A DNA stretch of 64,000 bases. Origin: Promethearchaeota archaeon (GTDB taxonomy: Archaea > Asgardarchaeota > Thorarchaeia > Thorarchaeales > Thorarchaeaceae). Each line of letters opens with the position of its first letter. Within the stretch, counting starts at the first letter, position 1. This document shows, piece by piece, positions 1 through 64,000 of the stretch. The notes under the pieces were generated by a model. The model was not told where the DNA came from. It saw nothing but the letters and a program-made list of their open reading frames with translations, and made no database searches. The position numbers and the translations under genes were made by a program. The stretch spans positions 860-64,859 of the forward strand of contig WJMJ01000002.1 in assembly GCA_014728035.1 (NCBI GenBank), given 5' to 3'.

Positions 1-163
1 GACATCTTAATAGAAAATCGTAATTACTAGTCAATATATCCACATGAACCTACAGTACAGAGTGCTACATATCTCTAACTGATGCGTTTCTGAATCACTG
101 TATCAAACCGAAGGTTTTAATCATGGAACGTTCTGCATAGGAAAACATAACGGAGAGATACGT

Positions 164-1609
164 ATGAATCAACGACAATTGTATGGAGTCTTAGTACTTG
201 TTATCATAATCGCTGGAGCTACGATAGTAGGTATTATGCTTCTTCAAGGAATTGATGCAGGTCCAAGTGTAACTATGGTTGCTGATGACGAAACTGAAAC
301 ATCAATTAGCCTAACCCAAATGCAAGGTATGGAAAAAGTAGAAGGTGTTAGCAGTTTTGAAAATCGATTTAATAATACACGTGGACAAGGGACGTATACG
401 GGAGTTCCAATTTCAGCTCTTGTAAACGCAGCTGGAGGAATGACTGAAACCCAAATAATTGAAGTTGAAGCGAGTGATGGATACAAAGTAAAATTCGTTT
501 ATTGGAACGTGTTTCCAAATGCAAGTATTAAGGCAATCCAAGGAGAGATGATTCTTGCATATTCTTACAATGATACCGTAGTACCCGCATATGAAGACGG
601 TTTCAGACTAGCTTTCATTCCAGAAGATGGGTTTCATTCAAATACAGACATGAACGAAACAACGGACCCAGAATATCGAGCAGATAGTGCTGGAGCATTA
701 TGGATATCAAATGTTGTCAAGATTACGATAAAGACACGGCCTGGAATCGCACTCACCGTTAATATAGCAGGAACAAGTAAAGGTTACACTACAGACGATC
801 TTATGGATATGGAATCTATAACCGGAGAGGGAGGATATAAGAAGTCGACTGGAACCATAGAAGGTCCACACACATATACAGGAGTCCGGGTTCTCGATCT
901 TCTTCAAGATACAGGAACATTACCAGCGAATTTCAGCCTGGAAGCAATTTCCTCAGACGCGTATAGAACTGTTTACACAATGAATCAGACTTATGGTGAA
1001 TTCGATGCGTATGATAGTACCACAGGAGATTCTATCGGTCTGATTGATTTTAACTTCACTCTCATATACTATGAAGACGGAGAGCCAATACCCTCAGGAG
1101 GGCCATTTAGACTTGGAACACTGAATGATAATGGAGACCTTACTGACGGGCACTTGTGGGCAAAAGATGTCATTGAATTAAATATCATTGATCTTGTTGA
1201 ACCATGGAAGTTAGAACTTTGTGGAGTTGAGGAGTGGAATATGACGCATCATGAGTTTTACTCTTTAGCTTCTTGTGCACACCATCGAACAACAATAACA
1301 GTAGATGACAATATCTATGCAGGTGTACCATTACATACAATCGTTGCAGCAATGGATGGGGCAGATGACGAACACTATGTATTCAACACCACTATTGTTT
1401 TCTCAAATTATTCGATTGTGGTATTCAATACCAATGGAGAAAATCAAACCTTCTACATTTCACACATCACTCAAAACCCTGATGTGATTATTGCAGGATG
1501 GATTGATGATGTATTGGTTTCTGATGATGATGGGCCAATAATCTTAGTTACTGCCAATGGAATCGTATTTCCAAATGTGGTACAAGTAGCAATGTTTGAT
1601 TGGGCCTAA
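164..1609 (+). CDS. Membrane-anchored extracytoplasmic protein made of three tandem ~140-aa repeats
   Basis: 481-aa ORF. ATG 164 is preceded by GGAGAG (152-157). N-terminal hydrophobic helix LYGVLVLVIIIAGATIVGIMLL. A core motif occurs three times (YTGVPISALVNAAGG, YTGVRVLDLLQDTG, YAGVPLHTIVAAMDG) and resembles the molybdopterin-oxidoreductase-like fold. That fold assignment is from memory only. Confidence 0.6.
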   Translation: MNQRQLYGVLVLVIIIAGATIVGIMLLQGIDAGPSVTMVADDETETSISLTQMQGMEKVEGVSSFENRFNNTRGQGTYTGVPISALVNAAGGMTETQIIEVEASDGYKVKFVYWNVFPNASIKAIQGEMILAYSYNDTVVPAYEDGFRLAFIPEDGFHSNTDMNETTDPEYRADSAGALWISNVVKITIKTRPGIALTVNIAGTSKGYTTDDLMDMESITGEGGYKKSTGTIEGPHTYTGVRVLDLLQDTGTLPANFSLEAISSDAYRTVYTMNQTYGEFDAYDSTTGDSIGLIDFNFTLIYYEDGEPIPSGGPFRLGTLNDNGDLTDGHLWAKDVIELNIIDLVEPWKLELCGVEEWNMTHHEFYSLASCAHHRTTITVDDNIYAGVPLHTIVAAMDGADDEHYVFNTTIVFSNYSIVVFNTNGENQTFYISHITQNPDVIIAGWIDDVLVSDDDGPIILVTANGIVFPNVVQVAMFDWA

Positions 1610-1622
1610 TCTTAAGGCTCTG

Positions 1623-1635
1623 TTTTCCTTTTTTT
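1623..1635 (+). terminator. Oligo-T tract (archaeal-type termination signal) after the 164..1609 gene
   Basis: TTTT then a run of seven T within 30 nt of the stop codon (tgttttccttttttta). Confidence 0.35.
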
Positions 1636-1796
1636 AAGAATTGCTCAAATTACTAATTTAATAAGCAAATTTGAGAGGTCATGTTTGTAGAATATTACAA
1701 AACGCAATCAGAGTAAACCTTTTTACATAATAAAAGAAGGAGAATTTAAGGACTGAAACTTAAACAGTGTAGGGATTGCATTTGGGAGGTTATTAC

Positions 1797-2426
1797 ATGA
1801 CCAAGAATCTCAATGATGACACCATTTCACAAATACTGACTCAAGCTATTCAGTACATGGATAGATGTGAATTTGATAAGGCTATTGTTGAACTGAAACA
1901 AGGTCTCATAAAAGATCCCAGAAATGTAGCATTCTTGGAAAGAATTGCGATTTGCAATCTCGAACTGAAACAGCCAAAATTAGCTCTCCAAACATTTGAT
2001 GAAATTCTATCAATAAACCCAAACTCTTGGAGAGTATGGGCAGATAAAGCGTTCATGCATCTATTACTGGACGAAGAAGAACCAGGTATAGAAGCTTTAG
2101 AGAGAAGTCTTAAGCTAAATCCAAGAAATGGACATGACTGGGAACTGCTCGCGTTAGCATATATTGGAAAAGAAATGTGGGCAGAAGCTTGTGATGCATT
2201 AGAAATTCTGTTACAGCTTGAACCTAATTCAGCTATGGCTTGGTACAATTACGCAGTATGTAATTTTTTCATGGAAAATAATGAAATTGCATTGATGGCT
2301 GCTGAGAGAGCTTTTGCAATTGACCCCCTGTTGAACGAGCTCGGAAAAGATTGGATTGAAATAGCTAAGATGGAAATTGAGGAATACAGGGAAAATGAAT
2401 TTCTTATTGGAATAATTGCAAGTTGA
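1797..2426 (+). CDS. TPR-repeat protein
   Basis: ORF 1776..2426. The likely start is ATG 1797, 8 nt after GGGAGG (1784-1789). Repeated 34-aa helical-pair pattern (AIVELKQGLIKDPRN, ALQTFDEILSINPNS, GIEALERSLKLNPRN, ACDALEILLQLEPNS, ALMAAERAFAIDP). Confidence 0.75.
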   Translation: MTKNLNDDTISQILTQAIQYMDRCEFDKAIVELKQGLIKDPRNVAFLERIAICNLELKQPKLALQTFDEILSINPNSWRVWADKAFMHLLLDEEEPGIEALERSLKLNPRNGHDWELLALAYIGKEMWAEACDALEILLQLEPNSAMAWYNYAVCNFFMENNEIALMAAERAFAIDPLLNELGKDWIEIAKMEIEEYRENEFLIGIIAS

Positions 2427-2434
2427 TATCCGTA

Positions 2435-4405
2435 TTATTTCTTCTTTGTTGATGCCTTCTTTTTAACTTCCTCTTTAGAATCATCTTCTATCTTTCCAAT
2501 AATATCGTCATATAAGGCATTAATACCATTCATTTCATTTTGAAGTTGGATTATCTCTTCTTTCAACTTGTGTTTACGAGCTGTCTGTAGTGCTTGTTGG
2601 ATAGCGGAAATCAAACGTTCCAATTCTAGTTTCTGTTCTTCAGGATTTTTCATCTGAAGCATAGCCATACGCTTTTTGGGCATTACACTAAGCAATCCAG
2701 AAATGGCATCAAGAGCCTCTTCTCTACTATCGAGTGTAGCTTGTAATTCATCCTGTTCTTCAGAAGCTGATAAAATTCGCGAGATTTGGTCAAGTACCTT
2801 TTTATGATCAGCAATTGCAGTTGAAATTATATTTTGAACTTCTTCCTCATCGTCTTCTTCAGCGTCCTCTAATCTATCTTCAAGTTGTGAAATTGCACCT
2901 TCTAAGAAGGATTTGCGGTCTGAAAGAGAGGTTCTTCTACGTTCCATCCATCTCCATTCACTTTCAATGCTATGAGTTAATGCAAGAGCTTGATTGATTT
3001 TCTCTCTATACTGATCCATCTTTTCACGTGCATCTTCAAGGTCATTTTCCAGATTATCAGTAACAAATGATAATTGATAACTTAGAATATTGCCTGCTTG
3101 TGCTTCTGTAAGAACACGACTCTCTTTGATGGCTCTAGCAGCCTCTTCCCAGAGTTTGTCCACTTCCTCATCGTCACAAATTGTACGGCCTGTTAGATCA
3201 AGTTCATCTGAAATTTGCTCGATTCGTTCATTTAATTCTTGAATTTCAGAGATCTTAGTCTTCAACAACGCCGTTCCTAATCGAGCATTAATTTCATTCA
3301 TCATTTTCTGACGTTCTTCTGGAACTTCATTGAGAACTGATGTGTTGTCTATAAGTAGTTGAAGTGCCTTTTCGAAAGCAGTTACCGCGTCAAGATACTC
3401 TTCATTTTGAACTAATTTGTCACCTTTTGTACGTAGTTTGAGTACCTCCTCTAAAACATCATAGGGGGAAGTTTTCAGAAGACTAACTCCAAGGTCATGT
3501 GCTTCTGGAGTGGTAAGATCAAGCGACAATTCATTCAGTAGCAATTCCACAATTACCAGACCATCTGATGAGGCAATAAACACATTTGGACCATCAGCAT
3601 CAATCCAATTAGCTTTGAAGCCGTTTACTTTTACTTTTCCAATGAAAATATTCCGTTTAATGTCCCAAACAGCTAAGTGATTGGAATTAATAGATGCAAC
3701 AATAAAATGTTGATTTGCCCATAGAGAAGTCAAAGGGTCTGAATTATCCGCTGAAAAAGTCTTGCTAACTTTCCATTCAATTCTGTCAAACACATAAATT
3801 GCATCTGAAGAAACTCCTGCAATGATGAAATCTTCATTTCCGGTAACAATAGCACCTTTAATCTTTTGATCAATAGGATGTATTTCTTTGGGCTGGTCGT
3901 TTTCTTTGTGCGTCCAGATAATCGGTTCAGATTTCTTTGTGCCGGTGCAAATATGGTGGTCATCAGACCATAGTGTGGTGATATCTGTTTTATGGAGTTG
4001 CCAGCTTGAAGTTTCATGAGTATCCTTTTTTATTGCAACTAGTCGACCATCCTTAGCACCAACGTAGAGATAATCACCTCGCAAAGTGGATGATATTGCT
4101 TGATAACTTAGCTCAAACCACCCCAACATGCCCCAGGTCTCTTTCTTCCAGACATAGACCCGTTTCTCACATGTTGCATAAATATGTTCATCATCAACAT
4201 GTACTGAAAGAGGTTCGGAACTGGTTTCACCTAGAACAGCCTTAATTTGCCAATCTTCGCGAGAAATCACTCGCACCCGTTGATCTGTGCATGCCACATA
4301 GAGATAACTCGTGTCATGAACAATGTAGGTTGCATCCATTTCTAGAACAGCAACAGTTTCATGACCAAGAGTTAGGCTCTCGGCTGCACCTCCCGTTTTG
4401 GACAC
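2435..4405 (-). CDS. Seven-bladed WD40/PQQ-like beta-propeller fused to a ~350-aa alpha-helical/coiled-coil region and a Lys-rich tail
   Basis: 656-aa ORF with a GTG start at 4405. Seven ~40-aa blades (YLYVACTDQRVRVIS, HIYATCEKRVYVWKK, YLYVGAKDGRLVAIK, HHICTGTKKSEPIIW, DFIIAGVSSDAIYVF, HFIVASINSNHLAVW, NVFIASSDGLVIVEL). Then E/K/L/Q-rich helices that begin with a TPR-like unit. C-terminus is KEEVKKKASTKKK. Confidence 0.8.
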   Translation of the reverse strand: MSKTGGAAESLTLGHETVAVLEMDATYIVHDTSYLYVACTDQRVRVISREDWQIKAVLGETSSEPLSVHVDDEHIYATCEKRVYVWKKETWGMLGWFELSYQAISSTLRGDYLYVGAKDGRLVAIKKDTHETSSWQLHKTDITTLWSDDHHICTGTKKSEPIIWTHKENDQPKEIHPIDQKIKGAIVTGNEDFIIAGVSSDAIYVFDRIEWKVSKTFSADNSDPLTSLWANQHFIVASINSNHLAVWDIKRNIFIGKVKVNGFKANWIDADGPNVFIASSDGLVIVELLLNELSLDLTTPEAHDLGVSLLKTSPYDVLEEVLKLRTKGDKLVQNEEYLDAVTAFEKALQLLIDNTSVLNEVPEERQKMMNEINARLGTALLKTKISEIQELNERIEQISDELDLTGRTICDDEEVDKLWEEAARAIKESRVLTEAQAGNILSYQLSFVTDNLENDLEDAREKMDQYREKINQALALTHSIESEWRWMERRRTSLSDRKSFLEGAISQLEDRLEDAEEDDEEEVQNIISTAIADHKKVLDQISRILSASEEQDELQATLDSREEALDAISGLLSVMPKKRMAMLQMKNPEEQKLELERLISAIQQALQTARKHKLKEEIIQLQNEMNGINALYDDIIGKIEDDSKEEVKKKASTKKK

Positions 4406-4648
4406 TATTATTCAGTCCTACTAAACATTCGCTATCAATGACGAGATTTTTTATCTCTTAAGGGATTTCCTCATGTATCATTTACGTGTTAATAGGTTGT
4501 TTTTCAAGGCAAAAATAGGTCGATTTATCGAAAACAATCCAAAAAATGAAAAAGGAACCGCGCCAAGGCGTACCTAAATAGCCAAAACACACTAATATAG
4601 TAGAAGTGAAATGAAAATACAGCCGCACTATTATCGGAGGAAAATCAT
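4406..4648. promoter_or_regulatory. Divergent AT-rich intergenic region shared by the propeller gene (-) and the tubulin-like operon (+)
   Basis: 243 nt. TATA-like TAATATA at 4593-4599, about 50 nt upstream of TTG 4649. A/T-rich box (gattttttatc, ~4445-4455) upstream of the minus-strand start. SD-like GGAGG at 4636-4640, 8 nt before TTG 4649. Confidence 0.4.
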
Positions 4649-7336
4649 TTGGATACCCATGCATGGAGGCGTGAGCTAGACAAGCTCGCTGATTTGAAAG
4701 GAATACTGATTTCTCTCAATCCCTCATTAGAAGAAAATGTTAGCAGACAAGTGCGTCATCTTTTTGACGTGTTTGCAAAAGTAACAAAATTGGAACAAGA
4801 GGTTGAGGAAGCAGGTTTCTTCAGTAAAAGAAAAGTGGAAGGTCAGTTTGAGAAAGTTCATTCTGAACTTGAAGAGGATTTCATGCGAGTCACTAGAGAT
4901 TTCGGTGACCTTGCAAATAAGGAATTCAGAAAAATCCAAACAGTTGTACCTGGGCTTCAAGCTCTAAGACCAAAAGAAGCAACAGCCCTCAAGAAACTAT
5001 CCTTTCCGAGCGTAGGAACTGGCGCACCACAAGATCTCGAAACACTCTTCGAATTTATGGATAAGTTTTCAAATACGGTCACAAGCCTACACGATGAGTT
5101 CGCACGTGAAGTAAAAAACCTGCTTGATGAGAATAAACGTATTGTAGAAACATACGAACGGCACATTACAATAGATAGAGGAGAAGTCACAACCACTATT
5201 TCCAATGATGATGTGTCTCAGATGCCACTTAATGACCTCATTAGAATCATGGAAAAGCTGAAGGTTGAACGGACCTATCTGGATGGGCGAAAAGACGAAG
5301 TTGGACGGATGCTAACGACAGCATTGATGACAGATGTAGAGGCACTCCAAGCATATGTTGAAACAGCTTCAAAGATTGGACTTGAATTGCCAATGGACTT
5401 TACACAAAAATTGAGAATCCTTGCCCGTGATGCTTCAAAAGCGTCAAATCTAACAACACTAATCAGTCTTGAAAACCAGCTCCAGACAGCCAGACTTCAA
5501 ATGGGGAATATGCTTCGAGATAAGATCATCAATCTCAAGCATGAAATAACTACAAAAATCGTTTCTGGTGGCATTCCTACCACATCGGAGGTCATTCCAG
5601 AAGCTCCAACCGTAGGTGTTGAAGGAAACGACATTGCAAATCTATTAGCTTCTTATCAGAAAATGGTTGAGTGGACAAGTCAAGTTCGTATTTCACTGAA
5701 GCAGGAAATAGAAGAATCTTTAGAGGAACTTGCAAAAGCTACCGACAATCCAAGTGATTGTGGGATAGAAGATGTGCTTGAAGCAAGAAAGGACATCGCT
5801 GATTGGAAGAAAGAACTATCTTCAGCTGACATTGATGGAATGATTAAGATATATCTCAAAGCATCAGAACGGGAAGAAGAATATAGAAAGCATGTTACTG
5901 ACTTGATTAAGAGCTACATTACAAGATTCAATGAATTAGCTACTTCTGCAGACAGAGTTCTAGATTATGCACAATTAAGTAAGAAGGCACCAAAAGTTGA
6001 AGACTTGGAAGGAGGAATTGTGTTTCTGATTGAATCTTTGAAAAACCTCAGACAAGCTGTTGAAAGTGGTGTAGCAACATTTCGTGACGCATGCCAACAA
6101 GAAATTGATGCTATCATCCAAGACCTTCAAACCATAAAACCTCAGTATGCAGAAATATTCATGCCGATTAATGTTGAACTAGAAGAAGGCTCAATGCGAA
6201 TCGAAGCAATGAATGAGTTCAGTGAAATTCGTTCTGAAATGAGAACCATCAAAGATACCATTCTAGCAAAGGCAAAAGATGCACTTGAAAACCTCCGATA
6301 TCGACTCCAAGTCAAGATTCGCCTTGCAGCAGCGAAACTGATGGGGGCGGGTGTTGAAATTCCAAATGAAATCCAAGAAGCTATCAGTGAGCTAAATAAC
6401 GTAGGCGTTGCAGCTGATAATGTGTTCAGCTTGCCGGCTATCGCCCGAAGAATGATAGAATTATATGAACACAAGATTACCGATAAGATTCTCGAAGTCC
6501 TCGAAGAAGAGGTTAAACAGCTGCTGGGTATGCTTGAGAAAGCTCAGAGTATTGGTGTAGACGTAGATAAGGAAATTGCAATTGTGAGTGCAATCAAGGA
6601 CGAACCACCTACTGAATTAGATGATGCTGCTGATGCTTTTGATAAGCTCGAAGGACTTACTACTTCTGAAGCAGTTCATAAGAAGGTTCGTTCCAGAGCA
6701 AATGAAGCATATCGTCAAATCAAAGATGCTGTATCTATCTTTGAAGAACAAGGTATGTCAGAATTTGTTCAGAGATTGTCAACCCTTCTTGATCGAGTAC
6801 CATCTCAGCTTTCAGAGAGCTCGAAACATGTGAATGAGGCTCTAGATGTGTGTCTGACTCTAGCAAATATCCAAGAGGAGATGCTTGATGTTATCAAGGG
6901 TATTGCAGCTAAAGAGAAGGAGGCTCATGATAAAGACATCCGAACAAAGAGCAAATATTACTCAACAATTGAACGTGTGTACAAAATGCACCCTGATGAT
7001 TTTAGCAGACTCATCTTTGATTTGAAAAAGATGGACAAACTAGAATCAAAACTGGAAACTGCAAAATCTCTTGACAATGCAATCGCGTCCTTTAATGAGC
7101 TATCAAGAATGCGAGTTGACTGGGTTGAAAAAGCTGCCAAGATGGATGATTGGCACAAATCCCTAAGAGTATACATGTCAGGATTCAGTGCGAGTGCAAG
7201 TGCAGACGAACGAAGTAAGTTTATTGACGATTCTACGAGGAAGATTCGTGAGACCTTTAGCAGAGAAGACATTAGCTCGTATCTATCTTGGGCCGTACAA
7301 GTATTGGTTCGTGCAATGGTAGAAAAACGCGGTTAG
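4649..7336 (+). CDS. 895-aa all-alpha-helical, coiled-coil-rich protein of unknown function; first gene of the tubulin-like operon
   Basis: Long ORF with a TTG start and a GGAGG RBS. E/K/L/A-rich heptad-like sequence throughout. No TM segment, P-loop or other catalytic motif recognised. A weak motif G-[LIV]-[ED]-[LIVD] after a helix recurs (IGLELP aa 243, CGIEDV aa 371, GAGVEIP aa 566, IGVDVD aa 635). Confidence 0.8.
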   Translation: MDTHAWRRELDKLADLKGILISLNPSLEENVSRQVRHLFDVFAKVTKLEQEVEEAGFFSKRKVEGQFEKVHSELEEDFMRVTRDFGDLANKEFRKIQTVVPGLQALRPKEATALKKLSFPSVGTGAPQDLETLFEFMDKFSNTVTSLHDEFAREVKNLLDENKRIVETYERHITIDRGEVTTTISNDDVSQMPLNDLIRIMEKLKVERTYLDGRKDEVGRMLTTALMTDVEALQAYVETASKIGLELPMDFTQKLRILARDASKASNLTTLISLENQLQTARLQMGNMLRDKIINLKHEITTKIVSGGIPTTSEVIPEAPTVGVEGNDIANLLASYQKMVEWTSQVRISLKQEIEESLEELAKATDNPSDCGIEDVLEARKDIADWKKELSSADIDGMIKIYLKASEREEEYRKHVTDLIKSYITRFNELATSADRVLDYAQLSKKAPKVEDLEGGIVFLIESLKNLRQAVESGVATFRDACQQEIDAIIQDLQTIKPQYAEIFMPINVELEEGSMRIEAMNEFSEIRSEMRTIKDTILAKAKDALENLRYRLQVKIRLAAAKLMGAGVEIPNEIQEAISELNNVGVAADNVFSLPAIARRMIELYEHKITDKILEVLEEEVKQLLGMLEKAQSIGVDVDKEIAIVSAIKDEPPTELDDAADAFDKLEGLTTSEAVHKKVRSRANEAYRQIKDAVSIFEEQGMSEFVQRLSTLLDRVPSQLSESSKHVNEALDVCLTLANIQEEMLDVIKGIAAKEKEAHDKDIRTKSKYYSTIERVYKMHPDDFSRLIFDLKKMDKLESKLETAKSLDNAIASFNELSRMRVDWVEKAAKMDDWHKSLRVYMSGFSASASADERSKFIDDSTRKIRETFSREDISSYLSWAVQVLVRAMVEKRG

Positions 7337-7355
7337 TAAAAAGGGGTAATAAATC

Positions 7356-8738
7356 ATGCAAAGAATCAGAGGAAGCGAAAGCGACGAAACAACCAAAGCA
7401 GCCGAGGTATTTGCCATTGGTATTGGAGAATGTGGGTCAAACATAGTAGGTTCATATTTACAGACGAGTAGGGATAAGAGACTCCCCTCCCGTGTCAGAG
7501 GTTACATGTTGATGAATACGGATAGGGCGGACCTTACAAAAGTCCGTTCGAAATATGGTATTCCAAAAGAAAACACCATGCTCTATGGTGCTTCTGAAAT
7601 TGGAGTCGGTGGCCGATTCATGGATGGATATAATGCAATGATGGAATCTAAAGATATCATCTTTGACCAGCTCGGAAACCTAGGGTTTGAAGGGGTGTCA
7701 GGTTTCTGCATTTTCACCAGCCTAGGAGGTGGTACTGGTTGTGGAGGAACACCGGCAATCATTGAACTTCTAAAGCAGAGGTTTCAAGAAGAGGAAGGTA
7801 GACGTATTTTCGTCTATGTGATTGGGGTACTTCCTTTTGAAGGGCAATCTAGTGAAGCCTTGAATTCTATCTGGGCAGTTTCAAAACTGCTTAGAGCACA
7901 GCTTCAAGAACGAGGAGCTGACCTCACTATTCTCCTAAGTAATCGTACCATGCTAAAGAGAATTCTCAATTCAAGGAAATCTGATAGTGTTGATTATCTG
8001 CAAAGAGAACTTGATGTAGACATCGCTAGTGTTGATCAGATTGAAACAAAAGTGCCATCTACTATTGATGAAACAGAAGATATGGATAGAAGGACTGAGC
8101 AGGCATTTGTAGAACTCGTGAATCCACTTGCACTCGATGTCATTGAGGCAATGCTCTCACCTGGAGTCTACGAGGATAACAAAGATGTATTTCCTACTAC
8201 TGACCTTGCAGACTACTCTAGAAAGCTTGACCCAGTAGTTGTACCAGCTCTGTACCAAGATATTGGTTTGATACCTGATGCAGGTAGCATGCCAAAGCAA
8301 CTGCGCTCAATGGTAGATTATGCTATCAAGGAAACATCGTATGCAGATGTTGGTGATCAACCGAATGCAGAAAGTGTCTATTATGTATTCAGCGGACCTA
8401 AGCATATATCAAAAGCAGAATATGGAATGCACTTGAAAGAATCACTTGACAAGTTTATCGCACCAGGCGCTGCGATTACACCATGTTATGTCCAATATTA
8501 TGATAAGGAACCAACTACCAATCTTCTTCTATTATTGGGATTGCCAAAAATACCAGAACTAGTACAAATTATCAATGAGGCAACTCAACTTGTCAACCTT
8601 CACAGCGGTTCTTCACCATTGAAACAAGGATGGTTCATGAGATCTAAAGGGACCACTAGAAAAGAATTGGTTAGTGCAATCAGCGATTTCAGAGAATTAT
8701 TCAGTTATTACATGACTCCTGGAGACACGATGGAATAG
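7356..8738 (+). CDS. Divergent tubulin/FtsZ/CetZ-superfamily GTPase
   Basis: 460 aa. ATG 7356 lies 8 nt after AGGGGT (7342-7347). T1 GIGECGSN (aa 22-29), T3-like GVGGRFMDGY, T4 signature SLGGGTGCGGTP (aa 122-133), T5 VLPFEGQ, T6 SNRTML, H7 AFVELVNPLALDVIEAMLSPG, T7 TTDLADY (aa 281-287). An FtsZ-like C-terminal domain is followed by a ~60-aa helical extension. Confidence 0.85.
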   Translation: MQRIRGSESDETTKAAEVFAIGIGECGSNIVGSYLQTSRDKRLPSRVRGYMLMNTDRADLTKVRSKYGIPKENTMLYGASEIGVGGRFMDGYNAMMESKDIIFDQLGNLGFEGVSGFCIFTSLGGGTGCGGTPAIIELLKQRFQEEEGRRIFVYVIGVLPFEGQSSEALNSIWAVSKLLRAQLQERGADLTILLSNRTMLKRILNSRKSDSVDYLQRELDVDIASVDQIETKVPSTIDETEDMDRRTEQAFVELVNPLALDVIEAMLSPGVYEDNKDVFPTTDLADYSRKLDPVVVPALYQDIGLIPDAGSMPKQLRSMVDYAIKETSYADVGDQPNAESVYYVFSGPKHISKAEYGMHLKESLDKFIAPGAAITPCYVQYYDKEPTTNLLLLLGLPKIPELVQIINEATQLVNLHSGSSPLKQGWFMRSKGTTRKELVSAISDFRELFSYYMTPGDTME

Positions 8739-8739
8739 G

Positions 8740-9828
8740 GTGAGAAGCTTGACTGAAGAGATTGGGAATACCGACTTAATTGAGAGATTACTCCTCATTA
8801 CAACCTTAAATTCTACCCTGATTCATTTCCTAATTACATCTCAAGTTGAAGGTTCTATAGACCCAGACAGAGTAGATTCATTGACTCAGGGACTTACACG
8901 TACTAGAAGTTGGTTGGAAGATTTGACTAACGCTCCTAAAATTCCTCCATCAACTCAGAACATTGTGGGGTTATTGGTCAAAAGACTTTCACAAATTGAG
9001 AGTGTCTTGCCAAAGCTTTCATTGATAGCAAAACAAGCTGAAGACAATAAAACACCCACTGCCGAAATCTTGTCTCTCCTTGATGGGGGAGAAATCACAC
9101 ACCCTGCTGTGAAAGAAGCAACCAAAGCTGCAGTCAGCACCATTCAAGATGATAAGCTTGAACCACTTGTTGATTTTTCATCACCTCAACAAGCTGAACC
9201 CAAAGAACCGTACAAAAAAGTCGGAGTCGAAAATGATGAATGGGGTCTCATTGGCCAAACTCAACGTATGATTCAACAATACTCAAAACGTTGTCATGCT
9301 CTGCTTCCAACATTCTGGCTTGAAGTTTTGAGAGAGCTTCACAGATACGAGTCCAGCTCCCCGTATATTGGGGATGCCATAGAAATGCCCGCAAGAATTG
9401 TTGTACGGATTGTGAAAGGACTTCTAACAGAAGCACCGGGAGCAAGATTATTGCAGGATCTGATGAAGAAAAGGGCGCAAGAGAATTATCTAGATGCTTC
9501 AGAAATAGAACGTGTCGAACGTGCAGTATCCAAGTATTTCTCAGGACTTGAGGATGTTCTTAAAGGTGAAGATGTGAATGTTCAAGAGAAAATTCTGGAC
9601 GCTCACACAGCGTTTGATGGATTTGGTTGGGGAGGTCCAGATCTTGAAAAACGTCTGATAAAAAGAATAAATCAACGGTGTGAAGAAGCAATGCAAAATG
9701 CTGAAACCGGAAGTGATCCTCAACGACAGGTTATCTATGCAGAAATAACCAAGTTACTCTGTAAACTCCAACATGCCATACTAGCTGAACCACGACTTCG
9801 TGAGATTCTGGCTCAGATGAAACCATAA
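8740..9828 (+). CDS. 362-aa alpha-helical protein of unknown function; third gene of the tubulin-like operon
   Basis: GTG start at 8740, one nucleotide after the TAG stop (8736-8738) of the tubulin-like gene. No TM segment and no recognisable enzymatic motif. Confidence 0.7.
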   Translation: MRSLTEEIGNTDLIERLLLITTLNSTLIHFLITSQVEGSIDPDRVDSLTQGLTRTRSWLEDLTNAPKIPPSTQNIVGLLVKRLSQIESVLPKLSLIAKQAEDNKTPTAEILSLLDGGEITHPAVKEATKAAVSTIQDDKLEPLVDFSSPQQAEPKEPYKKVGVENDEWGLIGQTQRMIQQYSKRCHALLPTFWLEVLRELHRYESSSPYIGDAIEMPARIVVRIVKGLLTEAPGARLLQDLMKKRAQENYLDASEIERVERAVSKYFSGLEDVLKGEDVNVQEKILDAHTAFDGFGWGGPDLEKRLIKRINQRCEEAMQNAETGSDPQRQVIYAEITKLLCKLQHAILAEPRLREILAQMKP

Positions 9829-9847
9829 AAATGAACAAAAATGGATA

Positions 9848-9864
9848 AGTCCCGTAGTGGGACT
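9848..9864. terminator. Short hairpin between convergent genes
   Basis: agtccc (9848-9853) pairs with gggact (9859-9864) around a 5-nt loop, between the stop of 8740..9828 and the stop of 9863..10174. Confidence 0.25.
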
Positions 9865-10174
9865 AATCCTTATCTTCTTCTTCGTCTTCTTCCTTTGTGT
9901 AAAATTGGATGAAGACCTGTTTGTTTTCATGAAATGGAACTACTTTGTGAGAATATTTTCCATGAACCGTCAAGATGTGAGCTAATTCTTGGATAGCTTG
10001 ATTGTCGTCTTCACTAAGAACAAAATAATCTTCAAGATATTCAAGGTCTATAGCTTGGTCCGTATTTGCCAATTCAGCTACAAGCTCATCGACTTTTTCT
10101 TCCAGTTTCTTATTGAATTCACGATTCTTCTTGTGAATATCAGGGGCTTTCATAGTATGTTTTTTCCATGACAC
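9863..10174 (-). CDS. Small acidic hypothetical protein (103 aa)
   Basis: ORF with an ATG start and an acidic C-terminal tail (KEEDEEEDKD). No motif recognised. Confidence 0.55.
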   Translation of the reverse strand: MSWKKHTMKAPDIHKKNREFNKKLEEKVDELVAELANTDQAIDLEYLEDYFVLSEDDNQAIQELAHILTVHGKYSHKVVPFHENKQVFIQFYTKEEDEEEDKD

Positions 10175-10320
10175 GCGAGATAATCCTCCATAAAAGGTAT
10201 TTATATCACTAATCGTTTCTTCGCTTAAAAATTAAAGGTTTTAGTCTGAGAAGGCTAACCACCCGTAGCGATATAAGGGTAGAATCTTTACACGAAGCAA
10301 CTAAGCAGAGGGATAATGAT

Positions 10321-11727
10321 ATGTCTGGCCTTAAGAAAATGCTGAGTCCGAAAGTAACGGCAGTAGTGGGTGTCTCAACATCGAACCCCTTTAGTCCCGG
10401 AAATGTGATTTTTAGAAAACTAGCTTTTGAGAATGGTCTCAAGACTTATCCAATCAATCCAAAAGGTGGAATGATTGAGGGCGTTCAAGCGTACAAATCC
10501 GTTGCTGAAGCACCTGATGATATTGATTTAGTAGTTATTTCAGTTCCAGCAAAATATGTTCCTTCAGTATTGAAAGAAGTTGCAGAAAAAGGAATTAAAT
10601 CAGTAATCGTAGTTTCTGGCGGATTCAGTGAGACCGGAGATACTGGTGAAAGCTTGCAAAAAGAGATAGTAGAGATTGCTGAGAAGAATGACATTACTAT
10701 GGTTGGTCCGAATTGTATAGGAGTTTTTGTTCCAGAAACACTGGACACATTTTTCTTGCCATCAGAACGAGTTGCTCGTCCGATCAAAGGTTCGGTTGCT
10801 TTAATCTCACAGAGTGGAGGTTGGTTGATTGAACGGCTTGAAGAGTTTGCTGAAAGAGATGTAGGTATAGCGGCTGCTGTATCAATTGGAAATGCAGCTC
10901 AAACGAAAGTTACTGATTTCGTCAAACACTTTGGTAAGGATGATAAAGTAAATGTAATCCTTTGTTATATAGAAGGATTTGGAGAAGGAGAAGGAAGAGC
11001 TTTTGTTGAAGCAGCTGCTGATATTGCTGAAAAAAAACCAGTAGTTGTTCTTAAAGGTGGACAGTCCGAAGCAGGACACAGAGCCACTCAGAGTCACACT
11101 TCTTCTCTAGCTGGAAATAGAGTCGTAGCTTCAGCGGCATTCAAACAATTTGGAGTAATCGAAGCAATTGATGAAGATGAAGTCATGGCATTCTCCAAAG
11201 TCTTCTCATTCAAACCAAAGACAATGAAGGGACCAAAAGTTGGATGCTTAACGGTAAGTGGCGGACATGGAGTAATTGCAACTGACGAAGCAGATCATTA
11301 TGGTTTGAAGTTGCCAATGTTTTCAGAAGAAGAGCAAGAGAAACTCAGGTCGCAAATGACCCCCTCATACCAACGAATTGCATCATTCAGAAATCCCTGT
11401 GATCTCACCGGAAGCGCGTCAGACTTAGATTATGAAAAAGTTCTAGATGTAATGCTTGAGCTGGAGAAAGTCGATGCAGCACTTCTTCTTATGTTACCCT
11501 ACGCTCCAGGAATTTCATTACAGGTTGGTGCAAGAGTAGCTAATGTTGGAAAACGGTACAAGAAAACAATCGTTGCATATGTTCCAGATTTGGAAAAATA
11601 TGAAGTGATAATCAGAGGATTTGAGCTGAATGGTATTCCTGTTGGAGATACTATCGAAGAAGCAGTTCAGATGATTCACGGAATCAATAAACGTTCACAG
11701 TATCTAAGAAGAATTGGAGCAATTTAA
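10321..11727 (+). CDS. Acetyl-CoA synthetase (ADP-forming) alpha subunit / CoA-binding NDP-forming acyl-CoA synthetase
   Basis: 468 aa. N-terminal CoA-binding fold (VAVVGVSTSNP...INPKG). Succinyl-CoA-synthetase-like region with the phosphohistidine motif TQSHTSSLAG (cf. SHTGSLAG in archaeal ACD alpha). No ATP-grasp beta subunit is adjacent. Confidence 0.8.
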   Translation: MSGLKKMLSPKVTAVVGVSTSNPFSPGNVIFRKLAFENGLKTYPINPKGGMIEGVQAYKSVAEAPDDIDLVVISVPAKYVPSVLKEVAEKGIKSVIVVSGGFSETGDTGESLQKEIVEIAEKNDITMVGPNCIGVFVPETLDTFFLPSERVARPIKGSVALISQSGGWLIERLEEFAERDVGIAAAVSIGNAAQTKVTDFVKHFGKDDKVNVILCYIEGFGEGEGRAFVEAAADIAEKKPVVVLKGGQSEAGHRATQSHTSSLAGNRVVASAAFKQFGVIEAIDEDEVMAFSKVFSFKPKTMKGPKVGCLTVSGGHGVIATDEADHYGLKLPMFSEEEQEKLRSQMTPSYQRIASFRNPCDLTGSASDLDYEKVLDVMLELEKVDAALLLMLPYAPGISLQVGARVANVGKRYKKTIVAYVPDLEKYEVIIRGFELNGIPVGDTIEEAVQMIHGINKRSQYLRRIGAI

Positions 11728-11746
11728 TAAATTAGGAGACCCCCAT

Positions 11747-12145
11747 ATGGGAAATTCGAATATGGAACCTTTAATGGGGGGAATCTATATTTTTTCTTTC
11801 TCAAGCCAATGGAAAGCAGAGGCATTTATTGAACGATTTAAGGACTGTCCAAATTGGCCTGTGATTGAAAAAAGCGACACACCAAATCAAGTCGTAGTGA
11901 CAGCTATTGAATCAGTACATCAGAAACATGGAGATTTCACAACCGCACATAATACATTAGTTGAAAATCCCGAATTGATTGGAGCCAAGTCTGTATCATT
12001 TTTGAGGGATGATCGACTTGTCTTCCTATTTTCAGAGAATCCATACGACTCAAAGTTACAGGAAACTTCCCCTTGTGGTTCAGATTGTGAAAAATGTCCT
12101 AGATTTACAAATCCGTGTAGAGGTTGCCCAGCTGTACATAGATAA
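11747..12145 (+). CDS. Hypothetical protein with a C-terminal Cys cluster
   Basis: ORF 11714..12145. The likely start is ATG 11747, 8 nt after AGGAG (11734-11738). C-terminus is CGSDCEKCPRFTNPCRGCPA, a metal-binding-like CxxxCxxC...CxxC pattern. Confidence 0.6.
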   Translation: MGNSNMEPLMGGIYIFSFSSQWKAEAFIERFKDCPNWPVIEKSDTPNQVVVTAIESVHQKHGDFTTAHNTLVENPELIGAKSVSFLRDDRLVFLFSENPYDSKLQETSPCGSDCEKCPRFTNPCRGCPAVHR

Positions 12146-12154
12146 TAAGGACAA

Positions 12155-13306
12155 CTAATTGATTTCAAAATCCATTTGGTTGCCAGACACAAGATTCTCA
12201 TAGTCAATACCCAATGATTTCAAAGATTCAAGTAGGTCTCCACGGATGATAAGTGGTCGGATTTGCAGTTTTTCTGTAGAGTCACAACCAGTCAAATACA
12301 TTGCAGTCCTGAGCCCTTCTATGAATTTAGTAATCTCATCGATAACATCTTCTGTCGTACCTCGTGTTGCAGGATATAGAAACGGATGAGCAACACCAGC
12401 AGCAATAGCCCCTAGACTAAGTGATTTTGCAATATCCAAGCCTGTTCTAATACCACCAGTAGCTATGATTTCGAGATCAGTATGAGTACTAACCATAATC
12501 ACACTGAGTGCAGTTGGAATTCCAAAATCCCAGAATTCTAAACCCATTTGAGCTTTAACTGCATCATCTTCTCTCAGAGCTCGATAGTACTCGACAGCTG
12601 CCCAGCTTGTTCCTCCAACTCCACCAACGTCTATCCCATCCACTCCGACACTCTCAAGAGCTTTCGCAACTTCACCAGAAATACCAGCACCTGTTTCCTT
12701 ACAAATCACAGGGACATCTACTGATTCGACAATCTGAGCAATGTTATCAATGACCCCTATGGAATTACAGTCACCCTCAGGCTGAATTGCTTCTTGCAAT
12801 GGATTGAGATGGATAGCAAGAATATCAGCTTCGATCATGGAAACCGCATCAGCTGCAAGATTTACATGAGTAGCTCCAATATTTGCAATCACTGGAACAG
12901 TAGGTGCACATTCTCGAACAATTTTGAAGGTATCAGCTAACTCAGGATTTTCCAAGCCTGAACGTTGACTCCCTACACCTATTGGTATTTTCAACTCCTC
13001 AGCTGCTTCAGCTAATCTACGATTGATTTCGTAAGTTTCAGGATGTCCACCAGTCATAGCAGCTATAACAAGAGGATAATTTGCTCTAAGGCCCAAAAAA
13101 TTAGTAGTGAGGTCAATATCATCTTTGTTAATTTCGGGGAGGGCATTATGAAGAAGCTCAATATCTTCAAACATGGTGCTTCTTCTGCATTGCACATCCT
13201 CATCCAAACAAATCTCGATATGCTCTATTTTGCGCCGTTTAGTGAGACTTGCTTCAGATGAGCCGTCATCGATGTCGGTTACATCTATTGATTGGTCCTT
13301 GGCCAT
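12155..13306 (-). CDS. fni: Isopentenyl-diphosphate delta-isomerase, type 2 (FMN-dependent)
   Basis: 383 aa TIM-barrel protein with IDI-2 hallmarks (VIAAMTGG, IGVGSQR, KETGAGIS, GGVGGTSWA, ATGGIRTGLDIAK). Confidence 0.9.
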   Translation of the reverse strand: MAKDQSIDVTDIDDGSSEASLTKRRKIEHIEICLDEDVQCRRSTMFEDIELLHNALPEINKDDIDLTTNFLGLRANYPLVIAAMTGGHPETYEINRRLAEAAEELKIPIGVGSQRSGLENPELADTFKIVRECAPTVPVIANIGATHVNLAADAVSMIEADILAIHLNPLQEAIQPEGDCNSIGVIDNIAQIVESVDVPVICKETGAGISGEVAKALESVGVDGIDVGGVGGTSWAAVEYYRALREDDAVKAQMGLEFWDFGIPTALSVIMVSTHTDLEIIATGGIRTGLDIAKSLSLGAIAAGVAHPFLYPATRGTTEDVIDEITKFIEGLRTAMYLTGCDSTEKLQIRPLIIRGDLLESLKSLGIDYENLVSGNQMDFEIN

Positions 13307-13433
13307 GTGATTATCCTCATACGGTATTATCTTGTTCAGTTCATAGGTATTGTGGTGAAAAAACCTTCGATACTTCCTTTTGACTTGCGTAATGCAAAGC
13401 CTTTATTGTTGGTTTTTTCAATAGAGGTCGGTA

Positions 13434-13976
13434 GTGGATACAATGTCCGATGAATCAAAGTATCGTGTCGAAGCGGAAGATGATGAGGTCGAGGAGAAAA
13501 AAGGATTCTTCAGACCACTTCCAGAAGATCGCCCTGTTCAATCGGGTGATAAGAAACAACCAATTGTGAAGCTTTTGGGAATATCAATGTATGAAAAAAC
13601 ACGTGATAGAATCATCATTTTACTTGTGCCATTTCTCGTTGCACTCATAAATGCAAACGTATTCAGCTTGGTCATTATTCAGGCATTACCTGAATCCAGC
13701 CTGTTTTTATTCGTGATACCTATGTTATCCGCTATCCCAATTGGACTAACTGTGCACCACACTAAAAATGCATTGTTAGCATCTTTGATAGCATCCGCAT
13801 TTTTCGTTATGCTATTTGTGCTATTCTTGATCTCACCAGCTCTCATGAGTCCAAGGCTGAACGTTGGTGAATTCTTCGTGTCTGGAATGATCATAAGTGC
13901 AATTTATGATTTGTTTGTAATATTTGCAAATCTTCTTGGTTCTCTTATTGGTGCAATTCTCCGAGAATTCTTTTAG
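13434..13976 (+). CDS. Membrane protein (acidic N-terminus, ~4 TM helices)
   Basis: 180-aa ORF (GTG 13434, or ATG 13443) with an acidic N-terminus followed by four hydrophobic segments. Confidence 0.55.
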   Translation: MDTMSDESKYRVEAEDDEVEEKKGFFRPLPEDRPVQSGDKKQPIVKLLGISMYEKTRDRIIILLVPFLVALINANVFSLVIIQALPESSLFLFVIPMLSAIPIGLTVHHTKNALLASLIASAFFVMLFVLFLISPALMSPRLNVGEFFVSGMIISAIYDLFVIFANLLGSLIGAILREFF

Positions 13977-14022
13977 ATGAAGACGCAGAAGTTATATGCT
14001 AACAAATTCCGTCGGCATACCC

Positions 14023-14631
14023 ATGAAGCGAATTGGGGTTCTCATAAGCGGCAGAGGAACAAACCTACAAGCACTCATTGATGCTCAGAAACGAGGAGAA
14101 ATCAGTGGAGAGATTGCAGTTGTGATTAGCAACAAAAGCAAGGCGTATGGTCTCGAAAGAGCGCGTTCTGCAAATATCAAAACTGAAATTGTTACAAAGA
14201 AGACACATCCAATTCGTGAGGAACATGACAAACGAGTTGTGGAACTTCTCAAACAATATAATGTGGATTTTGTAGTTCTCGCAGGATATATGCGATTAAT
14301 CACGGAACATTTGATCAACCCGTTTCAAAATAGAATTATCAATATCCATCCTTCATTGCTACCATCCTTTCCAGGGATAGACGCTCAGAAACAAGCATTG
14401 GAATACGGTGTAAAAATTACTGGGTGCACTACACACATTGTCACTCTTGATATGGATGCAGGACCGATAATACTCCAAGAATATGTTCCAGTATTTGATA
14501 CAGATACTCGTGATACTTTGGCAGAGAGGATTTTGGAAAAAGAACATGAAATTCTTGTTGAAACCGTCCAGCTACTCTGTGAGGATAGAATTCGTGTTAC
14601 AGGAAGAATAACGAAAATTACTGGAGAATAA
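14023..14631 (+). CDS. purN: Phosphoribosylglycinamide formyltransferase (GAR transformylase, PurN)
   Basis: MKRIGVLISGRGTNLQ N-terminus, NIHPSLLPSFPG motif and MDAGPII. The ORF extends to ATG 13996, so the start is ambiguous between 13996 and 14023. Confidence 0.9.
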   Translation: MKRIGVLISGRGTNLQALIDAQKRGEISGEIAVVISNKSKAYGLERARSANIKTEIVTKKTHPIREEHDKRVVELLKQYNVDFVVLAGYMRLITEHLINPFQNRIINIHPSLLPSFPGIDAQKQALEYGVKITGCTTHIVTLDMDAGPIILQEYVPVFDTDTRDTLAERILEKEHEILVETVQLLCEDRIRVTGRITKITGE

Positions 14632-14633
14632 TT

Positions 14634-16025
14634 ATGTGCGGAGTATTAGGTATCCTCGGCAAGATGGATCTACCAATGGCAAGAGAATTACTACTTCTTC
14701 TAGCACATCGCGGGCAAGATGCAGCAGGGTTGCTCTGGGAATCCGAAAATATCTTCACTGAATCAAAAGCTACGGGTAGCCCAGCATTTATCGAGCTACC
14801 AAATGATTCACCTAGTATCATTCTTGGGAGTACACGATATCCAACTATAGGAAAGAGAGTTGCAAATGAGGAAGAACTAGATATTTTCGTGGGACCATTT
14901 CAATCAGAAAATGTTGCTCTGACACACAATGGAAACATCACAAATATGGCCTGTCAGACTGAACGAGAGTATTTTACAGATGCTCAATTTCTAACTGACA
15001 AGTTAGCTCAATATCTCAAAGAGAATGATAATCAATTACAGGATGCAATTGGTAAATTATCATCGGAGGTTGATGGAGCATTCAGTATTGTTGGAATTCA
15101 CGATAGCAAATTATTCGCGTTTAGAGATGCACGAGGGTTCAAACCGCTTGTCTTTGGAAGAAGTAAAGATCTCACAATAATCGCTTCAGAAAGCACTGTT
15201 CATGCAATGGCTGGGCTTACAATTGAGAGAGATGTATATCCAGGAGAGCTTCTCGTCTTCAGTAAGAATGGGAAACTCGAATCATTCTCAATTTCGCAAA
15301 ATGCATTGCATTCGCACTGTTTCTTCGAATATGTCTACTTTGCACATCCTGCTTCAACAATTGAAAATCAATTAGTCTATGACGTTAGATTCAGGCTTGG
15401 AAGAGCATTAGCACATGCATTTAAGAAAATGAATAAAGAGCCTCCAGACTATGTTGTTCCTGTACCCGATACGAGTAGACCGGCTGCACAAGCATTAGCT
15501 GAAACACTTGGTGTACCAATGCGTGAAATTATTTTGAAAAATCGTTATCTTGGACGCACTTTCATAGTTAGAACTCAGAAAGAAAGAAATGCAATGGCAA
15601 AAAGAAAGTATCTCTACTTGACTGATAAGATAGAGAATAAGACTATTCTCGTAGTTGACGACTCGATTGTTCGTGGTACAACAGCAAAAATGATTGTGCA
15701 TGACCTAAAAGAACTCGGTGCATCCAAAGTCTATTTTGCTGCTACCTGTCCACCTCAAGACCATCCATGCTATTATGGAATTGATATATCCACTGGCAAG
15801 GAGCTCATTGCTTCAAATTCCAGAAGAGAAGATATTCGAAAATACATTGGAGCTGATGCACTCATTTATCAAAATATGAGTGATTTAGTTAATGCAATAG
15901 GTCTAAAGGATCTCTGTCTTGCATGTCTTGATGGTGAATATCCGACTGAACATGCGAGATTCATCCAAGAACAGATTCAAGATGATGTAGAATCAGATGG
16001 ACGAGATTACGAACGGGTGGTGTAA
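14634..16025 (+). CDS. purF: Amidophosphoribosyltransferase
   Basis: N-terminal nucleophile MCGVLGI, Ntn glutaminase domain, and the PRTase motif ILVVDDSIVRGTT. Confidence 0.95.
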   Translation: MCGVLGILGKMDLPMARELLLLLAHRGQDAAGLLWESENIFTESKATGSPAFIELPNDSPSIILGSTRYPTIGKRVANEEELDIFVGPFQSENVALTHNGNITNMACQTEREYFTDAQFLTDKLAQYLKENDNQLQDAIGKLSSEVDGAFSIVGIHDSKLFAFRDARGFKPLVFGRSKDLTIIASESTVHAMAGLTIERDVYPGELLVFSKNGKLESFSISQNALHSHCFFEYVYFAHPASTIENQLVYDVRFRLGRALAHAFKKMNKEPPDYVVPVPDTSRPAAQALAETLGVPMREIILKNRYLGRTFIVRTQKERNAMAKRKYLYLTDKIENKTILVVDDSIVRGTTAKMIVHDLKELGASKVYFAATCPPQDHPCYYGIDISTGKELIASNSRREDIRKYIGADALIYQNMSDLVNAIGLKDLCLACLDGEYPTEHARFIQEQIQDDVESDGRDYERVV

Positions 16026-16984
16026 TGAAAATCGGAACGATTGCAAGTCATAGCGCACTGAACATCGTATCAGGAGCAAAAGCAGAAGGCTTTGATACAG
16101 TACTCTATTGCCAACCCAAACGTAGGGAATTCTATGAGTCGTTTGGTTTAGGAAAGTCTATTGTGGAAGTTGAATCGTTTGATGAAATACTCGACTTGGA
16201 TACTGAAGATGTGATAATGATTCCTCACGGTTCATTTGTTGCATATATTGGAGCAGATAAAATTCTCAAATCAGATTTGAATTTGTATGGAAACAAAGAA
16301 CTCCTAAAATGGGAAGAGGATAGAGAACTCAAATCACGATTGATGAAGGAATCAGGTCTCAGAGTGCCAAAAGAGTTTGATTCGGCTGATGATATTGATA
16401 CACCAGTCATTGTGAAGACCTACGGGGCTGCTGGAGGAGAAGGGTATTTCATTGCAAAGGACAAAGAAGAAGCAATCAGCAAAATGGATCCTGATGAGAA
16501 ATACGGGATACAGCAGTATGTCGTTGGAACCAAAGTATTCGTTACCTATTTCAATTCATTGAGTAAGGAACGCATTGAAGTATTTGGCGCTGATATCAGA
16601 TATGAAACGGATGCTGATGCAAACCTACGATTTGATGAGAAACCCTCCTTTGTCGTAATCGGAAATTTACCCTTAGTTCTTAGAGAATCCACTCTTGTGA
16701 GATATTTCAACATGGGAAAAAACTTTGTTCGTGGTTTTGAAAAACTAAACGGAGAAACCATCCCTGGGCCGTTTTGCATCGAGACTATCATTGATAGAGA
16801 ACAGAATATTTACACCTTCGAGTTTAGTGGCAGAATTGTTGCTGGTACCAACATATGGATTCCACATTCACCCTATTCATACTTACAATTTGGAGAAAAG
16901 ATGTGGATGGGAAAAAGAATTGCTCGAGAGCTGAAAGAATTAATCGAAGATGATGCGCTAGAAGATGCACTCTTACCAAAATAA
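16025..16984 (+). CDS. purP: 5-formaminoimidazole-4-carboxamide ribonucleotide (FAICAR) synthetase, archaeal PurP
   Basis: IGTIASHSALNIVSGAKAEGFDTVLYC N-terminus typical of PurP, with an ATP-grasp-like remainder. Its ATG overlaps the purF stop by 1 nt. Confidence 0.85.
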   Translation: MKIGTIASHSALNIVSGAKAEGFDTVLYCQPKRREFYESFGLGKSIVEVESFDEILDLDTEDVIMIPHGSFVAYIGADKILKSDLNLYGNKELLKWEEDRELKSRLMKESGLRVPKEFDSADDIDTPVIVKTYGAAGGEGYFIAKDKEEAISKMDPDEKYGIQQYVVGTKVFVTYFNSLSKERIEVFGADIRYETDADANLRFDEKPSFVVIGNLPLVLRESTLVRYFNMGKNFVRGFEKLNGETIPGPFCIETIIDREQNIYTFEFSGRIVAGTNIWIPHSPYSYLQFGEKMWMGKRIARELKELIEDDALEDALLPK

Positions 16985-16985
16985 T

Positions 16986-17495
16986 CTATAATTCTCTTTT
17001 CTCTTGTCTGCGGGTGTACAAATACACAAGAATTCCCAATATCAGTACTCCAAAATCCATACCGATAGCTCCAATCCAAGTACTATATACTCCAAGCCCA
17101 ACAGCAGGTATATCACTAAGGAATAGAGGCACACCGTCATAAGCTGAGTTGAAAACAGACATTGGCCAGCCTATAAAATCTAATATCCAATGGCTGAACA
17201 CAATTAATCCAACGTATAGACTTGAAAAGACAATTTGAATTTCTGAATCTTGACTACCTTGATTGACGGTCTGTGAATTATAGAACCTGAGGAAAATTGT
17301 TGATACTACAGCAACTAAGACCGACCAGAATCCTGCCATTACTAAACTATGAGTCATCCACAATTCTCCAAGATTCGGGTTCACAAAATATGGTAAATCT
17401 AACAATAGACTGGCTATTATAAGACACCAAAGTGGAATACTTCGGGAATATCTTTTGCTTGCAAATCCTACTCCAACATAGGCATGAGCTGGCAT
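16986..17495 (-). CDS. Membrane-bound metal-dependent hydrolase-like protein (DUF457/YdjM-like)
   Basis: 169 aa, polytopic. WMTHSL motif and a conserved His/Asp pattern (SHWILDF) resembling DUF457. Opposite strand to the pur genes. Confidence 0.55.
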   Translation of the reverse strand: MPAHAYVGVGFASKRYSRSIPLWCLIIASLLLDLPYFVNPNLGELWMTHSLVMAGFWSVLVAVVSTIFLRFYNSQTVNQGSQDSEIQIVFSSLYVGLIVFSHWILDFIGWPMSVFNSAYDGVPLFLSDIPAVGLGVYSTWIGAIGMDFGVLILGILVYLYTRRQEKREL

Positions 17496-17549
17496 AATAT
17501 TTCAAAATGCAATGTAGAAAAATATGATTCGTAAATGTATCATATGATT

Positions 17550-17915
17550 TCACATTCTATTTGATAACATACGACCAACAGTCATATGAATTATCTTGAA
17601 TGTATAAGGGTCAATTTTTCCTGATTTTTCAACTATTCTTTCGGATGAAATGGATCTAATCTGATGACATAGTGCGTATGATTCATTGTCAAGTCCAGTC
17701 CTTTTCTTAATGCGTACAACAGTCCAAAATTTCAGGTCCGTACTGGTAAGGGGCACTATAATCACTAGACCACTTTCCCCGGAATGTCGTCCTTCTTGCT
17801 TAGTTGGAACAGCTAGAACGATACATGGTCGAATTTTACCATTTATTTCTGATCCAATACCAATATCTAGTTGAACTTTAACAATCGCCCCCTGATAGTA
17901 TAGTCCCCCCGACAT
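17550..17915 (-). CDS. MazF/PemK-family toxin-like endoribonuclease
   Basis: 121 aa. GAIVKVQLDIGIGSEINGKIRPCIVL ... VIIVPLTS ... ALCHQIRSISSERI matches the MazF/Kid consensus (G.I..V.L.P..G.E..K.RP.vVL ... VP.TS ... Q.R.i...R). Confidence 0.75.
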   Translation of the reverse strand: MSGGLYYQGAIVKVQLDIGIGSEINGKIRPCIVLAVPTKQEGRHSGESGLVIIVPLTSTDLKFWTVVRIKKRTGLDNESYALCHQIRSISSERIVEKSGKIDPYTFKIIHMTVGRMLSNRM

Positions 17916-17946
17916 GTTATCCCCATCAATCCCGTATTATTTGATT

Positions 17947-18672
17947 CTAGAAACCTTTCAACTCAAATCTGACCGAGCTAGATGATGTTTGCCCAATAAT
18001 ATCCATCTGAGCACTCAGAGATTGAGCCCAGTCACGAATAAGACATTCTATCGTATCTATTATCTCACTGTCTAGATTATATTCTTTAGCTGATAGCGAT
18101 AACACAAGTGAAACTGCTAGAAACAAACATGAAAAATTGAAAGATAATACGAAAGATTGTAGCATCAGTCTCACAATCTCTACTTCATGATTGATTTCAC
18201 TAACGTTTTGTAGGTCAACTTCTGATATGGATAGAAATGAGATAAAATCAACATCTAAGTTGTTGAATAATAATGTATATTCCTCTACATTTTCTGTTTG
18301 AATCTCATATGAAGCTAATGACATTATATCAATAAATTCCATAATAATATTAATTGCGAAACGGAGATTCTCTCCAAGTATATAGCTATAATTCTTTTCT
18401 ATTATGACATCAATATCATTTTCTTGTACTTGTATGAAGAAATCCCTAATCGCTTTGATAGCTTTTCTAATTTCTTCTCTTGATGAACTCAAGTCCTTGA
18501 AAAAATCCTCGATATCCGTATTGATATTCTTGAACATGTCAAATAGAATTCTTTTGATATTGAGTCCAACATCACCAACTAACAAAGTCAATGGATCTCC
18601 AATCAGTTCCTTAAATTGGCCTTCTGTTTTTGTGAAGGGGCCCATTATGAAGATTTGTGACATCAAAACCAT
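17947..18672 (-). CDS. Hypothetical alpha-helical protein (241 aa) immediately upstream of the MazF-like gene
   Basis: ORF with an ATG start, 31 nt upstream of the MazF-like start on the same strand. I/L/E/D-rich helices. No motif recognised. Confidence 0.55.
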   Translation of the reverse strand: MVLMSQIFIMGPFTKTEGQFKELIGDPLTLLVGDVGLNIKRILFDMFKNINTDIEDFFKDLSSSREEIRKAIKAIRDFFIQVQENDIDVIIEKNYSYILGENLRFAINIIMEFIDIMSLASYEIQTENVEEYTLLFNNLDVDFISFLSISEVDLQNVSEINHEVEIVRLMLQSFVLSFNFSCLFLAVSLVLSLSAKEYNLDSEIIDTIECLIRDWAQSLSAQMDIIGQTSSSSVRFELKGF

Positions 18673-18808
18673 CTCATTAGTTGCTACAAGCTACTTTTCA
18701 TCCGTATTCATATATTTCTAACTATTTCTGACCTCAAAAACCCAGCGATAGGAAGACTTACAAAGAATAAGTTTCGGGCTGCGTTTGTTCATTACAGGAG
18801 TCAATTCG

Positions 18809-19882
18809 ATGAATAGGCCAACCATAGGAATGATAGGTTCACACAGTGCAGAAGAGATAGGAGTTGCTGCAAAAGCCAACGGATTCGATACTGTTGTTGT
18901 TTGTCAGAAAGGCAGGGACAAAATATACTCTATCTACAATAATCATCTCTATGACCATATCATTGTTCTTGACAAATTTGGAGATATCATCAATAAGGAA
19001 GTCCAAGATCAATTAATGGAACTTGAAACCCTATGGATTCCCAATAGATCATTTTCTGTATACGTTGGATACGACGAAATTGAAACTAAATTCGAAGTAC
19101 CAATATATGGAAATAGACACATTCTTCGAGTTGAAGAGAGAGGAAATCCAAAGGACCAATATTGGTTAATGGAGCAGTCTGGAATTCGAATTCCAAAACA
19201 GATGACTCCGGATTCAATTGATAGATTAGCAATTGTAAAAGTGCAACAAAAACACAGACCATTAGAACGTGCATTCTTCTACGCTTCAAGTCCTGCCGAT
19301 TATGATAAGACCAGTGAGAAGATGATTGAAGAAGGTCTGATTACTGAGGAAGACCTCAGACAAGCCACAGTTGAGGAATTCATCATTGCACCACGATTCA
19401 ATGCTAATTTTCAAGCCTATGCGATGAGCAATTATTTTGGTGATATTGATTTAGTCGGGTTTGACGATAGAGTTCAGACAAATCTATCAGGACTGCTAAA
19501 CTTACCAGCTCAAGACCAGTTAAAATTGGAGATAAAAATTCTCAATGAAGAAGTTGGTCATAAGGGAGTAACCATGCGGGAGAGCAAAAAACCATTGGTC
19601 TATGATGCCGCAGAATTGCTTCTTACTGGAGTTAAGAAACACTTTCCACCCCGAATGATCGGTCTATTCTCTCTTCAAGGAGCAATAACAAAAGATTCTG
19701 AGTTCGTAGTATTTGATTTGAGTCCAAGAGTACCAGGAGCTCCCTGTGTTGGACCAACTAGTCCTGAAATGAGGAGACTGTCATTGAAATTTAAGCGAGA
19801 TATCCAAACACCATTAGACCTATGTATGATGGACATCAGTAGAGCAGCTGAAGAAAATGCTCTAAATGAAGCTTCCACATAA
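18809..19882 (+). CDS. PurP paralogue (FAICAR synthetase family)
   Basis: ORF 18785..19882. The likely start is ATG 18809, after CAGGAG (18795-18800). PTIGMIGSHSAEEIGVAAKANGFDTVVVC parallels the PurP N-terminus. Confidence 0.85.
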   Translation: MNRPTIGMIGSHSAEEIGVAAKANGFDTVVVCQKGRDKIYSIYNNHLYDHIIVLDKFGDIINKEVQDQLMELETLWIPNRSFSVYVGYDEIETKFEVPIYGNRHILRVEERGNPKDQYWLMEQSGIRIPKQMTPDSIDRLAIVKVQQKHRPLERAFFYASSPADYDKTSEKMIEEGLITEEDLRQATVEEFIIAPRFNANFQAYAMSNYFGDIDLVGFDDRVQTNLSGLLNLPAQDQLKLEIKILNEEVGHKGVTMRESKKPLVYDAAELLLTGVKKHFPPRMIGLFSLQGAITKDSEFVVFDLSPRVPGAPCVGPTSPEMRRLSLKFKRDIQTPLDLCMMDISRAAEENALNEAST

Positions 19883-19941
19883 TTCATAACCAATAACAAC
19901 AGGCGAAAATCAGGTCTGAAATAACTCTGAGAGGTTAATTC

Positions 19942-20907
19942 ATGAGCGTAATCCGTGAAGGAAAAGTGAAACGTGTCCTTGAAGACCCTTCGTCAAAGCA
20001 GCATGTGATAATTGAATTCACCAATTTCGTAACTGCTGGAGATGGGGCAAAGAAGGATGAATTGGAGGGAAAAGGGCGTCTAGCCTGTGACATCACAGAA
20101 TTTCTACTCAAATATCTATCAGATAAGGGAATAGAAACACACTATGTAGAAACACTCGAAGGTCCGAGGATACGGTGTTTCCGAGCTGCGATTTTACCGG
20201 TTGAAGTTGTTTGTAGAAATATTGCAGCTGGTTCTTTCTGTAGAAGATATGGCATAGAAAAAGGAATAGAACTAGATAGGCCCTTGGTTGAATTCTTTCT
20301 TAAAGATGACGACCTTGGAGACCCCTTAATAACTGAGGAAGCAGTTCTTCGATTGAATTTGGTAAATAAAACAGATCTAGGATTTATGAAATCAATCGCA
20401 CTCAGTGTAAATCACTATCTTTCTGAACTATTTGGACAACAAGAACTGCGATTAGTTGACTTTAAATTAGAATTTGGGAAGACAGCAGATGGACGCCTAG
20501 TGGTTGCAGATGAAATTTCAGGAGATACAATGAGAATCTGGAATAAAGAGGGAGAATCATTAGACAAAGATCTGTTTAGAGAAGATTCTGGAGACCTCCT
20601 CTCAGCGTATATCGGGATTCTGGAGATACTTCGCAAGACAGATCCGGATAGTATTCCAATTAGACCGGAAACTCTACAAGTCATTGTTATGCCAAAAGAT
20701 GGAATCAAAAACCCTCCTGGAGAAGTAACAAAAAAGGGTCTCATACGTCTAGGATTTCAGGATGTGAAGGAGGTTAGAGTTGGAAAAGTATTCCAAGTTT
20801 CTCTTACTAAACCCTTGACTAGTGGTCTTCTAAAAGGTCTTGAACTAATGAATATCAAACTACTCACAAATCCAATCGCCGAAACACATGAAGTGAGGTT
20901 AGCTTAG
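19942..20907 (+). CDS. purC/purS: SAICAR synthetase fused to FGAM synthase subunit PurS (PurC-PurS fusion)
   Basis: aa 1-~235 is PurC-like (REGKVKRV..., GKGRLACDITEFLL, RLVVADEISGDTMRIW). aa ~245-321 is PurS-like (LQVIVMPKDGIKNPPGEVTKKGLIRLGFQDVKEVRVGKVFQV...LLTNPIAETHEV). Confidence 0.88.
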   Translation: MSVIREGKVKRVLEDPSSKQHVIIEFTNFVTAGDGAKKDELEGKGRLACDITEFLLKYLSDKGIETHYVETLEGPRIRCFRAAILPVEVVCRNIAAGSFCRRYGIEKGIELDRPLVEFFLKDDDLGDPLITEEAVLRLNLVNKTDLGFMKSIALSVNHYLSELFGQQELRLVDFKLEFGKTADGRLVVADEISGDTMRIWNKEGESLDKDLFREDSGDLLSAYIGILEILRKTDPDSIPIRPETLQVIVMPKDGIKNPPGEVTKKGLIRLGFQDVKEVRVGKVFQVSLTKPLTSGLLKGLELMNIKLLTNPIAETHEVRLA

Positions 20908-20908
20908 C

Positions 20909-21607
20909 ATGGCAATTGCGGTTATCAGATTTCCCGGCACTAATAATGAGAAGGACGTGTTACGAGCTCTTTCTTCGATTCCTGGCGCAGAACCTTATTT
21001 AGTTCCAAGTTATGACGGTCCGGGTCCTATTGCAAAAGCAGATGGAGTTTTCATTCCCGGTGGATTCTCATATGGAGACTATCTTCGAGCAGGAGCAGTT
21101 GCCTCGGTTGAGGCAATTATGGATGGTGTAGTTGAGATTGCAAAAGCAGGAAAACCAGTCATTGGAATATGTAATGGCTTTCAAATATTAGCTGAAGCTG
21201 GACTTCTTCCTGGTGCACTGTTACCAAACGAATCAGCAAGATTTGTATGTAAATGGATTCACCTTCGAGCTTGTGAAACAAATAGTATCTATACTGAAGG
21301 TCTCGATTCAGCTATTTTACGTATTCCAATAGCACACGCAGAAGGAAATTTTTACTGTTCTAAAGAAGAGCTGCACATGCTAAATGGTGATGGAAGGGTC
21401 TCATTCAGATATTGTGACGAGGTAGGAGAAGCAACCGATGAAGTGAACCCAAACGGCTCACTTGATAATATCGCAGGAATTGTCAACGAGAGAGGAAATG
21501 TCTTAGGAATGATGCCCCATCCAGAACGAGCTTCAAGAGCTATTCTTGGCTCAACTGATGGTCTTGCAATTCTAGAGAATTTCGTTAGAGCAACACGAAC
21601 TGCATAA
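20909..21607 (+). CDS. purQ: FGAM synthase, glutamine amidotransferase subunit
   Basis: IAVIRFPGTNNEKD, nucleophile elbow GICNGFQIL, and MPHPER near the C-terminus. Confidence 0.95.
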   Translation: MAIAVIRFPGTNNEKDVLRALSSIPGAEPYLVPSYDGPGPIAKADGVFIPGGFSYGDYLRAGAVASVEAIMDGVVEIAKAGKPVIGICNGFQILAEAGLLPGALLPNESARFVCKWIHLRACETNSIYTEGLDSAILRIPIAHAEGNFYCSKEELHMLNGDGRVSFRYCDEVGEATDEVNPNGSLDNIAGIVNERGNVLGMMPHPERASRAILGSTDGLAILENFVRATRTA

Positions 21608-21616
21608 GGTGATGAT

Positions 21617-23785
21617 ATGCTTACTAAGAGGGAACTAGACCACGCAACGGAAACTCTTGGGAGAGACCCTACTGAAACCGAATTGAACATGCTTGATGTT
21701 CTTTGGTCAGAACATTGTTCTTACAAAAGCTCACAGAGATGGTTTCATCTCTTTAACACTGAGGGAGAAAGAGTCTTTCTAGGGCCAGGTGAGGGAGCTG
21801 GCTTGGTTGATATCGGAGATGATGTTCTTGTGGGAGTAGCCATGGAATCACATAACCACCCAAGTCAGATTGATCCCTACAATGGCGCTGCAACAGGAGT
21901 TGGTGGAATTATCAGAGATGTAATTTCTCAGGGATGCAGACCTGTTGGACTTATGAATTGCCTTAGATTTGGTCCTTTATCCAAATCTCATAATGCATAC
22001 CTACTAGAGCATTCTGTCCATGGCATCTCAGAATATGGGAACAGCGTTGGTATCCCAATGATTGGCGGAGAGGTTCAATTTGACATTTCGTATGACGATA
22101 ACTGCTTGATAAACGTAGTATGTATTGGTACGGTTACTCCAGAAAAAATCGTAAGAAGCAGCGCAAAAACACCAGGGCATCTTCTAGTAATGTTTGGTTC
22201 AACAACTGGGCGGGATGGAATCGCAGGGGTAAGCTTCGCTTCAGAATCATTCTCTGATGAAGAGGATGAAAATAGAGGAGCTGTACAGATTGGAGACCCT
22301 CTAGCAAAGAAAGTAGTGCTGGATGTTCTGGAGGAGCTGATTGATAAGGAGCTTCTTGAGGGGCTTCAAGATCTCGGCGGCGGAGGATTGACCTCTGCTG
22401 CAGGAGAAATGGCATCCAAAGGTGGAACAGGAGTGCTAATTGAAGTTGAAAAGGTGCCTCTTCGCGAAGAAGGAATGGTTGCTCAGGAGATTATTATTTC
22501 TGAGTCACAAGAACGCATGCTTGCTATTGTAAATCCTGAAAAAATCGATGATGTAAAAGATATCCTTGAAAAACACGATACACCACATGGAGTCATTGGA
22601 AAAGTCACAGATGATGGATTCTATACTGTAATGGAAAACGGAGAGATAAGGGCAAGATTACCAATCGACTTACTTGTTGATGGTTTTCCGGTACCAGAAA
22701 GAATTGAAGAACAGCTTCAGATGGGAAGTGGCTCACATGCATGGATTAAGGAACCAGAAGACCAATCTGAATTTCTCTTGCAAATGATTGGTTCACTAAA
22801 TATATGTGACCGCTCATGGGTGTATAGCCAGTATGACCAGCATGTCCAATCAAATACAATAGTAGGTATTGGAGAGAATGCAGGTGTCATAGAATTCCCT
22901 AAGGGAAAAAGATTAGCTTTTACCAGTGATTGCAACTCATTATGGTGTTTATTAGACCCAAGAAGTGGAGCGGCAAACTCCGCTGCTGAATCACTGAGAA
23001 ATCTCGTATCTATGGGAGCAAAACCAATCTTTATTGCAGATTGTCTCAACTTTGGAAATCCAGAACGTCCGGAGTCATACTCCCAATTTGTTGAAGCAGT
23101 AAGAGGTCTCGGGCAGTTTTCCCATGATTTTGATATTCCTATCGTTGGAGGAAACGTTTCACTTTACAATGAAGCTGTTGTAGAAGGTAAGCACAAAAGA
23201 ATCAATCCAACACCTCAAATCATGATTGGGGGAATGTTTGAAATTGGAGTGAATCCTGTCCGTCGAAACCTATCTACACCCCTTGCAAATATATTCTTAG
23301 TTGGTACAACACACAGAGAGCTTAATGGTTCACAATTTCAAAAAATGACACTTGACCAAGTAAAAGGAATACCACCAATATACCAACCTGGAATTGAGAA
23401 CAAAGTCATGAATACTATGCTTGAAGCTCACAGTAAGCGGATACTTCGTTCTTGCAATAATATTGGAAGGGGCGGACTAGCCATCGCATTGATGAAGATG
23501 GTAATGAATAGCGACCTTGGATTTACCATAAATGCTGATGAAATTCCAGGAACTTCTAAAACATTAACAGAAAACTTGTATTCAGAAACATCAGCAAGAT
23601 ACTTAGCGGAAGTTCCAGAATCAAATCAGGCAGAATTCCTTGGATTAATGGAGCAAAATGACATCCCTACAGTAGAATTAGGGTTAGTAGTTACAGATAA
23701 AGTGGCGAATTTTGGATCATTCAGTGTTCCAATCAGACAAGCTCGAGAAGTTTACAGACAGGGTATTGCAAAATACATGGAGTGA
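21617..23785 (+). CDS. purL: FGAM synthase II (small PurL)
   Basis: 722 aa. [27 protein letters not shown] and duplicated AIRS-like domains. Confidence 0.95.
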
Positions 23786-25227
23786 ATATTTTGACTGATA
23801 TATTGATAATTTGTGGAAGTAAAAGCGATTCTCACATATCGGATAAAGTAACTCGAACACTCGAAGACTTGGGGATACTTTACCAACTTGAAATAGCATC
23901 AGCTCATCGAGAACCAGATCGTTTGCATAAGATTGTGCGAGAGAGTAACGCCAAGGTCTTCATTACAATCGCAGGATTAGCTGCAGCACTACCTGGTGTG
24001 GTTGCTTCAATCACCGAAAAACCTGTTATCGGAGTACCAGTTTCAGCTAAACTTGGAGGATTAGATGCTCTATTATCTATTGTTCAGATGCCAAAAGGTG
24101 TGCCTGTTGCAACCGTTGGTATCGATAATGGTCAGAATGCTGCCTATCTTGCTGCTCGTATTCTGGGGGTAAAGAAGGAAAGAATACCACTTCCTTCAAC
24201 CTATGCAGAAGCGGGAGTAGATGAAGAAGAGGTTTCGAGAGGGCTGAAGACTATAGGTGAATATGTCAAGAAATCATTTGAACACGGCACTGTAATGCAA
24301 GAATATGGGCACTTCGCCAACACAGTAAAAATCAATGAGGACCTCTGCATCGCTCTTTCAACTGATGGAGTTGGTAGTAAAATACTAGTTGCCGAAATGG
24401 CAGGACGTTACGATTCAATCGGTCAAGACTGCGTTGCCATGAATGTCAACGATTTGATTTGTGTTGGAATTACACCCGTTGGTTTTGTTGACTATCTAGC
24501 TTCAGAGGAACCAATGCCAGATTGGATCCTAAGTCAAATCGGGCAGAGTCTCTATGAAGCTTGCAAAGAATCAGATATTCCCATACTTGGAGGAGAAACA
24601 GCTATTCTCCCAGACATAATTCGAGGGCTTCATGACCCCGGATTGGATTTAGCTGGGACTGCTGTAGGTATAGCACATCCAAATGAACTAATTGATGGAA
24701 GTAAGATAGAGCATGGAGATGTAATCCTAGGTATAGCATCTAACGGGCTTCATTCCAACGGATTCTCCTTATCAAGAAAACTCATCTTCTCAAAGTATTC
24801 GATTACTGATGTTCTTCCTTGGGGAATAACTGTTGCAGATGAGTTACTTAGACCTACCAGAATTTACGTACAGCACTTTAAAGATCTAAAAAACAAAGGC
24901 ATTGACGTGAAAGGTATCGCACATATTACTGGATCAGGTTTCAAGAAGATGCTTAGATTGAAATCTATGAAGTTTAGAATTAGCAAATATCCTGAACTAC
25001 AACCAATCTTCTCATTACTCAAGGATACTGGTAAGATTAGCTGGACAGAAATGTTTACTACCTTTAACATGGGAATAGGTCTGATAGTCATCGTTCCAGA
25101 AGATGAAGTTGATGAAACTGTTAAGACAATTAGCAAGTTTGATGAAGTTTATAGACTTGGAGTTGTCGAAGACGATGACAAAGGCTCAGTTATCATTGAG
25201 CCATATGGAGTGACAATAAGTGAGTAA
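23782..25227 (+). CDS. purE/purM: PurE (carboxyaminoimidazole ribonucleotide mutase/carboxylase) fused to PurM (AIR synthetase)
   Basis: GTG start overlaps the purL stop (GTGA). aa 1-~130 is PurE-like ([35 protein letters not shown]). The rest is PurM-like ([27 protein letters not shown]). Confidence 0.9.
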
Positions 25228-26476
25228 GGTTCTCCTCATTGGTAATGGAGCAAGAGAACATGCAATAGCAGCAGCTTTAGCTAGAGCAAATGTTGAGTTG
25301 CATGCACATATGAACAAAATGAATCCTGGTATAGCTGCGCTAGCAACCTCCACATCTATCAATACGTTGATGGATCGAGAGAAGCTGCCAGACCTAACTG
25401 GATTTGATTATGCAGTGATTGGTCCGGAAGCACCTCTATCGGTTGGAATTTCAGATTACTTAGAGAACCAAGGCATTCCCTGTGTTGCACCTCTTCAAAG
25501 ATGTGCAAAAATTGAGATAAGTAAAGCCTTTGCAAGAGAAGTCATCCAGAAAGCTGCCAAGCATGCTAATCCGCAATATGCAATTGTTCGTAGCCTTGAT
25601 GGTATCCAAAAATTCGAAGATAAAGTAGGGGTTGAGAATATCGTCGTCAAGCCAGACGGTCTTACTGGTGGAAAGGGCGTTAAGATTTTTGGAGAGCATC
25701 TGACTTCAAGGACAGATGTTGAAAATTATGCTGCTGAAGAAATCACAAAACATGGAATCGTTATTCTAGAAGAAAAACTAGTTGGAACTGAATTTACTGT
25801 CCAATCCTTCGTTGATGGAAAAGATCTGAAGTTTATGCCTCTCGTACGTGACTACAAACGAGCTTATGATAATGACGAAGGACCAAACACTGGTTCAATG
25901 GGTTCTTACTCATGTGAGAATCATGAACTTTCCTATGTTACAAATAACGACCTTGCTTCTGCAAAAAAGATAATGAAATCAGTTGTTAAAGAGATTAAAA
26001 AGAGAACCCAATACGAGTACAAGGGAATTCTATATGGACAATTTATGAAGACTGAAACTGGACCAAAGGTCATCGAGTTTAATGCCCGATTTGGAGACCC
26101 CGAAGCGATGAATGTATTGTCGTTGCTTGATACATCTATGGATGAGGTATGTCTTAGTATCATTGATGGAAAGTTAATAACTCCGAAATTTGAACAAAAA
26201 GCTACTGTCTGTGTGTATGTTGTACCAGAAGGATATCCTGGACCTGATGTGATGAAAGATCAACCAATTAGACTTGGTGAAAATATCCAAGCTGAATTAT
26301 ATTACGCATCGGTCTATGAGAGAGATGATGTGGTATATACAACAGGAAGCAGATCTATTGGAGTTCTAGGAAAAGGTAGCAGCCTCAAAGATGCTGGAGA
26401 AGTAGCTTATGACTCGGTAAAAAAAATAACAGGCAAAGTGAGGTATCGAACAGATATTGCAAAGGACGCCATCTAA
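25220..26476 (+). CDS. purD: Phosphoribosylamine-glycine ligase
   Basis: GTG start with an 8-nt overlap with the upstream gene. [16 protein letters not shown]-grasp motifs ([20 protein letters not shown]). Confidence 0.95.
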
Positions 26477-26532
26477 TTTCAGAGAGCTAGTCATATAAGG
26501 AATAGAATATCGCTCCCGAACGAGGCATTTCC

Positions 26533-28092
26533 TTGATAGAAGAGAAGATACTAGTAATGGATTATGGTGGTCAATACACACACCTAATAGCTAGAAGGTG
26601 TAGGGAGCTTGGAGTCTACGCAGAGATTATCACAAAAGACACACGTCTGATTGATAAGGTCTTACATGGAGTGAAAGGGATAATCTTGTCAGGAGGGCCT
26701 CGAACCGCTACAAAAGAAGATATTGGACCTCCATTTATTACAAATCTAGAAAAATTGAGAAATGAAAAAATTCCTATTCTAGGTATCTGTTTCGGTCATC
26801 AGATACTGGCATATGCTAGTGGAGCTAAGCTTGCAGCTGGGGGAAATCCTGAGTACGGAGAAATGAAAATCAAAGTAGTTAGTGACACACCATTGTTGTC
26901 AGGACTAGAAAGAGAACAAAAAGTTTGGATGAGTCATTCAGATGAAGTCTGTGAACTACCAGAATCACTGACAGCATTGGCTGAAAGTGGAGATGATCAT
27001 ATTGCTTCCTTTGCCAGTAAAGACAACTTGGTATTTGGAGTTCAATTTCACCCAGAAGTCACACATACTCAAAATGGGATGACCATCCTTAGGGCATTCC
27101 TTAGGGATATCTGTAACTATGAGAAAGAATGGACTCCCGGAAAAGAGATAGATATCATAGTTGAAGAGATTAGAAAAACAGTAGGTAATGGGAGAGTTCT
27201 GATGGGGACTAGTGGAGGAGTCGATTCTACTGTCGCTGCATACCTGATTAAACAAGCTATCGGAGACCGTCTCTATTGTGTATTTGTTGATAATGGACTT
27301 CTCAGACACAACGAACGCGAAGAGGTAGAGAAAGCTTTCGATGAGATGGGTTTTGAACACTTCGTCACAGTTGATGCTGCTGATGAATTCCTAGAGAAAC
27401 TAGAAGGTGTTGTCGATCCAGAACAAAAAAGAAAGGTTATCGCTGAAACCTTCATCAGAGTGTTTGAACGCAAAGCAAAAGAATTGGAAGCAGAATACGG
27501 TGAGTTTGCCTTCCTTGGACAGGGTACAATCTATCCAGATAGAGTTGAGAGTGCAGCAACGGGGAAGGAAACCTCAGTGATAAAGAGTCATCATAATGTT
27601 ACTTTACCAGACTGGATGAAAATGAGTCTTGTAGAACCTCTCAAGGACTTGTATAAGGATGAAGTTCGAAAAGTTGGTGTGAAACTTAGCATCCCCTCAA
27701 AGATGATTCGTAGACAACCATTTCCGGGCCCTTCACTTGCAATCAGAATTGGAGGACCAGTTACAAGAGAACAATTGGAAATTCTTCGCCATGCAGATAG
27801 GATACTCCAAGAAGAATTAGAACAGGATAATTCCTATGATACCATTTGGCAATCTTTCTGTGTATTACTTCCTGTACGATCAGTTGGAGTCATGGGAGAT
27901 GAACGTACATATGATCAGGCAGCAGTGATTCGAGTCGTCGAGAGTAAAGACGCAATGACAGCATCAGTAAGTAGATTGGAATGGGATGTGTTACTAAAAA
28001 TAGCCTCACGAATCGCTAATCAAGTTAGAGGGATTAATCGAGTAGTCTACGATGTGACATCGAAACCACCAGGTACAATTGAATGGTATTGA
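26533..28092 (+). CDS. guaA: GMP synthase (glutamine-hydrolysing), fused GATase + ATP-pyrophosphatase
   Basis: TTG start is needed to keep the first beta-strand ILVMDYGGQYT. GICFGHQ nucleophile, P-loop SGGVDSTV, and C-terminal KPPGTIEWY. Confidence 0.95.
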   Translation: MIEEKILVMDYGGQYTHLIARRCRELGVYAEIITKDTRLIDKVLHGVKGIILSGGPRTATKEDIGPPFITNLEKLRNEKIPILGICFGHQILAYASGAKLAAGGNPEYGEMKIKVVSDTPLLSGLEREQKVWMSHSDEVCELPESLTALAESGDDHIASFASKDNLVFGVQFHPEVTHTQNGMTILRAFLRDICNYEKEWTPGKEIDIIVEEIRKTVGNGRVLMGTSGGVDSTVAAYLIKQAIGDRLYCVFVDNGLLRHNEREEVEKAFDEMGFEHFVTVDAADEFLEKLEGVVDPEQKRKVIAETFIRVFERKAKELEAEYGEFAFLGQGTIYPDRVESAATGKETSVIKSHHNVTLPDWMKMSLVEPLKDLYKDEVRKVGVKLSIPSKMIRRQPFPGPSLAIRIGGPVTREQLEILRHADRILQEELEQDNSYDTIWQSFCVLLPVRSVGVMGDERTYDQAAVIRVVESKDAMTASVSRLEWDVLLKIASRIANQVRGINRVVYDVTSKPPGTIEWY

Positions 28093-28138
28093 AAATACCA
28101 CCATTCCGAATCCTTAAATTTCATCATTCATATTAATT

Positions 28139-28317
28139 CGTGCGCCTTATGCGCTAATGTTAGAGTTACTGCCATTTCCCTAACATTACGTGGTGCATCA
28201 TAGTCCGAGCTGTTATGGCTATAATCGGATCAAGAACAAAGTAGTCTTATGACAACTTCTTGACCCAGGGTGTTCCTTTCTCCGTTAAGGGTTCCTGGGC
28301 GCACCACGACATGGTGC
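28139..28317. ncRNA. Candidate structured RNA (family and strand unresolved): hairpin plus a compact four-way junction, with alternative pairings
   Basis: Perfect helices read directly. 28155-28163/28180-28188 (9 bp). 28189-28196/28301-28308 (8 bp) encloses three abutting hairpins: 28204-28208/28225-28229, 28230-28236/28257-28263 and 28264-28269/28294-28299. Competing helices are 28140-28146/28298-28304 and 28301-28306/28312-28317. The stems are G+C-rich within an AT-rich 301-nt non-coding gap. Confidence 0.4.
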
Positions 28318-28393
28318 TAATTATGAAGAAACTAAACAGACCCGTTTGGTATCCATAAGGTATAAGCATACATATGCATGAAGTGAAGATACA

Positions 28394-29539
28394 ATGAGAG
28401 GAAAGCTAGTATATCCATATACAGACCTATTACTTCAATACGAATTCAAAAAAGACCATCCGTTGAAACCTGATAGATTGAAGCTAACCTATCAACTGTC
28501 CAAAGAGTTAGGACTTCTTGACAAAGTGAAGGAAATTGAGCCAAAGCTAGCTACCAGAAAAGAATTGGAGTTATTTCATACCTCTGAATTCATAGATGCG
28601 GTTGTAAGTTGTGGAAAAGATGAATGCACAAGTATGAGATACGGATTAGGAACAGCAGATAATCCGATCTTTCCACGGATTTACGATGCCGCTGCGAGAT
28701 ATGTAGGAGCCACTCTTGATGGAATGAAGGAGATCATTGCAGGAGCTTCAAACGCATTTTGTATATCGGGTGGACTTCATCATGCTCAAAGAAGCCGGGC
28801 CTCCGGTTTTTGTATATTCAACGATATTGCCATTTCCATCATGCACTTGCTTCGAAAGAAAGATTGTAAAGTTCTTTATTTGGATATTGATGCTCACCAC
28901 GGAGATGGAGTCCAAAATGCATTCTACAGATCAAAAGATGTTCTAACAATATCATTACATCAATCTGGAAAGACGTTATTCCCTGGAACTGGAAATGTGT
29001 ACGAAGCAGGTGGAGCAGAGGGTGTGGGGTACTCTGTTAATGTTCCACTTATTCCTGGAGCTGGCACACCGGAGCTTAAACGAGTACTAAATGAAGTAGT
29101 CATACCACTATTCGAATCATTCAAACCGAATCTATTAGTAACACAGCTAGGTGTTGATGGACACTTCATGGATCCATTAGCTCATTTAGCCTATACCACA
29201 CATGGATATGAGTTTGTTATCAATAAAATGAAAGAACTTACCGGAGAATACTGTGACATTGGATGGCTTGCAGTGGGTGGAGGAGGATATCATCCAGTCA
29301 ATGTGGCAAGGTTATGGACCCTATTTCTTGCATCAATGTTGGATGAAAAAGTCCCAGAGAAACTATCGGATGAATTCATCACTGCGTGTAATTCGATGGG
29401 TTATGATCGTTGTCCGCTGACGATGCATGACCAGAATGATGTGGAACAGATGTATTACTCAAGGCAAGATGTGACTTTAGATTTAGACAGACAAATCAGG
29501 AAAGTAGAGGAAATTATTTTTCCTTACCACGGTCTCTAA
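28394..29539 (+). CDS. Histone deacetylase-family (class I/AcuC-like) Zn-dependent deacetylase
   Basis: GGLHHAQRSRASGFCIFND, DIDAHHGDG and GGGGY motifs. Confidence 0.9.
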   Translation: MRGKLVYPYTDLLLQYEFKKDHPLKPDRLKLTYQLSKELGLLDKVKEIEPKLATRKELELFHTSEFIDAVVSCGKDECTSMRYGLGTADNPIFPRIYDAAARYVGATLDGMKEIIAGASNAFCISGGLHHAQRSRASGFCIFNDIAISIMHLLRKKDCKVLYLDIDAHHGDGVQNAFYRSKDVLTISLHQSGKTLFPGTGNVYEAGGAEGVGYSVNVPLIPGAGTPELKRVLNEVVIPLFESFKPNLLVTQLGVDGHFMDPLAHLAYTTHGYEFVINKMKELTGEYCDIGWLAVGGGGYHPVNVARLWTLFLASMLDEKVPEKLSDEFITACNSMGYDRCPLTMHDQNDVEQMYYSRQDVTLDLDRQIRKVEEIIFPYHGL

Positions 29540-30153
29540 TCAGATGAGATGCTAACTACTTGCTTGTCAATCCAGCTTTTCACCATCTTGGTAATGAGAT
29601 CAGATGCAGCAGCCATAATGACAGAATCTGCATCCTCTGCAAGTAGTGAAGATGGGTCTATTCCAGATCGAGCCATTTTCAGAAGTGTTGGATAAGCTAA
29701 TAATCCCAACGATTCTACTACTGTATCTGTATCTAATCCTGCTATGTCAATAGCCTCAGCAATTAGGTCAGCTGGAGAAGATTTTGAATCAGTATCAAAG
29801 AGATCAGTGAGAACCTCTCTAGAACCAGCTATCACAACATCTGGCTCAATACACTCGTCAGATACCTCAGTAAATCCACGTTCAAAAATGAAAGCGAACT
29901 GTGTGTCATTCTGCACCCTGATACAAATGCTGATATCCTGATAAGAATCTCCAGTTGCATCCATATATTCTTGAAACTCATCCTCTGATAGTTTGTGGAT
30001 ATCTTTTGCCCTCTCAATATCTACATTGAACGCAGCTCTACACCCATCAACAATGGGAGATAGAAACTCCATAATCATATATTGGTCTTCGTTTATCGCT
30101 CTGGATATCTCATGAAGATGCCATTCAAGACTTCGTTCTTCGCGTGAATTCAA
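29536..30153 (-). CDS. Acidic hypothetical protein (205 aa)
   Basis: ORF convergent with the deacetylase gene, overlapping its stop by 4 nt. Faint SCP2-like resemblance only. Confidence 0.5.
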   Translation of the reverse strand: MNSREERSLEWHLHEISRAINEDQYMIMEFLSPIVDGCRAAFNVDIERAKDIHKLSEDEFQEYMDATGDSYQDISICIRVQNDTQFAFIFERGFTEVSDECIEPDVVIAGSREVLTDLFDTDSKSSPADLIAEAIDIAGLDTDTVVESLGLLAYPTLLKMARSGIDPSSLLAEDADSVIMAAASDLITKMVKSWIDKQVVSISSD

Positions 30154-30259
30154 TTTGATTCAAATTTGATTCATGTTGAAAGTATTTATTCATGATGTTA
30201 GAGCTGAAGATAATATAATAGTAACTTGTTCGGTCAATGAAATGCAGAAGGAAAGTACT

Positions 30260-31015
30260 ATGACTACTGATATCCATACACATTTGGGAAGTGAACGAAT
30301 GTCAATACACAACGTAACAGAGCACGATCTTCCAGAACAAGTGGATATCCTATTAAATCGAATGGACACATTTGGAATTCGTCATGCAGTGCTAACACCT
30401 ATAGAACCAAGTATATCAACAAAATTGTATGCGGAAGCAAGTCGAATTAATCCTGAGAGAATTCACTACGCATGTTCAATTAATCCGAGACCTCTTGATG
30501 ATGCCCAGAAACTATTGAAAGAATATGTGAATGATCATACTGTGGCACTTGTTCTAGATGATAAAATGTATCATCCAGAGGATCCATCTATTGATAAACT
30601 GGTAGATCAGGCTATCGAGTATGAACTTCCCATATATTTTCACAGTGATCAAATGAGTGCAGCAACCTTGGCACTTGTAGATAGGTTATCTACAATTTAT
30701 CCAACTGGAAAATTCATAGTTTTACATATGGGTGGTCTATTTGGATTTCCTCAAGTCCTACCTCTAATTACTCGGGACAATGTTTTTTGCGAGATTTCTG
30801 TTACTCTAGTAAGATTAGTTGAATCACCCTTACGTATGTTTCTAGAAGCGATGATACAAGAGATTGGTGTTAGTAAGCTTATTTTTGGTTCAGAACATCA
30901 CTCAGAATATCCAGATATCATGGCTGCTCTGAATATGATAAATCTAAACATTGAGTCTAGTAGATTAATCCGTCAACAAAATGCATGGCAATTATTGAAG
31001 CTGGATTATTGTTAG
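30260..31015 (+). CDS. Amidohydrolase-family metal-dependent hydrolase (TIM barrel)
   Basis: ORF 30173..31015. The likely start is ATG 30260 (MTTDIHTHLG, a DxHxH metal motif). Later HSD, HMGG and GSEH motifs. Confidence 0.7.
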   Translation: MTTDIHTHLGSERMSIHNVTEHDLPEQVDILLNRMDTFGIRHAVLTPIEPSISTKLYAEASRINPERIHYACSINPRPLDDAQKLLKEYVNDHTVALVLDDKMYHPEDPSIDKLVDQAIEYELPIYFHSDQMSAATLALVDRLSTIYPTGKFIVLHMGGLFGFPQVLPLITRDNVFCEISVTLVRLVESPLRMFLEAMIQEIGVSKLIFGSEHHSEYPDIMAALNMINLNIESSRLIRQQNAWQLLKLDYC

Positions 31016-31016
31016 T

Positions 31017-31364
31017 CTATTCATTGTAGACTATGTTGAGGAATAACTCTCTGTTAAGTAAATCAACTATCTCACGTTTTGTAGGAAGACCAACTAGTCT
31101 TGACTTTCCGATTTCAATCGTTGGAATCCCACTTATGTCCAATTGGCCAATCAGTTCGGGAGACTGATCAATACAAGATTCGATGATTTTAGGAATTTGA
31201 TATGTTGGATTAATTCTATCTGTAATTTCATGTAAAGTCTGCAGAGCCAAATCACAAAATGCACACTTCTTCATAGTGTAAACGGTTATTTCAGCGGGCA
31301 AGGATGCATCGTTATCGATTATCTTTTTTGTGATATGATGGGATTGATTCTTAATGTCGTTCAC
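31017..31364 (-). CDS. Glutaredoxin/thioredoxin-fold protein
   Basis: CAFC (CxxC) after a beta-strand (VYTMKKCAFCDLA) and a cis-Pro motif GIPT. Confidence 0.65.
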   Translation of the reverse strand: MNDIKNQSHHITKKIIDNDASLPAEITVYTMKKCAFCDLALQTLHEITDRINPTYQIPKIIESCIDQSPELIGQLDISGIPTIEIGKSRLVGLPTKREIVDLLNRELFLNIVYNE

Positions 31365-31435
31365 AACCGTTTTTCTCCATGCGGTTTTTTTGTGTGTGCC
31401 TAACTTTGAAACTTAAACACCACAGAAATGATGAA

Positions 31436-31696
31436 TCACTCACCATATATTGGCGGTTTTAATCGGACATCATCATGAATAGATTCAATCTCTCTGATAG
31501 GAATTGCTTCCCAGGATGAATAGACTTCATCGCTGTTACGTTCCACTACAACCAGTGGTCCATCATCCTCATCAATCCAGATTTTCTTTACTTTGCCAAT
31601 TGTAAAACCCTTGAAATCGCGAACGAGTTTATCTTTCAAGAGCCATTTCATGTCATCTCTTTTCATGGCTATTCTTGTTTCACTTGCATAATTCAT
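31436..31696 (-). CDS. Small hypothetical protein, possibly PRC-barrel-like
   Basis: 86-aa ORF. GFTIGKVKKIWIDEDDGPLVVVE resembles PRC-barrel strands. Weak call. Confidence 0.4.
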   Translation of the reverse strand: MNYASETRIAMKRDDMKWLLKDKLVRDFKGFTIGKVKKIWIDEDDGPLVVVERNSDEVYSSWEAIPIREIESIHDDVRLKPPIYGE

Positions 31697-31893
31697 TGAT
31701 TAGATTGTGTAAGACCCTAAGATAACCAGCGTAACATAAGGTAGTAAAATTGGGATTTTTAATTATAGGGAATTTATCCAGACTCCTAGATGTGTCAAAT
31801 TACCAATGATTTTTGCAACAGATTGCAACCTAAGTAGATTGAAATGTATCCAGTAACTTCAATATAATAGGACAATTTGAGTGTGTTTTTCAA

Positions 31894-33072
31894 ATGGTAG
31901 CAACTATCAAAATAGAGTACAAAATCAAGGACGGGAAAAAAGAAATTCTTTCAATCCCAAAAGATGCACAACAAATAGACCTCTGGCATAAAAAGATAGT
32001 ATCGATAGACTTGATGCCTCTTACTCATTGCACGAATCTAAGAGAATTGAGATTAGGATTTAATGAAATCAGTGAAATTGACCTTAGTCCATTACATGAC
32101 GTCTCAACTTTGGAGGTTCTATACTTGAATTCAAACAAGTTAGAACGGGTAGATTTGAGCCCTCTGATTTCGTGCGATAGCCTTCAAGAGATACATTTGG
32201 AGAATAACATGCTATCCATGATAGACTTGAAGCCAGCAAGATTTTGGCTAAAAATCAGAGAGATTCGACTAGGTTTTAACAAACTGACTGGAATCGACCT
32301 TGGTCATTTAAGTGCATGTTCAGCATTAGAGGTCTTGGACGTAAGTTCCAACGATTTATCATCAATATATTTGCAACCATTAGAAGCATGTAATGCATTG
32401 AAGACACTTGATCTAAGTTATAATAAGCTTAAACAAATTAATCTCACACCTCTGGAAAAATGTAGTAATCTCGAATCATTAGTTCTCAAAAATAACAGAC
32501 TGACTGAAATTGATATTAGAGTATTAGAAAACCTGCTCAACCTTCAATGGCTCTATCTTAATTACAACCAATTAACGGATATTGATCTTACGCCTTTAGA
32601 GAAATGTAAGAAACTTGAATGGCTGTATATTTGTTATAACCAGTTGAAGACAGTTGACTTGTCACCACTAAGAAAATGCACAAACTTGCGTGACCTTAGA
32701 ATCGGTTATAATGGTCTCACGAAACTAGATTTAAGTCCGCTTAGATATGTCACCGCTCTTCAAAATCTGTATCTAAATTCTAACGATTTTGAAAGAATAG
32801 AGTTAGATCCCTTATCAAGTTGCAAAGAGTTGCAGTACCTTCGACTTAAGGGGAATGGCCTATCAAGTATTAATCTAAGTCCTCTAGGAGAATGCATTTC
32901 ATTGAGAGGTATTGACTTGAGAGAAAACCTATTACCAATAGTGAATCTTGACACCTTAGTTCAGTGTGAAAATTTGGAAACAATTAATTTGGATGATCAT
33001 ACAAAGGTATTATTTGATTCAGATATATCAAAAAGTAAAATCCCACGTGGACTTCGAGAATATGCAAATTAG
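31894..33072 (+). CDS. Leucine-rich-repeat protein (about 14-15 repeats with a 24-residue period), no signal peptide
   Basis: Repeated LxxLxLxxNxLxxIDLSPLxxCxx units (e.g. LRELRLGFNEISEIDLSPLHDVST, LEWLYICYNQLKTVDLSPLRKCTN). No N-terminal hydrophobic segment. Confidence 0.85.
   Translation: MVATIKIEYKIKDGKKEILSIPKDAQQIDLWHKKIVSIDLMPLTHCTNLRELRLGFNEISEIDLSPLHDVSTLEVLYLNSNKLERVDLSPLISCDSLQEIHLENNMLSMIDLKPARFWLKIREIRLGFNKLTGIDLGHLSACSALEVLDVSSNDLSSIYLQPLEACNALKTLDLSYNKLKQINLTPLEKCSNLESLVLKNNRLTEIDIRVLENLLNLQWLYLNYNQLTDIDLTPLEKCKKLEWLYICYNQLKTVDLSPLRKCTNLRDLRIGYNGLTKLDLSPLRYVTALQNLYLNSNDFERIELDPLSSCKELQYLRLKGNGLSSINLSPLGECISLRGIDLRENLLPIVNLDTLVQCENLETINLDDHTKVLFDSDISKSKIPRGLREYAN
31975..32994 (+). 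repeat. In-frame 72-nt periodic coding repeat (the LRR array)
   Basis: About 14 consecutive 24-codon units inside CDS 31894..33072. Confidence 0.8.
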
Positions 33073-33207
33073 TTCATATGAATTAGTATGTAGTTTATGC
33101 ACCAAAAGATGACGGTCCTAAGTATTTAGCTACTTTATACATGATTAATTAATATTCACTCTTCCGAGTATATAAATTATCGAAGGTATACTCCCAAAAT
33201 CTTGGTG

Positions 33208-34305
33208 ATGAAATTGAATGACTTGAAATTATTGGTATCTATCATTGAAGGGACAAATGATATGATCCATAGTATTTTACCTGATGATTCATTTGAATTA
33301 GTAAATTCCGCATGGTTAGAGTCTCTTGGTTATGAAGATAAAGATGTATCCAATTTGCATGTGAAGGATATAATATTTCCAGGAAATATCGCAAAATACC
33401 ATCAGTATTTGAAAGACGCATTTTCTGGAAAAGTTGTGAAAGATATCCAAACTGTCTTTCTTACTAAAGAAGGTGATATGCTACCAGTTGAAGGTAGTCT
33501 CTTTCCACGATATTCAGGAGATGAAATAGTAGCAGTAGTTGGTTTCTTTAGAGATATTGCTAAGAGGATAGAACTTGAAAAAGATCTGGAGGAATCGAGA
33601 GCACGAACTGAATTCTTTGTCGATCTGCTTGTTCATGACTTAACAAATATTCATCAAGAAGTGCTTACAACACTGGAGATACTAAGCTTTAATGAGAGTC
33701 TAGACTCAGACTCGAAATTACTTGTTAAAGGGAGTTTGAGAGAAATAGAGAGAGCATCAGATATTGTTTCTAATGTTCGGAAGATGAATCGCTTATATGC
33801 TATTAAACCAGAGGCACGGGTAGTCGATTTGTATGGAGCCTTGACTGGTGCAGTAAAAGAGGTCAAGAAAGCATTTCCCGATAAAGAACTCAAATTGGAA
33901 ACGAATATTTCGAGAGGGGACCTTGGTGTCGTAGCAGATGAATTTCTTGAAGACATATTTTATAGTCTTCTTCATAATTCGATGAAGTTCGATCAAAAAG
34001 AAGAAGTACAAATCGAAGTAATTGCAACGAAAATTAAACATACCCCATTTTTGAAAGTTCAAGTAAAAGATCATGGTCCTGGAATTCCAGATGTAGACAA
34101 AGAATCTGTATTCTCTCGCTTATCTCATAGAAGAGAGAGTATAACAGGACTTGGTCTGGGCCTTACAATAGTAAAGAAGATAATTGAAAACTATGGTGGA
34201 TTTATCAGAGTAGAAGACCGGGTGGAAGGAAAACCATCAAAGGGATGTAATTTTGTAATGCTGTTACGATACCAAACTGATTTTGAAAAAGAGGAGGATG
34301 CATAA
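33208..34305 (+). CDS. Cytoplasmic PAS-domain sensor histidine kinase
   Basis: PAS region, H-box FFVDLLVHDLTNI, and HATPase_c G-boxes (DHGPGIP, GLGLGLTIVKKIIENYGG). ATG 33208 lies within ORF 33202..34305. Confidence 0.85.
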   Translation: MKLNDLKLLVSIIEGTNDMIHSILPDDSFELVNSAWLESLGYEDKDVSNLHVKDIIFPGNIAKYHQYLKDAFSGKVVKDIQTVFLTKEGDMLPVEGSLFPRYSGDEIVAVVGFFRDIAKRIELEKDLEESRARTEFFVDLLVHDLTNIHQEVLTTLEILSFNESLDSDSKLLVKGSLREIERASDIVSNVRKMNRLYAIKPEARVVDLYGALTGAVKEVKKAFPDKELKLETNISRGDLGVVADEFLEDIFYSLLHNSMKFDQKEEVQIEVIATKIKHTPFLKVQVKDHGPGIPDVDKESVFSRLSHRRESITGLGLGLTIVKKIIENYGGFIRVEDRVEGKPSKGCNFVMLLRYQTDFEKEEDA

Positions 34306-34306
34306 T

Positions 34307-34663
34307 ATGACAACTGTGCTTATTGTTGATGATGACAAGTTCCTGCATAAGGTGTTAGAAAGAATCCTTTCTATTGGAGGACATGAAGTAGTAGGTCATG
34401 CATATAATGGAGAGGAAGCTATCGAGCTCTACATAAAAATGAATCCGCATCCGGGTATAATCTTGATGGATCATCGAATGCCAGTTATGAAGGGAACAAT
34501 TGCAACTCGTGAATTACTAAAAATCAACCCAGAAGCAAAGATATTCTTCATTAGCGCTGATGATGCAATTAAGGATGAGGCCATTGAAGCTGGAGCAATA
34601 GGTTTCTTGACCAAGCCAATCAGAAGTAAGGATCTTTTTGAAATTCTGAAAGACTATGAATAA
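34307..34663 (+). CDS. Single-domain response regulator (CheY-like receiver)
   Basis: ATG 34307 lies 1 nt after the kinase stop. VLIVDDD, phospho-acceptor ILMDHRMP, FISAD and LTKP. Confidence 0.9.
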   Translation: MTTVLIVDDDKFLHKVLERILSIGGHEVVGHAYNGEEAIELYIKMNPHPGIILMDHRMPVMKGTIATRELLKINPEAKIFFISADDAIKDEAIEAGAIGFLTKPIRSKDLFEILKDYE

Positions 34664-34716
34664 TTTAATTGGTAGCAGCTTGACACGCTGCTAGCTAATT
34701 CTTTTTTGGATGAATC

Positions 34717-36138
34717 CTACTCACAAATCTTTGGAAACCATATTTCGAACTTTGCTCCTTTTTCGAAATCATCTTGAATTCGATCAGACACTGATAATTT
34801 CCCCCCATATTTTTGGATAATTCGTATAGATTGATGGATTCCAACTCCACCAAATCGTTTCTCCGGGTCGAAGAGAGAAATTTTATCTTCTGGAGAAATA
34901 CCTTGACCGTTATCTGCAATTGAAAGAAGGTAGCCATTTGCAGATTCTGAAAGGGAAATCCACACAGACTTGTCTTTAGTGCGTGAATGTATAACTGCGT
35001 TTTCTAATAAATTCCTAATTAGAAAAGATATGTATTCATCAGCTTTGATTTTTGCTGATTCCACAGAGATATTTACATTTACTTTGACCTCTCGGTTTTT
35101 GTGCCTGAACGCATGTATTCCATCTTCCAAATACTTCTTAAGATTGACTTCTGAGAGACTGGATTGTAATAAACCACGAGTCTTTTGCACTTTCTTAATT
35201 AATTCATCAGCGTCTTTTACAGATTGAAACATGATATCCAAAAATTCTCTATTTGACTCATCTACTTGAGTCATTTCCAAGATATCCAATCCAGACGAGA
35301 TAGCCTGAAGGGATTGCCGTAAATCATGCCCCATTAAATCAATATACAACATAGCTGTTTCTGCAGCATTTTTCAATGCTTTCTCAGTATGATGTTGTAA
35401 GGTCACATCTCTAAAAAAACTATGAACCGAAACAATCTCGCCGTTATTCATCCCAGGAAACATATTTCCTTTTACATAGATTCTTGAACCATTATTTGTG
35501 CGAAATATGAATTCAAGGTTAGTCAGTGTATTTCCTTCAAAAGCTTTCTGAAGAGCCTTTTTCATAGCTTCTAATGACTTAGAATCCACATAGTCCTCAA
35601 TCTTCATTTTTTCAGTTTCGCTCTGAGGATATCCTAGTGTATTCAGCCAAGCAGAATTCACAAAAACGATTTTCTCATCTGATGAAATGCTCTGCACTAA
35701 ATCATTTGTACCCTCTACGAATGTTTTGTATCGCCTCTCACTCTCTCTCAATTTCTTCTCCATTCTATGTCGTGATATGGCAATTTCAAGACTGGTGTGA
35801 AGTTCTCTTCCTGTAAAAGGTTTTAATAGATAAGCGTAGGGTTCACTCTCTTTTGATTTCTTTAATGTTTCAGAATCAGAATATGCTGTAAGGAAAATTA
35901 TTGGGATGTCAAACCTATCTTTGATGATGTTTGCTGCCTCGATTCCGTTCATACTTCCTTTTAGCATTATATCCATCAGGACTACATCAGGCCTTTCTTG
36001 TTCTGCTAATTCTATTGCTTCTCTACCTGTAGATGAAATGCCAGATACAATATAACCTAAGTCAGTTAGACGTGCTTCGATTTCCATAGCTACAATCGCT
36101 TCATCTTCAGTTATCTGAACTCGTACATCTGAAACCAA
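34717..36138 (-). CDS. Hybrid receiver-PAS-histidine kinase
   Basis: TTG start at 36138 abuts the upstream TAA. REC domain (VVLMDIML, FLTAY, LLKPF), PAS, H-box LMGHDLRQSL, and HATPase_c (DNGQGI, GGVGIHQSIRIIQKYGG). Confidence 0.85.
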   Translation of the reverse strand: MVSDVRVQITEDEAIVAMEIEARLTDLGYIVSGISSTGREAIELAEQERPDVVLMDIMLKGSMNGIEAANIIKDRFDIPIIFLTAYSDSETLKKSKESEPYAYLLKPFTGRELHTSLEIAISRHRMEKKLRESERRYKTFVEGTNDLVQSISSDEKIVFVNSAWLNTLGYPQSETEKMKIEDYVDSKSLEAMKKALQKAFEGNTLTNLEFIFRTNNGSRIYVKGNMFPGMNNGEIVSVHSFFRDVTLQHHTEKALKNAAETAMLYIDLMGHDLRQSLQAISSGLDILEMTQVDESNREFLDIMFQSVKDADELIKKVQKTRGLLQSSLSEVNLKKYLEDGIHAFRHKNREVKVNVNISVESAKIKADEYISFLIRNLLENAVIHSRTKDKSVWISLSESANGYLLSIADNGQGISPEDKISLFDPEKRFGGVGIHQSIRIIQKYGGKLSVSDRIQDDFEKGAKFEIWFPKICE

Positions 36139-38289
36139 TTAGGTATCCCCTTTATGAAATGTAATGGTAAACCTAGTTCCATTGGAAGTATCCAAATCCA
36201 GTTCACCATCAAGTTGGTCTTTAACTATCCGTTTTATTAGAGTCAGACCAAGACTTTCGTGTTCCAAATCATTTAGGTCTGTCTCAAATCCCATGCCATT
36301 ATCAGAGATTGATAATACTACAAAATCATCATCTTCACTATTAAGGTTGATTTGGACCTCCCCCTTTTTAGTTTCAGAAAAAGCATGTTTGAAAGAATTC
36401 GAAAGAATCTCATTCAAGACAATACCACATGGTACTGCATATTCTATGGAAAGAGTGATAGGCTCAATATCTATCTTTAGATTGACAATATTGGACCCTG
36501 ATCTATAAGTGTTAAAGAGCATCATTGTTAGCTGACTGATATACGAATCCATTCTCACGCTAGTACGATTTTCAGAATTATACAGCAGTTCATGGACTAA
36601 AGACATTGAGCGGATTCGTGCCTGACCTTCCAAGTATTTGTGTCTTGCTTTGGGATCTTTGATAGTTCTCGATTCCAAATAGAGAAGGCTTGAAATAACC
36701 TGTAGATTATTTTTTACACGATGATGAATCTCTCGAAGTAGTAACTCACGTTCTTCTAGTCTGTTTTCCAATTCTTCTGCAGTTCTAGAAAGATCTTCAA
36801 GTAATTGAACTTTACGAATCGATAATGCTGTTAGATTCGCAAAGGTGCAAAAAAGATCAATATCCTCCGAACTGTATGCATCAGATAAACTACTTTGTAT
36901 TTGCATAACACCTACAATTTGGTCACCTATTTTCATAGGTGCATACAACGCCGAACGGGAGCTTTTTTCTTCTTCTGGTGGTGGAGAGCCCTCATATATT
37001 TCGCCTTTTTCCGTTACAGTATAACTTGTCTTTGAAGTTTGCAAGGTTGACCCAAGATCAGGTGTATAGAAATGTCTTCCAGAATGGATTACTCTGCTTT
37101 GTGTTCCTTTACCAATTTCACCTAGAGGGATAGGTGGAAAAGAAGAAACATCCAATTCATTTCCTTCAGAAATGGCATATTCAGCAAAAATAAGCTTGGT
37201 TTCACTATCAAAAGATGAAACAATGAAACTTTTTGCATCTATTAGGAATTTGATATGCGCATAAACCGTACGATACACATCATCACGAGAATAGATTTCA
37301 GCCAATGCCACCAATAAGCGATTTGTTTCGACTTGTTGACGAAATAGTTTTCTAGTGGCACGCTCTAATGTTTTTTTCTCAGAAATATCTTCAAATGACA
37401 ACTGTACAGCAATAGTATCTTCCCAAATTACAGGTGTTGCTATCACTTGAGCATAGAATAATTCATCATCTAGTCTAATCAATTCAAGAATATCAGGAGA
37501 AGATGGAAGTTGTCGAGATAGTACGTTGTCAATGATATTCTTCAAACTGGAAAGATTCCCAGATGATACAATCTGATTAATGCCTTTACCTATCACACAA
37601 CGCTCAGGTGTTGCATTGAATAAACGAGCAGCTTCAGAATTTGCGTATAGTACTATATCATCCTTCATAATTAGAATTCCCTCGGGGTACGCATCGATCA
37701 TAGTCCGATATCTAGTTCTTTCCTCTTTCAATGCGCCAACTGTATCCTGAAAGTCTTTTGAGGTGATTTCAAATGAATGCAGCACAAACCAAAAAATTGC
37801 TGCTAATAGGAAATAATCAATAACGGAGATCGGATTAATTTGCAAATTGTATAGAGTTCTAGTTATCATGTATAGGATTGAAGATATACTGGCAGATACG
37901 AAACTCGCCCATGGTCTTATCAGTACAGCTGAAAGTATAATAGGAATTACAAAAGAAACCAAACCGCTTGTTTCTTTAACAACAATCAACGGATAACTGG
38001 AAATCGTAATTATATAAAAAATTCCCACAACTAATACTCCAGTTGAAGTTGTTGATGTATACCTATTAGCCAAGATGAAAAATAATGAGTAAAGGAAAGT
38101 AATGAATGTAAAATAAAAGACTGGCAAAAGACCCGGTCCGAAAATAAACTGCATTATGAAGAAGAATAAAGAACCGAATAGTGCTATGATTAGGATAACT
38201 TTGAAGATTTTGTCCAAGATTATGCTTCTTTTTGATTCCGAAGTAAAAAAACTGCTTAGAATCTTGTTGGGAATTGGTGACCCCCTCAT
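36139..38289 (-). CDS. Membrane-bound PAS-GAF sensor kinase with a HisKA_2-type phosphoacceptor domain
   Basis: The likely start is ATG 38289 (MRGSPIP), 1 nt after the upstream stop and preceded by GAGGAGGA. The ORF track extends to 38367, overlapping the neighbour. About 6 TM helices, PAS, GAF-like region, EIHHRVKNNLQVISSLL, and HATPase_c. Confidence 0.85.
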   Translation of the reverse strand: MRGSPIPNKILSSFFTSESKRSIILDKIFKVILIIALFGSLFFFIMQFIFGPGLLPVFYFTFITFLYSLFFILANRYTSTTSTGVLVVGIFYIITISSYPLIVVKETSGLVSFVIPIILSAVLIRPWASFVSASISSILYMITRTLYNLQINPISVIDYFLLAAIFWFVLHSFEITSKDFQDTVGALKEERTRYRTMIDAYPEGILIMKDDIVLYANSEAARLFNATPERCVIGKGINQIVSSGNLSSLKNIIDNVLSRQLPSSPDILELIRLDDELFYAQVIATPVIWEDTIAVQLSFEDISEKKTLERATRKLFRQQVETNRLLVALAEIYSRDDVYRTVYAHIKFLIDAKSFIVSSFDSETKLIFAEYAISEGNELDVSSFPPIPLGEIGKGTQSRVIHSGRHFYTPDLGSTLQTSKTSYTVTEKGEIYEGSPPPEEEKSSRSALYAPMKIGDQIVGVMQIQSSLSDAYSSEDIDLFCTFANLTALSIRKVQLLEDLSRTAEELENRLEERELLLREIHHRVKNNLQVISSLLYLESRTIKDPKARHKYLEGQARIRSMSLVHELLYNSENRTSVRMDSYISQLTMMLFNTYRSGSNIVNLKIDIEPITLSIEYAVPCGIVLNEILSNSFKHAFSETKKGEVQINLNSEDDDFVVLSISDNGMGFETDLNDLEHESLGLTLIKRIVKDQLDGELDLDTSNGTRFTITFHKGDT

Positions 38290-38290
38290 A

Positions 38291-41257
38291 TCATAAATCC
38301 TCCTCAATCTGAAATGAAATAACGAATTTTGTACCGATAAGTTTCTCAGGAATATCAAGGGTGCCACTTAGTTGGCTTTCGACCAATTCCTTCACAACAC
38401 GAATTCCTAATGTATCAGTTCCTTCTATATCGAAATCTGATGGTAATCCGAGTCCATTATCTTCAATAATTAGTTCAATAAAGTTACTGTTTCTTTCCTT
38501 GAAAGAAATAGTTATCTTCCCCTCATCTTGTTCAACGAACGCATGCTTCAACGCATTAGATACAAGTTCATTGATAATCAATCCACATGGTACTGCACTG
38601 TCAATATCTAGGTTAATTTGATCAAGGTCGAATTCTGTACTTATTTTGAAAGTACCAATCTCATAAGCATCGAATAGAGCATTAATCAACTCTCTGATAT
38701 AAGATGCCATGTTAACCCTAGAGGGTGTTTGAGACCGATAGAGTACTTCATGAATGAGGGCCATAGTTCTAACTCTACTTTGTCCCTCTAATAGAATATC
38801 TCTGACAAAACCGTCATCGGTTCTTTTTGTCTGGAGATAGAAAAGTCCACCAAGTATTTGTAAATTATTCTTTATTCGATGGTGAAGCTCCCGAAGTAGA
38901 AGTTCTTTCGATTCCATCTCGCGAACCATCATTTGTTCCTGTTTTTTTAGTTTGGTAACATCAAATAGTATTCCTTCAATGTACCTAAAGTTATTCTCTT
39001 TGTCATAAATTGGAAATCCCCTATTAATCACCCATGTTTCAATAGAGTCTTTGTGAACAATTCTATGTTGAATCTCAAAGGATTGCCTCTTTTCAATTGA
39101 TTCTCTGACAACTTCATCCAGGATGACTTCTTCATCAGGATGAATAATGGAAATAGTGGAATCTTTGTTAAGATAGAAATCAATATCAAATCCTGTGATA
39201 TCCTTGATGTTTCCACTCAGAAATTCTAATTTCCATTCAGTTTCATAAGACCAACGATATACCGCACCAGGAAGGTTAGATAATAGAAGTTCATAACTAG
39301 AAGCTAACTCCTCTAGTGATTGCTCTGATTTTTTAAGGCGACTATGTTCATATTCTAATTGATGAAGATAATCCTTTTTTTCTGTAATATTTCTAACAAC
39401 CGCAACTATATTTTCGCCATCCCTAAGTAAAGTTAAATTTGCTGAAAACCAGTATTCATCTCCATTTAGATTTAGATTATACTCAAATTCTACAGGGATG
39501 CCTGAACGACGGACTTGATCAGCGAATTTTATGAATTGTTCTGAGATGTGATCTGGAAGTATCTCGGATATATGCCGGCCTAGAAATTCATCTGGTGGAC
39601 GATATAACAAGTTTTTTTGTGACCCGTAATAATGTACATAATCATTGTCTTCATTGAATACAAATATTAGGTCATAAATAGAATCAATAAGAATTTTGTA
39701 CTCCTCAGTTTGGATTTCCAATTCATTTTTAAGCTTCTCAAATTCTGTGATATCCATTATTGAAAAAGTGACTTCATCTGTTTCAGCACCCTCTATAGTT
39801 GCCATCTTTAGAATAATATCTCTTCTTGAACCATCATTTCTAACAAAAGTTGTCTTTATGGTGCTATTCCCTGTTTCTTCGAGGTTAGTGTAAAGTATTC
39901 TTCCAGCGCGGATGTACTCCTCATCACTACTATAAAGCTTCTTTACATCCATTCCAATAAGTTCATCAACAGAATAACCAACGATGTTTGCTAAAGATTG
40001 GCTTGCAAAAGTCAGCTTCCTATCTAATGCTGTACCGATTCCAATTTGAGAAGCTCGCAAGATGCTTGAATATTTAAGCTGTTGTGCTTCAAGCTGTTGT
40101 TCGGTTGTTATTCTTTCTGTAACATCCTCCTGTATGGAAATTGAATATAGAATTTCGTCATCATCATTTCTAACAGAACTTGCATGAAGTTCAACGAATC
40201 TCTTCTCTCCGTCTTTCGTCAGAATTGGAAGTAATGCACCATCAATTTTGCCCTCTTTTCTCCAAATTTTGAATAATTTCTTAGCTTTGGATTGACTAGA
40301 GGGAGGGTATATTTTCGTAAAGTGTTGCCCAATCAATTCCTCACGAGAATACCCTAAGGCTTTCAAAACAGAATCATTTACATTAATAATGATGCCTTCA
40401 GTAGAAATCATATAACAATAAGTAGGTGCTTTTTCAAAAAAATCTCTATAATGCTTTTCACTTTTTTCAAGCTTTTCTCGGTCTTGGAATTCTTTGGTAA
40501 TATCCTGTGAATAAATATAACCAACTCTCTTACCTTCAGTATTAGTTCTTGAGGAATACACATTTCGGATATAAGCTTTGGAACCATCTCGTTTTTTGAT
40601 CCAGAATTTTATTTCATTCGGCCCAATTCCTTTATGTAACGCCTCTTGGAATTTCAGTAATCTGTCACGTTCTTCTGGAAGAGCTAAGTCGGATCCTGCC
40701 ATTTTCAGTAGCTCATCATGAGAATATCCGGTTATCTCACATATTCTGCCATTTAAAAATACAATTTGATTGTCTTCAATAATCGTAAGACCATCTTTCA
40801 TAGTTTCTACAACAAAACGGAATCTTTCTTCTCTTTCTTCAATTATCTCTTTGGTTTGTTTGGTTTTTCTTTCAAAACTCCGCTTTTGAATAGCAGAGGA
40901 CACAGTTCGAAGAACCTCTTCCATACTAACAGGTTTAATGATATATCCTGTTGCTCCAAGATTCATTGCATGTACTACTGACTCAATACTTGCATACCCT
41001 GTCATCATTATAATGTCAAGATTCGAATCGATTTGAGTTATGCTTCTAAGAACCTCCGTACCATCCATATCAGGTAGACGTAGATCTATCATAGCTAAAT
41101 CAAACTTCTCGTCTTCTATCAATTTTATAGCATCTTTTCCCAGATGGCAGCAACTGCTAATGTATCCCTTAGCTTTGAATATCAGAACCATACTACGGCA
41201 AAGATTTTCATCATCATCGACAATTAGTATTCGATAATTATCTGAACCCAACCTCAA
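38291..41257 (-). CDS. Receiver + multi-PAS (at least five) + HisKA_2 histidine kinase
   Basis: 988 aa. The TTG start forms a TTGA overlap with the upstream stop. REC domain (ILIVDDD, LAMIDLRLPDMDG, IIKP), repeated PAS/PAC segments, ELHHRIKNNLQILGGLF, and HATPase_c. Confidence 0.85.
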   Translation of the reverse strand: MRLGSDNYRILIVDDDENLCRSMVLIFKAKGYISSCCHLGKDAIKLIEDEKFDLAMIDLRLPDMDGTEVLRSITQIDSNLDIIMMTGYASIESVVHAMNLGATGYIIKPVSMEEVLRTVSSAIQKRSFERKTKQTKEIIEEREERFRFVVETMKDGLTIIEDNQIVFLNGRICEITGYSHDELLKMAGSDLALPEERDRLLKFQEALHKGIGPNEIKFWIKKRDGSKAYIRNVYSSRTNTEGKRVGYIYSQDITKEFQDREKLEKSEKHYRDFFEKAPTYCYMISTEGIIINVNDSVLKALGYSREELIGQHFTKIYPPSSQSKAKKLFKIWRKEGKIDGALLPILTKDGEKRFVELHASSVRNDDDEILYSISIQEDVTERITTEQQLEAQQLKYSSILRASQIGIGTALDRKLTFASQSLANIVGYSVDELIGMDVKKLYSSDEEYIRAGRILYTNLEETGNSTIKTTFVRNDGSRRDIILKMATIEGAETDEVTFSIMDITEFEKLKNELEIQTEEYKILIDSIYDLIFVFNEDNDYVHYYGSQKNLLYRPPDEFLGRHISEILPDHISEQFIKFADQVRRSGIPVEFEYNLNLNGDEYWFSANLTLLRDGENIVAVVRNITEKKDYLHQLEYEHSRLKKSEQSLEELASSYELLLSNLPGAVYRWSYETEWKLEFLSGNIKDITGFDIDFYLNKDSTISIIHPDEEVILDEVVRESIEKRQSFEIQHRIVHKDSIETWVINRGFPIYDKENNFRYIEGILFDVTKLKKQEQMMVREMESKELLLRELHHRIKNNLQILGGLFYLQTKRTDDGFVRDILLEGQSRVRTMALIHEVLYRSQTPSRVNMASYIRELINALFDAYEIGTFKISTEFDLDQINLDIDSAVPCGLIINELVSNALKHAFVEQDEGKITISFKERNSNFIELIIEDNGLGLPSDFDIEGTDTLGIRVVKELVESQLSGTLDIPEKLIGTKFVISFQIEEDL

Positions 41258-43941
41258 ACAGCCCCCTTTACTGCAATTCGGATAGTGAAAGTAGTACCAA
41301 TCCCTTCTTGACTGTCGAGTTCAATTGTCCCATTGTTTGCAAATATCAAATTTTTAACAATTGACAAACCAAATCCAATACCATGTGTTTTTGTTGTGAA
41401 AAGTGGTCTGAACACTTTGTCTAGATTTTCCTCAGCAATTCCAATCCCTGTGTCAGCTACAACTATAATTATTTGGTTGTCTTTCTCTTCAAGAGTAATT
41501 GTAAGCTTCCCACCCTCTTTCATTGCTTGGATAGCATTTGTGATTAGATTAATAAATGCAATCTTAATTTGGTGGGGATCTACAAACGTCGAAGGGGTTT
41601 CATCAAGTTGTTTTATAACCTCTACAGTATCTGGAATTTCAACAGTTTCTAAAGACTCAAGAATTATCGATCTCAAATTCACAAACTTGTATTCAGATTT
41701 CTTTGGTCGAGCATAATCCAAAAGTCCCTCAATTATTCTATTACAACTATCAATTTCTTTTTGAATGATATCTATGCTTTCTTTAATGTCAGGATTAGAA
41801 TCATCAAGTATCATATCTAAAAAGAAGGCAGCATTCTTGATAGCACTCAGTGGATTTCTAAGTTCATGTCCAATGCTCCCACTCAGTTCACCAAGAAGTG
41901 CTAATCGTTCCTTTCGAAGAAGTTGTTCCTGTGCATCCTTTAGTTCTTTAGTCCTTTCCCGAATAGTTTTTTCTAGGTCCAAATTAAGTTGAACTTGTGC
42001 TTCTTGCGCTCTTCTTCTTATTATTGCCGCTCCAATCTGAATTCCAAGAGCCTTAATTAACCGATACTCCTCAGTAAGAAAAATATCATCGTATGGAGGG
42101 GTTTCAATGTACGATACTTCTAGCCATCCCAAGATAGTATCGTCAATACCAATTTTAGCTCTTTGCTTGTATTCAGATTCTCGGTGATTGTCACTTGTAT
42201 AGACTTCGCTTTCAATCTCAATTCTCACTGCGGTGATATCAGGAAATTGCCATCCGGATTTAATCACTTTAATTATCTTAGGAATTGCGGTATCAATATC
42301 TAGACTTTCATCACGAATAATTCTAGATGTGTCAAGAAGACATGTCATTTCCTTGACACGTTCTTGTAAGGAGTGCATCAGTATTCTAGATTCTGTAATG
42401 TCTCTTGCAATTACTCCTAATCCATCAGCAACTTTAAAGAACTTTGTAGAGAAGTGCTTCTTCGTTTCTCCAATAGAAAGGATATCTTCTGATAAGAAAA
42501 GCTGATTTTCTTCAATCACGAATCTATATTTCTCAAGTCTTTCGGTATCTGAGTATGGTGAATGCATTTCGGAAATATGTTTTCCAATCAGGTCACTTTG
42601 GTTACAATAGTTTGGAAAAAGTATTGTAGATTGTGCATTTCCAACTAAGACATGAAAGTCAGCACTCAGAATCAGAAAAGCGATAGGGGATGCATTCATG
42701 AATTCGTCAAGTCTTTTTTCGGCATAGAAGCGGGCTTGTTTCTCTAACTCGATGGTACGAATTTGATTGGTAAGGTCTATGAAAGATAATAGAATGCTTT
42801 TTACAGAATTATCCGCTTTAGATATTATTCTTACATTTATAGAAAAAATTCGTTCTCCTATTTCAGGAATGAGTACTTTAATTCGAAAATCGCTATATGA
42901 GCTAGATTTTTCAATGTTATCAGTAAGAACGGATCTTAATGCTGAGTCATCCCATATCCCTTCATTTATTTGGAACAAAGATTGGTTTACATAATCACTA
43001 GTTTCTAAGCTGAATAATTCCGAGTACGCACGGTTAGCTGAAAGCACTCTGAATTCTGGTGAAATCACAATCATTGGTGATTGAACTGTGTTTACAATAC
43101 GTTCAGCACGGATTTTTGAACTCATTAATTGCTGTTGAATCTGTTTTTGTTTAGTTATATCAATCGCAATTTCAAATCTTGCTTTTCTTCCATCAATCCA
43201 AGAGATAATTCTGTCTGTAATCTGAAAGTGGGTATCGAGCTGTTTGTTGTAGTATTCCCAGCGATAAGGAGTACCATCAAGTGCTAGAATTATTTCATTT
43301 GTACAAAATTCACAAGGGGCATCGAATCCTTGAAAGGCTTCATAACACTTCTTACCGTGGATATCATCTTTTAATAGATCTTGGAAAAACTCGTTGACAA
43401 AAAGAATATCATAGGTAAAAGGATCTGATATGTAAATTACTTCATCAATGCTATCAAAAAGAGAGAGTAGCTGATTACGCCCAAATTCCCAACTTGAAAT
43501 CGTTTCATTTTGCTTCTTAGGTATAATGTGGATTAAACTTACTATCTTTTCTTGTTCAGGTAGTTTGAGAGGTGTAAGGGTTATTTTTGCATATACACCA
43601 TCAAAATTCACATTTGAAGAAATAGATTCAGAAGTGGGAGTCTTTAGTTGTTCAGCAGTGACTAAAAGGTCTAATAAAACATAATCGAATTCTGATGGAA
43701 AAAGATCCGTAACACATGTGGGTGATTCAAAGGTATCAATTTTAAAGATTTTTTTAGCAAATTCATTTATTCCAACTACAACAATTTTCTCTAAATTCGC
43801 TTTAGAAATAGGTTTGAATTGCTTCTCAAGTAACCCATTTCTCTTGGGAAAATCGATCACAAATGCAGGAAGTGGTGTATTATCGAGTAAGAATTTCAGA
43901 ATATGCTTCGATTTTTTGAAATCTTCATCATTTCCTTCCAT
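41254..43941 (-). CDS. Multi-PAS + GAF sensor histidine kinase (classical HisKA)
   Basis: 895 aa. One PAS segment has a Cys cluster (KKCYEAFQGFDAPCEFC). GAF-like region, H-box SGSIGHELRNPLSAIKN, and HATPase_c (DTGIGI, GIGFGLSIVKNL). Confidence 0.85.
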   Translation of the reverse strand: MEGNDEDFKKSKHILKFLLDNTPLPAFVIDFPKRNGLLEKQFKPISKANLEKIVVVGINEFAKKIFKIDTFESPTCVTDLFPSEFDYVLLDLLVTAEQLKTPTSESISSNVNFDGVYAKITLTPLKLPEQEKIVSLIHIIPKKQNETISSWEFGRNQLLSLFDSIDEVIYISDPFTYDILFVNEFFQDLLKDDIHGKKCYEAFQGFDAPCEFCTNEIILALDGTPYRWEYYNKQLDTHFQITDRIISWIDGRKARFEIAIDITKQKQIQQQLMSSKIRAERIVNTVQSPMIVISPEFRVLSANRAYSELFSLETSDYVNQSLFQINEGIWDDSALRSVLTDNIEKSSSYSDFRIKVLIPEIGERIFSINVRIISKADNSVKSILLSFIDLTNQIRTIELEKQARFYAEKRLDEFMNASPIAFLILSADFHVLVGNAQSTILFPNYCNQSDLIGKHISEMHSPYSDTERLEKYRFVIEENQLFLSEDILSIGETKKHFSTKFFKVADGLGVIARDITESRILMHSLQERVKEMTCLLDTSRIIRDESLDIDTAIPKIIKVIKSGWQFPDITAVRIEIESEVYTSDNHRESEYKQRAKIGIDDTILGWLEVSYIETPPYDDIFLTEEYRLIKALGIQIGAAIIRRRAQEAQVQLNLDLEKTIRERTKELKDAQEQLLRKERLALLGELSGSIGHELRNPLSAIKNAAFFLDMILDDSNPDIKESIDIIQKEIDSCNRIIEGLLDYARPKKSEYKFVNLRSIILESLETVEIPDTVEVIKQLDETPSTFVDPHQIKIAFINLITNAIQAMKEGGKLTITLEEKDNQIIIVVADTGIGIAEENLDKVFRPLFTTKTHGIGFGLSIVKNLIFANNGTIELDSQEGIGTTFTIRIAVKGAV

Positions 43942-44058
43942 TTTCGATCCCTGCGCATTTCATAAGAAAGAACATCATCAACTGAGCATGTGTTTTGCAA
44001 TATCTGATTACTATTTGTAACCTTATGATAGTTTATAGTACCAATACACAATTTTTCA

Positions 44059-44793
44059 TTACTTTTTTTCACTCATTATCTCATCTATTGTATGGAATAT
44101 TTTTATCATATCGATTGGTTTTTCAAAATAGGTCTTTGCGCTTTCCTTTAAGCTAGATCTAACTAAATCAGAGAATTCATTATAATATCCTGTCAATAAA
44201 ATTATAGCCAAATCATGAAACTTTTTACGAAGGGCAATAAGAGTTTCGAAACCATTCATTTTTGGTAATCTCATATCAATAAATGCAATATCCGTACTGA
44301 AATTTGCTACAGACAAAGCTTCTTCACCAGACTTTGCAACTATAACTTTGTAACCCCGAGAAGTCAGTATTTTTTGGAATGTTTTTCGTATTGATTCATC
44401 ATCATCGACAATAAGAATTTCTCCAGGATTATTCTGTGTGGTGGTTTCGATAATAGTAAATATTTTGTCAAAATCAAGTGGTTTAGTCAATACACCATAG
44501 GCTCCTAATAATCTTGATTCCTTAATAAGATCCTCAACTGCATAAGCAGTCATCATGATAACAGGAAGATCCTCTCGTATTTTCAAAATCTCACGTAAAA
44601 CATCTACTCCATTTATTCCTGGCATCTTAATATCCAAGAACACTGCATCTATCGAATCATTTTCTTTTATAGTGTCAATTGCTTCATATCCACTATCTAC
44701 AAAAATCGCTTGGTGACCTTTCATTTCAAGTATTTTCTTCATTGTTACCCCCAAACTTTCATTATCATCAACAATTAGAATCACCTTTGACAT
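44059..44793 (-). CDS. Tandem-receiver response regulator (REC-REC, no output domain)
   Basis: Two CheY-like domains (VILIVDDNES...VFLDIKMPG...LTKP and ILIVDDDES...AFIDMRLPK...FEKP). Confidence 0.9.
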   Translation of the reverse strand: MSKVILIVDDNESLGVTMKKILEMKGHQAIFVDSGYEAIDTIKENDSIDAVFLDIKMPGINGVDVLREILKIREDLPVIMMTAYAVEDLIKESRLLGAYGVLTKPLDFDKIFTIIETTTQNNPGEILIVDDDESIRKTFQKILTSRGYKVIVAKSGEEALSVANFSTDIAFIDMRLPKMNGFETLIALRKKFHDLAIILLTGYYNEFSDLVRSSLKESAKTYFEKPIDMIKIFHTIDEIMSEKK

Positions 44794-44950
44794 CGTGCAT
44801 GACCTCAGAACATGATAAGTAAGATTTACATAATTTTGTTAATAGTATGTCTAGTATATTATCTTGTAATATTTTTGAAAGATATTAATTCATAAGGGGA
44901 ATCTTTACTTATTTTGAATTCACTAATTACATGTACAGAAGGAATATCTG

Positions 44951-46021
44951 ATGGACTCGAGTAAAGAAGACAAGCTTGATTTGAAAGTAAAAGAATTAGA
45001 AAAAATCTCTCATCAGATGGTCTGCTTAAGAAATATATCTGCAATTCTATCGGAATCTCAAAAAAGCATGCATCAAACACTTAACAACATTGTTCATCTC
45101 ATTCCTGAAGCTTGGCAATTCCCCAGTATAACGTGTGTACGAATCAGTACAGGGGAATTACAAGTAACAAGTGCTAACTTCCAAGAAACCTCATGGAAGT
45201 TAGAATCAAAAATACGAGTCGATGAAGAATATATTGGAACAATTGAAGTATACTATGTGGAAGAAAAATCATCTAAGGATTATGGACCATTCCTTGATGA
45301 AGAAAGGATGCTTCTCGAAACTATCGCAATCGAAATTGGCCGATATATTGAACGAAAGAGAATAGAACGAATTAGAAACAACTATTATCGAGAATTAGAT
45401 CTTTACTCATCTTTTCTAAGGCATGATTTGAAAAATGACGTGGGAGTGATTTTGGGAAATGTAGATTTAGCTAGAATGATATTGGATAACCCCCCTGATA
45501 CTCTTATTGAAACTCTTGAATCTACAGAAGCTGTTTGTACTAGAATGTTGAACCTTCTTGCAATCTTTGGTCGTTCTTCAAAAATCGCTAGTCAAAATAT
45601 TGTTGAAATACTAGAAGAAACAACTAAGATATCACTAAAGACCCACAAAAATATGAACGTGATACTGGACGTTGCCAAAGATGTTTACAAACTAAAAATA
45701 ATCGAGAGCAAGTTGCTACCACTTGTATTCGACAATCTATTAAGAAATGCCGCTGCATATGGGGGGGATAATCCTACGGTTAAAATAGTAATCAAACACA
45801 GAAATAACTTTCTTGAAATTCTCTTCTCGGATGATGGGCCTGGTATTTCTGATGATATACGGGGGAACCTGTTTGAAAAAGGAGTTTCTACTAGTGGCGG
45901 TGGATTGGGCCTATATCTATCAAGACAGGTTCTGAAAGCTCTCGATGGTAGCATCGAGTTGTTAGAACCAGACTCAGATTGTGGAGCAACATTCAAAATT
46001 CTGATTCCAGTTATAATATAA
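44951..46021 (+). CDS. GAF-like sensor histidine kinase
   Basis: N-terminal coiled coil and GAF-like region (same IPEAWQFP / ITCVRI pattern as in 41254..43941), H-box FLRHDLKNDVG, and HATPase_c (DDGPGI, GGGLGLYLSRQVL). Confidence 0.8.
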   Translation: MDSSKEDKLDLKVKELEKISHQMVCLRNISAILSESQKSMHQTLNNIVHLIPEAWQFPSITCVRISTGELQVTSANFQETSWKLESKIRVDEEYIGTIEVYYVEEKSSKDYGPFLDEERMLLETIAIEIGRYIERKRIERIRNNYYRELDLYSSFLRHDLKNDVGVILGNVDLARMILDNPPDTLIETLESTEAVCTRMLNLLAIFGRSSKIASQNIVEILEETTKISLKTHKNMNVILDVAKDVYKLKIIESKLLPLVFDNLLRNAAAYGGDNPTVKIVIKHRNNFLEILFSDDGPGISDDIRGNLFEKGVSTSGGGLGLYLSRQVLKALDGSIELLEPDSDCGATFKILIPVII

Positions 46022-46098
46022 TCAATCGAAAACATAACATTCAGGTTAATACCATTCAGATATTATAGAAATAGAATTCCATCACCTTCATTCGTAGT

Positions 46099-47313
46099 TT
46101 AGATCACTACATCAGTAAGATATTGACTCCATAAATCATGACAATATTCTTTTGCTTTAGAAAGAATCATACTAGCTGAAATGTGACCAACATCATCGCT
46201 TAATTGATCAATAATACTGTTTATGAGATATTCTACTGCCTCATAGATATCATCAAGGTCAGTAGGTGTTATACTGGAATCTAAAACCACCTCTGTTTTT
46301 CTTTGCCCAGTCGAATGTATTCTACTTATCCATGGATGTAATAGGATGCCATTCGCTTCAGCGATAGAGAGGTACTCTGAAGTTTTTTCTTTGCCAAATT
46401 TTCGTGCAGATTCACGGATAACTTTAGCTAATACACATTCATTCACAAATAGTAATCTTCGTTCAATAGAAACTTGCTCAACATAGCCTTTATTGACCAG
46501 TTGACCAATTTCACGCAAACACTCTGTTGAGGGTTCTCTTGGAAGATTCTTCACTATTTCAATAAATGGCGTAGTACCATCGAGAGCTGCAAGAATTCTA
46601 ATGCTTTGAGTAGTCAAACCCAGTGGATTTCCTTTTGCAAAAAGAATACCAGATGATCCATCTGAAAGAAACAAAATGGATTTGGAAGTTGGAATATAAA
46701 TTGGTCTTATACTATTAGACCATATCTCCGATGCGATTAGATTCATAATCTCATCTAAATCCAGATTCATTTGAATAAGTAGGTCTGTAACAGACATCTC
46801 CTTTTCTAAGAGTGTTCTCAGTTTTAATATTTTGAATCGTGTGCTTGGTAAATCATAGTTATCCATGGTAGAAGGATAATCATTCAAAGAAACCAGAGTC
46901 TTATCTGAGAGTCTATCGCTAAGAAAAATTCTTCGGACGTACTTGTCAAATTCTTGAAACACATGTCCTTCATAATAGTCAGATTCTTTTAACATCTCAA
47001 AAGAGTCTTCGAACTCACGCACAATCCTTCTTAGTTTACTACGAGCTTCAGTAGTTTCTCTTGAAACAGCTAAGACTCCAACGCACCAGTCGGACCTCTC
47101 CACGATTAGTGTTGAATCAGACCCGTATACCGTCTTCCAATGACGTTGTTCTTCTCCAGAAACCTCACCCATGAAATTATTCATTGCAGAAATGAAACCC
47201 GAAAGCATTTGTGGATCTTGAACACTTTCAACGAATTCATGGGAATACGGTGCCATTCCAGTTAGAACATTGAAAATGAATAGGATTTTTTCGTTGGAGA
47301 GCTGGTCTATCAT
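46099..47313 (-). CDS. Hypothetical regulator: N-terminal roadblock/longin-like alpha/beta domain plus a putative winged-helix segment
   Basis: 404 aa. N-terminus is ILFIFNVLTGMAPYSHEF...MLSGFISAMNNFMGEV...TLIVERSDWCVGVLAV. The central segment ILAALDGTTPFIEIVKNLPREPSTECLREIGQLVNKGYVEQV looks wHTH-like. Fold calls are inference. Confidence 0.55.
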   Translation of the reverse strand: MIDQLSNEKILFIFNVLTGMAPYSHEFVESVQDPQMLSGFISAMNNFMGEVSGEEQRHWKTVYGSDSTLIVERSDWCVGVLAVSRETTEARSKLRRIVREFEDSFEMLKESDYYEGHVFQEFDKYVRRIFLSDRLSDKTLVSLNDYPSTMDNYDLPSTRFKILKLRTLLEKEMSVTDLLIQMNLDLDEIMNLIASEIWSNSIRPIYIPTSKSILFLSDGSSGILFAKGNPLGLTTQSIRILAALDGTTPFIEIVKNLPREPSTECLREIGQLVNKGYVEQVSIERRLLFVNECVLAKVIRESARKFGKEKTSEYLSIAEANGILLHPWISRIHSTGQRKTEVVLDSSITPTDLDDIYEAVEYLINSIIDQLSDDVGHISASMILSKAKEYCHDLWSQYLTDVVI

Positions 47314-47544
47314 TGATTCTTCCCTGGCCTTCTTCTCTTTTCATTCATTCATTTCAGTTATGAGCTTTGCCAATTTTTGGAGAAAGATAGAGAAATAATA
47401 ATTTCTCAAAATATAGATGAATCATGTTCCACTCAGCAAAATGACTGGATTCTGAATCCCTATGTCGAATACTTCCCCAATACTCCTACCACATGATTGT
47501 AAGATTATAGTTTTGTAATGCTTCAACGTTTATACATAATATAA

Positions 47545-48129
47545 TCATTCATACTCGTATTCTTCATCGTCTTCAAATCCCCAATCGACAATTACCTCAT
47601 TACCAGAGGGTATCATGGCACCAGGTAAACAATATCCAACTGCTCCCATTATAAGACCGATGATATTCATAGACCCACCAACAACAATGTAAAGTCTGGA
47701 ATCACTTATCTGCCTAAGACTAAGGTCAAACCAACCAGCTCCTTCCATATTCATGACAGCAACAGTATGATTCCCATAATTGACATCGAGTACTATTCGA
47801 GATTCATACTTCTCGTAATCGCCACTCGAAACCGAATTTTCAGGGCCTAATGAAAAATTCACCCAATTAGTTTCCATCGTTTCATTATTATACACCAGTA
47901 TATCAATCTGGATATCGGTACTATTTTCAGGTGAAACCGAAACCGCAATCTCTAACTGGGGATAAAATCCACTACGGTCAGAAATATAGAATGGTCCACT
48001 ATCACTGCTGTTAGCTACATAACCAATGTAGTTATACGGAGCTAAGACAACGATTGCGCCCCCAAGCAATATAATGAAGGCTCCTCCGAAATAGCAGAAT
48101 GCTTTCCTCGTAAACCAAGAACTTGCCAT
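47545..48129 (-). CDS. Bitopic membrane protein with an extracytoplasmic beta-rich domain and an acidic tail
   Basis: 194 aa with TM helices near both ends. C-terminus is DWGFEDDEEYEYE. Confidence 0.55.
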   Translation of the reverse strand: MASSWFTRKAFCYFGGAFIILLGGAIVVLAPYNYIGYVANSSDSGPFYISDRSGFYPQLEIAVSVSPENSTDIQIDILVYNNETMETNWVNFSLGPENSVSSGDYEKYESRIVLDVNYGNHTVAVMNMEGAGWFDLSLRQISDSRLYIVVGGSMNIIGLIMGAVGYCLPGAMIPSGNEVIVDWGFEDDEEYEYE

Positions 48130-48230
48130 TTTCTATCCCGTTGTTAAATAACCTGAAACCAATATAGATGTAACGAATGAAGTATTTTCAATTTCTGTGT
48201 GCTTTATATGAGCTGACACCATAACAAGGT

Positions 48231-49361
48231 GTGCGCCACCAGCATAAGAAAAGGGGAGTTCATATTCTGGTGAACAAGGGCATGAAGATGCTTTCAAGAT
48301 TGATACCAAAGAATCATTTTTGTTCATTTTTTATCTTTCGAGAAGAACCATTCATTAATTGGGAATATACGAATATTGTTCTGTTTACTGCATTTGATTT
48401 CTATAGAAGCAACAGCTTCTGGATAGATGAGATAATGCGAACAGGAAAGACATTGAAGGAAGGTCTCATTGATCTTGGTTTTCCTAAAAATGTTGACCTC
48501 ATGGCGGATACAGGAATTTTTGAAATAGAAGCAAAAAAAGCGGGTTTTGCAAAGAAGTTGGGGATTGAAGTCGAATTCAAACTAAGCAACGAAGAAGTAT
48601 TCCATGCTTATGAAATATCAGGTGCGGATTTCTTTGTTACACCGGATGAAATAATTCACCCCCTTGATACCAAAGAAACAGTAAAGAGAAAGGTTGCCGC
48701 TATCAAAGAAAACACACTCCAACTTTTGGAAATTGTTCCTTCAAATCAGGTTACCGGAATAATTCAAGGATGCAAGACAAAAACAATAGAATTGCTTTTT
48801 GATTTCTTCAAATCTTGTGGCATCAAATATCTTGCAAGAGGAGGAGCAGTCCCTCTTTACAAATACGATAACCAACATTTTGAAAATATAATGTTCAAAA
48901 CCCGAGAGATAACAAATGAATATTGGCTACACACTTTCGGCCTCCCTCGTGTATCTCTCTTACCTTATTATATTCATACTATGAAATTCGACTCGGTAGA
49001 TACATCGCTGCTCCTATATTTGTCCGCCAGAAAGCAGTATCTTGTAGGAATTAATCCAAGACCCGTACGACTGGTAGATTTTCTATCTTGCGATTGTAAA
49101 GGATGCCAACTTTTACAAGAACTAAAGGTGAAAAGAAATAACTATGGAAAAGAGTTCTTTATAGCATTATATATACACAATATCGTTGAAGCTTCGCAAA
49201 TATCAACTGATAAATCTCGAAAAAAGTCCCAAAAAAAGACAAAAAATAACTCAAGAGAAGAAAAACACAAGTCAGCTTTCATAACTAAGAAATCAGGAGA
49301 ATCTGATTGGATTACTGTGAAACAGTTGATTGAAAAAAAGCATGAGGATAAAGAATTATAG
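48231..49361 (+). CDS. tRNA-guanine transglycosylase-fold (TGT/DpdA-like) protein with a Lys/Ser-rich C-terminal tail
   Basis: Collinear TGT motifs: LMADTGIFE (cf. TDSGGYQ), ADFFVTPDE (cf. FDE), GIIQG, YLARGG, HTFGLPR (cf. MGVGKP), FDSVDTS. Zn site C287-x-C289-x2-C292 ... H316. The tail is KSRKKSQKKTKNNSREEKHK. The true start is uncertain (GTG 48231/48270 or ATG 48282/48288). Confidence 0.7.
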   Translation: MRHQHKKRGVHILVNKGMKMLSRLIPKNHFCSFFIFREEPFINWEYTNIVLFTAFDFYRSNSFWIDEIMRTGKTLKEGLIDLGFPKNVDLMADTGIFEIEAKKAGFAKKLGIEVEFKLSNEEVFHAYEISGADFFVTPDEIIHPLDTKETVKRKVAAIKENTLQLLEIVPSNQVTGIIQGCKTKTIELLFDFFKSCGIKYLARGGAVPLYKYDNQHFENIMFKTREITNEYWLHTFGLPRVSLLPYYIHTMKFDSVDTSLLLYLSARKQYLVGINPRPVRLVDFLSCDCKGCQLLQELKVKRNNYGKEFFIALYIHNIVEASQISTDKSRKKSQKKTKNNSREEKHKSAFITKKSGESDWITVKQLIEKKHEDKEL

Positions 49362-49444
49362 CATTTTTTCCAACGAGAAATAATGGATATAGGAACATAC
49401 CTCACAAATCGAAGATTTGCTAAATTTGATTTCCATTAGAGATT

Positions 49445-49816
49445 CTACTCACGAGACCAAATAAATAATGAAATAATAAACAATGCATCTGCAATTAAAA
49501 CAATAATACCTCCAAGAGTGCTAGCACCAATTACTCCATCAATGAGGGTCAGTATTAATTGAGCAACTGCTCCTGCAGTACCAACAATCGCGAGCACGGA
49601 TCCCAATAATATTGCAATCTTATGTCTAACAAATAAACCGATGACCAACAAGACAGAGAATACTACCAGTTGCAGAACAAAGATGATATTATTTGAAACA
49701 TCTAAACTCACAATCAAACCTCCGATATAGTAAAGTAAAAGTCCGAATATTGGGATTACTCTTAGCATGTCCTTAAAATTGATACCAGTATCAGTTGTAC
49801 TCAAACTTATCACCAT
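49445..49816 (-). CDS. Small polytopic membrane protein (~4 TM)
   Basis: 123-aa ORF that is almost entirely hydrophobic helices. Confidence 0.55.
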   Translation of the reverse strand: MVISLSTTDTGINFKDMLRVIPIFGLLLYYIGGLIVSLDVSNNIIFVLQLVVFSVLLVIGLFVRHKIAILLGSVLAIVGTAGAVAQLILTLIDGVIGASTLGGIIVLIADALFIISLFIWSRE

Positions 49817-49982
49817 TATTCTTGACAGTAGTTATCCTTCTATATTATAAAAACTAGATTTAAACTTGCTCCGAATCAATTCTTAGTAGCTAGTTTCGAA
49901 TATACTTTTGGAAACACTCAGACAGAAGCCTTTATAGGTGACATTGTGAGGCTTCAAATTAGAATATAGGGAGTGCACCAGA

Positions 49983-50372
49983 ATGGTCTTCTTCGAAATA
50001 ATGACAATACCCCTAATTGTAATCGTAGTGCTGTTCGTAATATTTTGGATAGTACAAGAAGGTACAAGATGGCAGAAGCATCCTTATCTAGGCGCCTTTG
50101 CGAGATTCATTCAAAAATCTCCATCAAGAGGATTTTTCACATTTCTCACTTTAACTATTCTAATGGTACCCTCAGTGCTAGGAATTCTAGAAGGAATCTG
50201 GATAGATGGGTTAATCACAGGAAGACAACCTGCAAATACTGCAGTAGTTGTAAACACACTTTTGATTATGTTTCTCCTCTTAGCTGCTATGATACCTGCA
50301 GTTTGGACAAACTTCCGAACTTGGCGTCACTCGGTTAGGAGTGCAGCTGAAGTTAGAGTTCGAACTTCATAA
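49983..50372 (+). CDS. Small membrane protein (~3 TM)
   Basis: 129-aa ORF with hydrophobic segments. Preferred over the overlapping frame 49973..50338, which gives a non-hydrophobic, Arg/Cys/Ser-rich product. Confidence 0.5.
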   Translation: MVFFEIMTIPLIVIVVLFVIFWIVQEGTRWQKHPYLGAFARFIQKSPSRGFFTFLTLTILMVPSVLGILEGIWIDGLITGRQPANTAVVVNTLLIMFLLLAAMIPAVWTNFRTWRHSVRSAAEVRVRTS

Positions 50373-50391
50373 TATTATAGGAAACTGGTGC

Positions 50392-50434
50392 TCTGGCTAG
50401 TTCAGAACGCCAGACCCTAGCTCCTTTTTATTTG
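50392..50434 (+). terminator. Hairpin followed by a T-tract
   Basis: tctggc (50392-50397) pairs with gccaga (50409-50414) around an 11-nt loop, followed by ctcctttttattt. Confidence 0.3.
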
Positions 50435-50456
50435 TTCAAGTATATTAGTAGTTGCT

Positions 50457-51371
50457 ATGACACTAGTCAACCTAGCTGATAATGTTCATATCATTGTCAG
50501 CGGAGAATTCCCATATTGCAACACTTTAGTTATCCTAGATGAAGAACTAGTTGTTATTGATCCTGGCTGCAGATTGGAATCTCTCAGAAAATTGTTGAGT
50601 AATAACAGTTTAGACTTGAAAGATGTTGACACAGTGATTCTTAGCCATATTCATCCAGATCATTTGACTCATGCTATGAGGATTCATAGATTATCAGATT
50701 GCCGACTTGCAGCTAATGTAATTACAGCTCCATTATTCAATGACAAAGAAAAGATGAAACAGTATCTTGGTTTTACTCCTGAACATCCTGTAAGAAAGTC
50801 ATGGGAGCAACTAGTTGATGCAAAGATGTTTGGAGCTCTAGATGATGGAAAAATTGACGAAGAGTTATACGATGGCGATGAAATGGGAGTGGGAAATCTA
50901 ACTCTTCGAATAAATTATACACCAGGTCACTTGCCTGATCATATGTGTATTGAAATTGTAGAAATTAATGCTATATTTGCAGCCGATATTGACTGCACTG
51001 CTTTTGGACCATTCTACGGACACCCGAACTCGTCTATACCAGACTTTCTTAGTTCGATTCGCAATTTGCAGACAACAAATTATGATTACTATATTAGTGG
51101 TCATACCAACAAGCCCATAGTAGAGGATTACAGAAGGGCTTTAGCTGAATACGCTCAAAAAATACAGTATAGAGAAGACATTATTTTCGCATCGATTGCA
51201 AACGGCGCAAAGACAATTATAGACATCATACTCATGCCGGTAATTTATCCCTCTTTAGCTAATACAGTTTTCATGCAGTTTGAGAAATGGATGGTTGAAC
51301 ATCATATCAAATCATTGATTGACCGTGGGCTTGTTGAGGTAATCAATAACGAACTAGTACCAGTTCGTTGA
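50457..51371 (+). CDS. Metallo-beta-lactamase-fold hydrolase
   Basis: HxHxDH motif (LSHIHPDHLTH), later TPGH and GH motifs. Confidence 0.85.
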   Translation: MTLVNLADNVHIIVSGEFPYCNTLVILDEELVVIDPGCRLESLRKLLSNNSLDLKDVDTVILSHIHPDHLTHAMRIHRLSDCRLAANVITAPLFNDKEKMKQYLGFTPEHPVRKSWEQLVDAKMFGALDDGKIDEELYDGDEMGVGNLTLRINYTPGHLPDHMCIEIVEINAIFAADIDCTAFGPFYGHPNSSIPDFLSSIRNLQTTNYDYYISGHTNKPIVEDYRRALAEYAQKIQYREDIIFASIANGAKTIIDIILMPVIYPSLANTVFMQFEKWMVEHHIKSLIDRGLVEVINNELVPVR

Positions 51372-51566
51372 AAAGCGAAGTACATTCATTAATTCAAAGA
51401 CCGGATCAGATTATTCGTTTCTAAATATATGAAATGTCTGTCAATATCAAGAAAAATAGACACGTAGAGAGGCATAATGGCTGTAATTCTAACTGATTCA
51501 TAAAATACAACTGAAATAGATAGGTTAATAAGTTAACTATAGTTACATTATATTTGTGTGGTTGTC

Positions 51567-53654
51567 ATGGCTAATAGTACAGCTAGAGAAGCAAACCGGT
51601 TAAAAGACGAAAAGAGTCCATATCTACAACAACATGCATATAATCCGGTTGATTGGTACCCATGGTCTGATGAGGCTTTTGAAACAGCTAGAAAATTGGA
51701 CAAACCCATCTTTCTTTCGATAGGATACAGCACTTGTCATTGGTGTCATGTGTTTGAACACGAGTCTTTTGAGGATCCAGAAATTGCAGAAATGATGAAT
51801 AAGACTTTCATTAATATCAAGGTGGACAGAGAAGAAAGACCAGATATTGATAAGGTATACATGCAAGTGGCACAAATGATGACAGGAAGAGGTGGATGGC
51901 CACTTACTATCATTATGACTCCACAGAAGGAACCATTTTTTGCAGCCACCTACATACCAAAAGAAGATAGGTATGGCCAGATAGGAATGAGAAAATTGAT
52001 TCCTTCAATTGAAAAGATATGGATGGAACAACGTAACAAAGTGGAAGACATAACAGAGCAAATCTTGGAAAAAATCTCATCGAAGAGAGAACGATCATCA
52101 CAGGAGATTGATAGAAGCGTCCTGAAAGATGCATTCGATACGCTTGCTGAAAGGTATGATTCGAAATACGGAGGTTTTGGAATTGCTCCAAAATTCCCAT
52201 CTCCTCACAATCTATTATTTCTTCTAAGATATTGGAAGAATACGCAAGAAAAATATGCACTATCAATGGTTAAAAAAACACTCACCGAGATGCGATTGGG
52301 TGGCATCTATGATCATATAGGATATGGATTCCATCGATATTCAACCGATAGAGAATGGTTACTCCCACATTTTGAAAAAATGATTTACGACCAAGCTATG
52401 TTAATTATTGCATATACAGAAATATTCCAGATAACTGGAAACGACTTTTATGCAGAAACAGTGAATGAAATAATAGAATATATCAAACGAGAAATGGTAA
52501 GTGAAAAAGGACTTTTCTACACAGCACAAGATGCAGACAGTGAAGGGATTGAAGGGAAATTTTATGTTTGGTCAGAAAAGGAGATTAAACAAATACTGGA
52601 GGAGGATGAAGTCACTCTTGCAAAAGATATATTCAATATCCGAGAGAATGGAAACTTCAATGACGAGGCTACAAAAGAGCCATCTGGAATGAATATCCTT
52701 CATAGAAAATATGATCTTATCGTACACGCAAATAGTTTAGGAATTGATTTACAAGAACTAGAAAAGCGTTTTGAACGAATTCGTAAAAAATTGTATTCCT
52801 TCCGGGAAAAAAGAGTTCATCCAGGAACGGATGACAAGATTCTTGCTGATTTGAACGGTTTGATGATTGCAGCATTAGCTTTCGCAGGGAGAGTATTAAA
52901 TCGACGGGATTATATTGAAATGTCAACGGTAGCAGCAAATGCAATTTTGAAATACATGCTATTTGATGATAAGCTTCATCATAGAATGAAAGATGAGGAG
53001 GCTTCAATTCCGGGTTTTCTGGACGACTATGCTTTTGTTGTGTGGGGTCTTTTAGAAACCTATCAAGCATCTCTAGAACCGAAATTCCTTACCTTTGCAA
53101 AAACAATTAACCAACTCATGTTGGAGTATTTTTGGGATGAAAACGAAGGGGGACTTTTCTTTACAGCAGATCATGCTGAAGATTTATTGACTAGGCAAAA
53201 AGAGATTTACGATGGAGCTATTCCTTCTGGAAATTCTGTTGCGACGTACAACTTGGTTCGACTTTCAAGATTAATAGGTGATGAAACTCTTGAAAACAAA
53301 GCGGCTGAATTGATTCAATTCTTTTCCTCTGACATTGTTGTTAACCCATCAGCTTACACTATGATGCTTTGTGCTATTCAATACCAACTGAGTGAGTCTA
53401 TCGAGTTAGTTATTGCAGGAGATTCAAAGGAAGATCTTTCCAATATGGTAGCGTCGTTCAATAGTCATTATCTCCCAAACGCTGTTCTTATTGCAAGATA
53501 CAAAGAAATAGCAGAAATGATCACAGAGTTAGCACCATTTACAAAATACTATGATTCAGTTCGCGGAATAGCAACTGCTCATGTCTGTATTAATCATAAT
53601 TGTCAGTTACCAACCACGGATGTAAAGAAAATGCTCGAGTTATTGAAGATATAA
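51567..53654 (+). CDS. Thioredoxin-domain protein of the DUF255/YyaL family (N-terminal Trx-like domain + six-hairpin alpha/alpha barrel)
   Basis: [22 protein letters not shown]...[20 protein letters not shown] is the DUF255 signature. ATG 51567 lies within ORF 51558..53654. Confidence 0.88.
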
Positions 53655-53746
53655 GAATGGCGTAATACGCTATCCTTATTTTGGGGACCTTTCCCTGAAA
53701 GGTTGAATTGGTCAGCGAATTAGACCATTTTGGAGTTGGCATCAAT

Positions 53747-55885
53747 ATGAACCGAAGCTCAACCAGATTGACATTCAAGATTCTAATTATATCAGCCATT
53801 TTACTTGCACCATTTTCCATATCAGTAATTGGATTGAATGGATCATCTCCAATATCGTACAGTTTTTCCGCTCAAGATATAGACCAGGAAATTTATACAC
53901 CCGCATTCTTAGATTCGGTTCGTATAGTAGAGTATAATTCTATAACTGATGCATTAGACGCATTAGAAAATGGCAATGCCGATATGCTGGGTCATAGAAT
54001 CAATATGTCGGACTACGACCTCGTTGATACATACTCAAATATCCATAAACAATGGGCGTATGAAGACGGATTTTATCTGTTGACGATAAATTGTGAGAAG
54101 AGTCCTCTCTCATCATCCTATTTCAGAAAAGCTATCGCCTATACTGTGAATAAAACCCATATTGCTTCGGATATAATGAATGACACTGTAGTGCAACTCG
54201 ATTACGCTGTCGGCCTAAATAATGAATTTTGTCCGGAGGATGCACTGGGTGGTGAATTTTACGATTCCAGATTTTCAGAAGCATATCAGCAATTGAGTCT
54301 TGCGGGATTATTAGACGTTGATGAAGATGGAATGGTAGAAGATAGTGATGGAAGTGAGTTTCAATTGGAGCTGTTATATCCTACTGATAAACCAGGACTA
54401 TATGATATAGCATCGAATATCTCAGCAGACCTTCTATCAATCGGAATTAACAACACACTAGTTTCGAGTACTTATGATGTAATCCAGAATGACATTTCCA
54501 ATTTCACCACAGATTATGATTTGGCTTTATTCTATCAAGAAATTCCATCATTTGGCTTTGAATGGACAGCAACAACATTTGATAGTGATAATATTGAAAA
54601 ATTTGGAAAGAATATTGCAAGAATATCAGATAATACACTAGATAATTTTGCGTACCAATACACTGATTCAACCCAGAAAAGTTATGCTGATAATATCGGC
54701 CTAAATGCTGCTAATAGAATTCAAGAATTGAATCCAGTAATTCCCCTTTTCTCGTATAAATGGCTTTCAGTTTATACTGATGCAAATCTAGAAGGCTGGA
54801 TTGATGACACATTTGGCGGAGCTTTTGGGCAATGGAATCCAGTTTCCCTTGTATCAAAACCTGGTTCGTCTAATGAATTAATTGTTGCAGTTCTACCTGA
54901 ATATTTTGATACTTTTGTGCCATCATTGAATCCTTTCATAAATGGTTCAGTAATTACACATGAATGGATTACAGGATATTTCTTCAATCCATACATGCTT
55001 ATTTATGACTCTCCGATCTCAACTCTTCCGGATGGGAGACCTGCTATCCGTCATTCTACATCCTGGCTTGTACAATTTGCGGGGCAAGCATCAGAAATAT
55101 TGGCTGGAGAAACAAGAGCAACATATTATTGTGATCCAAATGCGAATTGGACAGACGGAGTTAAAATCACCGCTCAAGACTACAAATTTTCATACGGATA
55201 TTTAGCCTCAAATTCCCTGATTTCTGATTCAGACCGGATTGGAATAGTCAAAGTAATTGGAGACTACGTTGCAGGAATTAATTACGGTAAGCACGAATTA
55301 TTTGTTGAGAGATTCATGGGAGAATTACCAATTCTTCCAAAACATATCTGGGAGGAAAAGAATGTGACAACTTGGGTTCCTTCAGTTGCAGATATGGTTG
55401 GTTCTGGACCATTCAAACTTGAAAGCTATACCAGTGGTTCTGAGATGATACTAACTCGAAATACTGAATATTATCCCGAGCTCGATAATGACGCACCTAC
55501 ACTTGTTACATACAGTCTGAATCCTGAAAGCCCAATCCCAGCTGAAAGTGTGTCAATCAGACTTGTAGTTAATGATCGAAGTCGGATAGAAAATGTGAGT
55601 CTTACATATACATATAGAATTGGAAATTTGAATTTTACAAATGTTATAGAAACTAATAGAGATGCAAGCGGATTTGAAGGACTCATACCAGCTAGAGTAA
55701 CAGCTGATTCAGTTGTTTGGGAAGTAAGGTCATATGATATTTGGGGAAATCATGCTTTACTGATATCAGGTGAATACTCACGTGTTATTGAAGCAACCAC
55801 AAGTGACAATCTTCCAATCGTTATTGCTGCAGGTGGTATTGGTGTTGTTGCAGTATTAGCAATACTATATTTGAAAAAGAAATAG
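53747..55885 (+). CDS. Family-5 extracellular solute-binding protein (peptide/Ni type) with an extra C-terminal domain and a C-terminal TM anchor
   Basis: The likely start is ATG 53747 (MNRSSTRLTFKILIISAILL signal/anchor). SBP_bac_5-like blocks (ALENGNADML, YLLTINCEKSPLSSSYFRKAIAYTVNK, GSGPFKLESYTSGSEMILTRNTEYY). Terminal segment is LPIVIAAGGIGVVAVLAILYLKKK. Confidence 0.75.
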   Translation: MNRSSTRLTFKILIISAILLAPFSISVIGLNGSSPISYSFSAQDIDQEIYTPAFLDSVRIVEYNSITDALDALENGNADMLGHRINMSDYDLVDTYSNIHKQWAYEDGFYLLTINCEKSPLSSSYFRKAIAYTVNKTHIASDIMNDTVVQLDYAVGLNNEFCPEDALGGEFYDSRFSEAYQQLSLAGLLDVDEDGMVEDSDGSEFQLELLYPTDKPGLYDIASNISADLLSIGINNTLVSSTYDVIQNDISNFTTDYDLALFYQEIPSFGFEWTATTFDSDNIEKFGKNIARISDNTLDNFAYQYTDSTQKSYADNIGLNAANRIQELNPVIPLFSYKWLSVYTDANLEGWIDDTFGGAFGQWNPVSLVSKPGSSNELIVAVLPEYFDTFVPSLNPFINGSVITHEWITGYFFNPYMLIYDSPISTLPDGRPAIRHSTSWLVQFAGQASEILAGETRATYYCDPNANWTDGVKITAQDYKFSYGYLASNSLISDSDRIGIVKVIGDYVAGINYGKHELFVERFMGELPILPKHIWEEKNVTTWVPSVADMVGSGPFKLESYTSGSEMILTRNTEYYPELDNDAPTLVTYSLNPESPIPAESVSIRLVVNDRSRIENVSLTYTYRIGNLNFTNVIETNRDASGFEGLIPARVTADSVVWEVRSYDIWGNHALLISGEYSRVIEATTSDNLPIVIAAGGIGVVAVLAILYLKKK

Positions 55886-55889
55886 AGGA

Positions 55890-57383
55890 CTATCTTGAAG
55901 GAGTCCTCTTAATTACAACTATTGTAACAACTCCAATAACAGCAAGAACAACAATCCCAAGAACAATCCATATTCCATAGTCAAACCAAATTCCTGTAGG
56001 CCATCTGGTATTCAGAACATTTCCAGCAGCTAACCAAGCATCGGCAATACCTAGTAAATGGCCAGAGATATCATCCAATTGAGATTCGTACATGGATAAT
56101 GTAGAATCAATATCACCAGAATTGTTGAAATGTTCAGCGATATCAAGGAAGGTTGTCGCAACATAGCCAGTTAATTGTGATAGATTACTTGGATAGATCA
56201 AAGACGAATTATCTGATAGTGCCTCAAAATGAGGATATGCTTCGCTAGCAGCTGAAATAAACGCGGAGGAATTATACCCATCTAGAAGATTTGTAATCGC
56301 TTGATTAGCAGCTTTGAAGGAATACCCTTGAAGTGTTGTCTGTACTTCTAATCCGATTCCAATTGCAGCTAATAGTGATGCCTTGAGTTCGACTTCATTT
56401 TCAGCACCATCAAAAACAGAGAGATAGTCTTTCAAGCCAGCAATTGAAATGTCCTGACTTAATTTTCTGAATCCATCTTCGCCATAATGCCAGAGATAAG
56501 CACTTGGACTATCTGGACTGTATGTGGTTCCGACACCAAGAAGCTTGTCTCGAATCATAGGACCCAGTTTCTCGGTCACATTGATTGTAGAATCTGTAGT
56601 TTCTTTCGGTTTAATCACGTAAGAGATATAGTATCGATCCACCCAAGCAAAATTCAGATCAGAATATGACATTGTGCTGTAGTTACCACGTCCATCTTCA
56701 GGATAGCCATAATTATCGCCAAATGAACCTACTCCTGGGTCGATGAATGTAACAGTCTGTTGTGAATCATCATATCCTACAATGACTAAAGCGTGGGCAC
56801 CACCGCTTAGGCCGTCCTCTCGAAAAGGTTCATAATCTGAGATGTTAATCCACGCAGGATTCACGCTTATTAGCAGTGGATATCCAGAATCAATCGTATC
56901 ACGAAGAAGATTCATCGCATCAACTTGAGTATCGAGGGTACTTACTGAAATCCCATATCGTTCCCAATAGTCTACAGCGTCATTGACCCCTTCAGCATCA
57001 ATAGAGATATACAAAGTGAAATTTAGATTATATAGGTCAGCTGCGAAATCAGTTGGTTCTACCTGTTGATATAGTACACCAGGAAACATAAGAAACGTAT
57101 CGTTATATCGGATATGTGCAAAAGAATAACCAACAGAAGAAGCTGCGAATATACCACCCAAATCCAAGTCAACTCCTGCATATTGAAAGAGGATGGAAGT
57201 TGCAGCCCATGCACAATAGCCATTAAGCTCCTGCCAAACATAAGGAACTCCATCAAGTGTTTTAACTGAAGTTTTGCTGAATACTGTATCAATGGAATCA
57301 GATGCAGACGTAACTCCTAAAATAGGAATAGCGAAAATCGTTGATATGAGTAAACCGATGACTATCAGATTTCTAAGTTTCAA
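55890..57383 (-). CDS. Secreted, C-terminally anchored papain-like (peptidase C39-like) protein
   Basis: Signal peptide. Cys motif YVWQELNGYCAWAATSILFQYAG and His motif GGAHALVIVGYDD. A helical extracytoplasmic domain follows, then a C-terminal TM helix. Confidence 0.65.
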   Translation of the reverse strand: MKLRNLIVIGLLISTIFAIPILGVTSASDSIDTVFSKTSVKTLDGVPYVWQELNGYCAWAATSILFQYAGVDLDLGGIFAASSVGYSFAHIRYNDTFLMFPGVLYQQVEPTDFAADLYNLNFTLYISIDAEGVNDAVDYWERYGISVSTLDTQVDAMNLLRDTIDSGYPLLISVNPAWINISDYEPFREDGLSGGAHALVIVGYDDSQQTVTFIDPGVGSFGDNYGYPEDGRGNYSTMSYSDLNFAWVDRYYISYVIKPKETTDSTINVTEKLGPMIRDKLLGVGTTYSPDSPSAYLWHYGEDGFRKLSQDISIAGLKDYLSVFDGAENEVELKASLLAAIGIGLEVQTTLQGYSFKAANQAITNLLDGYNSSAFISAASEAYPHFEALSDNSSLIYPSNLSQLTGYVATTFLDIAEHFNNSGDIDSTLSMYESQLDDISGHLLGIADAWLAAGNVLNTRWPTGIWFDYGIWIVLGIVVLAVIGVVTIVVIKRTPSR

Positions 57384-57510
57384 ATGTAATCTCCGACAGA
57401 AATGAGTTATCTAAAATCATAAGCTTGTCGATTTAGTACCTATATCTAATAGTCGAAAGAGATAATTTCATTCAATCCTAGAACTAATCATCTAGTAAAG
57501 AAGTGATATC

Positions 57511-60500
57511 TTGAAGACAACAAGATCGACAAAATTTGGTGTAGCTCTGGCTATTGCGCTAATAATAACAGTCGGAGGTTTATTCTTCTATAACCAAAGC
57601 CGAATCCAATCATTTGGAAATGAAGACATTTCAACTATTTGGAGCACGAATATTGACGGTGGATTGATATCAGGCCCCGCAATTGGAGATCTTGATGGAG
57701 ACGCTAAACTAGAGGTGGTAATTGGAGGAGTAAGTGGAATAGTTTATGCATATGATGCTGAAAATGGAAATCTAATTTGGCAAAAAGACATTGATCAAGA
57801 AATAGACAAAGTTCCAACACTAGTGGATGTTAACAACGATAATTGTATAGATGTGATAATATCAGCTTCTGATAACTCACTAACTGCACTTGACGGTACA
57901 GATGGCAGTATTATTTGGTCTCTACGAAAACAGAATATTGACGTTACTGGACACCTGAGTGATAATCACGAACAAGACTACTATACGCTGGAGGTTACAG
58001 AGAGTGAAGCAGTATTTCTAGTAACTCTAGAGTGTTATGGAAATGATTTCGATGTTTATGGAAAATTAGATTTTCAACCTACGGATTCAGATTATGCCTG
58101 GCGAGGTTTTGAATCAGGTGATGAAGATCTCACAGTCGAAGACGTAGCAGAGGGAACATGGCATATCATGGTGAAGCAATATAGTGGGTCTGGAAATTAT
58201 CATCTTAAGATAGATGTTGTCTATCTAGGTCAAAGTGAAGACTATACATACCAGTTTTCTGGAAGCCTATCTGAAACTGATGATACTGAAATGTTTGAGC
58301 TAGAAGTTTCTCCAGACACAACTGCAATGCGGTGTGTTTTAAGCTGTGGAGATAGCGATTTTGACTTATATGGAAGATTGAATGCATATCCGACAACTGA
58401 CATTTATGATTGGAGGGGTTTTGCCTCGGGTTCAGAGGACATCACTATTGAATATCCAAATGCAGGTACATGGTATATTATGGTCCATTCCTATTCTGGT
58501 TCTGGTGGATTCAGACTATCGATCACAACCACACAAACAATTGATGAAGGTGAAGTCACATCTTCAATTTTGACAGATGATATTTCCGTAGTCGATCTGA
58601 ATTCTGATTCTATCCCTGAAATAATCTCAGGAACAGAAAGCAACAGGATAGAAATTCTATCTGGTTTGAATGGTTCACTCCTTCAAGCATATTCTCTTGG
58701 AGTCAGTCCTCGGAGTAGCACTTCTGTTGGAGATTTGAATAATGATGGAATATTAGACCTTGTTAATCAAATTGAAAACTATCAGGTTTCCGCGCTCAGT
58801 GGGGATGATGGAGATATTTTATGGACTTATGATGTAATATTTCCAATGGTAGGAGTTCCAATAATTGCAGATATCAATGGTGATGGATTGCTTGAAGTAC
58901 TGATTTCTTTAGAATCTGGAGAGTGTCAAGCAATAACTGGAAATGCAGGTGAACTTCTTTGGGAAACATCCGTCTATCACAACACAGATTCAAGTGTATC
59001 AGTTGGAGATATTGATAGAGATGGAAGGCTTGAGATTATTAGTGGACAGATTGATGGTAAAGTAATAGCTTATGAAGGTGAAACGGGCTCGGTTCTCTGG
59101 GAGTATCAATCTGATGGGAGTATTCTATTTGATGTTACAGTAGCAGATATTGATGGAGATAATGACTTAGATATTATTGGTTCAAATGATGCCAATCAGA
59201 TATTTGCGCTGAACGGGAAAACAGGTTTAGAAATTTGGTCGATACAGACTCCATCATTGGTAACAGGAGCGATTGCAGTTGGAGACCTCGATGATGATTT
59301 TCTTCTAGAATTGACGTTTGCTTGTGAGAGTGGACAACTATTTTCTGTGGACCTAAATAATTCAGGACAACGAATCTACTGGCAAGGTCAGAGTGGATTC
59401 CCACTCTTTTCAAAATCCTATTCTCAAGATGTATTGGACCCCGACCTGGACACGCTATCCAGTTACTCTGAAGAGTTAATATTATCAAACCCAGAGAACT
59501 ACGATTCTGATGGTGACACAATAAGAGATGGATGGGAGGTTTCTAATGGACTGTCACCAACCCTAACCGATTCGGATTTTGATGATTTGCAGGATATTGA
59601 TGAGCTTCAAACCTATGGAACGGATCCTACTAATTTTGATTCTGATAATGATCGACTAAGTGATTATGCAGAGATAATAGTACATGGAACGAATCCGTTG
59701 AATAGCGATTCAGACCAAGACTTGCTAATTGATTCGGATGAGATTTTGATATTCGGAAGTAATCCCTTTGAAAAAGACAGTGATAATGACACAATCTTTG
59801 ATGGTACTGAAGTCCATGAATATGGTAGCCATCCTATGTTACTCGATTCTGATTTCGATGGTATTTCAGATAAGGAGGAAATAGAAGTATACCATACTTG
59901 GGCAAACAATTCAGATTCAGATGGTGATTCTATTAGTGACTTTGATGAAATAACAATTCATGGAAGCGACCCAAACAGTGCAGATACGGATCAGGATGGT
60001 GCTAATGATTATCAGGAACTATTCGAATTAGGTACAGACCCCCTGAATTTTGATTCTGATGGTGACGCTGCTCCAGATGGGTGGGAGGTAGCATACGGAT
60101 TCGACCCATTAGATTACAATGTCCCAATCCAAGAGATGCTCCTATTTAATATGCCCTTATTTTCAATCGGGATAGGTGTGCTCTTTGCTATGGGAGTGGT
60201 AATTCGAGTGAAAAGAAAAGATGAACAGATTCCATCTCATCAAGATGTGATTCCACAAGACAAAACACATTCCACACTTGCTGATCGGAGAATTCATACT
60301 TATCATGCAGAAGATGGACTTGAAAAACCATGGCTAATCGATGGAAAAGATTCACTTCTTAGAGAAGGTGATGTACATGACTTCATGCAATGGTTAGTTC
60401 ATGAGGAAAGACGAATTGATGAATTGGAGAGTATGCAGGAGTACAAAAAAGCACTAAGACTTGCTAGATTGTTACTCAAATATGTACATCAGGAAGAAGC

Positions 60501-60588
60501 TTTGATTATGACTGGTGGCCCTAGAACATATTCTGATGCAGTTCGCCGATTAGAAGGAAAAATAAATCATCTCTTGGTTAGGATGTAA
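57511..60588 (+). CDS. Integrin-alpha-like FG-GAP/VCBS beta-propeller surface protein with two inserted PPC domains, TSP3-like Ca-binding repeats, a TM helix and a ~125-aa cytoplasmic tail
   Basis: 1025 aa with a TTG start and an N-terminal anchor. Eight DxDxDG-type loops (DLDGDAKLEVV, DVNNDNCIDVI, DLNSDSIPEII, DLNNDGILDLV, DINGDGLLEVL, DIDRDGRLEII, DIDGDNDLDII, DLDDDFLLEL). Two PPC-like domains at aa ~146-340. About 9 D-rich 23-24-aa repeats at aa ~643-868. TM at aa 876-899. Confidence 0.8.
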   Translation: MKTTRSTKFGVALAIALIITVGGLFFYNQSRIQSFGNEDISTIWSTNIDGGLISGPAIGDLDGDAKLEVVIGGVSGIVYAYDAENGNLIWQKDIDQEIDKVPTLVDVNNDNCIDVIISASDNSLTALDGTDGSIIWSLRKQNIDVTGHLSDNHEQDYYTLEVTESEAVFLVTLECYGNDFDVYGKLDFQPTDSDYAWRGFESGDEDLTVEDVAEGTWHIMVKQYSGSGNYHLKIDVVYLGQSEDYTYQFSGSLSETDDTEMFELEVSPDTTAMRCVLSCGDSDFDLYGRLNAYPTTDIYDWRGFASGSEDITIEYPNAGTWYIMVHSYSGSGGFRLSITTTQTIDEGEVTSSILTDDISVVDLNSDSIPEIISGTESNRIEILSGLNGSLLQAYSLGVSPRSSTSVGDLNNDGILDLVNQIENYQVSALSGDDGDILWTYDVIFPMVGVPIIADINGDGLLEVLISLESGECQAITGNAGELLWETSVYHNTDSSVSVGDIDRDGRLEIISGQIDGKVIAYEGETGSVLWEYQSDGSILFDVTVADIDGDNDLDIIGSNDANQIFALNGKTGLEIWSIQTPSLVTGAIAVGDLDDDFLLELTFACESGQLFSVDLNNSGQRIYWQGQSGFPLFSKSYSQDVLDPDLDTLSSYSEELILSNPENYDSDGDTIRDGWEVSNGLSPTLTDSDFDDLQDIDELQTYGTDPTNFDSDNDRLSDYAEIIVHGTNPLNSDSDQDLLIDSDEILIFGSNPFEKDSDNDTIFDGTEVHEYGSHPMLLDSDFDGISDKEEIEVYHTWANNSDSDGDSISDFDEITIHGSDPNSADTDQDGANDYQELFELGTDPLNFDSDGDAAPDGWEVAYGFDPLDYNVPIQEMLLFNMPLFSIGIGVLFAMGVVIRVKRKDEQIPSHQDVIPQDKTHSTLADRRIHTYHAEDGLEKPWLIDGKDSLLREGDVHDFMQWLVHEERRIDELESMQEYKKALRLARLLLKYVHQEEALIMTGGPRTYSDAVRRLEGKINHLLVRM
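57946..58530 (+). repeat. Tandem duplication encoding two pre-peptidase-C-terminal (PPC)-like domains
   Basis: DYYTLEVTESEAVFLVTLECYGNDFDVYGKLDF...GTWHIMVKQYSGSGNYHLKI aligns with EMFELEVSPDTTAMRCVLSCGDSDFDLYGRLNA...GTWYIMVHSYSGSGGFRLSI. Confidence 0.75.
59437..60114 (+). repeat. In-frame array of about 9 thrombospondin-type-3-like Asp-rich repeats
   Basis: Recurring (T/S)(D/N)P.N.DSD.D...D..E units (YGTDPTNFDSDNDRLSDYAE, HGTNPLNSDSDQDLLIDSDE, FGSNPFEKDSDNDTIFDGTE, LGTDPLNFDSDGDAAPDGWE ...). Confidence 0.75.
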
Positions 60589-60646
60589 AGTCAGATACAA
60601 CAAACCTTATCGGATAATTCTCAGGCAAAGCCCCTTGGTGTTGAGA

Positions 60647-61726
60647 ATGAATTATCATCTTGTACTAACAAGAAGATGCAATCTCAATTGCGAGTACTGC
60701 CACGGTGGAGAAGAAAACGAAAATACTGAAATCAAATATAGTCTTTCTGAGCTTGAAACCTTTCTATCAAATGATACCGATGTTCAATTGATGTTGTATG
60801 GCGGAGAACCAACACTTAGAATTCCACTTATTTTGAAGTTAATGAATAAATTTCCAGATGCAAGATTCATGCTTCAAACGAATGCTCTACTATTGCATAA
60901 AATACCAAAAGAATATGCCACTCGTTTTCATTCTGTTTTAGTATCAATAGATGGTAGAAAACACATTACTGATGCATATCGATCAGACGGGGTATATGAT
61001 AGAGTCATCCAAAATGCAAAATGGTTACGGGATATTGGATTTCAGGGGGATGTGGTTGCAAGAATGGCGGTTTCACAACAATCTGATATCTTCAAGGAAG
61101 TGGTCCACCTACTGGAAATAGATGGGTCAGTATTTGATCATGTTCATTGGCAATTGAATGTAGTCTGGGATGCAGAAGGAAATTGGACTGATTTTGATAA
61201 ATGGATAGAAACCTCATATAATCCAGGTATAACTCGACTAGTTGATTACTGGGTTCGAAAAATGAAAAAAGGGGTGATTATGGGTATCGTGCCATTCATT
61301 CCATTAACATATTCTCTTTTGACTGGAAAAGAGTCACTCCTGCGCTGTGGTTCAGGAATAGACACATTTGCAATACATGTTGACGGGTCTATTGGTATTT
61401 GTCCAATTTCACCAGACTGGGAGTTTTCCATAGTAGGCGATATTAGAAAATCTACACCACAAGATTTGAAGAACTGCATGCTAGTTGATGAACCCTGTCC
61501 ATCTTGTGAAGAATTCGATATATGTGGAGGTAGATGTCTCTTTGCGAATAAGCAACGTCTTTGGGGAGAAGAAGGATTTGAAAAAATCTGTACGACTGTT
61601 AAACACCTCATACAATCAATCAGACTGAGAGTTCCAGAGATAAAAGAGTTGATTAAAAATGGAATAATATCTTTGGATGAACTAACCTATCCTAAATATA
61701 ATAATGGATGTGAGATAATTCCCTAA
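60647..61726 (+). CDS. Radical SAM enzyme with a C-terminal SPASM domain
   Basis: CNLNCEYC (CxxxCxxC) at the N-terminus. C-terminal CGSG...ICP and CPSCEEFDICGGRC (Cx2Cx5Cx3C). ATG 60647 lies within ORF 60635..61726. Confidence 0.85.
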   Translation: MNYHLVLTRRCNLNCEYCHGGEENENTEIKYSLSELETFLSNDTDVQLMLYGGEPTLRIPLILKLMNKFPDARFMLQTNALLLHKIPKEYATRFHSVLVSIDGRKHITDAYRSDGVYDRVIQNAKWLRDIGFQGDVVARMAVSQQSDIFKEVVHLLEIDGSVFDHVHWQLNVVWDAEGNWTDFDKWIETSYNPGITRLVDYWVRKMKKGVIMGIVPFIPLTYSLLTGKESLLRCGSGIDTFAIHVDGSIGICPISPDWEFSIVGDIRKSTPQDLKNCMLVDEPCPSCEEFDICGGRCLFANKQRLWGEEGFEKICTTVKHLIQSIRLRVPEIKELIKNGIISLDELTYPKYNNGCEIIP

Positions 61727-62226
61727 AGTGGCTCGTCTTCCTCTTCGGGTTCTTCACAGAGACTCTTCTGCATAACGATGATTACTTCTCCAGCACGATC
61801 AATGCGGTCTACTTCTTTATATCCTGCACGTTCGTAATATTCCTTTTGACCTTCAACAGCATCATAGACTTCAAGTTGAACACAAGTTGCATTCATATAA
61901 TCAAGCATGTTTTCAGCATATTCAACAAGAGCTGAACCAATTCGCCTCTTTCTATAAGCTTTCTTCACTGCTACTCTGCTTATGACACCGGTTGTTCCCC
62001 GAAGGCGTACACGCATAGTACCAACTACCATTTCTCCAACCAGAGCTATATATTGATGGCCCATTTGAATATGCCTTGAAATTTTATCAAGTCCCTCATT
62101 AAGCGCTCCTGGGTCACGCGAGAGTTGTTTTTTCAATACTTCATATGCTTCTTCTATTATTTCTCTCACAAGGTCTACTTCTCCCAAGTTAGCTTTGCGT
62201 ACTGTGACCTCAGCGTAATTATACAA
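61723..62226 (-). CDS. GNAT-family N-acetyltransferase
   Basis: Acetyl-CoA-binding motif RVAVKKAYRKRRIGSALV (Q/RxxGxG/A-like) and the GNAT beta-alpha pattern. Confidence 0.8.
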   Translation of the reverse strand: MYNYAEVTVRKANLGEVDLVREIIEEAYEVLKKQLSRDPGALNEGLDKISRHIQMGHQYIALVGEMVVGTMRVRLRGTTGVISRVAVKKAYRKRRIGSALVEYAENMLDYMNATCVQLEVYDAVEGQKEYYERAGYKEVDRIDRAGEVIIVMQKSLCEEPEEEDEPL

Positions 62227-62345
62227 CTCAATTCACCTTCAATAAATCTCTAATGATTTTATATCAACAGAGCAACATAAATCATTTGGGCTTAGAACCA
62301 AGTAAAGTTATAGTCACTAAAGATATTAGTTTTTCATAGTGAGGA

Positions 62346-62843
62346 GTGTACCCGTACTTGAAACGATTAGAAATTAGACCTTTACAAGAAGACGACAAAC
62401 CTTGGATTAGAGCAAAGATTTCAGAAAACTGGGGAAGTACAAGTATCGTAACATGCGGCAAGATTTATGATACTACAACCTTGCCGGGGTATGTGGCTTT
62501 TGATGAAAAAAAACCAGTGGGACTGCTTTGTTACAAAATGCACGATGACGCGATGGAAATCGTTGTGTTAGATTGCACTATTGCTGGAAGAGGATGCGGT
62601 ACGGAATTGATGTACCACGCTGAAAAGACTGCAAAGAACAATGGTTATAGAAAGATGAAAGTCACAACTACTAATGATAACACAAATGCTCTAAGATTCT
62701 ATCAAAAACTAGAATACACAATTTCTGCAATTCGGATTGGAGCAATTACCGAATATAGAAAAACACTCAAACCGGAAATTGCTATCAAAGGATTTCATGG
62801 CATTCCTATCCGTGATGAAATAGAACTGGAAAAGATTTTGTAA
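62346..62843 (+). CDS. GNAT-family N-acetyltransferase
   Basis: VVLDCTIAGRGCGTELMYHAEKTAK motif and NTNALRFYQKLEY. The start is GTG 62346 or TTG 62358 (GAGGAG at 62341-62346). Confidence 0.8.
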   Translation: MYPYLKRLEIRPLQEDDKPWIRAKISENWGSTSIVTCGKIYDTTTLPGYVAFDEKKPVGLLCYKMHDDAMEIVVLDCTIAGRGCGTELMYHAEKTAKNNGYRKMKVTTTNDNTNALRFYQKLEYTISAIRIGAITEYRKTLKPEIAIKGFHGIPIRDEIELEKIL

Positions 62844-62910
62844 CTGAATCAATCTAATACTTAAGTTTAATACTCTCAGCGAATATGACAATTCTAAGGA
62901 TGGTCAGATT

Positions 62911-63060
62911 ATGACTGATAAAAAGACAGAGGAAGAAGTTACTGAATCACAAAAACTTACCCCAAAAGACAAACAAGAGCTTCAAGAGGGAGCATGTGTT
63001 AATTGTGTACTACTTTCTATTATATTCACATTTGCAATGACGGTTGCAATGATACTCTAA
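62911..63060 (+). CDS. Candidate 49-aa tail-anchored small membrane protein (below the ORF-track cutoff)
   Basis: My own translation: MTDKKTEEEVTESQKLTPKDKQELQEGACVNCVLLSIIFTFAMTVAMIL*. ATG 62911 lies 10 nt after AAGGA. Charged N-terminus and hydrophobic C-terminus. Confidence 0.4.
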   Translation: MTDKKTEEEVTESQKLTPKDKQELQEGACVNCVLLSIIFTFAMTVAMIL

Positions 63061-63074
63061 ATGGGGGTCTGGAG

Positions 63075-63437
63075 ATGACATTTCTCATTGATCCACCCCT
63101 ACTCTTTTCTTTTGGCTTCATTTCCTACTTTATAGGTGCAAAGCTATCAGATAAAACAAGTCTACCAGTCGGTAAAATCCTTGCAATATTCAGCCTTATT
63201 ACCATCATCTTTACCAGTACATCGTTGTATCTTAATATGGCGTACATGGATTGGTTCTGGATGCCATTCTCACCGGTTGTCACATCAGGCAAAGACTTGA
63301 TGATTAATTCAGGTATATTCGCATTCGAGTCAATTAATACTGCTGGACTAATAGATGCACTAGCAGCAATTCAGATTGCACTTTACCCATTATGGATTTA
63401 TTTCGGAATCAGATTCTACAATTGGCGGCAAAAATAA
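63075..63437 (+). CDS. Membrane protein (~4 TM)
   Basis: The likely start is ATG 63075 (MTFLIDPPLLFSFGFISYF), directly after GGAG. The longer ORF from 63003 would overlap the small ORF in another frame. Confidence 0.55.
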   Translation: MTFLIDPPLLFSFGFISYFIGAKLSDKTSLPVGKILAIFSLITIIFTSTSLYLNMAYMDWFWMPFSPVVTSGKDLMINSGIFAFESINTAGLIDALAAIQIALYPLWIYFGIRFYNWRQK

Positions 63438-63467
63438 AATAGAGAGAGCGCATATGCGCTCTATCAC

Positions 63468-63995
63468 TTATTCTTCGTCCTCATCATCACCATAACGGCG
63501 TGAAGAGCCAAGTCTTCGAGAGTCATCAATTCGTAGTCTATCAGGATCAGAACTTGTTAGGTCGCGTCCAGGTCTTCCTTTGGGAATTGCTCTACCTTCC
63601 TCTTCTTCTGCTTCTTCAGCAGCTCTAACAATATCGTCATCAGCCTCACCAGGGTCAATCTCATCACCCTCAAGTTTGGCTTTCTCGATTACCCGTTCCT
63701 TTCTCTGGAATAGCAGATAATACAAGCTAGTGAATATCGCTACTAATGGAAATGCTACTAGCTTGGAAACATCTCTGAAAAGATACGTAGCATAGGTGTC
63801 TGCAATTAAGTCAGTTTGGAACCAACTAGCGATTAGTGCACTACCTCCAGTAGATGCAGCAATAATGCTGTCTACAAAGACGTAACCACTTGCCAAGAAG
63901 AATGTCAACAATGGTCCGAAATCAACTAATCTCGAACGTTGCTCTTCTACCTCTTCGATGATAGTTCGTCCAATTCCACTCATAGCATAGACCAA
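63468..63995 (-). CDS. Membrane protein with a long charged, acidic C-terminal tail
   Basis: 175-aa ORF with 3 hydrophobic segments, then an E/D/R-rich tail ending DDEDEE. Confidence 0.55.
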   Translation of the reverse strand: MVYAMSGIGRTIIEEVEEQRSRLVDFGPLLTFFLASGYVFVDSIIAASTGGSALIASWFQTDLIADTYATYLFRDVSKLVAFPLVAIFTSLYYLLFQRKERVIEKAKLEGDEIDPGEADDDIVRAAEEAEEEEGRAIPKGRPGRDLTSSDPDRLRIDDSRRLGSSRRYGDDEDEE

Positions 63996-64000
63996 GAAGA

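Follow-up and report, generated by a model that had tools for sequence, protein, structure and literature searches.

Work on Asgard cytoskeletons has so far centred on actin, FtsZ and rare true tubulins. Within the tubulin superfamily, there is precedent for polymers that are encoded together with dedicated partners, i.e. BtubAB-BtubC, TubZ-TubR and FtsZ-EzrA/ZapA. A CetZ-like group of Asgard proteins was named Asg.Tub in 2023 on the basis of four sequences (OLS26264.1, OLS30664.1, KXH77455.1 and PWI48967.1; Santana-Molina et al., PMC9871819). That study remarked on "unknown coiled-coil genes" near Asg.Tub genes, with no analysis of the neighbours and no functional proposal. In its trees, Asg.Tub falls outside CetZ without a stable position (different methods put it between CetZ and the tubulins or next to CetZ), and C-terminal HMMs yield no cross-match between Asg.Tub and CetZ (PMC9871819). 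Halo.Tub, which includes proteins of Haloquadratum walsbyi, appears close to Asg.Tub in the published trees (PMC9871819, supplement), and a CetZ-like protein of Haloquadratum sits in a propeller-containing sorting system, Halo_adaptin (Makarova et al. 2024, PMC10936438).

Here we analyze a gene cluster in a window of 64,000 nucleotides from a thorarchaeal genome (contig WJMJ01000002.1), to which all coordinates refer. Its GTPase is assigned by sequence similarity to Asg.Tub: two founders of the group are orthologs, namely OLS26264.1 from LC-3 (51% identity over 97% of the query) and OLS30664.1 from Thor AB-25 (87% identity). The preliminary description of this DNA had called the system undescribed, which is too strong, because the GTPase family was already published in 2023 as Asg.Tub (PMC9871819). 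What is new beyond that paper is that the neighbours are two specific orphan families, linked to the GTPase across Asgard classes.

The locus and its GTPase

All five open reading frames of the preliminary description were found at the coordinates given there. The first encodes a TPR protein of about 209 residues (1797..2426, plus strand); the frame spans 1776..2426, and the likelier start is the ATG at 1797, which is preceded by GGAGG. Matches to TPR_2, TPR_9, TPR_14 and other TPR families exceed the Pfam cut-offs and bear out its identity. The minus strand carries a gene for a 656-residue protein (2435..4405) with weak matches to beta-propellers of the WD40/PQQ type at residues ~29-286, followed by a charged helical tail. 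The adjoining intergenic region of 243 nt (4406..4648) is AT-rich, as had been stated (34% GC compared with 38% across the whole window), and is presumed to be the promoter region of the operon, which in Thorarchaeia would be shared with the divergent propeller gene. An iteron or centromere-like repeat array was looked for in this region, and none was found.

Three genes follow on the plus strand: a large all-helical partner of 895 residues (4649..7336), with a TTG start and GGAGG 9 nt upstream; the Asg.Tub-type GTPase of 460 residues (7356..8738), the core of the system; and a small helical partner of 362 residues (8740..9828) with a GTG start. The two partners were recognized as open reading frames with homologs in the corresponding upstream and downstream positions of related loci, and the gaps of 19 nt and 1 nt agree with those reported earlier. 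The block was also correctly said to lack a membrane protein (no transmembrane segments in the five proteins; the maximum 19-residue Kyte-Doolittle mean is 1.54) and the usual partners of tubulin systems, since it contains no SepF, FtsA, Min or TubR-type gene. The GTPase is encoded by a single gene, and a second tubulin gene is absent from the block.

The GTPase matches the Tubulin family (Pfam: PF00091) at residues 17-201 (E = 3e-19; 70.5 bits against a curated cut-off of 33) and shows the signature loops T1 (GxGxxG) and T4 (GGGTGxG) and a T7 loop with acidic catalytic residues behind helix H7, which justifies its classification as a divergent member of the tubulin/FtsZ superfamily. It falls far short of the equivalog model for FtsZ (NCBIfam: TIGR00065), with a score of 33.9 bits where 295.2 would be required. 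The best solved relative is CetZ1 (4b46; E = 3e-10, or 8e-12 with the family profile), with a match that is restricted to the N-terminal domain (query residues 16-161); likewise, the family profile aligned only the N-terminal domain (query 13-178) with CetZ1, CetZ2 and the CetZ of M. thermophila. The next solved relatives are Asgard, Odin and bacterial tubulins, again in the N-terminal domain alone. For the C-terminal half, the family profile produced no significant sequence alignment to any solved tubulin-family structure.

More than 120 Asgard proteins share 50-89% identity with the GTPase, and the family is present in at least 124 species-level genomes. Identity tracks the taxon (Thor 73-97%, Hermod/Sif/Borr about 60%, Heimdall/Hod 50-55%), which is consistent with vertical inheritance. 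Between Asgard classes it amounts to 50-60%, with a mean column identity of 58%; a polymer, with its many contact surfaces, would be expected to be conserved this strongly. Judged on 30 diverse family members, the loops T1 (GIGECGSN), T4 (GGGTGCGG), T5 (VLPF..Q..E..N) and T6 (SN) are invariant, as are the motifs of H7 (F..L.NPLA) and T7 (PTTDLAD, with D283 and D286); the T7 region matches the tubulin T7 in a published alignment within about 3 columns. Because all GTP-binding loops and the acidic T7 residues are kept, GTP-dependent polymerization is likely.

Conservation of the three-gene unit and its orphan partners

The synteny sample comprises 85 non-redundant related loci from Thor-, Sif-, Borr-, Hermod-, Asgardarchaeia- and Heimdall/Hod-type genomes. 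In 77 out of 78 loci with enough sequence, the GTPase gene is immediately preceded on the same strand by a homolog of the large partner, and it is immediately followed by a homolog of the small partner wherever the sequence suffices (82 out of 82). One locus with a GTPase paralog from Hodarchaeales has no small partner; hence, a copy need not comprise the full trio. The genes of the trio are closely spaced in every lineage, with gaps of -8 to about 100 nt outside this locus, and they sit on complete chromosomes amid housekeeping genes. Beyond the two partners, no neighbour gene is common to all sampled Asgard lineages. The recurrence of the trio in the same order across distant lineages, while the remaining flanking genes differ, shows that the arrangement goes beyond chance.

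A neighbourhood of five genes had originally been proposed. The three operon genes are indeed conserved as a unit, with their order kept across Asgard classes, but the other two genes adjoin them only in Thorarchaeia: the propeller gene was found beside the operon in 39 of 43 Thor loci and the TPR gene in 42 of 43, compared with none of 19 non-Thor loci for either. Both are therefore outside the conserved core. Heimdall-type and Asgardarchaeia loci possess Arf-family GTPase genes upstream on the same strand.

Both partners evolve fast, with 18-28% identity between classes, compared with 50-60% for the GTPase. The conserved parts of the large partner are an N-module (residues ~1-360) and a C-module (~390-895); between them, Heimdall-type proteins have an enlarged middle part and attain 1170-1405 residues. 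Its AlphaFold2 model (mean pLDDT 84.6, pTM 0.37) consists of 34 helices and no strands and has no significant fold match in the PDB; nor does the protein have a Pfam family or a PDB sequence match, and a search for internal repeats found none. An exhaustive profile search of 1.84 billion representative proteins retrieved only 34 relatives; every named one is an Asgard archaeon, and no haloarchaeal relative is among them. The family is found only where the GTPase exists.

The small partner is composed of N-terminal helices, a disordered linker and a conserved C-terminal alpha domain, to which conservation between classes is confined (invariant residues: D166, Y181, P190, L229, E231, A232, P233, G298, E303, R305, L357 and K361). 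In its AlphaFold2 model (mean pLDDT 78.7), residues 113-150 are disordered and residues 160-362 mostly score above 90. Fold, Pfam and PDB sequence searches gave no match, and the small partner is unrelated to the large one. The operon neighbours match no described family, as first supposed, and are co-conserved with the GTPase across Asgard classes, a pattern that one would expect of a filament system with dedicated partners. The "long coiled coils" ascribed to the operon proteins are doubtful, however, because in the AlphaFold2 models the helices are 20-44 residues long and stacked into helical bundles. Since these models have no recognizable fold relatives, the roles that we propose for the partners are generic. 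Their co-conservation suggests that the partners may physically bind the GTPase. A literature search retrieved no biochemical, structural or cellular study of the trio.

A proposed filament system and its alternatives

We interpret the locus, with a probability of roughly 0.6, as a dedicated three-component filament system of the tubulin superfamily, specific to and widespread in Asgard archaea. According to this model, the Asg.Tub-type protein would bind GTP and assemble head-to-tail into protofilaments, the T7 loop (D283/D286) of one subunit completing the GTPase site of the next; the resulting filaments would be dynamic and under nucleotide control, like those of FtsZ, CetZ and tubulin. The two co-translated genes would supply accessory proteins that are specific to the GTPase. 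With its conserved end modules and lineage-variable middle, the large helical-bundle protein could serve as an elongated scaffold, spacer or cross-linker that runs along filaments or joins them, and the small protein, whose C-terminal domain is carried on a flexible linker, could act as an adaptor or assembly regulator, i.e. as nucleator, cap or tether. All three proteins would be soluble and cytoplasmic. By analogy with CetZ, the role is likely to be in cell shape or internal organization and not in division.

It is unlikely that the three proteins instead form a stable non-filamentous complex, in which the GTPase would be a nucleotide switch or a regulated subunit held by chaperone-like or sequestering helical partners, much as tubulin cofactors do. 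The strict co-encoding of the partners would agree with such a complex, as would the C-terminal half of the GTPase, which cannot be aligned to polymerizing relatives, and the size of the all-alpha large partner, which is comparable to that of tubulin cofactor D. Yet both acidic T7 residues and the remaining polymerization-related motifs are invariant. The T7 residues are relevant solely to hydrolysis at a polymer interface and, to our knowledge, every characterized relative with an intact T7 loop polymerizes.

We consider it distinctly improbable that the filaments belong to a module for membrane trafficking or remodelling, in which they would cooperate with small GTPases or coat-like proteins, as a parallel to the ESCRT-like Halo_adaptin system with its CetZ-like protein and its "adaptin-like" beta-propeller proteins. 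This idea draws on the proximity of Halo.Tub to Asg.Tub in published trees (PMC9871819) and on the Haloquadratum CetZ-like protein of the propeller-containing sorting system (PMC10936438), which may or may not belong to Halo.Tub. Furthermore, Thorarchaeia carry the divergent propeller-plus-helical gene beside the operon, and Arf-family genes occur upstream in Heimdall-type and Asgardarchaeia loci. However, neither association is kept across lineages, and the proximity of Arf genes may be due to chance, because Asgard genomes contain many small GTPases. The large-partner family, moreover, does not extend to haloarchaea. The label "membrane-remodelling" in the preliminary description finds no support in the window, which has no gene for a membrane protein, an ESCRT or ESCRT-III component, Vps4, a dynamin-type protein or an IG-like adaptin.

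That the GTPase is an ordinary CetZ or FtsZ paralog with unrelated chance neighbours is largely refuted and very improbable: CetZ is the top-scoring solved relative and one database record calls the Heimdall LC_3 ortholog "Tubulin-like protein CetZ", but the FtsZ model scores far under its cut-off, the CetZ match covers the N-terminal domain only, the group branches outside CetZ in published trees, without a stable position (PMC9871819), and homologous neighbours persist in the same order in lineages that retain no other synteny. Another reading is a cassette for DNA segregation, of the kind represented by TubZ-TubR-tubC or PhuZ, from a plasmid, virus or integrated element. The locus is a compact operon with a tubulin-like GTPase at its centre, as in TubZRC, but this reading is largely refuted and hardly credible, given that there is no helix-turn-helix or other DNA-binding family and no centromere-like repeat array, that 2.9 million viral contigs yielded no relatives, that the trio lies on complete chromosomes in housekeeping-gene surroundings, and that similarity tracks taxonomy with no shift in composition.

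In terms of the three-component filament system, Asg.Tub and its two partners constitute a concrete, testable system of three proteins. The GTPase family is far wider in the phylum than true tubulins, very strongly conserved, and paired with two orphan families. Should the partners prove to bind the filament, they would join a small number of known accessory proteins that are dedicated to a tubulin-like polymer in archaea. More tentatively, and at less than even odds, the locus could represent a third phylum-wide Asgard cytoskeleton of the tubulin type, distinct from FtsZ and from the AtubAB/Odin tubulins, inherited from an early Asgard ancestor and equipped with two dedicated filament-binding proteins without relatives elsewhere. 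If so, a prokaryotic tubulin with scaffold or nucleator-like accessory proteins would be older than the eukaryotic microtubule-associated machinery; in the Heimdall lineage, this third cytoskeleton may work with Arf-type GTPases.

Comparison with described systems

CetZ (e.g. CetZ1 of Haloferax volcanii, 4b46) and the Asg.Tub GTPase have the motifs of the GTPase domain in common, and the non-division role of CetZ in cell shape and organization provides a plausible analogy. The two differ in the C-terminal half, which is unalignable by sequence; we know of no conserved operon partners of CetZ. FtsZ filaments are GTP-dependent and regulated by helical-bundle or coiled-coil accessory proteins, among them EzrA, a spectrin-like helical-bundle rod. 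Pfam, PDB sequence and fold searches revealed no homology of the Asgard partners to EzrA, Zap or SepF; unlike FtsZ systems, the trio has no membrane anchor, and neither the block nor the conserved neighbourhood contains a division-type context (SepF and similar).

TubZ-TubR-tubC (with TubY) is likewise a small operon in which dedicated partners accompany a divergent tubulin-like GTPase, whereas the Asgard trio is chromosomal, without a DNA-binding adaptor, centromere repeats or viral relatives. Halo.Tub shares with Asg.Tub an unusual Cys in the T4 loop (GTGCG). The Halo_adaptin system, whose CetZ-like protein is possibly but not certainly a Halo.Tub member (PMC10936438), is also multi-gene and includes beta-propeller proteins, a feature shared here only in Thorarchaeia. 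Its membrane protein has no counterpart in the five-gene block, and no Vps4-like ATPase, PspA/ESCRT-III-like, winged-helix or IG-like adaptin domain was found in the five genes and their flanks.

BtubC is unrelated to either Asgard partner, and the TPR gene at this locus is a neighbour in Thorarchaeia only. BtubA and BtubB of Prosthecobacter nevertheless are polymerizing proteins whose operon also encodes a dedicated binding partner with helical, TPR-like repeats; they form a heterodimer close to eukaryotic tubulin, in contrast to the single CetZ-like GTPase described here. The same phylum and superfamily also hold AtubA/B/C and OdinTubulin, which are near eukaryotic tubulin, have a patchy distribution and form mini-microtubules as heterodimers, AtubA and AtubB being encoded in one operon. 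Their similarity to the GTPase amounts to about 26 bits in the N-terminal domain only and, compared with these patchy tubulins, the single-gene Asg.Tub GTPase is far more widespread in the Asgard phylum.

Gene content of the locus

Three genes on the + strand form a tightly packed operon: the large-partner gene (4649-7336, 895 aa), with GGAGG before its start; the GTPase gene (7356-8738, 460 aa), with GGGGT before its start; and the small-partner gene (8740-9828, 362 aa). On the other side of a spacer lie the propeller gene (2435-4405, minus strand) and the TPR gene (1797-2426, + strand). The 656-aa propeller product gives weak but consistent matches to WD40/PQQ-type beta-propellers at residues ~29-286 and continues into a charged helical tail. 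For the TPR gene, the ATG at 1797, with GGAGG ahead, is the most probable start codon, and the product matches several TPR families above cut-off. All five ORFs claimed in the preliminary description are present in the window. In agreement with it are also the gaps of 19 nt (large partner/GTPase) and 1 nt (GTPase/small partner), the SD-like sites before the first two operon genes, the AT-rich 243-nt spacer (4406-4648; 34% GC vs 38% for the window) and the absence of membrane proteins, as none of the five proteins contains a transmembrane segment. Rfam searches of the window found neither rRNA nor tRNA nor any other family, and no compositional island surrounds the locus. Scans for sigma-70 promoters and terminators, models which do not apply to archaea, remain at background level.

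Directly 3' of the operon, a 103-aa, highly acidic ORF on the minus strand (9863-10174) is kept in the closest relatives only (L008, L036, L039 and L065 of the loci compared below) and weakly matches the PAV1-137 bromodomain-like family (E 0.0075). Elsewhere in the window, a purine-biosynthesis cluster (13996-23785) comprises a formyltransferase, an amidophosphoribosyltransferase-like protein, a SAICAR synthetase-PurS fusion, a PurQ-like protein and two PurP-like DUF1246/DUF1297 paralogues, and is interrupted by a MazF/PemK toxin gene (17550-17915). Six two-component signalling genes are clustered at 34717-46021, encoding PAS/GAF histidine kinases of 473, 742, 988, 895 and 356 aa and a double-receiver response regulator of 244 aa. 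Furthermore, a 1025-aa protein (57511-60588) with PQQ/FG-GAP beta-propellers, bacterial TSP3 repeats and a PPC domain is probably secreted or exposed at the surface; it is unrelated to the propeller gene beside the operon.

Conservation of the three-gene order

We collected 89 related loci and compared every ORF in them with profiles built for each operon protein, for the propeller and TPR proteins and for the product of the downstream ORF. Of the first 87 loci, 85 are non-redundant and enter the locus counts below; L088 and L089 were treated separately. A large-partner homologue lies directly upstream of the GTPase, on the same strand, in 77 out of 78 loci with enough sequence, the sole exception being an error-prone contig end, and a small-partner homologue lies directly downstream in all 82 loci with enough sequence. 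Gene spacing within the trio is short throughout. Homologues of all three operon proteins belong to Asgard archaea; the loci are labelled as Thor-, Sif-, Borr-, Hermod-, Asgardarchaeia- and Heimdall/Hod-archaea. The only contig labelled 'Odinarchaeota' groups by sequence with the Hermod type, and Baldrarchaeia proteins are found in the large-partner family as well. The nearest genome is the Thorarchaeota MAG SHMX01000004.1, isolate BC (identities of 97%, 92% and 88% for GTPase, large partner and small partner, respectively). Between classes, the partners are homologous at just 18-28% pairwise identity, compared with 50-60% for the GTPase. Clustering of all flanking ORFs revealed no further gene family that accompanies the GTPase in all lineages. 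Homologous partners in a fixed order, with short gaps and no other neighbour in common across lineages, argue strongly on comparative grounds for a joint function of the three genes.

Synteny bears out the preliminary five-gene unit in its operon part, whose order is kept across Asgard lineages, but not in the propeller and TPR genes, which are Thorarchaeia-only neighbours. The propeller gene flanks the operon in 39 and the TPR gene in 42 of 43 Thorarchaeia loci, and neither does so in any of 19 loci from other lineages. They represent either a Thor-specific addition or merely synteny retained among close relatives. The only flanking family common beyond Thorarchaeia is an ADP-forming acyl-CoA synthetase-like gene (CoA_binding_2 and Succ_CoA_lig domains; 10321-11727 in the window), which lies after the operon in 55 loci from Thor and 4 from Sif/Borr; here, the explanation is probably retained synteny and not a functional link.

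A few loci deviate from this pattern. L088 from Hodarchaeales (4548-9347 and 10401-17347) carries a divergent paralogue with the T4 loop GGGSGCGG; large partner and GTPase are present and the small partner is absent, the next features being an ORF-free stretch of 1 kb and a gene of >2,647 codons. The GTPase matches P0091 and P0116 have locus tags from one Hodarchaeota MAG; hence, some Hodarchaeota (at least one such MAG) possess two GTPase copies. In the Heimdall-type locus L089 (9421-11229), the small-partner homologue measures 602 aa instead of the usual 300-390 aa, which suggests a fused extra domain. In L005, from an Asgardarchaeia MAG (8001-9323), the GTPase gene is split into ORFs of 389 and 42 aa; this is a frameshift or assembly error, since the second ORF matches the C-terminus of the family.

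The GTPase and its two partner families

The preliminary assignment of the central protein to the tubulin-type GTPases holds: it is a bona fide member of the tubulin/FtsZ superfamily (PF00091, 70.5 bits vs a cut-off of 33), scoring far below threshold on the FtsZ equivalog model (33.9 vs 295.2 bits). Its closest solved structures by sequence are CetZ proteins (CetZ1, 4b46, E 3e-10, or 8e-12 with the family profile), followed by Asgard AtubA, OdinTubulin, BtubA/B and gamma-tubulin at ~26 bits; all these matches are confined to the N-terminal GTPase domain. Among 30 diverse members of this family, which counts at least 124 proteins, mean column identity is 58% and all nucleotide-binding loops are invariant (T1 GIGECGSN, T3 GVGG, T4 GGGTGCGG, T5 VLPF..Q..E..N, T6 SN). 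The H7-T7 region is invariant too (F..L.NPLA......ML.PG....K.V.PTTDLAD), D283 and D286 being present without exception. A published alignment of Asg.Tub and tubulins puts this stretch on the tubulin T7 loop within ~3 columns. We preferred this multiple alignment to a global alignment with E. coli FtsZ, which placed the FtsZ T7 on residues 218-226 at 2% probability. In FtsZ, tubulin and CetZ, intact T7 acidic residues matter solely for hydrolysis across the longitudinal polymer contact. Mainly because these residues are intact, we infer that the GTPase polymerises.

The family itself was named in 2023, and 'undescribed' in the preliminary description goes too far. Santana-Molina et al. reported a 'novel CetZ-like group in Asgardarchaeota', Asg.Tub, based on four sequences, whose placement is unstable (between CetZ and tubulins, or beside CetZ) and whose genome context consists of unknown genes, mostly with coiled-coil regions (PMC9871819). 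The accessions in its supplementary files are OLS26264.1 (Heimdall LC-3), OLS30664.1 (Thor AB-25), KXH77455.1 and PWI48967.1. Since OLS26264.1 is P0113 among our GTPase matches, and the AB-25 locus is our L034, with a GTPase 87% identical to the window protein, the latter belongs to Asg.Tub by sequence. The literature searched yielded no study of the function, structure or cell biology of Asg.Tub. The new part is the linkage of this GTPase with its two partner families.

The T4 loop, encoded at 7725-7748, contains an unusual cysteine in GGGTGCGG, which is common to Halo.Tub (TKGTGCGSTP) and the Altiarchaeota protein ODS40989.1 (GGGSGCGAGP; supplement 45 of PMC9871819); ODS40989.1 also has the T1 motif GIGECG. 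These common features hint at one deeper clade of the three groups.

Profile searches leave both operon partners without a characterised family. For the large partner, AlphaFold2 (40-sequence alignment; mean pLDDT 84.6, pTM 0.37) predicts 34 helices of ~20-44 residues and no strands. The model indicates an elongated stack of helical bundles, and not the long coiled coils of the preliminary description. Conserved are an N-module (~1-360) and a C-module (~390-895), separated in Heimdall-type proteins by an expansion of ~300-500 residues; fourteen residues are invariant across classes, W835-H836, Y878-L879 and R558 among them. Pfam matches were not consistent (both partners were surveyed in 17 and 18 diverse members), NCBIfam and PDB sequence relatives are lacking, and Foldseek gave no significant PDB fold (best E 0.6), the whole-chain search being weak because the model is elongated. 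Internal repeats were not detectable in profile-profile comparisons of seven helical segments (at most 12.6% probability). When HMMER was run exhaustively against 1.84 billion representative proteins, only 34 matches emerged, all full-length family members or fragments, every named one from Asgard archaea. The large partner is an Asgard-only orphan family.

The same applies to the small partner, which has no relatives by fold or in Pfam, NCBIfam or PDB sequences. In its model, helices at the N-terminus and a disordered linker (113-150) precede a confidently modelled C-terminal alpha domain (160-362, mostly pLDDT >90). Conservation between classes is limited to this domain, with D166, Y181, P190, L229, E231, A232, P233, G298, E303, R305, L357 and K361 invariant. 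The two partners are unrelated, and a paralogous origin was rejected. Neither Pfam, NCBIfam nor PDB supports eukaryotic or bacterial relatives of the partners, such as gamma-tubulin complex proteins, tubulin cofactors, EzrA/spectrin or SMC-like proteins; Foldseek PDB matches of both partners (dynein tails, vinculin, spectrin, designed helical proteins) all have E ≥0.4, and a GCP chain at E 7.5 is noise.

A putative filament system and its alternatives

Our preferred reading of the locus is a filament system of three components. According to this model, GTP-bound Asg.Tub would assemble head-to-tail, and T7-dependent hydrolysis would render the filament dynamic. Both partners would bind: the large helical-bundle protein, with its conserved ends and middle of variable length, as scaffold, spacer or cross-linker, and the small protein, with its conserved domain and flexible tether, as adaptor or assembly regulator. 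A role in cell shape or organisation is suggested solely by the CetZ analogy and the absence of any division-gene context. The analysis establishes the genes, their motifs, their linkage and the orphan state of both partners, whereas filament assembly, partner binding and the cellular role are inferred. A GTPase complex that does not polymerise is possible, but fits poorly with the invariant T7 residues.

A module linked to trafficking appears unlikely. Halo.Tub, near Asg.Tub in published trees, has Haloquadratum proteins among its members (PMC9871819), and a Haloquadratum CetZ-like protein, whether or not of Halo.Tub, occurs within the propeller-containing Halo_adaptin system (PMC10936438). 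Moreover, in Heimdall-type and Asgardarchaeia loci, the 8 kb upstream of the trio contain small GTPase genes of the Arf/Ras family on the same strand (L001 2102-3037; L005 4532-5113, directly upstream of the large partner; L007 1-468; L085 1-774; L089 749-1273 and 1345-1917). However, the propeller and the Arf association are each confined to some lineages: Hermod-like and Sif/Borr loci have no such gene near the trio, and ~60 Thor loci have only one, downstream and on the opposite strand. This proximity could be a functional link or chance, the latter conceivable because Asgard genomes encode many small GTPases. ESCRT, Vps4 and membrane components are all absent.

An ordinary CetZ with unrelated neighbours is refuted by the conserved synteny of the partner genes. 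As an anti-phage defence system, the locus gives nothing in PADLOC beyond coiled-coil noise. A mobile-element or partition cassette was likewise rejected: an adaptor, iterons, viral relatives, a composition anomaly and RNA families are all lacking, and the context is chromosomal.

The preliminary interpretation is supported in part, namely for an operon with dedicated partner families, and not for a five-gene unit nor fully for the word 'undescribed'. The real unit is a three-gene operon kept across many Asgard lineages, combining the named, uncharacterised Asg.Tub with two Asgard-only partner families. It matters for where it is found and for its direct testability; the known kind of system to which it would correspond is a tubulin-superfamily filament with dedicated accessory proteins.

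Follow-up and report, generated by a model that had tools for sequence, protein, structure and literature searches.

The 656-residue protein P0001, encoded at positions 2435-4405 of the reverse strand of the 64,000-nucleotide stretch of DNA analyzed here (the window), consists of an N-terminal WD40-type propeller, a single TPR-like unit and a family-specific helical rod. We tentatively propose, with a little less than even confidence, that it is a dispensable, soluble, acidic cytoplasmic scaffold or adaptor of one Thorarchaeal family, possibly an accessory of the adjoining tubulin-like module. On the structural models, its reading as a coat protein is not supported, and the protocoatomer parallel is limited to the order of domains.

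Gene and Protein Features

The gene starts with GTG and ends with the stop codon at 2435-2437; homologs have ATG at the same start position. The homologs found (n = 221) are about 50% identical and carry the name Thorarchaeota, identity among the orthologs stays at about 50% along the full length, and 68 columns are invariant across 36 of them. Judged by sequence comparison, this is a genuine gene that evolves under selection, and an open reading frame that is not a gene is ruled out by full-length conservation in 60 genomes. The source genome carries one copy. The product is strongly acidic (net charge -42), has no predicted membrane segment or signal peptide, and matches no enzymatic family in Pfam or NCBIfam.

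In the AF2 model, which was built on an alignment of 36 sequences (mean pLDDT 86.4), residues 13-290 (3536-4369, reverse strand) form 28 beta-strands, i.e., seven blades of four strands each. The blades start at residues 13, 54, 93, 132, 173, 213, and 253, and this spacing of 39-41 residues agrees with the seven blades of about 40 residues that had been read from the sequence in the first-pass annotation. The closed seven-bladed, four-stranded propeller superposes on solved WD40 domains: the best VIA superposition is that on WDR61 (3ow8; Z 31.8, rmsd 2.2 A, 272 residues), the propellers of alpha-COP, beta-TrCP, PLRG1, and RACK1 all reach a Z of about 31, and the best 50 VIA matches comprise WDR61 and 49 further WD40 chains, all at Z >30.5. 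None of the Pfam WD40 or beta-propeller models matches P0001 above its curated cut-off, the top scores being 34 bits for Beta-prop_WDR36-Utp21_1st (cut-off 80) and 32.6 bits for WD40_CDC20-Fz (cut-off 200); precomputed PF00400 matches are present in some orthologs. No part of the protein is better conserved than blades 1-4 (mean column identity 0.77). The blade motif is of the type DDxxhYxxxxxxxVxVWxKxxW, common to multi-propeller Asgard proteins.

A propeller of the PQQ type had been named as an alternative; the sole support for this, or for any other enzyme, is a PQQ_2/BamB match at E 0.084. Given seven blades of canonical WD40 fold at Z 31, the lack of a signal peptide and the conservation already described, the enzyme and non-gene readings are both refuted, and we regard the chance of either as practically nil.

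The nearest propeller matches outside the P0001 family include one from a Hodarchaeota and one from a Pacearchaeota genome. A search of the ESM Atlas with the whole protein aligned the propeller only, with WD40 proteins of about 710 residues from Campylobacterota scoring 0.89-0.90. Weak matches in a sister family (G112) and in genome G016 were rejected as orthologs because they consist of two propellers, with 14 blades in all, and lack the rod.

The Helical Half

Ten helices follow at residues 314-655 in the AF2 model, with lengths, in order, of 20, 17, 43, 24, 50, 21, 35, 23, 24, and 41 residues. The earlier description of about 350 residues of helices beginning with a TPR-like unit thus holds. 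Residues 314-385 (3251-3466, reverse strand) contain a single TPR motif and a capping helix, which together make a three-helix bundle of the size of a MIT domain. The motif, at residues ~325-366, matches the 34-residue TPR consensus; the family profile matches consensus TPR structures (CTPR3 designs) in the PDB at profile positions 31-71 with E 3.4e-6; and among 23 family members scanned with Pfam, 18 match TPR_2 and 17 match TPR_11 (best E 2.5e-5). Neither Pfam nor the family profile revealed a tandem TPR array (at least three repeats, forming a superhelix): one motif only was found, and the helices after it are up to 43-50 residues long. The bundle is second in conservation (column identity 0.74).

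The same bundle raises the question of whether P0001 could be an ESCRT-III or microtubule-severing-type adaptor, in which the bundle after the propeller would be a genuine MIT domain and bind the MIM motifs of ESCRT-III-like proteins. The bundle superposes in VIA at Z 9.8-10.3 and rmsd 1.6-2.4 A on nearly the whole MIT domain of Vps4 (2v6x), archaeal CdvC (2w2u), katanin p60 (5lb7), and MITD1, and six of the 23 members have a weak Pfam MIT match. However, VIA Z values below about 13 are background for helical bundles, and the whole set used for this comparison (2v6x, 2w2u, 5lb7, and 4a5x) lies below that limit; over the 70-80 residues that superpose on MIT and TPR bundles alike (Z of about 10, rmsd 1.6-2.4 A), the values are likewise within background. 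Moreover, the Pfam MIT model (PF04212) does not match P0001 itself, its best value among the six members (E 0.0098) is below threshold, TPR models match more members and do so more strongly, and no ESCRT gene is found in the neighborhood. We consider an MIT adaptor very improbable.

Residues 386-640 (2486-3250, reverse strand) form the family-specific rod. Its helices of 24-50 residues are predicted to make about three consecutive three-helix bundles, with long helices common to successive bundles; the C-terminal half modeled alone gave pLDDT 85 and pTM 0.56. Structure prediction had been suggested for deciding between a solenoid and a coiled coil; the models point to three-helix bundles, for which the fold matches, spectrin-like repeats and plain bundles, have Z values within background. 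The VIA matches of the helical half are spectrin and plakin repeats and designed three-helix bundles at Z 9-10 (at most 11.2 overall, in the background range), including the plectin and spectrin repeats of 5j1g_B (175 residues superposed with rmsd 7.4 A at Z 9.9) and 1s35_A (166 residues with rmsd 8.2 A, also at Z 9.9), both within background, and the Pfam Spectrin model matched neither P0001 nor the members scanned. Foldseek gave no match to the helical half at E <1e-3, no homolog outside the family was found among 1.84 billion representatives, and the ESM Atlas scores (at most 0.83, TM at most 0.37) are at noise level. The helical half is also unrelated to the two helical proteins of the adjoining operon (hhalign probability 4% and 0.1%).

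The last residues, 641-656 (2438-2485, reverse strand), form a variable charged tail with a column identity of 0.13. A Lys-rich tail had been noted and is present here; in the orthologs, however, it is acidic, basic or missing, many of them having an acidic tail or none. The suggestion that the tail binds acidic lipids or nucleic acid is not borne out, given this lack of conservation and the strong acidity of the protein as a whole.

Comparison With Membrane Coats and Tethers

Asgard proteins in which a propeller is followed by helices have repeatedly been put forward as potential precursors of the vesicle coats and nuclear-pore scaffolds of eukaryotes, and the P0001 family is probably among them. 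P0001 could accordingly be read as a protocoatomer-like membrane-coat or tether element, with the propeller and the helical stack assembling on membranes and the basic tail binding acidic lipids. It does have the N-terminal beta-propeller and the order of propeller, then helices. With the whole model, the top Foldseek match is Vps18 from the HOPS core (8dit_C), with E 3.4e-16 over 776 columns. In addition, a 2026 preprint (PMC13734099) reports an AFESM cluster of propeller-plus-solenoid proteins (representative A0A3P7E7I7) in which 34 sequences from Thorarchaeia are grouped with CORVET/HOPS-like proteins of eukaryotes, and the P0001 family may be this "CORVET/HOPS-like" cluster.

Several observations stand against the coat reading. 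First, the Vps18 alignment has an rmsd of 28 A and TMq 0.37, so the propeller alone superposes, and the helical half by itself reaches only E 0.045 and TMq 0.11 against 8dit_C in Foldseek. Second, VIA re-alignment gives nothing but plain WD40 domains among its best 50 chains, each aligned within residues 5-308, and none of these 50 gives a coat, nucleoporin or tether alignment beyond residue ~308; among the matches listed for the helical half (Foldseek, and the best 50 of 48,161 chains in the VIA-wide comparison), coat, nucleoporin, tether, and EzrA-type proteins are absent, although such lists need not contain every chain of a given fold. Third, the AF2 models (pLDDT 85-86) contain no regular stacked-hairpin alpha-solenoid, and the predicted helices of 17-50 residues do not fit stacked hairpins. 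Fourth, none of the Pfam models for Clathrin, COPI, Sec31, Nup or Vps proteins matches within the helical half; no coat-family model was matched in P0001 or was among the 25 most-matched families for 23 members (E up to 1), and a Clathrin/CHCR search of the whole source genome gave sub-threshold matches only, in other open reading frames. Fifth, the tail varies, the net charge is -42 and there is no predicted membrane segment, observations that bear indirectly on membrane association and on lattice assembly regulated by a small GTPase. Finally, P0001 and its orthologs occur in a single archaeal family, and are therefore not ancestral to eukaryotes. We thus regard a coat or tether function as very improbable. 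Of the protocoatomer-like architecture noted earlier, the domain order stands, while three-helix bundles, the lack of a coat protein aligned beyond the propeller among the matches listed and the lack of a coat Pfam family speak against the rest. As P0001 is a canonical WD40 protein with a lineage-specific rod, found in one Thorarchaeal family, it does not count as evidence for archaeal protocoatomers.

Gene Neighborhood and Distribution

The P0001 gene is separated from the divergent tubulin-like operon by an intergenic spacer of 243 bp (4406-4648). In 17 orthologous loci the aligned spacers are 200-252 bp long, across genera in which the orthologs are only about 50% identical. They contain two separate TATA-like TTAAG boxes, one for each direction of transcription: a single CTTAAG-type box on the WD40 side, and on the operon side a TATA-like box together with GGAGG and a conserved TTG start. 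A divergent promoter shared by both transcription units had been assumed; a spacer of 200-250 bp with two boxes of its own does not agree with this.

The identification of this neighbor as a tubulin-like operon was correct. Its first gene (4649-7336, forward strand) encodes P0002, an all-helical protein of 895 residues without a Pfam family, homologs of which were seen beside the tubulin-like gene at each of 12 loci inspected in several Asgard families. The second (7356-8738, forward strand) encodes P0003, a divergent tubulin/CetZ-like GTPase (Pfam Tubulin, E 3e-19), whose best sequence matches in the PDB are CetZ proteins (4b46 at 3.3e-10, then 3zid). Members of the same family are 85-89% identical in this protein, against 43-61% for those of other Asgard families, and genes of this type occur in 116 of the 301 Asgard genomes searched; the source genome has two canonical FtsZ genes besides it. 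Asg.Tub has been described as an Asgard CetZ-like tubulin paralog, the third beside FtsZ1 and FtsZ2 (PMC9871819), and P0003, which shares these features, probably belongs to this group. The third gene (8740-9828, forward strand) encodes P0004, a protein of 362 residues conserved with the operon, for which Pfam and NCBIfam gave no match.

On the other side lies the gene for P0005 (1776-2426, forward strand), a 216-residue TPR protein (TPR_2, E 7.4e-16), confirming the TPR gene noted on the opposite strand; it is convergent with the WD40 gene, with stop codons 8 bp apart. It adjoins the WD40 gene in all 19 orthologous loci, and is also present in genomes without the WD40 gene.

The P0001 family is single-copy and limited to one GTDB family (Thorarchaeaceae-like), where 60 genomes out of 76 carry it. 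Synteny with the GTPase operon, proposed as a check, holds: in 47 of 47 genomes with both genes on one contig, the P0001 gene is divergent from the tubulin-like gene, and orthologs are never found at unrelated loci. With the propeller a canonical WD40, neither of the two outcomes named beforehand as refuting was thus seen. The gap between the two genes, 2.9-3.5 kb, equals the length of the first operon gene; it is 5.2 kb in two exceptions, and in the one of these that was inspected (G134) a TBP gene lies between the WD40 gene and the operon.

The three-gene operon without the P0001 gene is found in at least eight other Asgard families. Within the Thorarchaeal lineages, at least three (G027, G116, and G103; 93-98% complete) have the operon immediately preceded by the P0005-type gene, and their genomes contain no WD40 gene of this family at any location. 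The tree of the first operon gene implies at least 2-3 changes of state for the presence of P0001, and G103, which belongs to genus g9, is the sister of g9 genomes that have the gene; losses of P0001 are therefore tolerated. Unrelated flanks, namely a surface protein upstream and the acetyl-CoA synthetase alpha subunit downstream, are also syntenic in the family, so the adjacency of P0001 and the operon may be simply inherited. The link between P0001 and the operon is weak because the operon occurs elsewhere without P0001, some lineages lack the gene, and unrelated flanks are syntenic.

Possible Role of P0001

As far as models and alignments show, the seven-bladed propeller with its almost invariant blades 1-4 provides a docking surface, the single TPR unit with its third helix, forming the MIT-sized bundle, provides a second binding site of the peptide type, and about three further three-helix bundles make up a spacer arm of 250 residues. 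The conservation peaks in blades 1-4 and the TPR bundle are as expected for binding surfaces. P0001 would then bridge two or more partners, and its likeliest clients may be the products of the head-to-head operon, P0002, the Asg.Tub GTPase P0003, and P0004. It would be a dispensable, lineage-specific accessory of the filament system, comparable to the WD40-containing microtubule-associated proteins in what it does but not in origin, and would not be a membrane coat. Co-folding of the tubulin-like protein with P0001 residues 1-390 gave a score of 0.00, obtained without controls, which weighs neither way on binding.

The specific form of this proposal, in which P0001 is a lineage-specific partner of Asg.Tub filaments and a prokaryotic analog of WD40-based microtubule-associated proteins, docking the polymer or its two helical partners through blades 1-4 or the TPR bundle and spacing or cross-linking the polymer through the rod, seems to us rather unlikely. 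If true, the archaea most closely related to eukaryotes would possess, at the Thorarchaeal locus, a cytoskeletal system of four or five components.

Alternatively, P0001 may be a generic WD40/TPR docking adaptor without a functional tie to the operon, its position reflecting ancestral gene order in a part of the chromosome that is stable. Synteny within the family covers the whole stretch from the surface protein through the TPR gene, the WD40 gene where present, and the operon to the acetyl-CoA synthetase gene; lineages without P0001, like other Asgard families, have an intact operon; and the P0001 gene lies on the opposite strand with a TATA-like box of its own. On the other hand, all 47 divergent adjacencies extend over at least 15 genera at about 50% protein identity, and the gene is never found relocated. 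Archaeal gene order at such divergence usually survives only for linked genes. We give an independent adaptor nearly the same weight as the accessory reading.

P0001 remains of interest for the constant place of its gene across from the Asg.Tub operon, itself unstudied. Should gene and operon function together, P0001 would be the first known accessory factor of that tubulin-like system and a practical handle for its biochemistry.

Comparison With Known Systems

Protocoatomers (clathrin heavy chain, COPI alpha/beta', Sec31, the Nup scaffolds, Vps11/18/41 of HOPS/CORVET, and IFT-A) have an N-terminal propeller and then an all-helical region, as P0001 does. However, the helical part of P0001, with alternating long helices in place of regular hairpins, superposes on none of them among the matches listed, P0001 has no coat-family sequence signal, and it is restricted to one archaeal family. 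P0001 resembles TPR units and MIT domains in a predicted three-helix bundle of 70-80 residues, placed directly after the propeller, whose fold matches are within background; it differs from TPR proteins in having one motif and no array, and from MIT domains in its sub-threshold match to the MIT model and the lack of ESCRT context.

The fold of the propeller is common to P0001 and canonical WD40 adaptors (WDR61 3ow8, PLRG1/Prp46, alpha-COP, beta'-COP, beta-TrCP/Fbw7, RACK1, and 5yzv of T. curvata), with 270-288 residues superposed at Z 30.6-31.8 and rmsd 2.1-3.0 A, but the identity is only 9-15%, and the C-terminal partners of these propellers (F-box, coatomer solenoid, and others) are absent from P0001. 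Among regulators of tubulin-superfamily cytoskeletons, EzrA represents the bacterial spectrin-repeat regulators of FtsZ, and it is not among the top VIA matches of the helical half; katanin p80, the EML family and the tail of KIF21A are eukaryotic WD40 partners of the tubulin cytoskeleton. The KIF21A WD40 domain (7klj_B) matches P0001 in Foldseek with TMt 0.77, and the EML beta-propeller model of Pfam gives a weak match below the cut-off (E 2.2e-7). The likeness to these partners is limited to the generic WD40 fold; like P0001, they combine a propeller with a helical oligomerization or spacer region, and the P0001 gene adjoins a locus of the tubulin superfamily.

Domain structure of the WD40 protein

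The WD40 gene (P0001; 2435-4405, minus strand) lies in a 4.3 Mb genome of 173 contigs and encodes 656 residues; it opens with GTG, the orthologues having ATG at the equivalent position. Its nearest named relatives are proteins from Candidatus Thorarchaeota MAGs. An AlphaFold2 model built on an alignment of 36 orthologues (mean pLDDT 86.4) contains 28 beta-strands in residues 13-290, arranged as seven four-stranded blades spaced by 39-41 residues, in agreement with the seven blades of ~40 aa proposed in the first-pass annotation. When the best Foldseek matches of the model were re-aligned by VIA-align, 50 canonical seven-blade WD40 domains gave Z of 30.6-31.8, all within residues 5-308. Among them were WDR61 (Z 31.8, rmsd 2.2 Å, 272 residues aligned) and, as other top matches, PLRG1, alpha-COP, beta-TrCP, Apaf-1, RACK1 and one bacterial WD40 protein. 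The strand count and these superpositions indicate that the seven blades are real and that the propeller, as modelled, is an ordinary WD40 domain. A PQQ-dehydrogenase-type enzyme was ruled out: PQQ_2 matched only at E 0.084, the predicted fold is canonical WD40, and the sequence contains no signal peptide or membrane segment.

Ten helices of 20, 17, 43, 24, 50, 21, 35, 23, 24 and 41 residues, joined by short loops, follow the propeller in the model. As suggested earlier, the helical region opens with a TPR-like unit: the profile of the C-terminal half matched consensus TPR proteins (E 3.4e-6, positions 31-71), and TPR_2 and TPR_11 matched 18 and 17 of 23 family members, respectively, which shows the TPR-like unit to be real. 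Residues 296-656 folded alone gave pLDDT 85 and pTM 0.56. Foldseek found no PDB match to this half below E 1e-3 (TM-scores at most 0.27), and VIA-align, run exhaustively over 48,161 chains, reached at best Z 11.2, a value within the background that the tool gives for helical proteins. Within that same background, residues 10-90 of the helical-half model resemble MIT/TPR-type three-helix bundles (Vps4, 2v6x; CdvC, 2w2u; katanin p60, 5lb7; rmsd 1.6-2.4 Å over 70-80 residues), residues 88-260 plectin and spectrin repeats, and residues 262-354 designed three-helix bundles. Given these consecutive bundle-type matches, the helical half of the predicted monomer is best described as a rod in which about four three-helix bundles follow one another, with the TPR motif in the first. 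It had been expected to be coiled-coil rather than solenoid. The predicted monomer bears out the second part, as helix lengths of 17-50 residues and the bundle-type matches speak against a regular hairpin stack, but the consecutive bundles speak equally against a single long coiled-coil dimer.

Column identity is highest in blades 1-4 (0.77), followed by the TPR bundle (0.74), both of which are likely binding surfaces. The Lys-rich tail noted previously is present in P0001 but is the least conserved part of the protein (column identity 0.13), being acidic, basic or missing in orthologues. We read the protein as a soluble WD40-TPR-rod scaffold.

The tubulin-like module and its neighborhood

A 243 bp spacer separates the WD40 gene from three tightly packed plus-strand genes encoding an 895-aa helical protein (4649-7336), a 460-aa protein that matches Pfam Tubulin (7356-8738; E 3e-19) and a 362-aa familyless protein (8740-9828). 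With two canonical FtsZ genes also present, the tubulin-like gene is the genome's third member of the tubulin superfamily. By sequence its closest solved relatives are CetZ proteins (4b46 at 3.3e-10), and it appears to fit the CetZ-like Asg.Tub group, whose mentioned neighbors are coiled-coil only, with no propeller (Santana-Molina et al., 2023; PMC9871819). Identity of the tubulin-like protein is 85-89% within the GTDB family, where its neighbors reach only 50-65%, and 43-61% in eight other Asgard families; the tubulin-like protein is thus under unusually strong constraint for an uncharacterized protein. Homologs of the 895-aa and 362-aa proteins flank the tubulin-like gene in 12/12 inspected loci, so the three genes form a conserved module. 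By hhalign, the helical half of P0001 is related to neither helical protein of the operon (probability 4% and 0.1%). In several genomes of another Asgard family, f22, including G259 (loci L029 and L033), two paralogous copies of the whole module occupy distant loci. Upstream ORFs in two of the other Asgard families (L029:3333-4283 and L032:6183-6770) open, as read from translation, with the small-GTPase P-loop GxxGxGKT.

Strong P0001 matches (E < 1e-30, 40-86% identity) were confined, among 301 genomes sampled across the phylum, to one GTDB family, where 60 of 76 genomes carry a single copy. Matches outside that family were all weak and limited to the propeller; the two inspected were 14-blade double propellers without a rod.

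The WD40 gene is divergent from the tubulin-like gene in all 47 genomes having both on one contig; in the nine genomes with the two on different contigs, the WD40 gene mostly lies near a contig end. The gap of 2.9-3.5 kb corresponds to the first operon gene. In two genomes it is ~5.2 kb: G134 (genus g12) has a 205-aa TATA-binding-protein paralogue lying there on the WD40 strand (L018:4027-4644; Pfam TBP, E 2.4e-62), and G230 (g12, 5.2 kb) probably has one too. Across 17 aligned orthologous spacers (L006-L024; 200-252 bp) the region earlier taken for a shared promoter holds separate elements: a CTTAAG-type box close to the start of the WD40 gene and, facing the operon, a TTAAG/TATA-like box, a GGAGG and a TTG start that is conserved. 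GGAGG and the TTG start of the 895-aa gene (4600-4651) are kept in 17/17 genomes, with an ACAC..TTAAGA/TATAG box ~45 bp upstream.

On this constant pairing we tentatively regard P0001 as accessory to the Asg.Tub module and dispensable. Only slightly less probable is that it is an adaptor unrelated to the module; the 47/47 conservation speaks against that reading, the following observations for it. The 216-aa TPR gene (1776-2426, plus strand), correctly placed beside P0001 on the opposite strand, is convergent with it (8 bp between stop codons) and adjacent in 19/19 loci. A membrane-anchored surface protein with a weak Oxidored_molyb match (164-1609) and an acetyl-CoA synthetase alpha-type gene (10321-11727), with no evident functional tie to the locus, are likewise syntenic across the family; the whole region is thus stable, and the adjacency may be inherited. 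Moreover, the module occurs without the WD40 gene in all other Asgard families. Within the P0001-bearing family, G103 (genus g9), G027 (g4) and G116 (g10), all 93-98% complete, lack a WD40 gene altogether, and in them the TPR gene immediately precedes the operon. The tree built from residues 1-420 of the 895-aa protein requires three state changes, at least two forced by well-supported branches, and the placement of G103 as sister (support 100) of WD40-bearing g9 genomes points to repeated loss. The 'single-contig' genome G245 (L036) consists of scaffolded sequence with 100-N gaps, one of which interrupts the 895-aa gene, so its apparent lack of a WD40 gene is uninformative.

Comparison with membrane coats and tethers

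Thorarchaeal propeller-plus-helical proteins reportedly drew the attention of Zaremba-Niedzwiedzka and colleagues in 2017. A coat-like role for P0001, raised by its domain order and by Vps18 of the HOPS core being the first Foldseek match of the whole model (8dit_C, E 3.4e-16, 776 columns), is nevertheless very improbable. The Vps18 alignment has rmsd 28 Å and TMq 0.37, so the superposition is limited to the propeller; against the helical half alone it gave E 0.045 and TMq 0.11, and Vps18 is absent from the 50 best VIA alignments. The helical half matched no coat, nucleoporin or tether Pfam family, and the protein has a net charge of -42. When 1.84 billion representatives were searched exhaustively with phmmer, matches covering the helical half were full-length or fragmentary family members, all out-of-family matches being confined to residues 11-290. 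We conclude that the coat and nucleoporin parallel drawn in the first-pass annotation is limited to domain order.

G112, from sister family f2, encodes an 887-aa all-helical protein and, 88 bp further on, a 672-aa double propeller using the P0001 blade motif (L037:145-4915), a separate helical-plus-propeller gene pair relevant to the coat question. With Vps18 as first match, a 'CORVET/HOPS-like' structural cluster of 34 Thorarchaeia sequences with an N-terminal propeller, described in a preprint (October 2026; PMC13734099), may well be the P0001 family. P0001 resembles the protocoatomer proteins and HOPS Vps18 in having a propeller followed by helices, whereas its helices are predicted to form three-helix bundles rather than stacked hairpins.

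Follow-up and report, generated by a model that had tools for sequence, protein, structure and literature searches.

The closest described systems

By sequence and by profile, the closest characterised relative of the protein described here is CetZ, known from Haloferax volcanii (CetZ1 and CetZ2; PDB 4b46, 4b45) and Methanosaeta thermophila (3zid). CetZs have the same two-domain fold and a similar style of T1, T5 and T7 motifs, and they are spread in Euryarchaeota, whereas the Asg.Tub clade belongs to the Asgard archaea. Asg.Tub was defined from four sequences (KXH77455.1, OLS30664.1, OLS26264.1, and PWI48967.1), was called scarce and Asgard-only, and takes an unstable tree position between CetZ and the tubulins (Santana-Molina, Saz-Navarro & Devos, 2023; PMC9871819). 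The clade is further described as having a C-terminus that resembles that of no other family, and unannotated coiled-coil or helical genes next to it (PMC9871819). A published tree joins Asg.Tub, with a weak support of 62, to its sister Halo.Tub, a haloarchaeal and likewise long-branch CetZ-like group, which occurs for example in Haloquadratum walsbyi (the 'Halo_adaptin' system; PMC10936438). Halo.Tub is also part of a multi-gene system with non-cytoskeletal partners (PMC10936438). These are adaptin-like beta-propeller and Ig proteins, whereas the partners of Asg.Tub are helical.

In the bacterium Prosthecobacter, BtubA/B forms a tubulin-superfamily polymer and is encoded in an operon with BtubC, a helical partner that stabilises the filament (PMC9871819). 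BtubA/B-BtubC thereby offers a functional analogy for a putative filament with a dedicated helical partner. However, BtubA/B is a true tubulin heterodimer and BtubC is a TPR protein, whereas the Asg.Tub operon holds one tubulin-like gene and its partners yield no TPR match by sequence, nor does the model structure of the upstream partner. OdinTubulin and AtubA/B/C are Asgard proteins too, with the same superfamily fold and comparable Foldseek scores. They are rare and close to eukaryotic tubulins, whereas Asg.Tub is widespread, lies outside the tubulins proper and gives no Tubulin_C match. True tubulins are described as rare in Asgard genomes, and a 2026 review of Asgard biology makes no mention of Asg.Tub.

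A Thorarchaeota member of the Asg.Tub clade

The window, i.e., the whole 64-kb stretch of DNA that was analysed, carries an ORF of 460 codons on the forward strand (7356..8738, ATG to TAG). The encoded protein matches Pfam PF00091 (Tubulin) over residues 17-201 with 70.5 bits (E 3e-19; cut-off 33). Together with the predicted two-domain tubulin fold, this match bears out the initial annotation of the ORF as a tubulin-superfamily GTPase. Among the C-terminal Pfam domains, CetZ_C, FtsZ_C, and Tubulin_C give no match at E <= 1. Residues 226-460 (236 residues) share 83% identity with OLS30664.1, a founding Asg.Tub sequence, and the comparison reveals no difference in kind. The genome of Heimdallarchaeota archaeon LC_3, from which the founder OLS26264.1 was taken, also encodes the homolog P0113, which aligns with the same residues as the published C-terminal segment of that founder; one database entry labels the LC_3 homolog 'Tubulin-like protein CetZ'. 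These identities assign the ORF, as a Thorarchaeota sequence, to the published Asg.Tub/CetZ-like clade and not to a new family.

The initial annotation had treated placement inside a populated, already characterised clade with the same insertion as an argument against its reading. This applies in half because the published Asg.Tub clade already contains the 460-aa protein: the clade is populated, named and shares the insertion, but it is experimentally uncharacterised. In the literature searched, no experiment on GTP binding, polymerisation or partner binding is recorded for any Asg.Tub member.

The features of the gene and its product are as follows.

7356..8738, + strand: Asg.Tub-family tubulin-superfamily GTPase gene (ORF, PF00091, homologs, AF2/Foldseek, identity to the founder)
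7404..7958, + strand: N-terminal GTPase domain, aa 17-201 (PF00091, 70.5 bits, E 3e-19)
7419..7442, + strand: T1 loop GIGECGSN, aa 22-29 (G22, G24, E25, G27, and N29 invariant; C26 kept in at least 90%)
7602..7631, + strand: T3 loop GVGGRFMDGY, aa 83-92 (G83, G85, and G86 invariant; aligns to GVGADN of CetZ1)
7719..7754, + strand: T4 signature SLGGGTGCGGTP with the family-specific Cys129, aa 122-133 (C129 invariant)
7827..7847, + strand: T5 loop VLPFEGQ, aa 158-164 (P160, F161, and Q164 invariant)
7938..7955, + strand: T6 loop SNRTML, aa 195-200 (S195 and N196 invariant; N196 aligns with the T6 Asn of CetZ)
7962..8096, + strand: family-specific H6-H7 insertion, aa 203-247, acidic in the Thorarchaeota clade (T6-to-T7 spacing, charge, conservation, pLDDT)
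8103..8165, + strand: core helix H7 AFVELVNPLALDVIEAMLSPG, aa 250-270 (N256 and P257 invariant; modelled as a long helix, aa 241-270)
8196..8216, + strand: T7 loop TTDLADY, aa 281-287 (D283 and D286 invariant; aligns with the D..D/E of CetZ T7)
8631..8651, + strand: C-terminal motif WFMRSKG with W426, F427, K431, and G432 (invariant columns; within the C-terminal helices)

Nucleotide-binding loops and the T4 cysteine

Motif invariance was scored in an alignment of 24 diverse homologs. The T1, T3, T4, T5, T6, H7, and T7 motifs are all present where the initial annotation had placed them, and in addition to the residues listed above, G124-G131 (including C129) and T282 are invariant across the 24 homologs. 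The T7 residues D283 and D286 may serve to activate GTP hydrolysis in the neighbouring subunit. The WFMRSKG region falls beyond the part of the 460-aa protein that can be aligned with CetZ.

The T4 loop reads GGGTGCG, with a Cys where the superfamily signature GGGTG[ST]G has Ser or Thr. CetZs have Ser at position 129, and Cys is found there only in the nearest rare relatives of the family, P0124, P0135, and P0133. The cysteine that had been singled out as unusual from the DNA is therefore a trait of the family, in which C129 is invariant. The description of the protein as a mosaic of tubulin and FtsZ motifs holds insofar as the motifs are present, but this pattern is general to CetZ-like proteins and not peculiar to the protein at hand. 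The PF..EG motif in T5 is also found in CetZs, and the Cys in T1, taken at first as a tubulin-like trait, is not specific to tubulins, as it also occurs in the CetZs 3zid and P0143.

The insertion between H6 and H7

The most conspicuous departure from CetZ lies between T6 and T7. The stretch from H6 to H7 is longer by about 40 residues in the 460-aa protein: N196 and D283 are 87 residues apart, whereas this distance is 45-46 residues in each of five CetZs and 44-47 in four further tubulin-like proteins from archaea. The distance of about 86 residues noted from the DNA, in excess of that in relatives, is thereby corroborated. The insertion spans 35-54 residues across 113 family members and is the least conserved internal region. 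Its net charge is -6 here and -3 in the family median. The acidic segment (aa 206-244) that was initially annotated does exist; its strong acidity is restricted to the Thorarchaeota clade, whereas the insertion itself is family-wide. Besides the insertion, the absence of CetZ_C, the T4 Cys, and dedicated operon partners set the protein apart from CetZ.

In known tubulin and FtsZ structures, the H6-H7 region sits beside the nucleotide-side longitudinal interface. In the AF2 model, pLDDT is low over aa 205-245. Modelled with low confidence and poorly conserved, the insertion is compatible with a flexible linker no less than with a specific docking site. In the distant sister P0124, the spacing is only 60 residues long and the big upstream gene is missing. 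This one sister sequence hints that the insertion may be linked to the partners. The haloarchaeal-looking relatives P0137 and P0140, which may belong to Halo.Tub, have a normal T6-T7 spacing of 44.

Predicted structure and nearest relatives

The AF2 model of the 460-aa protein (pLDDT 80.6, pTM 0.82) adopts the full two-domain tubulin fold. According to this model, an N-terminal domain equipped in full for GTP binding is joined to a C-terminal domain of the tubulin type. Confidence is high for the C-terminal helices (aa 400-452), with a pLDDT of 83-90 for helices 421-431 and 435-452; these helices may be an extension, as initially annotated, or may correspond to the C-terminal helices of tubulin and CetZ. 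Foldseek retrieves full-length matches to gamma-tubulin, OdinTubulin, CetZ, beta-tubulin, AtubA, and BtubA/B with E-values of about 1e-17 to 1e-19. Gamma-tubulin is the top match, and all tubulin-fold structures score about equally. TM scores for tubulins and CetZ range from 0.57 to 0.75, and the target-normalised TM is best for CetZ (0.71-0.75).

Of the solved structures, CetZ1 4b46 is the best match by sequence (E 3.3e-10) and CetZ 3zid is found as well, whereas E-values to tubulins are 1e-3 to 1e-4. In hhalign, the family profile best matches the CetZ group over both domains (E 6e-33), followed by a second, haloarchaeal-looking group without CetZ_C (E 7e-30). An HMM of the family C-domain matches only family members, the sister P0124, and, weakly, two CetZs. 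The placement relative to CetZ and tubulins is taken from published trees together with these profile comparisons.

The homologs fall into 161 clusters, and all named ones are Asgard archaea. Asg.Tub relatives are encoded in at least 128 species-representative genomes from several Asgard lineages and classes, and the clades of the family follow host lineages. Sequence identity is at least 50% across the phylum, and in a set of 1.84 billion representatives the whole family amounts to only two clusters at 50% identity. By this measure, few proteins of this kind are as conserved as Asg.Tub, which is isolated in sequence space. A search of 2.9 million viral contigs returned no Asg.Tub relatives.

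A conserved three-gene operon

The tubulin-like gene is the second of three genes on the same strand.

4636..4640, + strand: Shine-Dalgarno-like GGAGG, 8 nt ahead of the TTG start of the first operon gene (from sequence; putative function)
4649..7336, + strand: upstream partner gene, encoding an acidic, soluble, all-alpha-helical protein of 895 aa (ORF, AF2, conserved adjacency)
7343..7347, + strand: Shine-Dalgarno-like GGGGT, 8 nt ahead of the ATG of the tubulin-like gene (from sequence; putative function)
8740..9828, + strand: downstream partner gene, encoding 362 aa from GTG 8740 (ORF; acidic, soluble; conserved C-terminal domain, aa 166-362)

The stop codon of the upstream gene is separated by 19 nt from the tubulin-like gene, and the gaps between the genes are 19 nt and 1-11 nt. 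For the downstream partner, a start at TTG 8749 (359 aa) is more likely than one at GTG 8740 (362 aa). The copy in the homolog collection has 359 aa, and the homolog alignment of this partner shows invariant residues.

Wherever the sequence leaves room for a neighbour, the arrangement recurs almost without exception: a homolog of the upstream partner is adjacent and on the same strand at 66 of 67 loci, and a homolog of the downstream partner is adjacent at 81 of 82. Homology of the partners across loci was confirmed by BLASTP and hhalign. Upstream partners (870-1170 aa, all-helical) also occur in Heimdall-type loci and in the deepest branch of the family, and downstream partners (300-360 aa, predicted to be helical) are found in deep branches as well. 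Gene order thus indicates that the three-gene operon is kept from Thorarchaeota to Heimdall/Hod-type lineages and the deepest family branch. The trio is not absolutely obligatory, because the paralog clade P0120 (locus L003) has the upstream partner and is devoid of the downstream one. Both partners are conserved at 20-30% identity, compared with 50-60% for the tubulin-like protein. Each operon holds one tubulin-like gene, with the catalytic T7 residues kept.

No membrane segments were found in any of the three proteins. The upstream partner yields only chance-level matches to Pfam, NCBIfam, and PDB sequences, and the downstream partner only chance-level matches to Pfam and PDB sequences, so that neither is assigned to a known family by these searches. 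An AF2 model of the upstream partner, built from 22 sequences of 40-100% identity, is all-helical (pLDDT 83.9, pTM 0.37), and Foldseek finds no significant match to it in the PDB. The downstream partner compares with a neighbour of the sister P0124 at an hhalign probability of 32%.

A relation of the upstream partner to GCP proteins of the gamma-TuRC was considered and dropped. It had been suggested by one Pfam match and by gamma-tubulin heading the Foldseek matches of the tubulin-like protein. Pfam GCP_C_terminal appears at E 0.0032 in one of 15 orthologs and does not recur in 10 others. At the level of the fold, Foldseek ranks the GCP chain 9g3z_H 43rd (E 7.7), with the global arrangement of the model being uncertain (pTM 0.37).

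The surroundings of the tubulin-like gene are chromosomal, with purine-biosynthesis and metabolic genes nearby, and Asg.Tub genes also lie on the complete MAG chromosomes CP070658.1 and CP070761.1. WD40 and TPR genes upstream of the operon are syntenic within Thorarchaeota. They are left out of the module because they are conserved only within that lineage. A tRNA scan and an Rfam scan of the 64-kb window were both empty. A scan for bacterial-type promoters and terminators stayed at background level, its models being bacterial and uninformative for an archaeal host.

Alternative affiliations and functions

The protein could be a CetZ ortholog with the role in cell-shape control that CetZ1 has in Haloferax volcanii, and with no special relation to its neighbours. 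CetZ1 4b46 and 3zid are the closest solved structures by sequence, the CetZ group is the best hhalign match, the C-domain HMM weakly picks up two CetZs, and the LC_3 homolog bears a CetZ name. We nevertheless regard orthology as unlikely. The control CetZs P0138, P0141, and P0143 score 60-184 bits against CetZ_C (PF21011), whereas the 460-aa protein has no match at E <= 1. The T6-T7 spacing (87 versus 45-46) and the T4 residue (Cys versus Ser) differ, and the group without CetZ_C scores almost equally in hhalign. Moreover, published trees put Asg.Tub outside the supported canonical CetZ node with a branch length of 2.0, and CetZ genes do not have the conserved operon partners next to them. A somewhat less probable reading accepts the family but denies the filament: the protein might be a non-polymerising GTPase that joins its two partners in a complex, where it would serve as a nucleotide-dependent switch or scaffold. 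The insertion might block polymerisation because it adjoins the longitudinal-interface region of other family members, and the strict two-partner association would also fit a discrete complex. Yet the acidic T7 residues are invariant although only a polymer, through trans-activation, requires them, and the whole surface is very strongly constrained, with at least 50% identity across the phylum. Strong constraint over the whole surface is typical of self-assembling cytoskeletal proteins.

Affiliation with the better-known branches of the superfamily finds less room still. It is very unlikely that the protein stands on the eukaryotic line as a true relative of tubulin, forming microtubule-like tubes like OdinTubulin or AtubA/B, even if gamma-tubulin, OdinTubulin, and AtubA are among the top Foldseek matches, the T1 Cys resembles GQCGNQ of tubulin, and Asg.Tub branched with tubulins in one published tree. 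Foldseek scores are about equal for all tubulin-fold structures, E-values to tubulins (1e-3 to 1e-4) are inferior to that for CetZ1 (3e-10), and Tubulin_C (PF03953) is not matched at E <= 1. Furthermore, the authors of the Asg.Tub analysis argue against a tubulin affiliation, and in a 2026 study the clade serves as outgroup. An alpha/beta-type pair is missing because there is one tubulin-like gene per operon. Marginally less probable again is an FtsZ-type cell-division protein, to which the FtsZ-like T5 and T7 motifs and a weak NCBIfam FtsZ match of the N-terminal domain (E 2e-8) could point: TIGR00065 reaches 33.9 bits against a cut-off of 295.2, FtsZ_C (PF12327) is not matched, neither operon partner shows a relation to known divisome proteins, and canonical FtsZ1 and FtsZ2 are reported in most Asgard archaea. 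Least credible of all is a DNA-segregation system of a mobile element of the TubZ/PhuZ type with the neighbours as adaptors. The three-gene operon around a tubulin-like gene recalls TubZRC, and phage FtsZ and PhuZ are structurally similar (E down to 2.8e-18), but viral proteins give poorer structural matches (TMq 0.41-0.57) than cellular ones and the viral contigs hold no relative. The setting is chromosomal, also in CP070658.1 and CP070761.1, the clades track host lineages, and neither partner matches a DNA-binding domain. A viral or plasmid origin was hence rejected, given the lack of relatives among viral contigs and a similarity to phage FtsZ and PhuZ below that to cellular proteins.

A putative Asg.Tub filament module

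We therefore consider it likely that the 460-aa protein is a Thorarchaeota Asg.Tub GTPase that self-assembles into filaments and works with its two operon partners as a cytoskeletal module. Asg.Tub would bind GTP and polymerise head-to-tail into homopolymeric protofilaments, in which each subunit would use its T7 aspartates to complete the GTPase site of the adjoining subunit. The long protein encoded upstream, a putative helical bundle, and the smaller, two-domain helical protein encoded downstream may bind, bundle, anchor or regulate these filaments. Conserved gene order is what suggests a physical interaction between Asg.Tub and the partners, and docking might occur via the H6-H7 insertion and the invariant WF..KG motif at the C-terminus. 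As a chromosomal module, Asg.Tub and its partners might contribute to cell shape, protrusions or internal organisation.

More tentatively, and with less than even confidence, the family can be viewed as a three-component filament system that is distinct from FtsZ rings, CetZ filaments, and microtubules and uses the insertion and the WF..KG motif as docking sites. Vertical inheritance of such a system would reach back beyond the split of Thor-type and Heimdall/Hod-type Asgard lineages. On this view, the archaeal line from which eukaryotes arose would have possessed it too, and it would later have been lost there or have diverged beyond recognition.

Unlike the rare true tubulins of Asgard archaea, Asg.Tub is widespread, being encoded in at least 128 species-level genomes. 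If it forms filaments together with the partners, Asgard archaea would have a cytoskeletal system that is widespread and has escaped attention until now. The breadth of this distribution, the three-gene module, the H6-H7 insertion as a signature of the family, and the T4 cysteine are new here compared with the original description (PMC9871819), which contains none of them. Soluble and moderately sized, the three proteins lend themselves directly to reconstitution in vitro.

A Tubulin-Like Protein of the Asg.Tub Family

The protein encoded by the window ORF 7356..8738 (+; ATG to TAG, 460 aa) is a member of the family termed Asg.Tub (Santana-Molina et al., 2023; PMC9871819). Asg.Tub has been described as a CetZ-like paralog confined to Asgard, with an unstable placement between CetZ and tubulins, a C-terminus without a match in any other family and unannotated coiled-coil genes beside it (Santana-Molina et al., 2023). 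In Figure 6 of that study the Asg.Tub branch has a length of 2.0 and its sister relation to Halo.Tub just 62% support, and a supplementary C-terminal alignment includes two Thorarchaeales sequences. One of these, OLS30664.1, is 83% identical to the window protein (aa 226-460). Within the literature searched, the name occurs in one paper and experimental work on Asg.Tub was not found; a review of Asgard biology from 2026 makes no reference to it. As the family is already named, the novelty of the window protein is modest. The present analysis adds to this how broadly Asg.Tub is distributed and how extremely conserved and isolated it is. It also identifies an insertion and a T4 cysteine as signatures of the family, and a near-universal module of three genes in which both partner proteins have an unknown fold.

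All motifs listed in the initial annotation are found in the ORF, exactly at the residue and nucleotide positions given there. Residues 17-201 match the Pfam Tubulin/FtsZ GTPase domain (PF00091; 70.5 bits, E 3e-19, cut-off 33). In an alignment of 24 homologs (49-87% identity) the invariant residues of the nucleotide/polymerisation loops are G22, G24, E25, G27, and N29 (T1), G83, G85, and G86 (T3), G124-G131 including C129 (T4), P160, F161, and Q164 (T5), S195 and N196 (T6), and T282, D283, and D286 (T7), together with Asn256 in helix H7. The GTP-binding site is complete, and the PF00091 match and the invariant nucleotide-contact residues show that the motifs are not due to chance. The unusual T4 cysteine, already flagged from the sequence, proves to be part of a GGTGCG motif invariant across Asg.Tub; elsewhere it is common only to the nearest rare relatives, and CetZs carry Ser at this position.

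An AlphaFold2 model built on the 24-homolog alignment (pLDDT 80.6, pTM 0.82) has low confidence only at the termini and in aa 205-245. Foldseek searches of the PDB return full-length matches (E 1e-17 to 1e-19, TM 0.57-0.75) to gamma-tubulin, OdinTubulin, M. thermophila CetZ (3zid), beta-tubulin, AtubA, and BtubA/B. Thus, the predicted structure has the two-domain tubulin fold. The analysis confirms the initial observation and supports the structural reading given with it. Scores are about equal for all tubulin-fold proteins, so subfamilies cannot be told apart by fold search. Within the last 60 residues, confidently modelled helices hold an invariant motif (W426-F427...K431-G432; 24-homolog alignment), which falls beyond the CetZ-alignable region in profile-profile comparison.

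Relationship to CetZ, FtsZ and Tubulins

In Pfam the window protein has no match to CetZ_C (PF21011) at E <= 1, a domain for which three control CetZs score 60-184 bits, and none to FtsZ_C (PF12327) or Tubulin_C (PF03953). The NCBIfam FtsZ equivalog TIGR00065 scores 33.9 bits, below its cut-off of 295. By profile-profile comparison the nearest group is CetZ (E 6e-33, both domains covered), followed by an archaeal group lacking CetZ_C (E 7e-30); the small group of the distant relative P0133 reaches E 7e-23. An HMM of the family C-domain matches family members, the distant sister P0124 and, weakly, two CetZs, and nothing else. Judged by these profiles, the window protein appears CetZ-like yet outside CetZ, in agreement with the published verdict (Santana-Molina et al., 2023). 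The "mosaic" of tubulin and FtsZ motifs noted earlier is present, but is the general CetZ-like pattern and not peculiar to this protein. The T1 cysteine, previously read as a tubulin-like mark, also occurs in some CetZs and is thus not tubulin-specific.

The enlarged T6-T7 distance, estimated at about 86 residues in the initial annotation, was measured in an alignment that set Asg.Tub members against true CetZs and further archaeal tubulin-like proteins from an exhaustive profile search. It amounts to 87 residues, against 44-47 in CetZs and other archaeal tubulin-like proteins.

Spacing from T6 Asn to T7 Asp, in residues
Window protein: 87
Asg.Tub family: 78-89
Distant relative P0135: 79
Distant sister P0124: 60
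Five CetZs: 45-46
Four other archaeal tubulin-like proteins: 44-47

Among 113 full-length members the extra segment (aa 203-247 in the window protein) is 35-54 residues long, is the least conserved internal region and has a net charge of -8 to +3 (median -3; window protein -6). The insertion itself stands, whereas strong acidity is a Thorarchaeota trait and not family-wide.

A Conserved Three-Gene Module

The tubulin-like gene is the middle of three closely packed same-strand genes, with one tubulin-like gene per operon.

Genes at the locus (window coordinates)
1776-2426, + strand: TPR gene, beside the WD40 gene
2435-4405, - strand: WD40 beta-propeller gene, 656 aa, divergent from the operon
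4649..7336, + strand: upstream partner, 895 aa
7356..8738, + strand: tubulin-like protein
8740..9828, + strand: downstream partner, 359-362 aa, starting 1-11 nt past the tubulin-like stop codon

The upstream ORF is separated from the tubulin-like ATG by 19 nt containing GGGGT. For the downstream gene, TTG 8749 (MTEE...) is a more probable start than GTG 8740, as the collection's copy has 359 aa and orthologs open with MTE or MSE.

We surveyed the gene context at 84 fetched loci, counting those with room for the neighbor. An upstream-partner homolog is adjacent on the same strand at 66 of 67 loci, and a downstream-partner homolog is adjacent at 81 of 82. Partner homology persists in distant clades: at the Heimdall-type locus L001 (upstream E 2e-21, downstream E 2e-17), in the deepest family branch, P0121 at L086 (hhalign 100%, E 1.5e-42, and 99.3%, E 1.2e-20, respectively), and in the "Asgardarchaeia" clade at L087 (downstream partner, 99.6%). 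When the Thor clade is compared with the Hermod/Borr clade, identity is ~60% for the tubulin-like protein and only 25-30% for the partners. There are two exceptions to the gene order. No large helical gene precedes P0124, whose 262-aa downstream neighbor resembles the downstream partner only faintly (hhalign 32%); at the paralog locus L003 the downstream gene is absent.

Both partners are soluble, acidic proteins that lack membrane segments, and neither has a significant match in Pfam, NCBIfam, or PDB sequences, even with profiles of 15 diverse orthologs. The upstream partner is modelled as ~20 long helices (pLDDT 83.9) in an uncertain global arrangement (pTM 0.37). Foldseek finds no match to this model below E 0.1, and the highest-ranking hits, none of them significant, are rods built of helical bundles of a generic kind, among them vinculin, the alpha-catenin M domain, and the dynein stalk. 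In the downstream partner a helical N-terminal part is followed by a variable linker and then by a conserved C-terminal domain (aa 166-362), which contains 16 of the protein's 18 invariant residues.

A lone weak GCP_C_terminal match had suggested a gamma-tubulin-complex protein for the upstream partner, a reading rejected by further ortholog profiles and Foldseek. One JGI record calls its ortholog P0422 "tryptophanyl-tRNA synthetase", which looks like an annotation error, as nothing found supports the name.

The WD40 and TPR genes keep their synteny with the operon only among Thorarchaeota loci. In two distant lineages an Arf/Roc-family small GTPase gene is found near the operon, directly upstream on the same strand in one (L087:3532-4113) and 3.4 kb away in the other (L001:102-1037). 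Given the many small GTPases encoded in Asgard genomes, this may be coincidental.

Distribution and Isolation

The homolog search yields 161 clusters, nearly all without a name. Identity to the window protein is 82-89% for homologs labelled Thorarchaeota, ~60% for those labelled Promethearchaeota (homolog search) or Hermod/Borr/Sif (species-genome scan), and 50-56% for those labelled Heimdall, Hodarchaeales, Hermod, or "Asgardarchaeia". Among 1.84 billion 50%-identity representatives, those that the family profile retrieves as full-length members fall into just two clusters (718 and 489 bits), with fragments besides, and P0124 is the single distant full-length relative (154 bits, 27% identity); below it scores are <=75 bits and cover the GTPase domain alone. 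Two full-length clusters and this steep drop mark Asg.Tub as unusually slow-evolving and far from all else.

In a scan with a single genome for each species, at least 128 genomes encode a relative; the count is a minimum, since the search relied on two peptide patterns. They include the Thorarchaeota MAGs CP070658.1 and CP070761.1, both deposited as chromosome records, and Sif-, Borr-, and Hermodarchaeota MAGs; the top match is Thorarchaeota isolate BC (97% identity). The gene is chromosomal, amid ordinary metabolic genes, and no viral relatives were found. In a neighbor-joining tree, clades are coherent with host lineages, and two paralogs fall within one Hodarchaeota MAG.

Two Asg.Tub paralogs occur together in some Hodarchaeota: the locus tags of P0091 and P0116 (ACFFB3_17225, ACFFB3_23195) come from one MAG, and the two proteins share 54% identity. 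In the P0116/P0120 paralog clade the insertion is shorter (T6-T7 spacing 78). The Hodarchaeales-type paralog locus (L003:4545-17347, JGI 3300041085) keeps the upstream partner, and in place of the downstream one has a gene at least 2315 codons long, with a called product of 2647 aa. P0124 (L085:7001-9149, Logan SRR7811641) is a singleton adjoining SMC/ScpA and dihydroorotate dehydrogenase genes. P0133 (L088:7001-15308, GCA_027028455.1) shares the T4 GGTGCG cysteine, and its context differs, with a 222-aa gene upstream, a 648-aa gene downstream, and a ubiquitin-like system (ThiF E1, JAB, UQ_con E2, Prok-RING protein) within a few kb.

Possible Mode of Action

The window protein would assemble head-to-tail in a GTP-dependent manner into homopolymeric protofilaments, in which D283/D286 of one subunit would activate hydrolysis in the next. 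We take their counterparts to be FtsZ D209/D212, alpha-tubulin D251/E254, and CetZ1 E218. The helical-rod upstream protein and the smaller helical downstream protein might bind, bundle, anchor, or regulate the filaments. The H6-H7 region lies along the nucleotide-side longitudinal interface in known tubulin and FtsZ structures. Docking may take place at the H6-H7 insertion, with the invariant C-terminal motif as another candidate site.

Other Genes in the Window

13434-28092: purine-biosynthesis cluster (formyltransferase, amidophosphoribosyltransferase, two DUF1246/DUF1297 ATP-grasp genes, SAICAR synthetase-PurS fusion, FGAM synthase, AIR carboxylase-AIRS fusion, GMP synthase)
34717-43941, - strand: four genes in a row for PAS/GAF sensor histidine kinases or response-regulator hybrids (473, 742, 988, and 895 aa)
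57511-60588, + strand: 1025-aa protein with PQQ/FG-GAP beta-propeller repeats, a PPC domain, and bacterial TSP3 repeats

The 1025-aa product is probably a secreted or surface protein.

Follow-up and report, generated by a model that had tools for sequence, protein, structure and literature searches.

A candidate structured RNA gene between guaA and a deacetylase gene in one genus of Thorarchaeota

The spacer between guaA and an HDAC-family gene in a Thorarchaeota (Asgard) MAG (4.3 Mb, 173 contigs) probably holds a separate gene on the plus strand, encoding a structured non-coding RNA of a new family found in a single Thorarchaeota genus. The RNA would be ~170 nt long (roughly 28142-28311, plus strand), with two stacked 5' hairpins, P0 and H1, leading directly into a cloverleaf-like four-way junction, and it would probably be transcribed from its own archaeal promoter, a CCTTAAAT box ~30 nt upstream. 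All coordinates refer to the window, by which we mean the whole 64,000-nt stretch of DNA that was analysed.

Upstream of the element, guaA (26533-28092, plus strand; Pfam GATase, NAD_synthase, GMP_synt_C) encodes a fused GATase and GMP synthase and is the last gene of a purine cluster. Downstream lies the HDAC-family gene, which is AcuC-like (28394-29539, plus strand; Pfam Hist_deacetyl, E = 1.9e-87) and has an ortholog, with 62-72% identity, in each of the 40 family genomes searched. The two genes are syntenic in the genus's only other species (G001, hereafter the sister species) and at 12 further family loci. The gap between them measures 301 nt (28093-28393) and is the largest between ORFs at 25-31 kb; a preliminary description of this DNA had called it the longest non-coding stretch in this part of the window. 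The segment singled out in that description stops 77 nt before the deacetylase ATG at 28394; the conserved part of the element ends 83 nt upstream of the same ATG and lies on the same strand as the gene. The centre of the spacer had also been called visibly richer in G+C than its flanks. It is richer, but the rise is modest (0.45-0.49 versus 0.32-0.39), and the RNA itself, at ~0.46, lies below the 0.55-0.65 reached by other stable RNAs of this genome.

A conserved multi-helix fold

All five helices read in the preliminary description are present, and the same parts can be followed in the sister species. The probable 5' end of the RNA is the P0 hairpin (28142-28154), which has a 4-bp GCGC/GCGC stem here and 6 bp, including one G·U, in the sister species by way of a 2-nt insertion. 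P0 is followed by H1 (28155-28188), a 9-bp stem (28155-63/28180-88) with a 16-nt apical loop; the stem is intact in both species despite one change from A-U to G·U, and 14 of the 16 loop positions are identical. The two species share an identical run of 29 nt that extends from the H1 loop across the 5' strand of the closing helix. That strand (28189-28196) forms 8 bp with 28301-28308 and is invariant.

The closing helix encloses three arms, which had been described as abutting with linkers of zero nt; the four-way junction stands, with hairpin linkers of 0-1 nt. Before the first of these arms comes J1 (28197-28202), an A/U-rich junction strand that is variable, with 6 nt here and 8 nt in the sister species. 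Arm 2 (28203-28230) consists of a 5-6 bp stem (28204-08/28225-29), a 5-nt bulge and a 3-bp tip; every pair is kept, and a U·G here is C-G in the sister species. Arm 3 (28231-28262), which corresponds to the hairpin described at 28230-36/28257-63, combines a conserved 5-bp base with a variable tip. An A-U pair in this arm is G-C in the sister species, a double compensatory change, and the tip is unrelated in sequence between the species, yet forms a hairpin in both. Arm 4 (28264-28299), built on the helix described at 28264-69/28294-99, consists of a 7-bp stem that an internal loop separates from a 5-bp stem, followed by a loop that includes UCCGUU; all 12 of its pairs are kept, three of them varying one-sidedly through G·U. 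The element closes with the 3' strand of the closing helix (28301-08) and a conserved ACA (28300-28311 in all, 12 of 12 positions identical). Conservation stops here, and the tail or spacer that follows (28312-28352), which has no T-run, shows 44% identity with the sister species over 41 nt.

The plus strand folds at -60.2 kcal/mol (z = -3.7), and none of 200 dinucleotide shuffles folds as well. The minus strand is equivalent in energy (z = -3.9), so folding energy alone cannot choose the strand. Folded on its own, the ortholog of the sister species forms P0, H1 and the four-way junction (z = -5.0), and RNAalifold, applied to the whole spacer together with the ortholog, returns the same architecture.

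The sister species gave the sole BLAST match among 40 relatives, with 79% identity over 28100-28322 and the identical arrangement of guaA, spacer and deacetylase gene. The flanking proteins of the two species are 87-88% identical and their coding DNA 75-77%, with identity at four-fold degenerate sites of only 36% in the deacetylase gene (136 sites) and 26% in guaA (145 sites). The silent sites of the flanking genes are saturated between the two species. Against this background, identity is 30% over the first 10 nt past the guaA stop, rises to 100% in a 17-nt box (28103-19), and is 89% and 100% in the two H1 stem strands, 88% in the H1 loop, and 100% in both strands of the closing helix plus the ACA. 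It is 50% in J1, 79% in arm 2, 75% in arm 4 and 47% in arm 3, with its unrelated tip, and it returns to 100% in a 15-nt box (28353-67). Such conserved segments, set against saturated silent sites, place the element under purifying selection, with sharp edges at about 28103 and 28311.

The pattern of change within the helices points the same way. In a model of 42 pairs, all 84 cells hold standard pairs, a share that falls to 36-43% if the partners are shifted by 1-3 columns. Thirty-six of the 42 pairs are invariant, five change on one side (Watson-Crick to G·U or the reverse) and one changes on both (A-U to G-C), so that covariation rests on two sequences and six varying pairs. A shuffle control for covariation (252/500) is powerless with two rows, and the argument from pairing therefore rests on the fact that every observed change keeps pairing. 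The wobble pairs also identify the functional strand as the plus strand, since on the minus strand they would be A·C mismatches. The compact multi-helix RNA with a four-way junction that had been proposed is thus borne out, being conserved against saturated neutral sites with changes that keep pairing, and conservation and pair-preserving changes likewise support the suggestion that it stands out as a stable ncRNA would. In this sample of two species, the structure is under selection, with pair-preserving changes.

Transcription signals and distribution

The 17-nt box upstream of the element, ATTCCGAATCCTTAAAT (28103-28119, plus strand), is identical at 17 of 17 positions in the sister species and is a candidate BRE/TATA promoter of the RNA. 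Within it, the fully conserved CCTTAAAT lies at -30 to -23 from the first pair of P0. Similar boxes lie upstream of tRNA genes of this genome (e.g., GCTTAAAA, GCTTTTAT and CCTTTTAT), and boxes of a comparable kind precede the SRP and RNase P RNA genes, at about -33 to -25. The motif [CG]CTT[AT]4, which fits CCTTAAAT, precedes 5 of 17 genes for tRNA, SRP or RNase P RNA, with 0.018 expected per region; it was chosen post hoc, after inspection of the same upstream regions. A second box, CCATAAGGTATAAGC (28353-28367, plus strand), is identical at 15 of 15 positions, lies between the element and the deacetylase gene, 27-41 nt before the ATG, and is a candidate promoter of that gene; in other genera, the spacers of 49-109 nt carry A/T-rich boxes at comparable distances from it. 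The presence of an upstream box of its own, together with a separate box for the deacetylase gene, supports a separate transcription unit for the element and disfavours a dedicated deacetylase leader.

A T-rich run, as found 3' of this genome's tRNA, SRP and RNase P genes, is missing 3' of the element. Processing may generate the 3' end of the RNA, or the transcript may extend into the deacetylase gene. Nor is there a T-run between guaA and the element, so guaA transcripts may read into it.

At 11 syntenic guaA-deacetylase loci of other genera, the spacer is 49-109 nt long, unrelated in sequence and devoid of the element. These short spacers indicate that the genus of this genome gained ~200 nt, and the element is thus a genus-specific addition of that length. 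No terminal inverted repeats or target duplications were found at its boundaries. The element is single copy in both genomes: BLAST and a covariance model found no paralog in its own genome, and none of the five other copies there of an 11-mer from the H1 loop is a hairpin loop. In one locus of another genus (G048, L029:1092-1451), the guaA-deacetylase spacer is 411 nt long and contains a minus-strand ORF of 119 aa and no RNA; what has been inserted into this spacer differs from genus to genus.

Wider searches returned nothing beyond the sister species. The covariance model, R1, found no other member in 86 family and 151 phylum genomes and, with filters off, no further ortholog in 24 syntenic loci and five metagenome loci. 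A degenerate 29-nt pattern gave no further ortholog in metagenome contigs, and an element 20-mer searched against genome contigs returned the sister species' record only. Metagenome loci found by way of the deacetylase reached 77% identity at best, in a different context and without the RNA. A search of 5.8 billion proteins yielded no deacetylase at identity between 73% and 100%; the names of the homologous proteins fit a thorarchaeote. The protein cluster look-up gave the sister species' protein alone. Among viral contigs, four 18-mer matches fall in GC-rich contigs and were judged to be chance.

Known RNA families and other readings of the spacer

No Rfam family reaches its gathering score anywhere in the window, and the element alone has no match at E <= 10. 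A permissive Rfam search of 600 nt returned one weak match, to IS605-orfB-II on the minus strand (28075-28202; E = 0.41, with 20.9 bits where the gathering score is 88), which is gone when the element is searched alone and is not reproduced in the ortholog; the permissive search of the ortholog returned only RgsA, at E = 9.4.

In its general shape, the element resembles tRNAs and tRNA-like cloverleaves (YrlA Y RNAs, tmRNA), in which a terminal helix of 7-8 bp closes three hairpins with very short linkers, and it shares with tRNA genes the single-copy state and the type of upstream box. Unlike tRNA, it lacks a T-loop or D-loop consensus and a conserved anticodon loop; its arms are 26-36 nt long, its first junction strand has 6-8 nt, and it carries two extra 5' hairpins. 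A tRNA was rejected on several grounds. ARAGORN calls none in the window and, run on the whole genome with introns allowed, leaves the locus uncalled, and no Rfam tRNA match appears at E <= 10. Moreover, arm 4 has no TTCRA, there is no D-loop GG, and arm 3 has loops of unlike sequence and length in the two species. SRP RNA and RNase P RNA were set aside because the genome's copies lie elsewhere, on C25 and C151.

The conserved ACA at 28309-11, directly 3' of the closing helix, is what an H/ACA RNA would have. An H/ACA guide was nevertheless rejected, as a four-way junction sits above the stem, the sole long single strand, J1, is variable, and no tandem G·A was seen by eye. Resemblances to a K-turn, an H/ACA pocket and a hairpin ribozyme were likewise checked by eye and dropped. 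A micropeptide was excluded, the short plus-strand frames of the spacer not being conserved in the sister species. No convincing base-pairing partner emerged for the H1 loop: the best candidate sites, an exact match of 14 nt within a coding region and a wobble-containing match of 16 nt, both lie away from gene starts.

There is also a likeness to orphan, lineage-specific ncRNA genes such as Hgc of AT-rich archaea and candidates of the raiA-motif type, which are intergenic, compact and G+C-richer than their flanks, with a promoter-like box of their own and no family match. The element differs from them in its far narrower distribution (one genus, two species), its lower G+C and its lack of a T-run terminator. 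As a single-copy element with no Rfam match and no tRNA call, in a genome whose SRP and RNase P RNAs lie elsewhere, it would represent a new family.

The preliminary description had suggested a riboswitch-like leader with mutually exclusive pairings, and a cis-acting 5' leader of the deacetylase gene, whether riboswitch-like or protein-binding, would be transcribed from the distal promoter and read through into that gene. The same strand, the short distance to the ATG and the lack of a T-run terminator before the deacetylase gene favour such a leader, as does the existence of the alternative pairings (28140-46/28298-304 and 28301-06/28312-17), which the MFE fold of the element uses in this species. 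That fold (-60.2 kcal/mol) compares with -57.7 kcal/mol for the conserved junction fold. In the sister species, however, the competing helices decay, one having 5 bp instead of 7 and the other 4 instead of 6, their end pairs lost without compensation, and the MFE fold is the plain four-way junction, which leaves the riboswitch unsupported. The 41-nt linker to the deacetylase box is only 44% conserved, that conserved promoter-like box (28353-67) stands between element and ATG, and the orthologous genes at the 11 syntenic loci do without the element. Nor did any known riboswitch class match. The aptamers that come nearest, SAM-I, yybP-ykoY Mn2+ and NiCo, likewise form a four-way junction of ~120 nt ahead of a gene that runs in the same direction; the element differs in having no Rfam match and no conserved expression platform, in the box that separates it from the gene, and in not recurring across taxa upstream of the same or related genes (11 syntenic spacers, 86 family and 151 phylum genomes). 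We regard a deacetylase leader as unlikely.

Alternatively, the element could belong to the 3'-UTR of guaA or the purine operon, as a stabiliser against 3' exonucleases or a tRNA-like processing signal that sets the end of the mRNA, possibly releasing an sRNA derived from the 3'-UTR. Roughly 50 nt, with no T-run among them, separate it from the guaA stop, and the cloverleaf-like shape with its 8-bp closing helix would suit such a role. Against this, the fully conserved promoter-like box of 17 nt precedes the element, conservation is lacking over the 10 nt that directly follow the stop, RNase P or RNase Z would find no T-loop or D-loop signature to recognise, and other genera end guaA without the element; a 3'-UTR element is unlikely here. 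A domesticated or relic piece of a mobile element, e.g., a gene-less mini-IS with a TnpB/IscB-type guide-RNA scaffold, is improbable as well. The ~200-nt insertion is about the size of the mini-IS elements that are common in this genome, has a promoter-like box, and loses conservation sharply after the scaffold, like a transposon right end; the weak IS605-orfB-II match (Rfam RF02998 for IS605-orfB-I/II) and the different insert in another genus would also fit, and TnpB omega-RNA is similar in size, multi-hairpin, and has a sharp 3' conservation boundary of the same kind. However, the match lies on the strand opposite to the one indicated by the wobble pairs, covers only P0/H1 and the end of guaA, and is absent from the ortholog. 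In addition, the neighbourhood contains no tnpB gene, each of the two genomes has one copy only, and neither the mini-IS repeat nor the 3' flanks of the four TnpB-like genes (see below) resemble the element. A decaying relic could not keep stems 89-100% identical once neutral sites are saturated. This reading concerns origin and is compatible with an RNA gene, for which a domesticated origin is possible. Finally, stems nearly invariant in sequence are what protein-binding inverted repeats in the DNA would show, and chance palindromes may be put in the same class; yet the observed changes leave RNA pairing intact through G·U, and do so for a single strand, all five nested helices are kept, the tip of arm 3 has been replaced in sequence and is still a hairpin, and the z-scores are -3.7 and -5.0. 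A DNA-level explanation is very hard to credit.

Several other features of this genome were recorded alongside. Four TnpB-like genes were located, and a repeat of ~65 nt or more, with ~29 dispersed copies that are often at contig ends, matches the 3' flank of one of them (C25:~209620-210293, with copies at, e.g., C121:67504-67569 and C31:20178-20244), consistent with a mini-IS carrying a guide-RNA scaffold. This mini-IS607/TnpB scaffold repeat was rejected as a relative of the element, its consensus being unrelated. GC-rich intergenic peaks are mostly tRNA genes of 100-190 nt with one to several short introns (examples are C9:72541-72730, C25:86951-87140 and C61:28021-28190), and ARAGORN finds only 35 tRNAs in the whole assembly. 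Unlike these scattered, intron-laden archaeal genes, two clusters lack introns, with 13 tRNA genes on C26:11286-25121 and five on C161:38326-39366; these may come from virus or contaminant contigs, the estimate of contamination for the assembly being 8.5%. ARAGORN also calls a tRNA-Pyl with anticodon CUA at C51:15308-15405, and three GC-rich intergenic regions (C70:19351-19530, C70:57641-57850 and C131:6881-7170) contain a common three-hairpin block.

Possible role and meaning

We therefore return to a separate gene for a structured RNA, probably added in one genus to a spacer that is short in related genera. Our committed guess at its function, an inference from the fold and its conservation, is that the RNA acts in trans as a stable scaffold. 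The rigid junction would serve as a protein-binding body, and the invariant H1 loop could be a recognition surface for a protein or for another RNA. A bolder proposal, which we put forward tentatively as a possible but doubtful one, is that the RNA gene is young, having arisen in the ancestor of one Asgard genus or been captured by it, possibly from a tRNA-like or mobile-element scaffold, and that purifying selection acted on it from the start, more strongly than on the DNA of the neighbouring enzymes.

In the sister genome, the element is mis-annotated as a 79-residue N-terminal extension of the deacetylase. The AcuC/HDAC protein there (TXT55343.1) was deposited as 460 aa, and the conserved ATG gives 381 aa, as in the present genome. 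At this locus (L009:1429-1665, minus strand), the frame is open upstream to a GTG, and the 79-residue extension runs through the RNA element.

Among prokaryotes, the Asgard archaea are most closely related to eukaryotes, and to our knowledge their RNA inventory is almost unexplored. The element adds to that inventory a well-defined structured RNA present in no catalogue. As it occurs in one genus and is absent from the same spacer of its relatives, it offers a rare datable gain of an RNA gene with a visible insertion site. If the young-gene proposal were true, it would imply a new lineage-specific RNA-protein machine.
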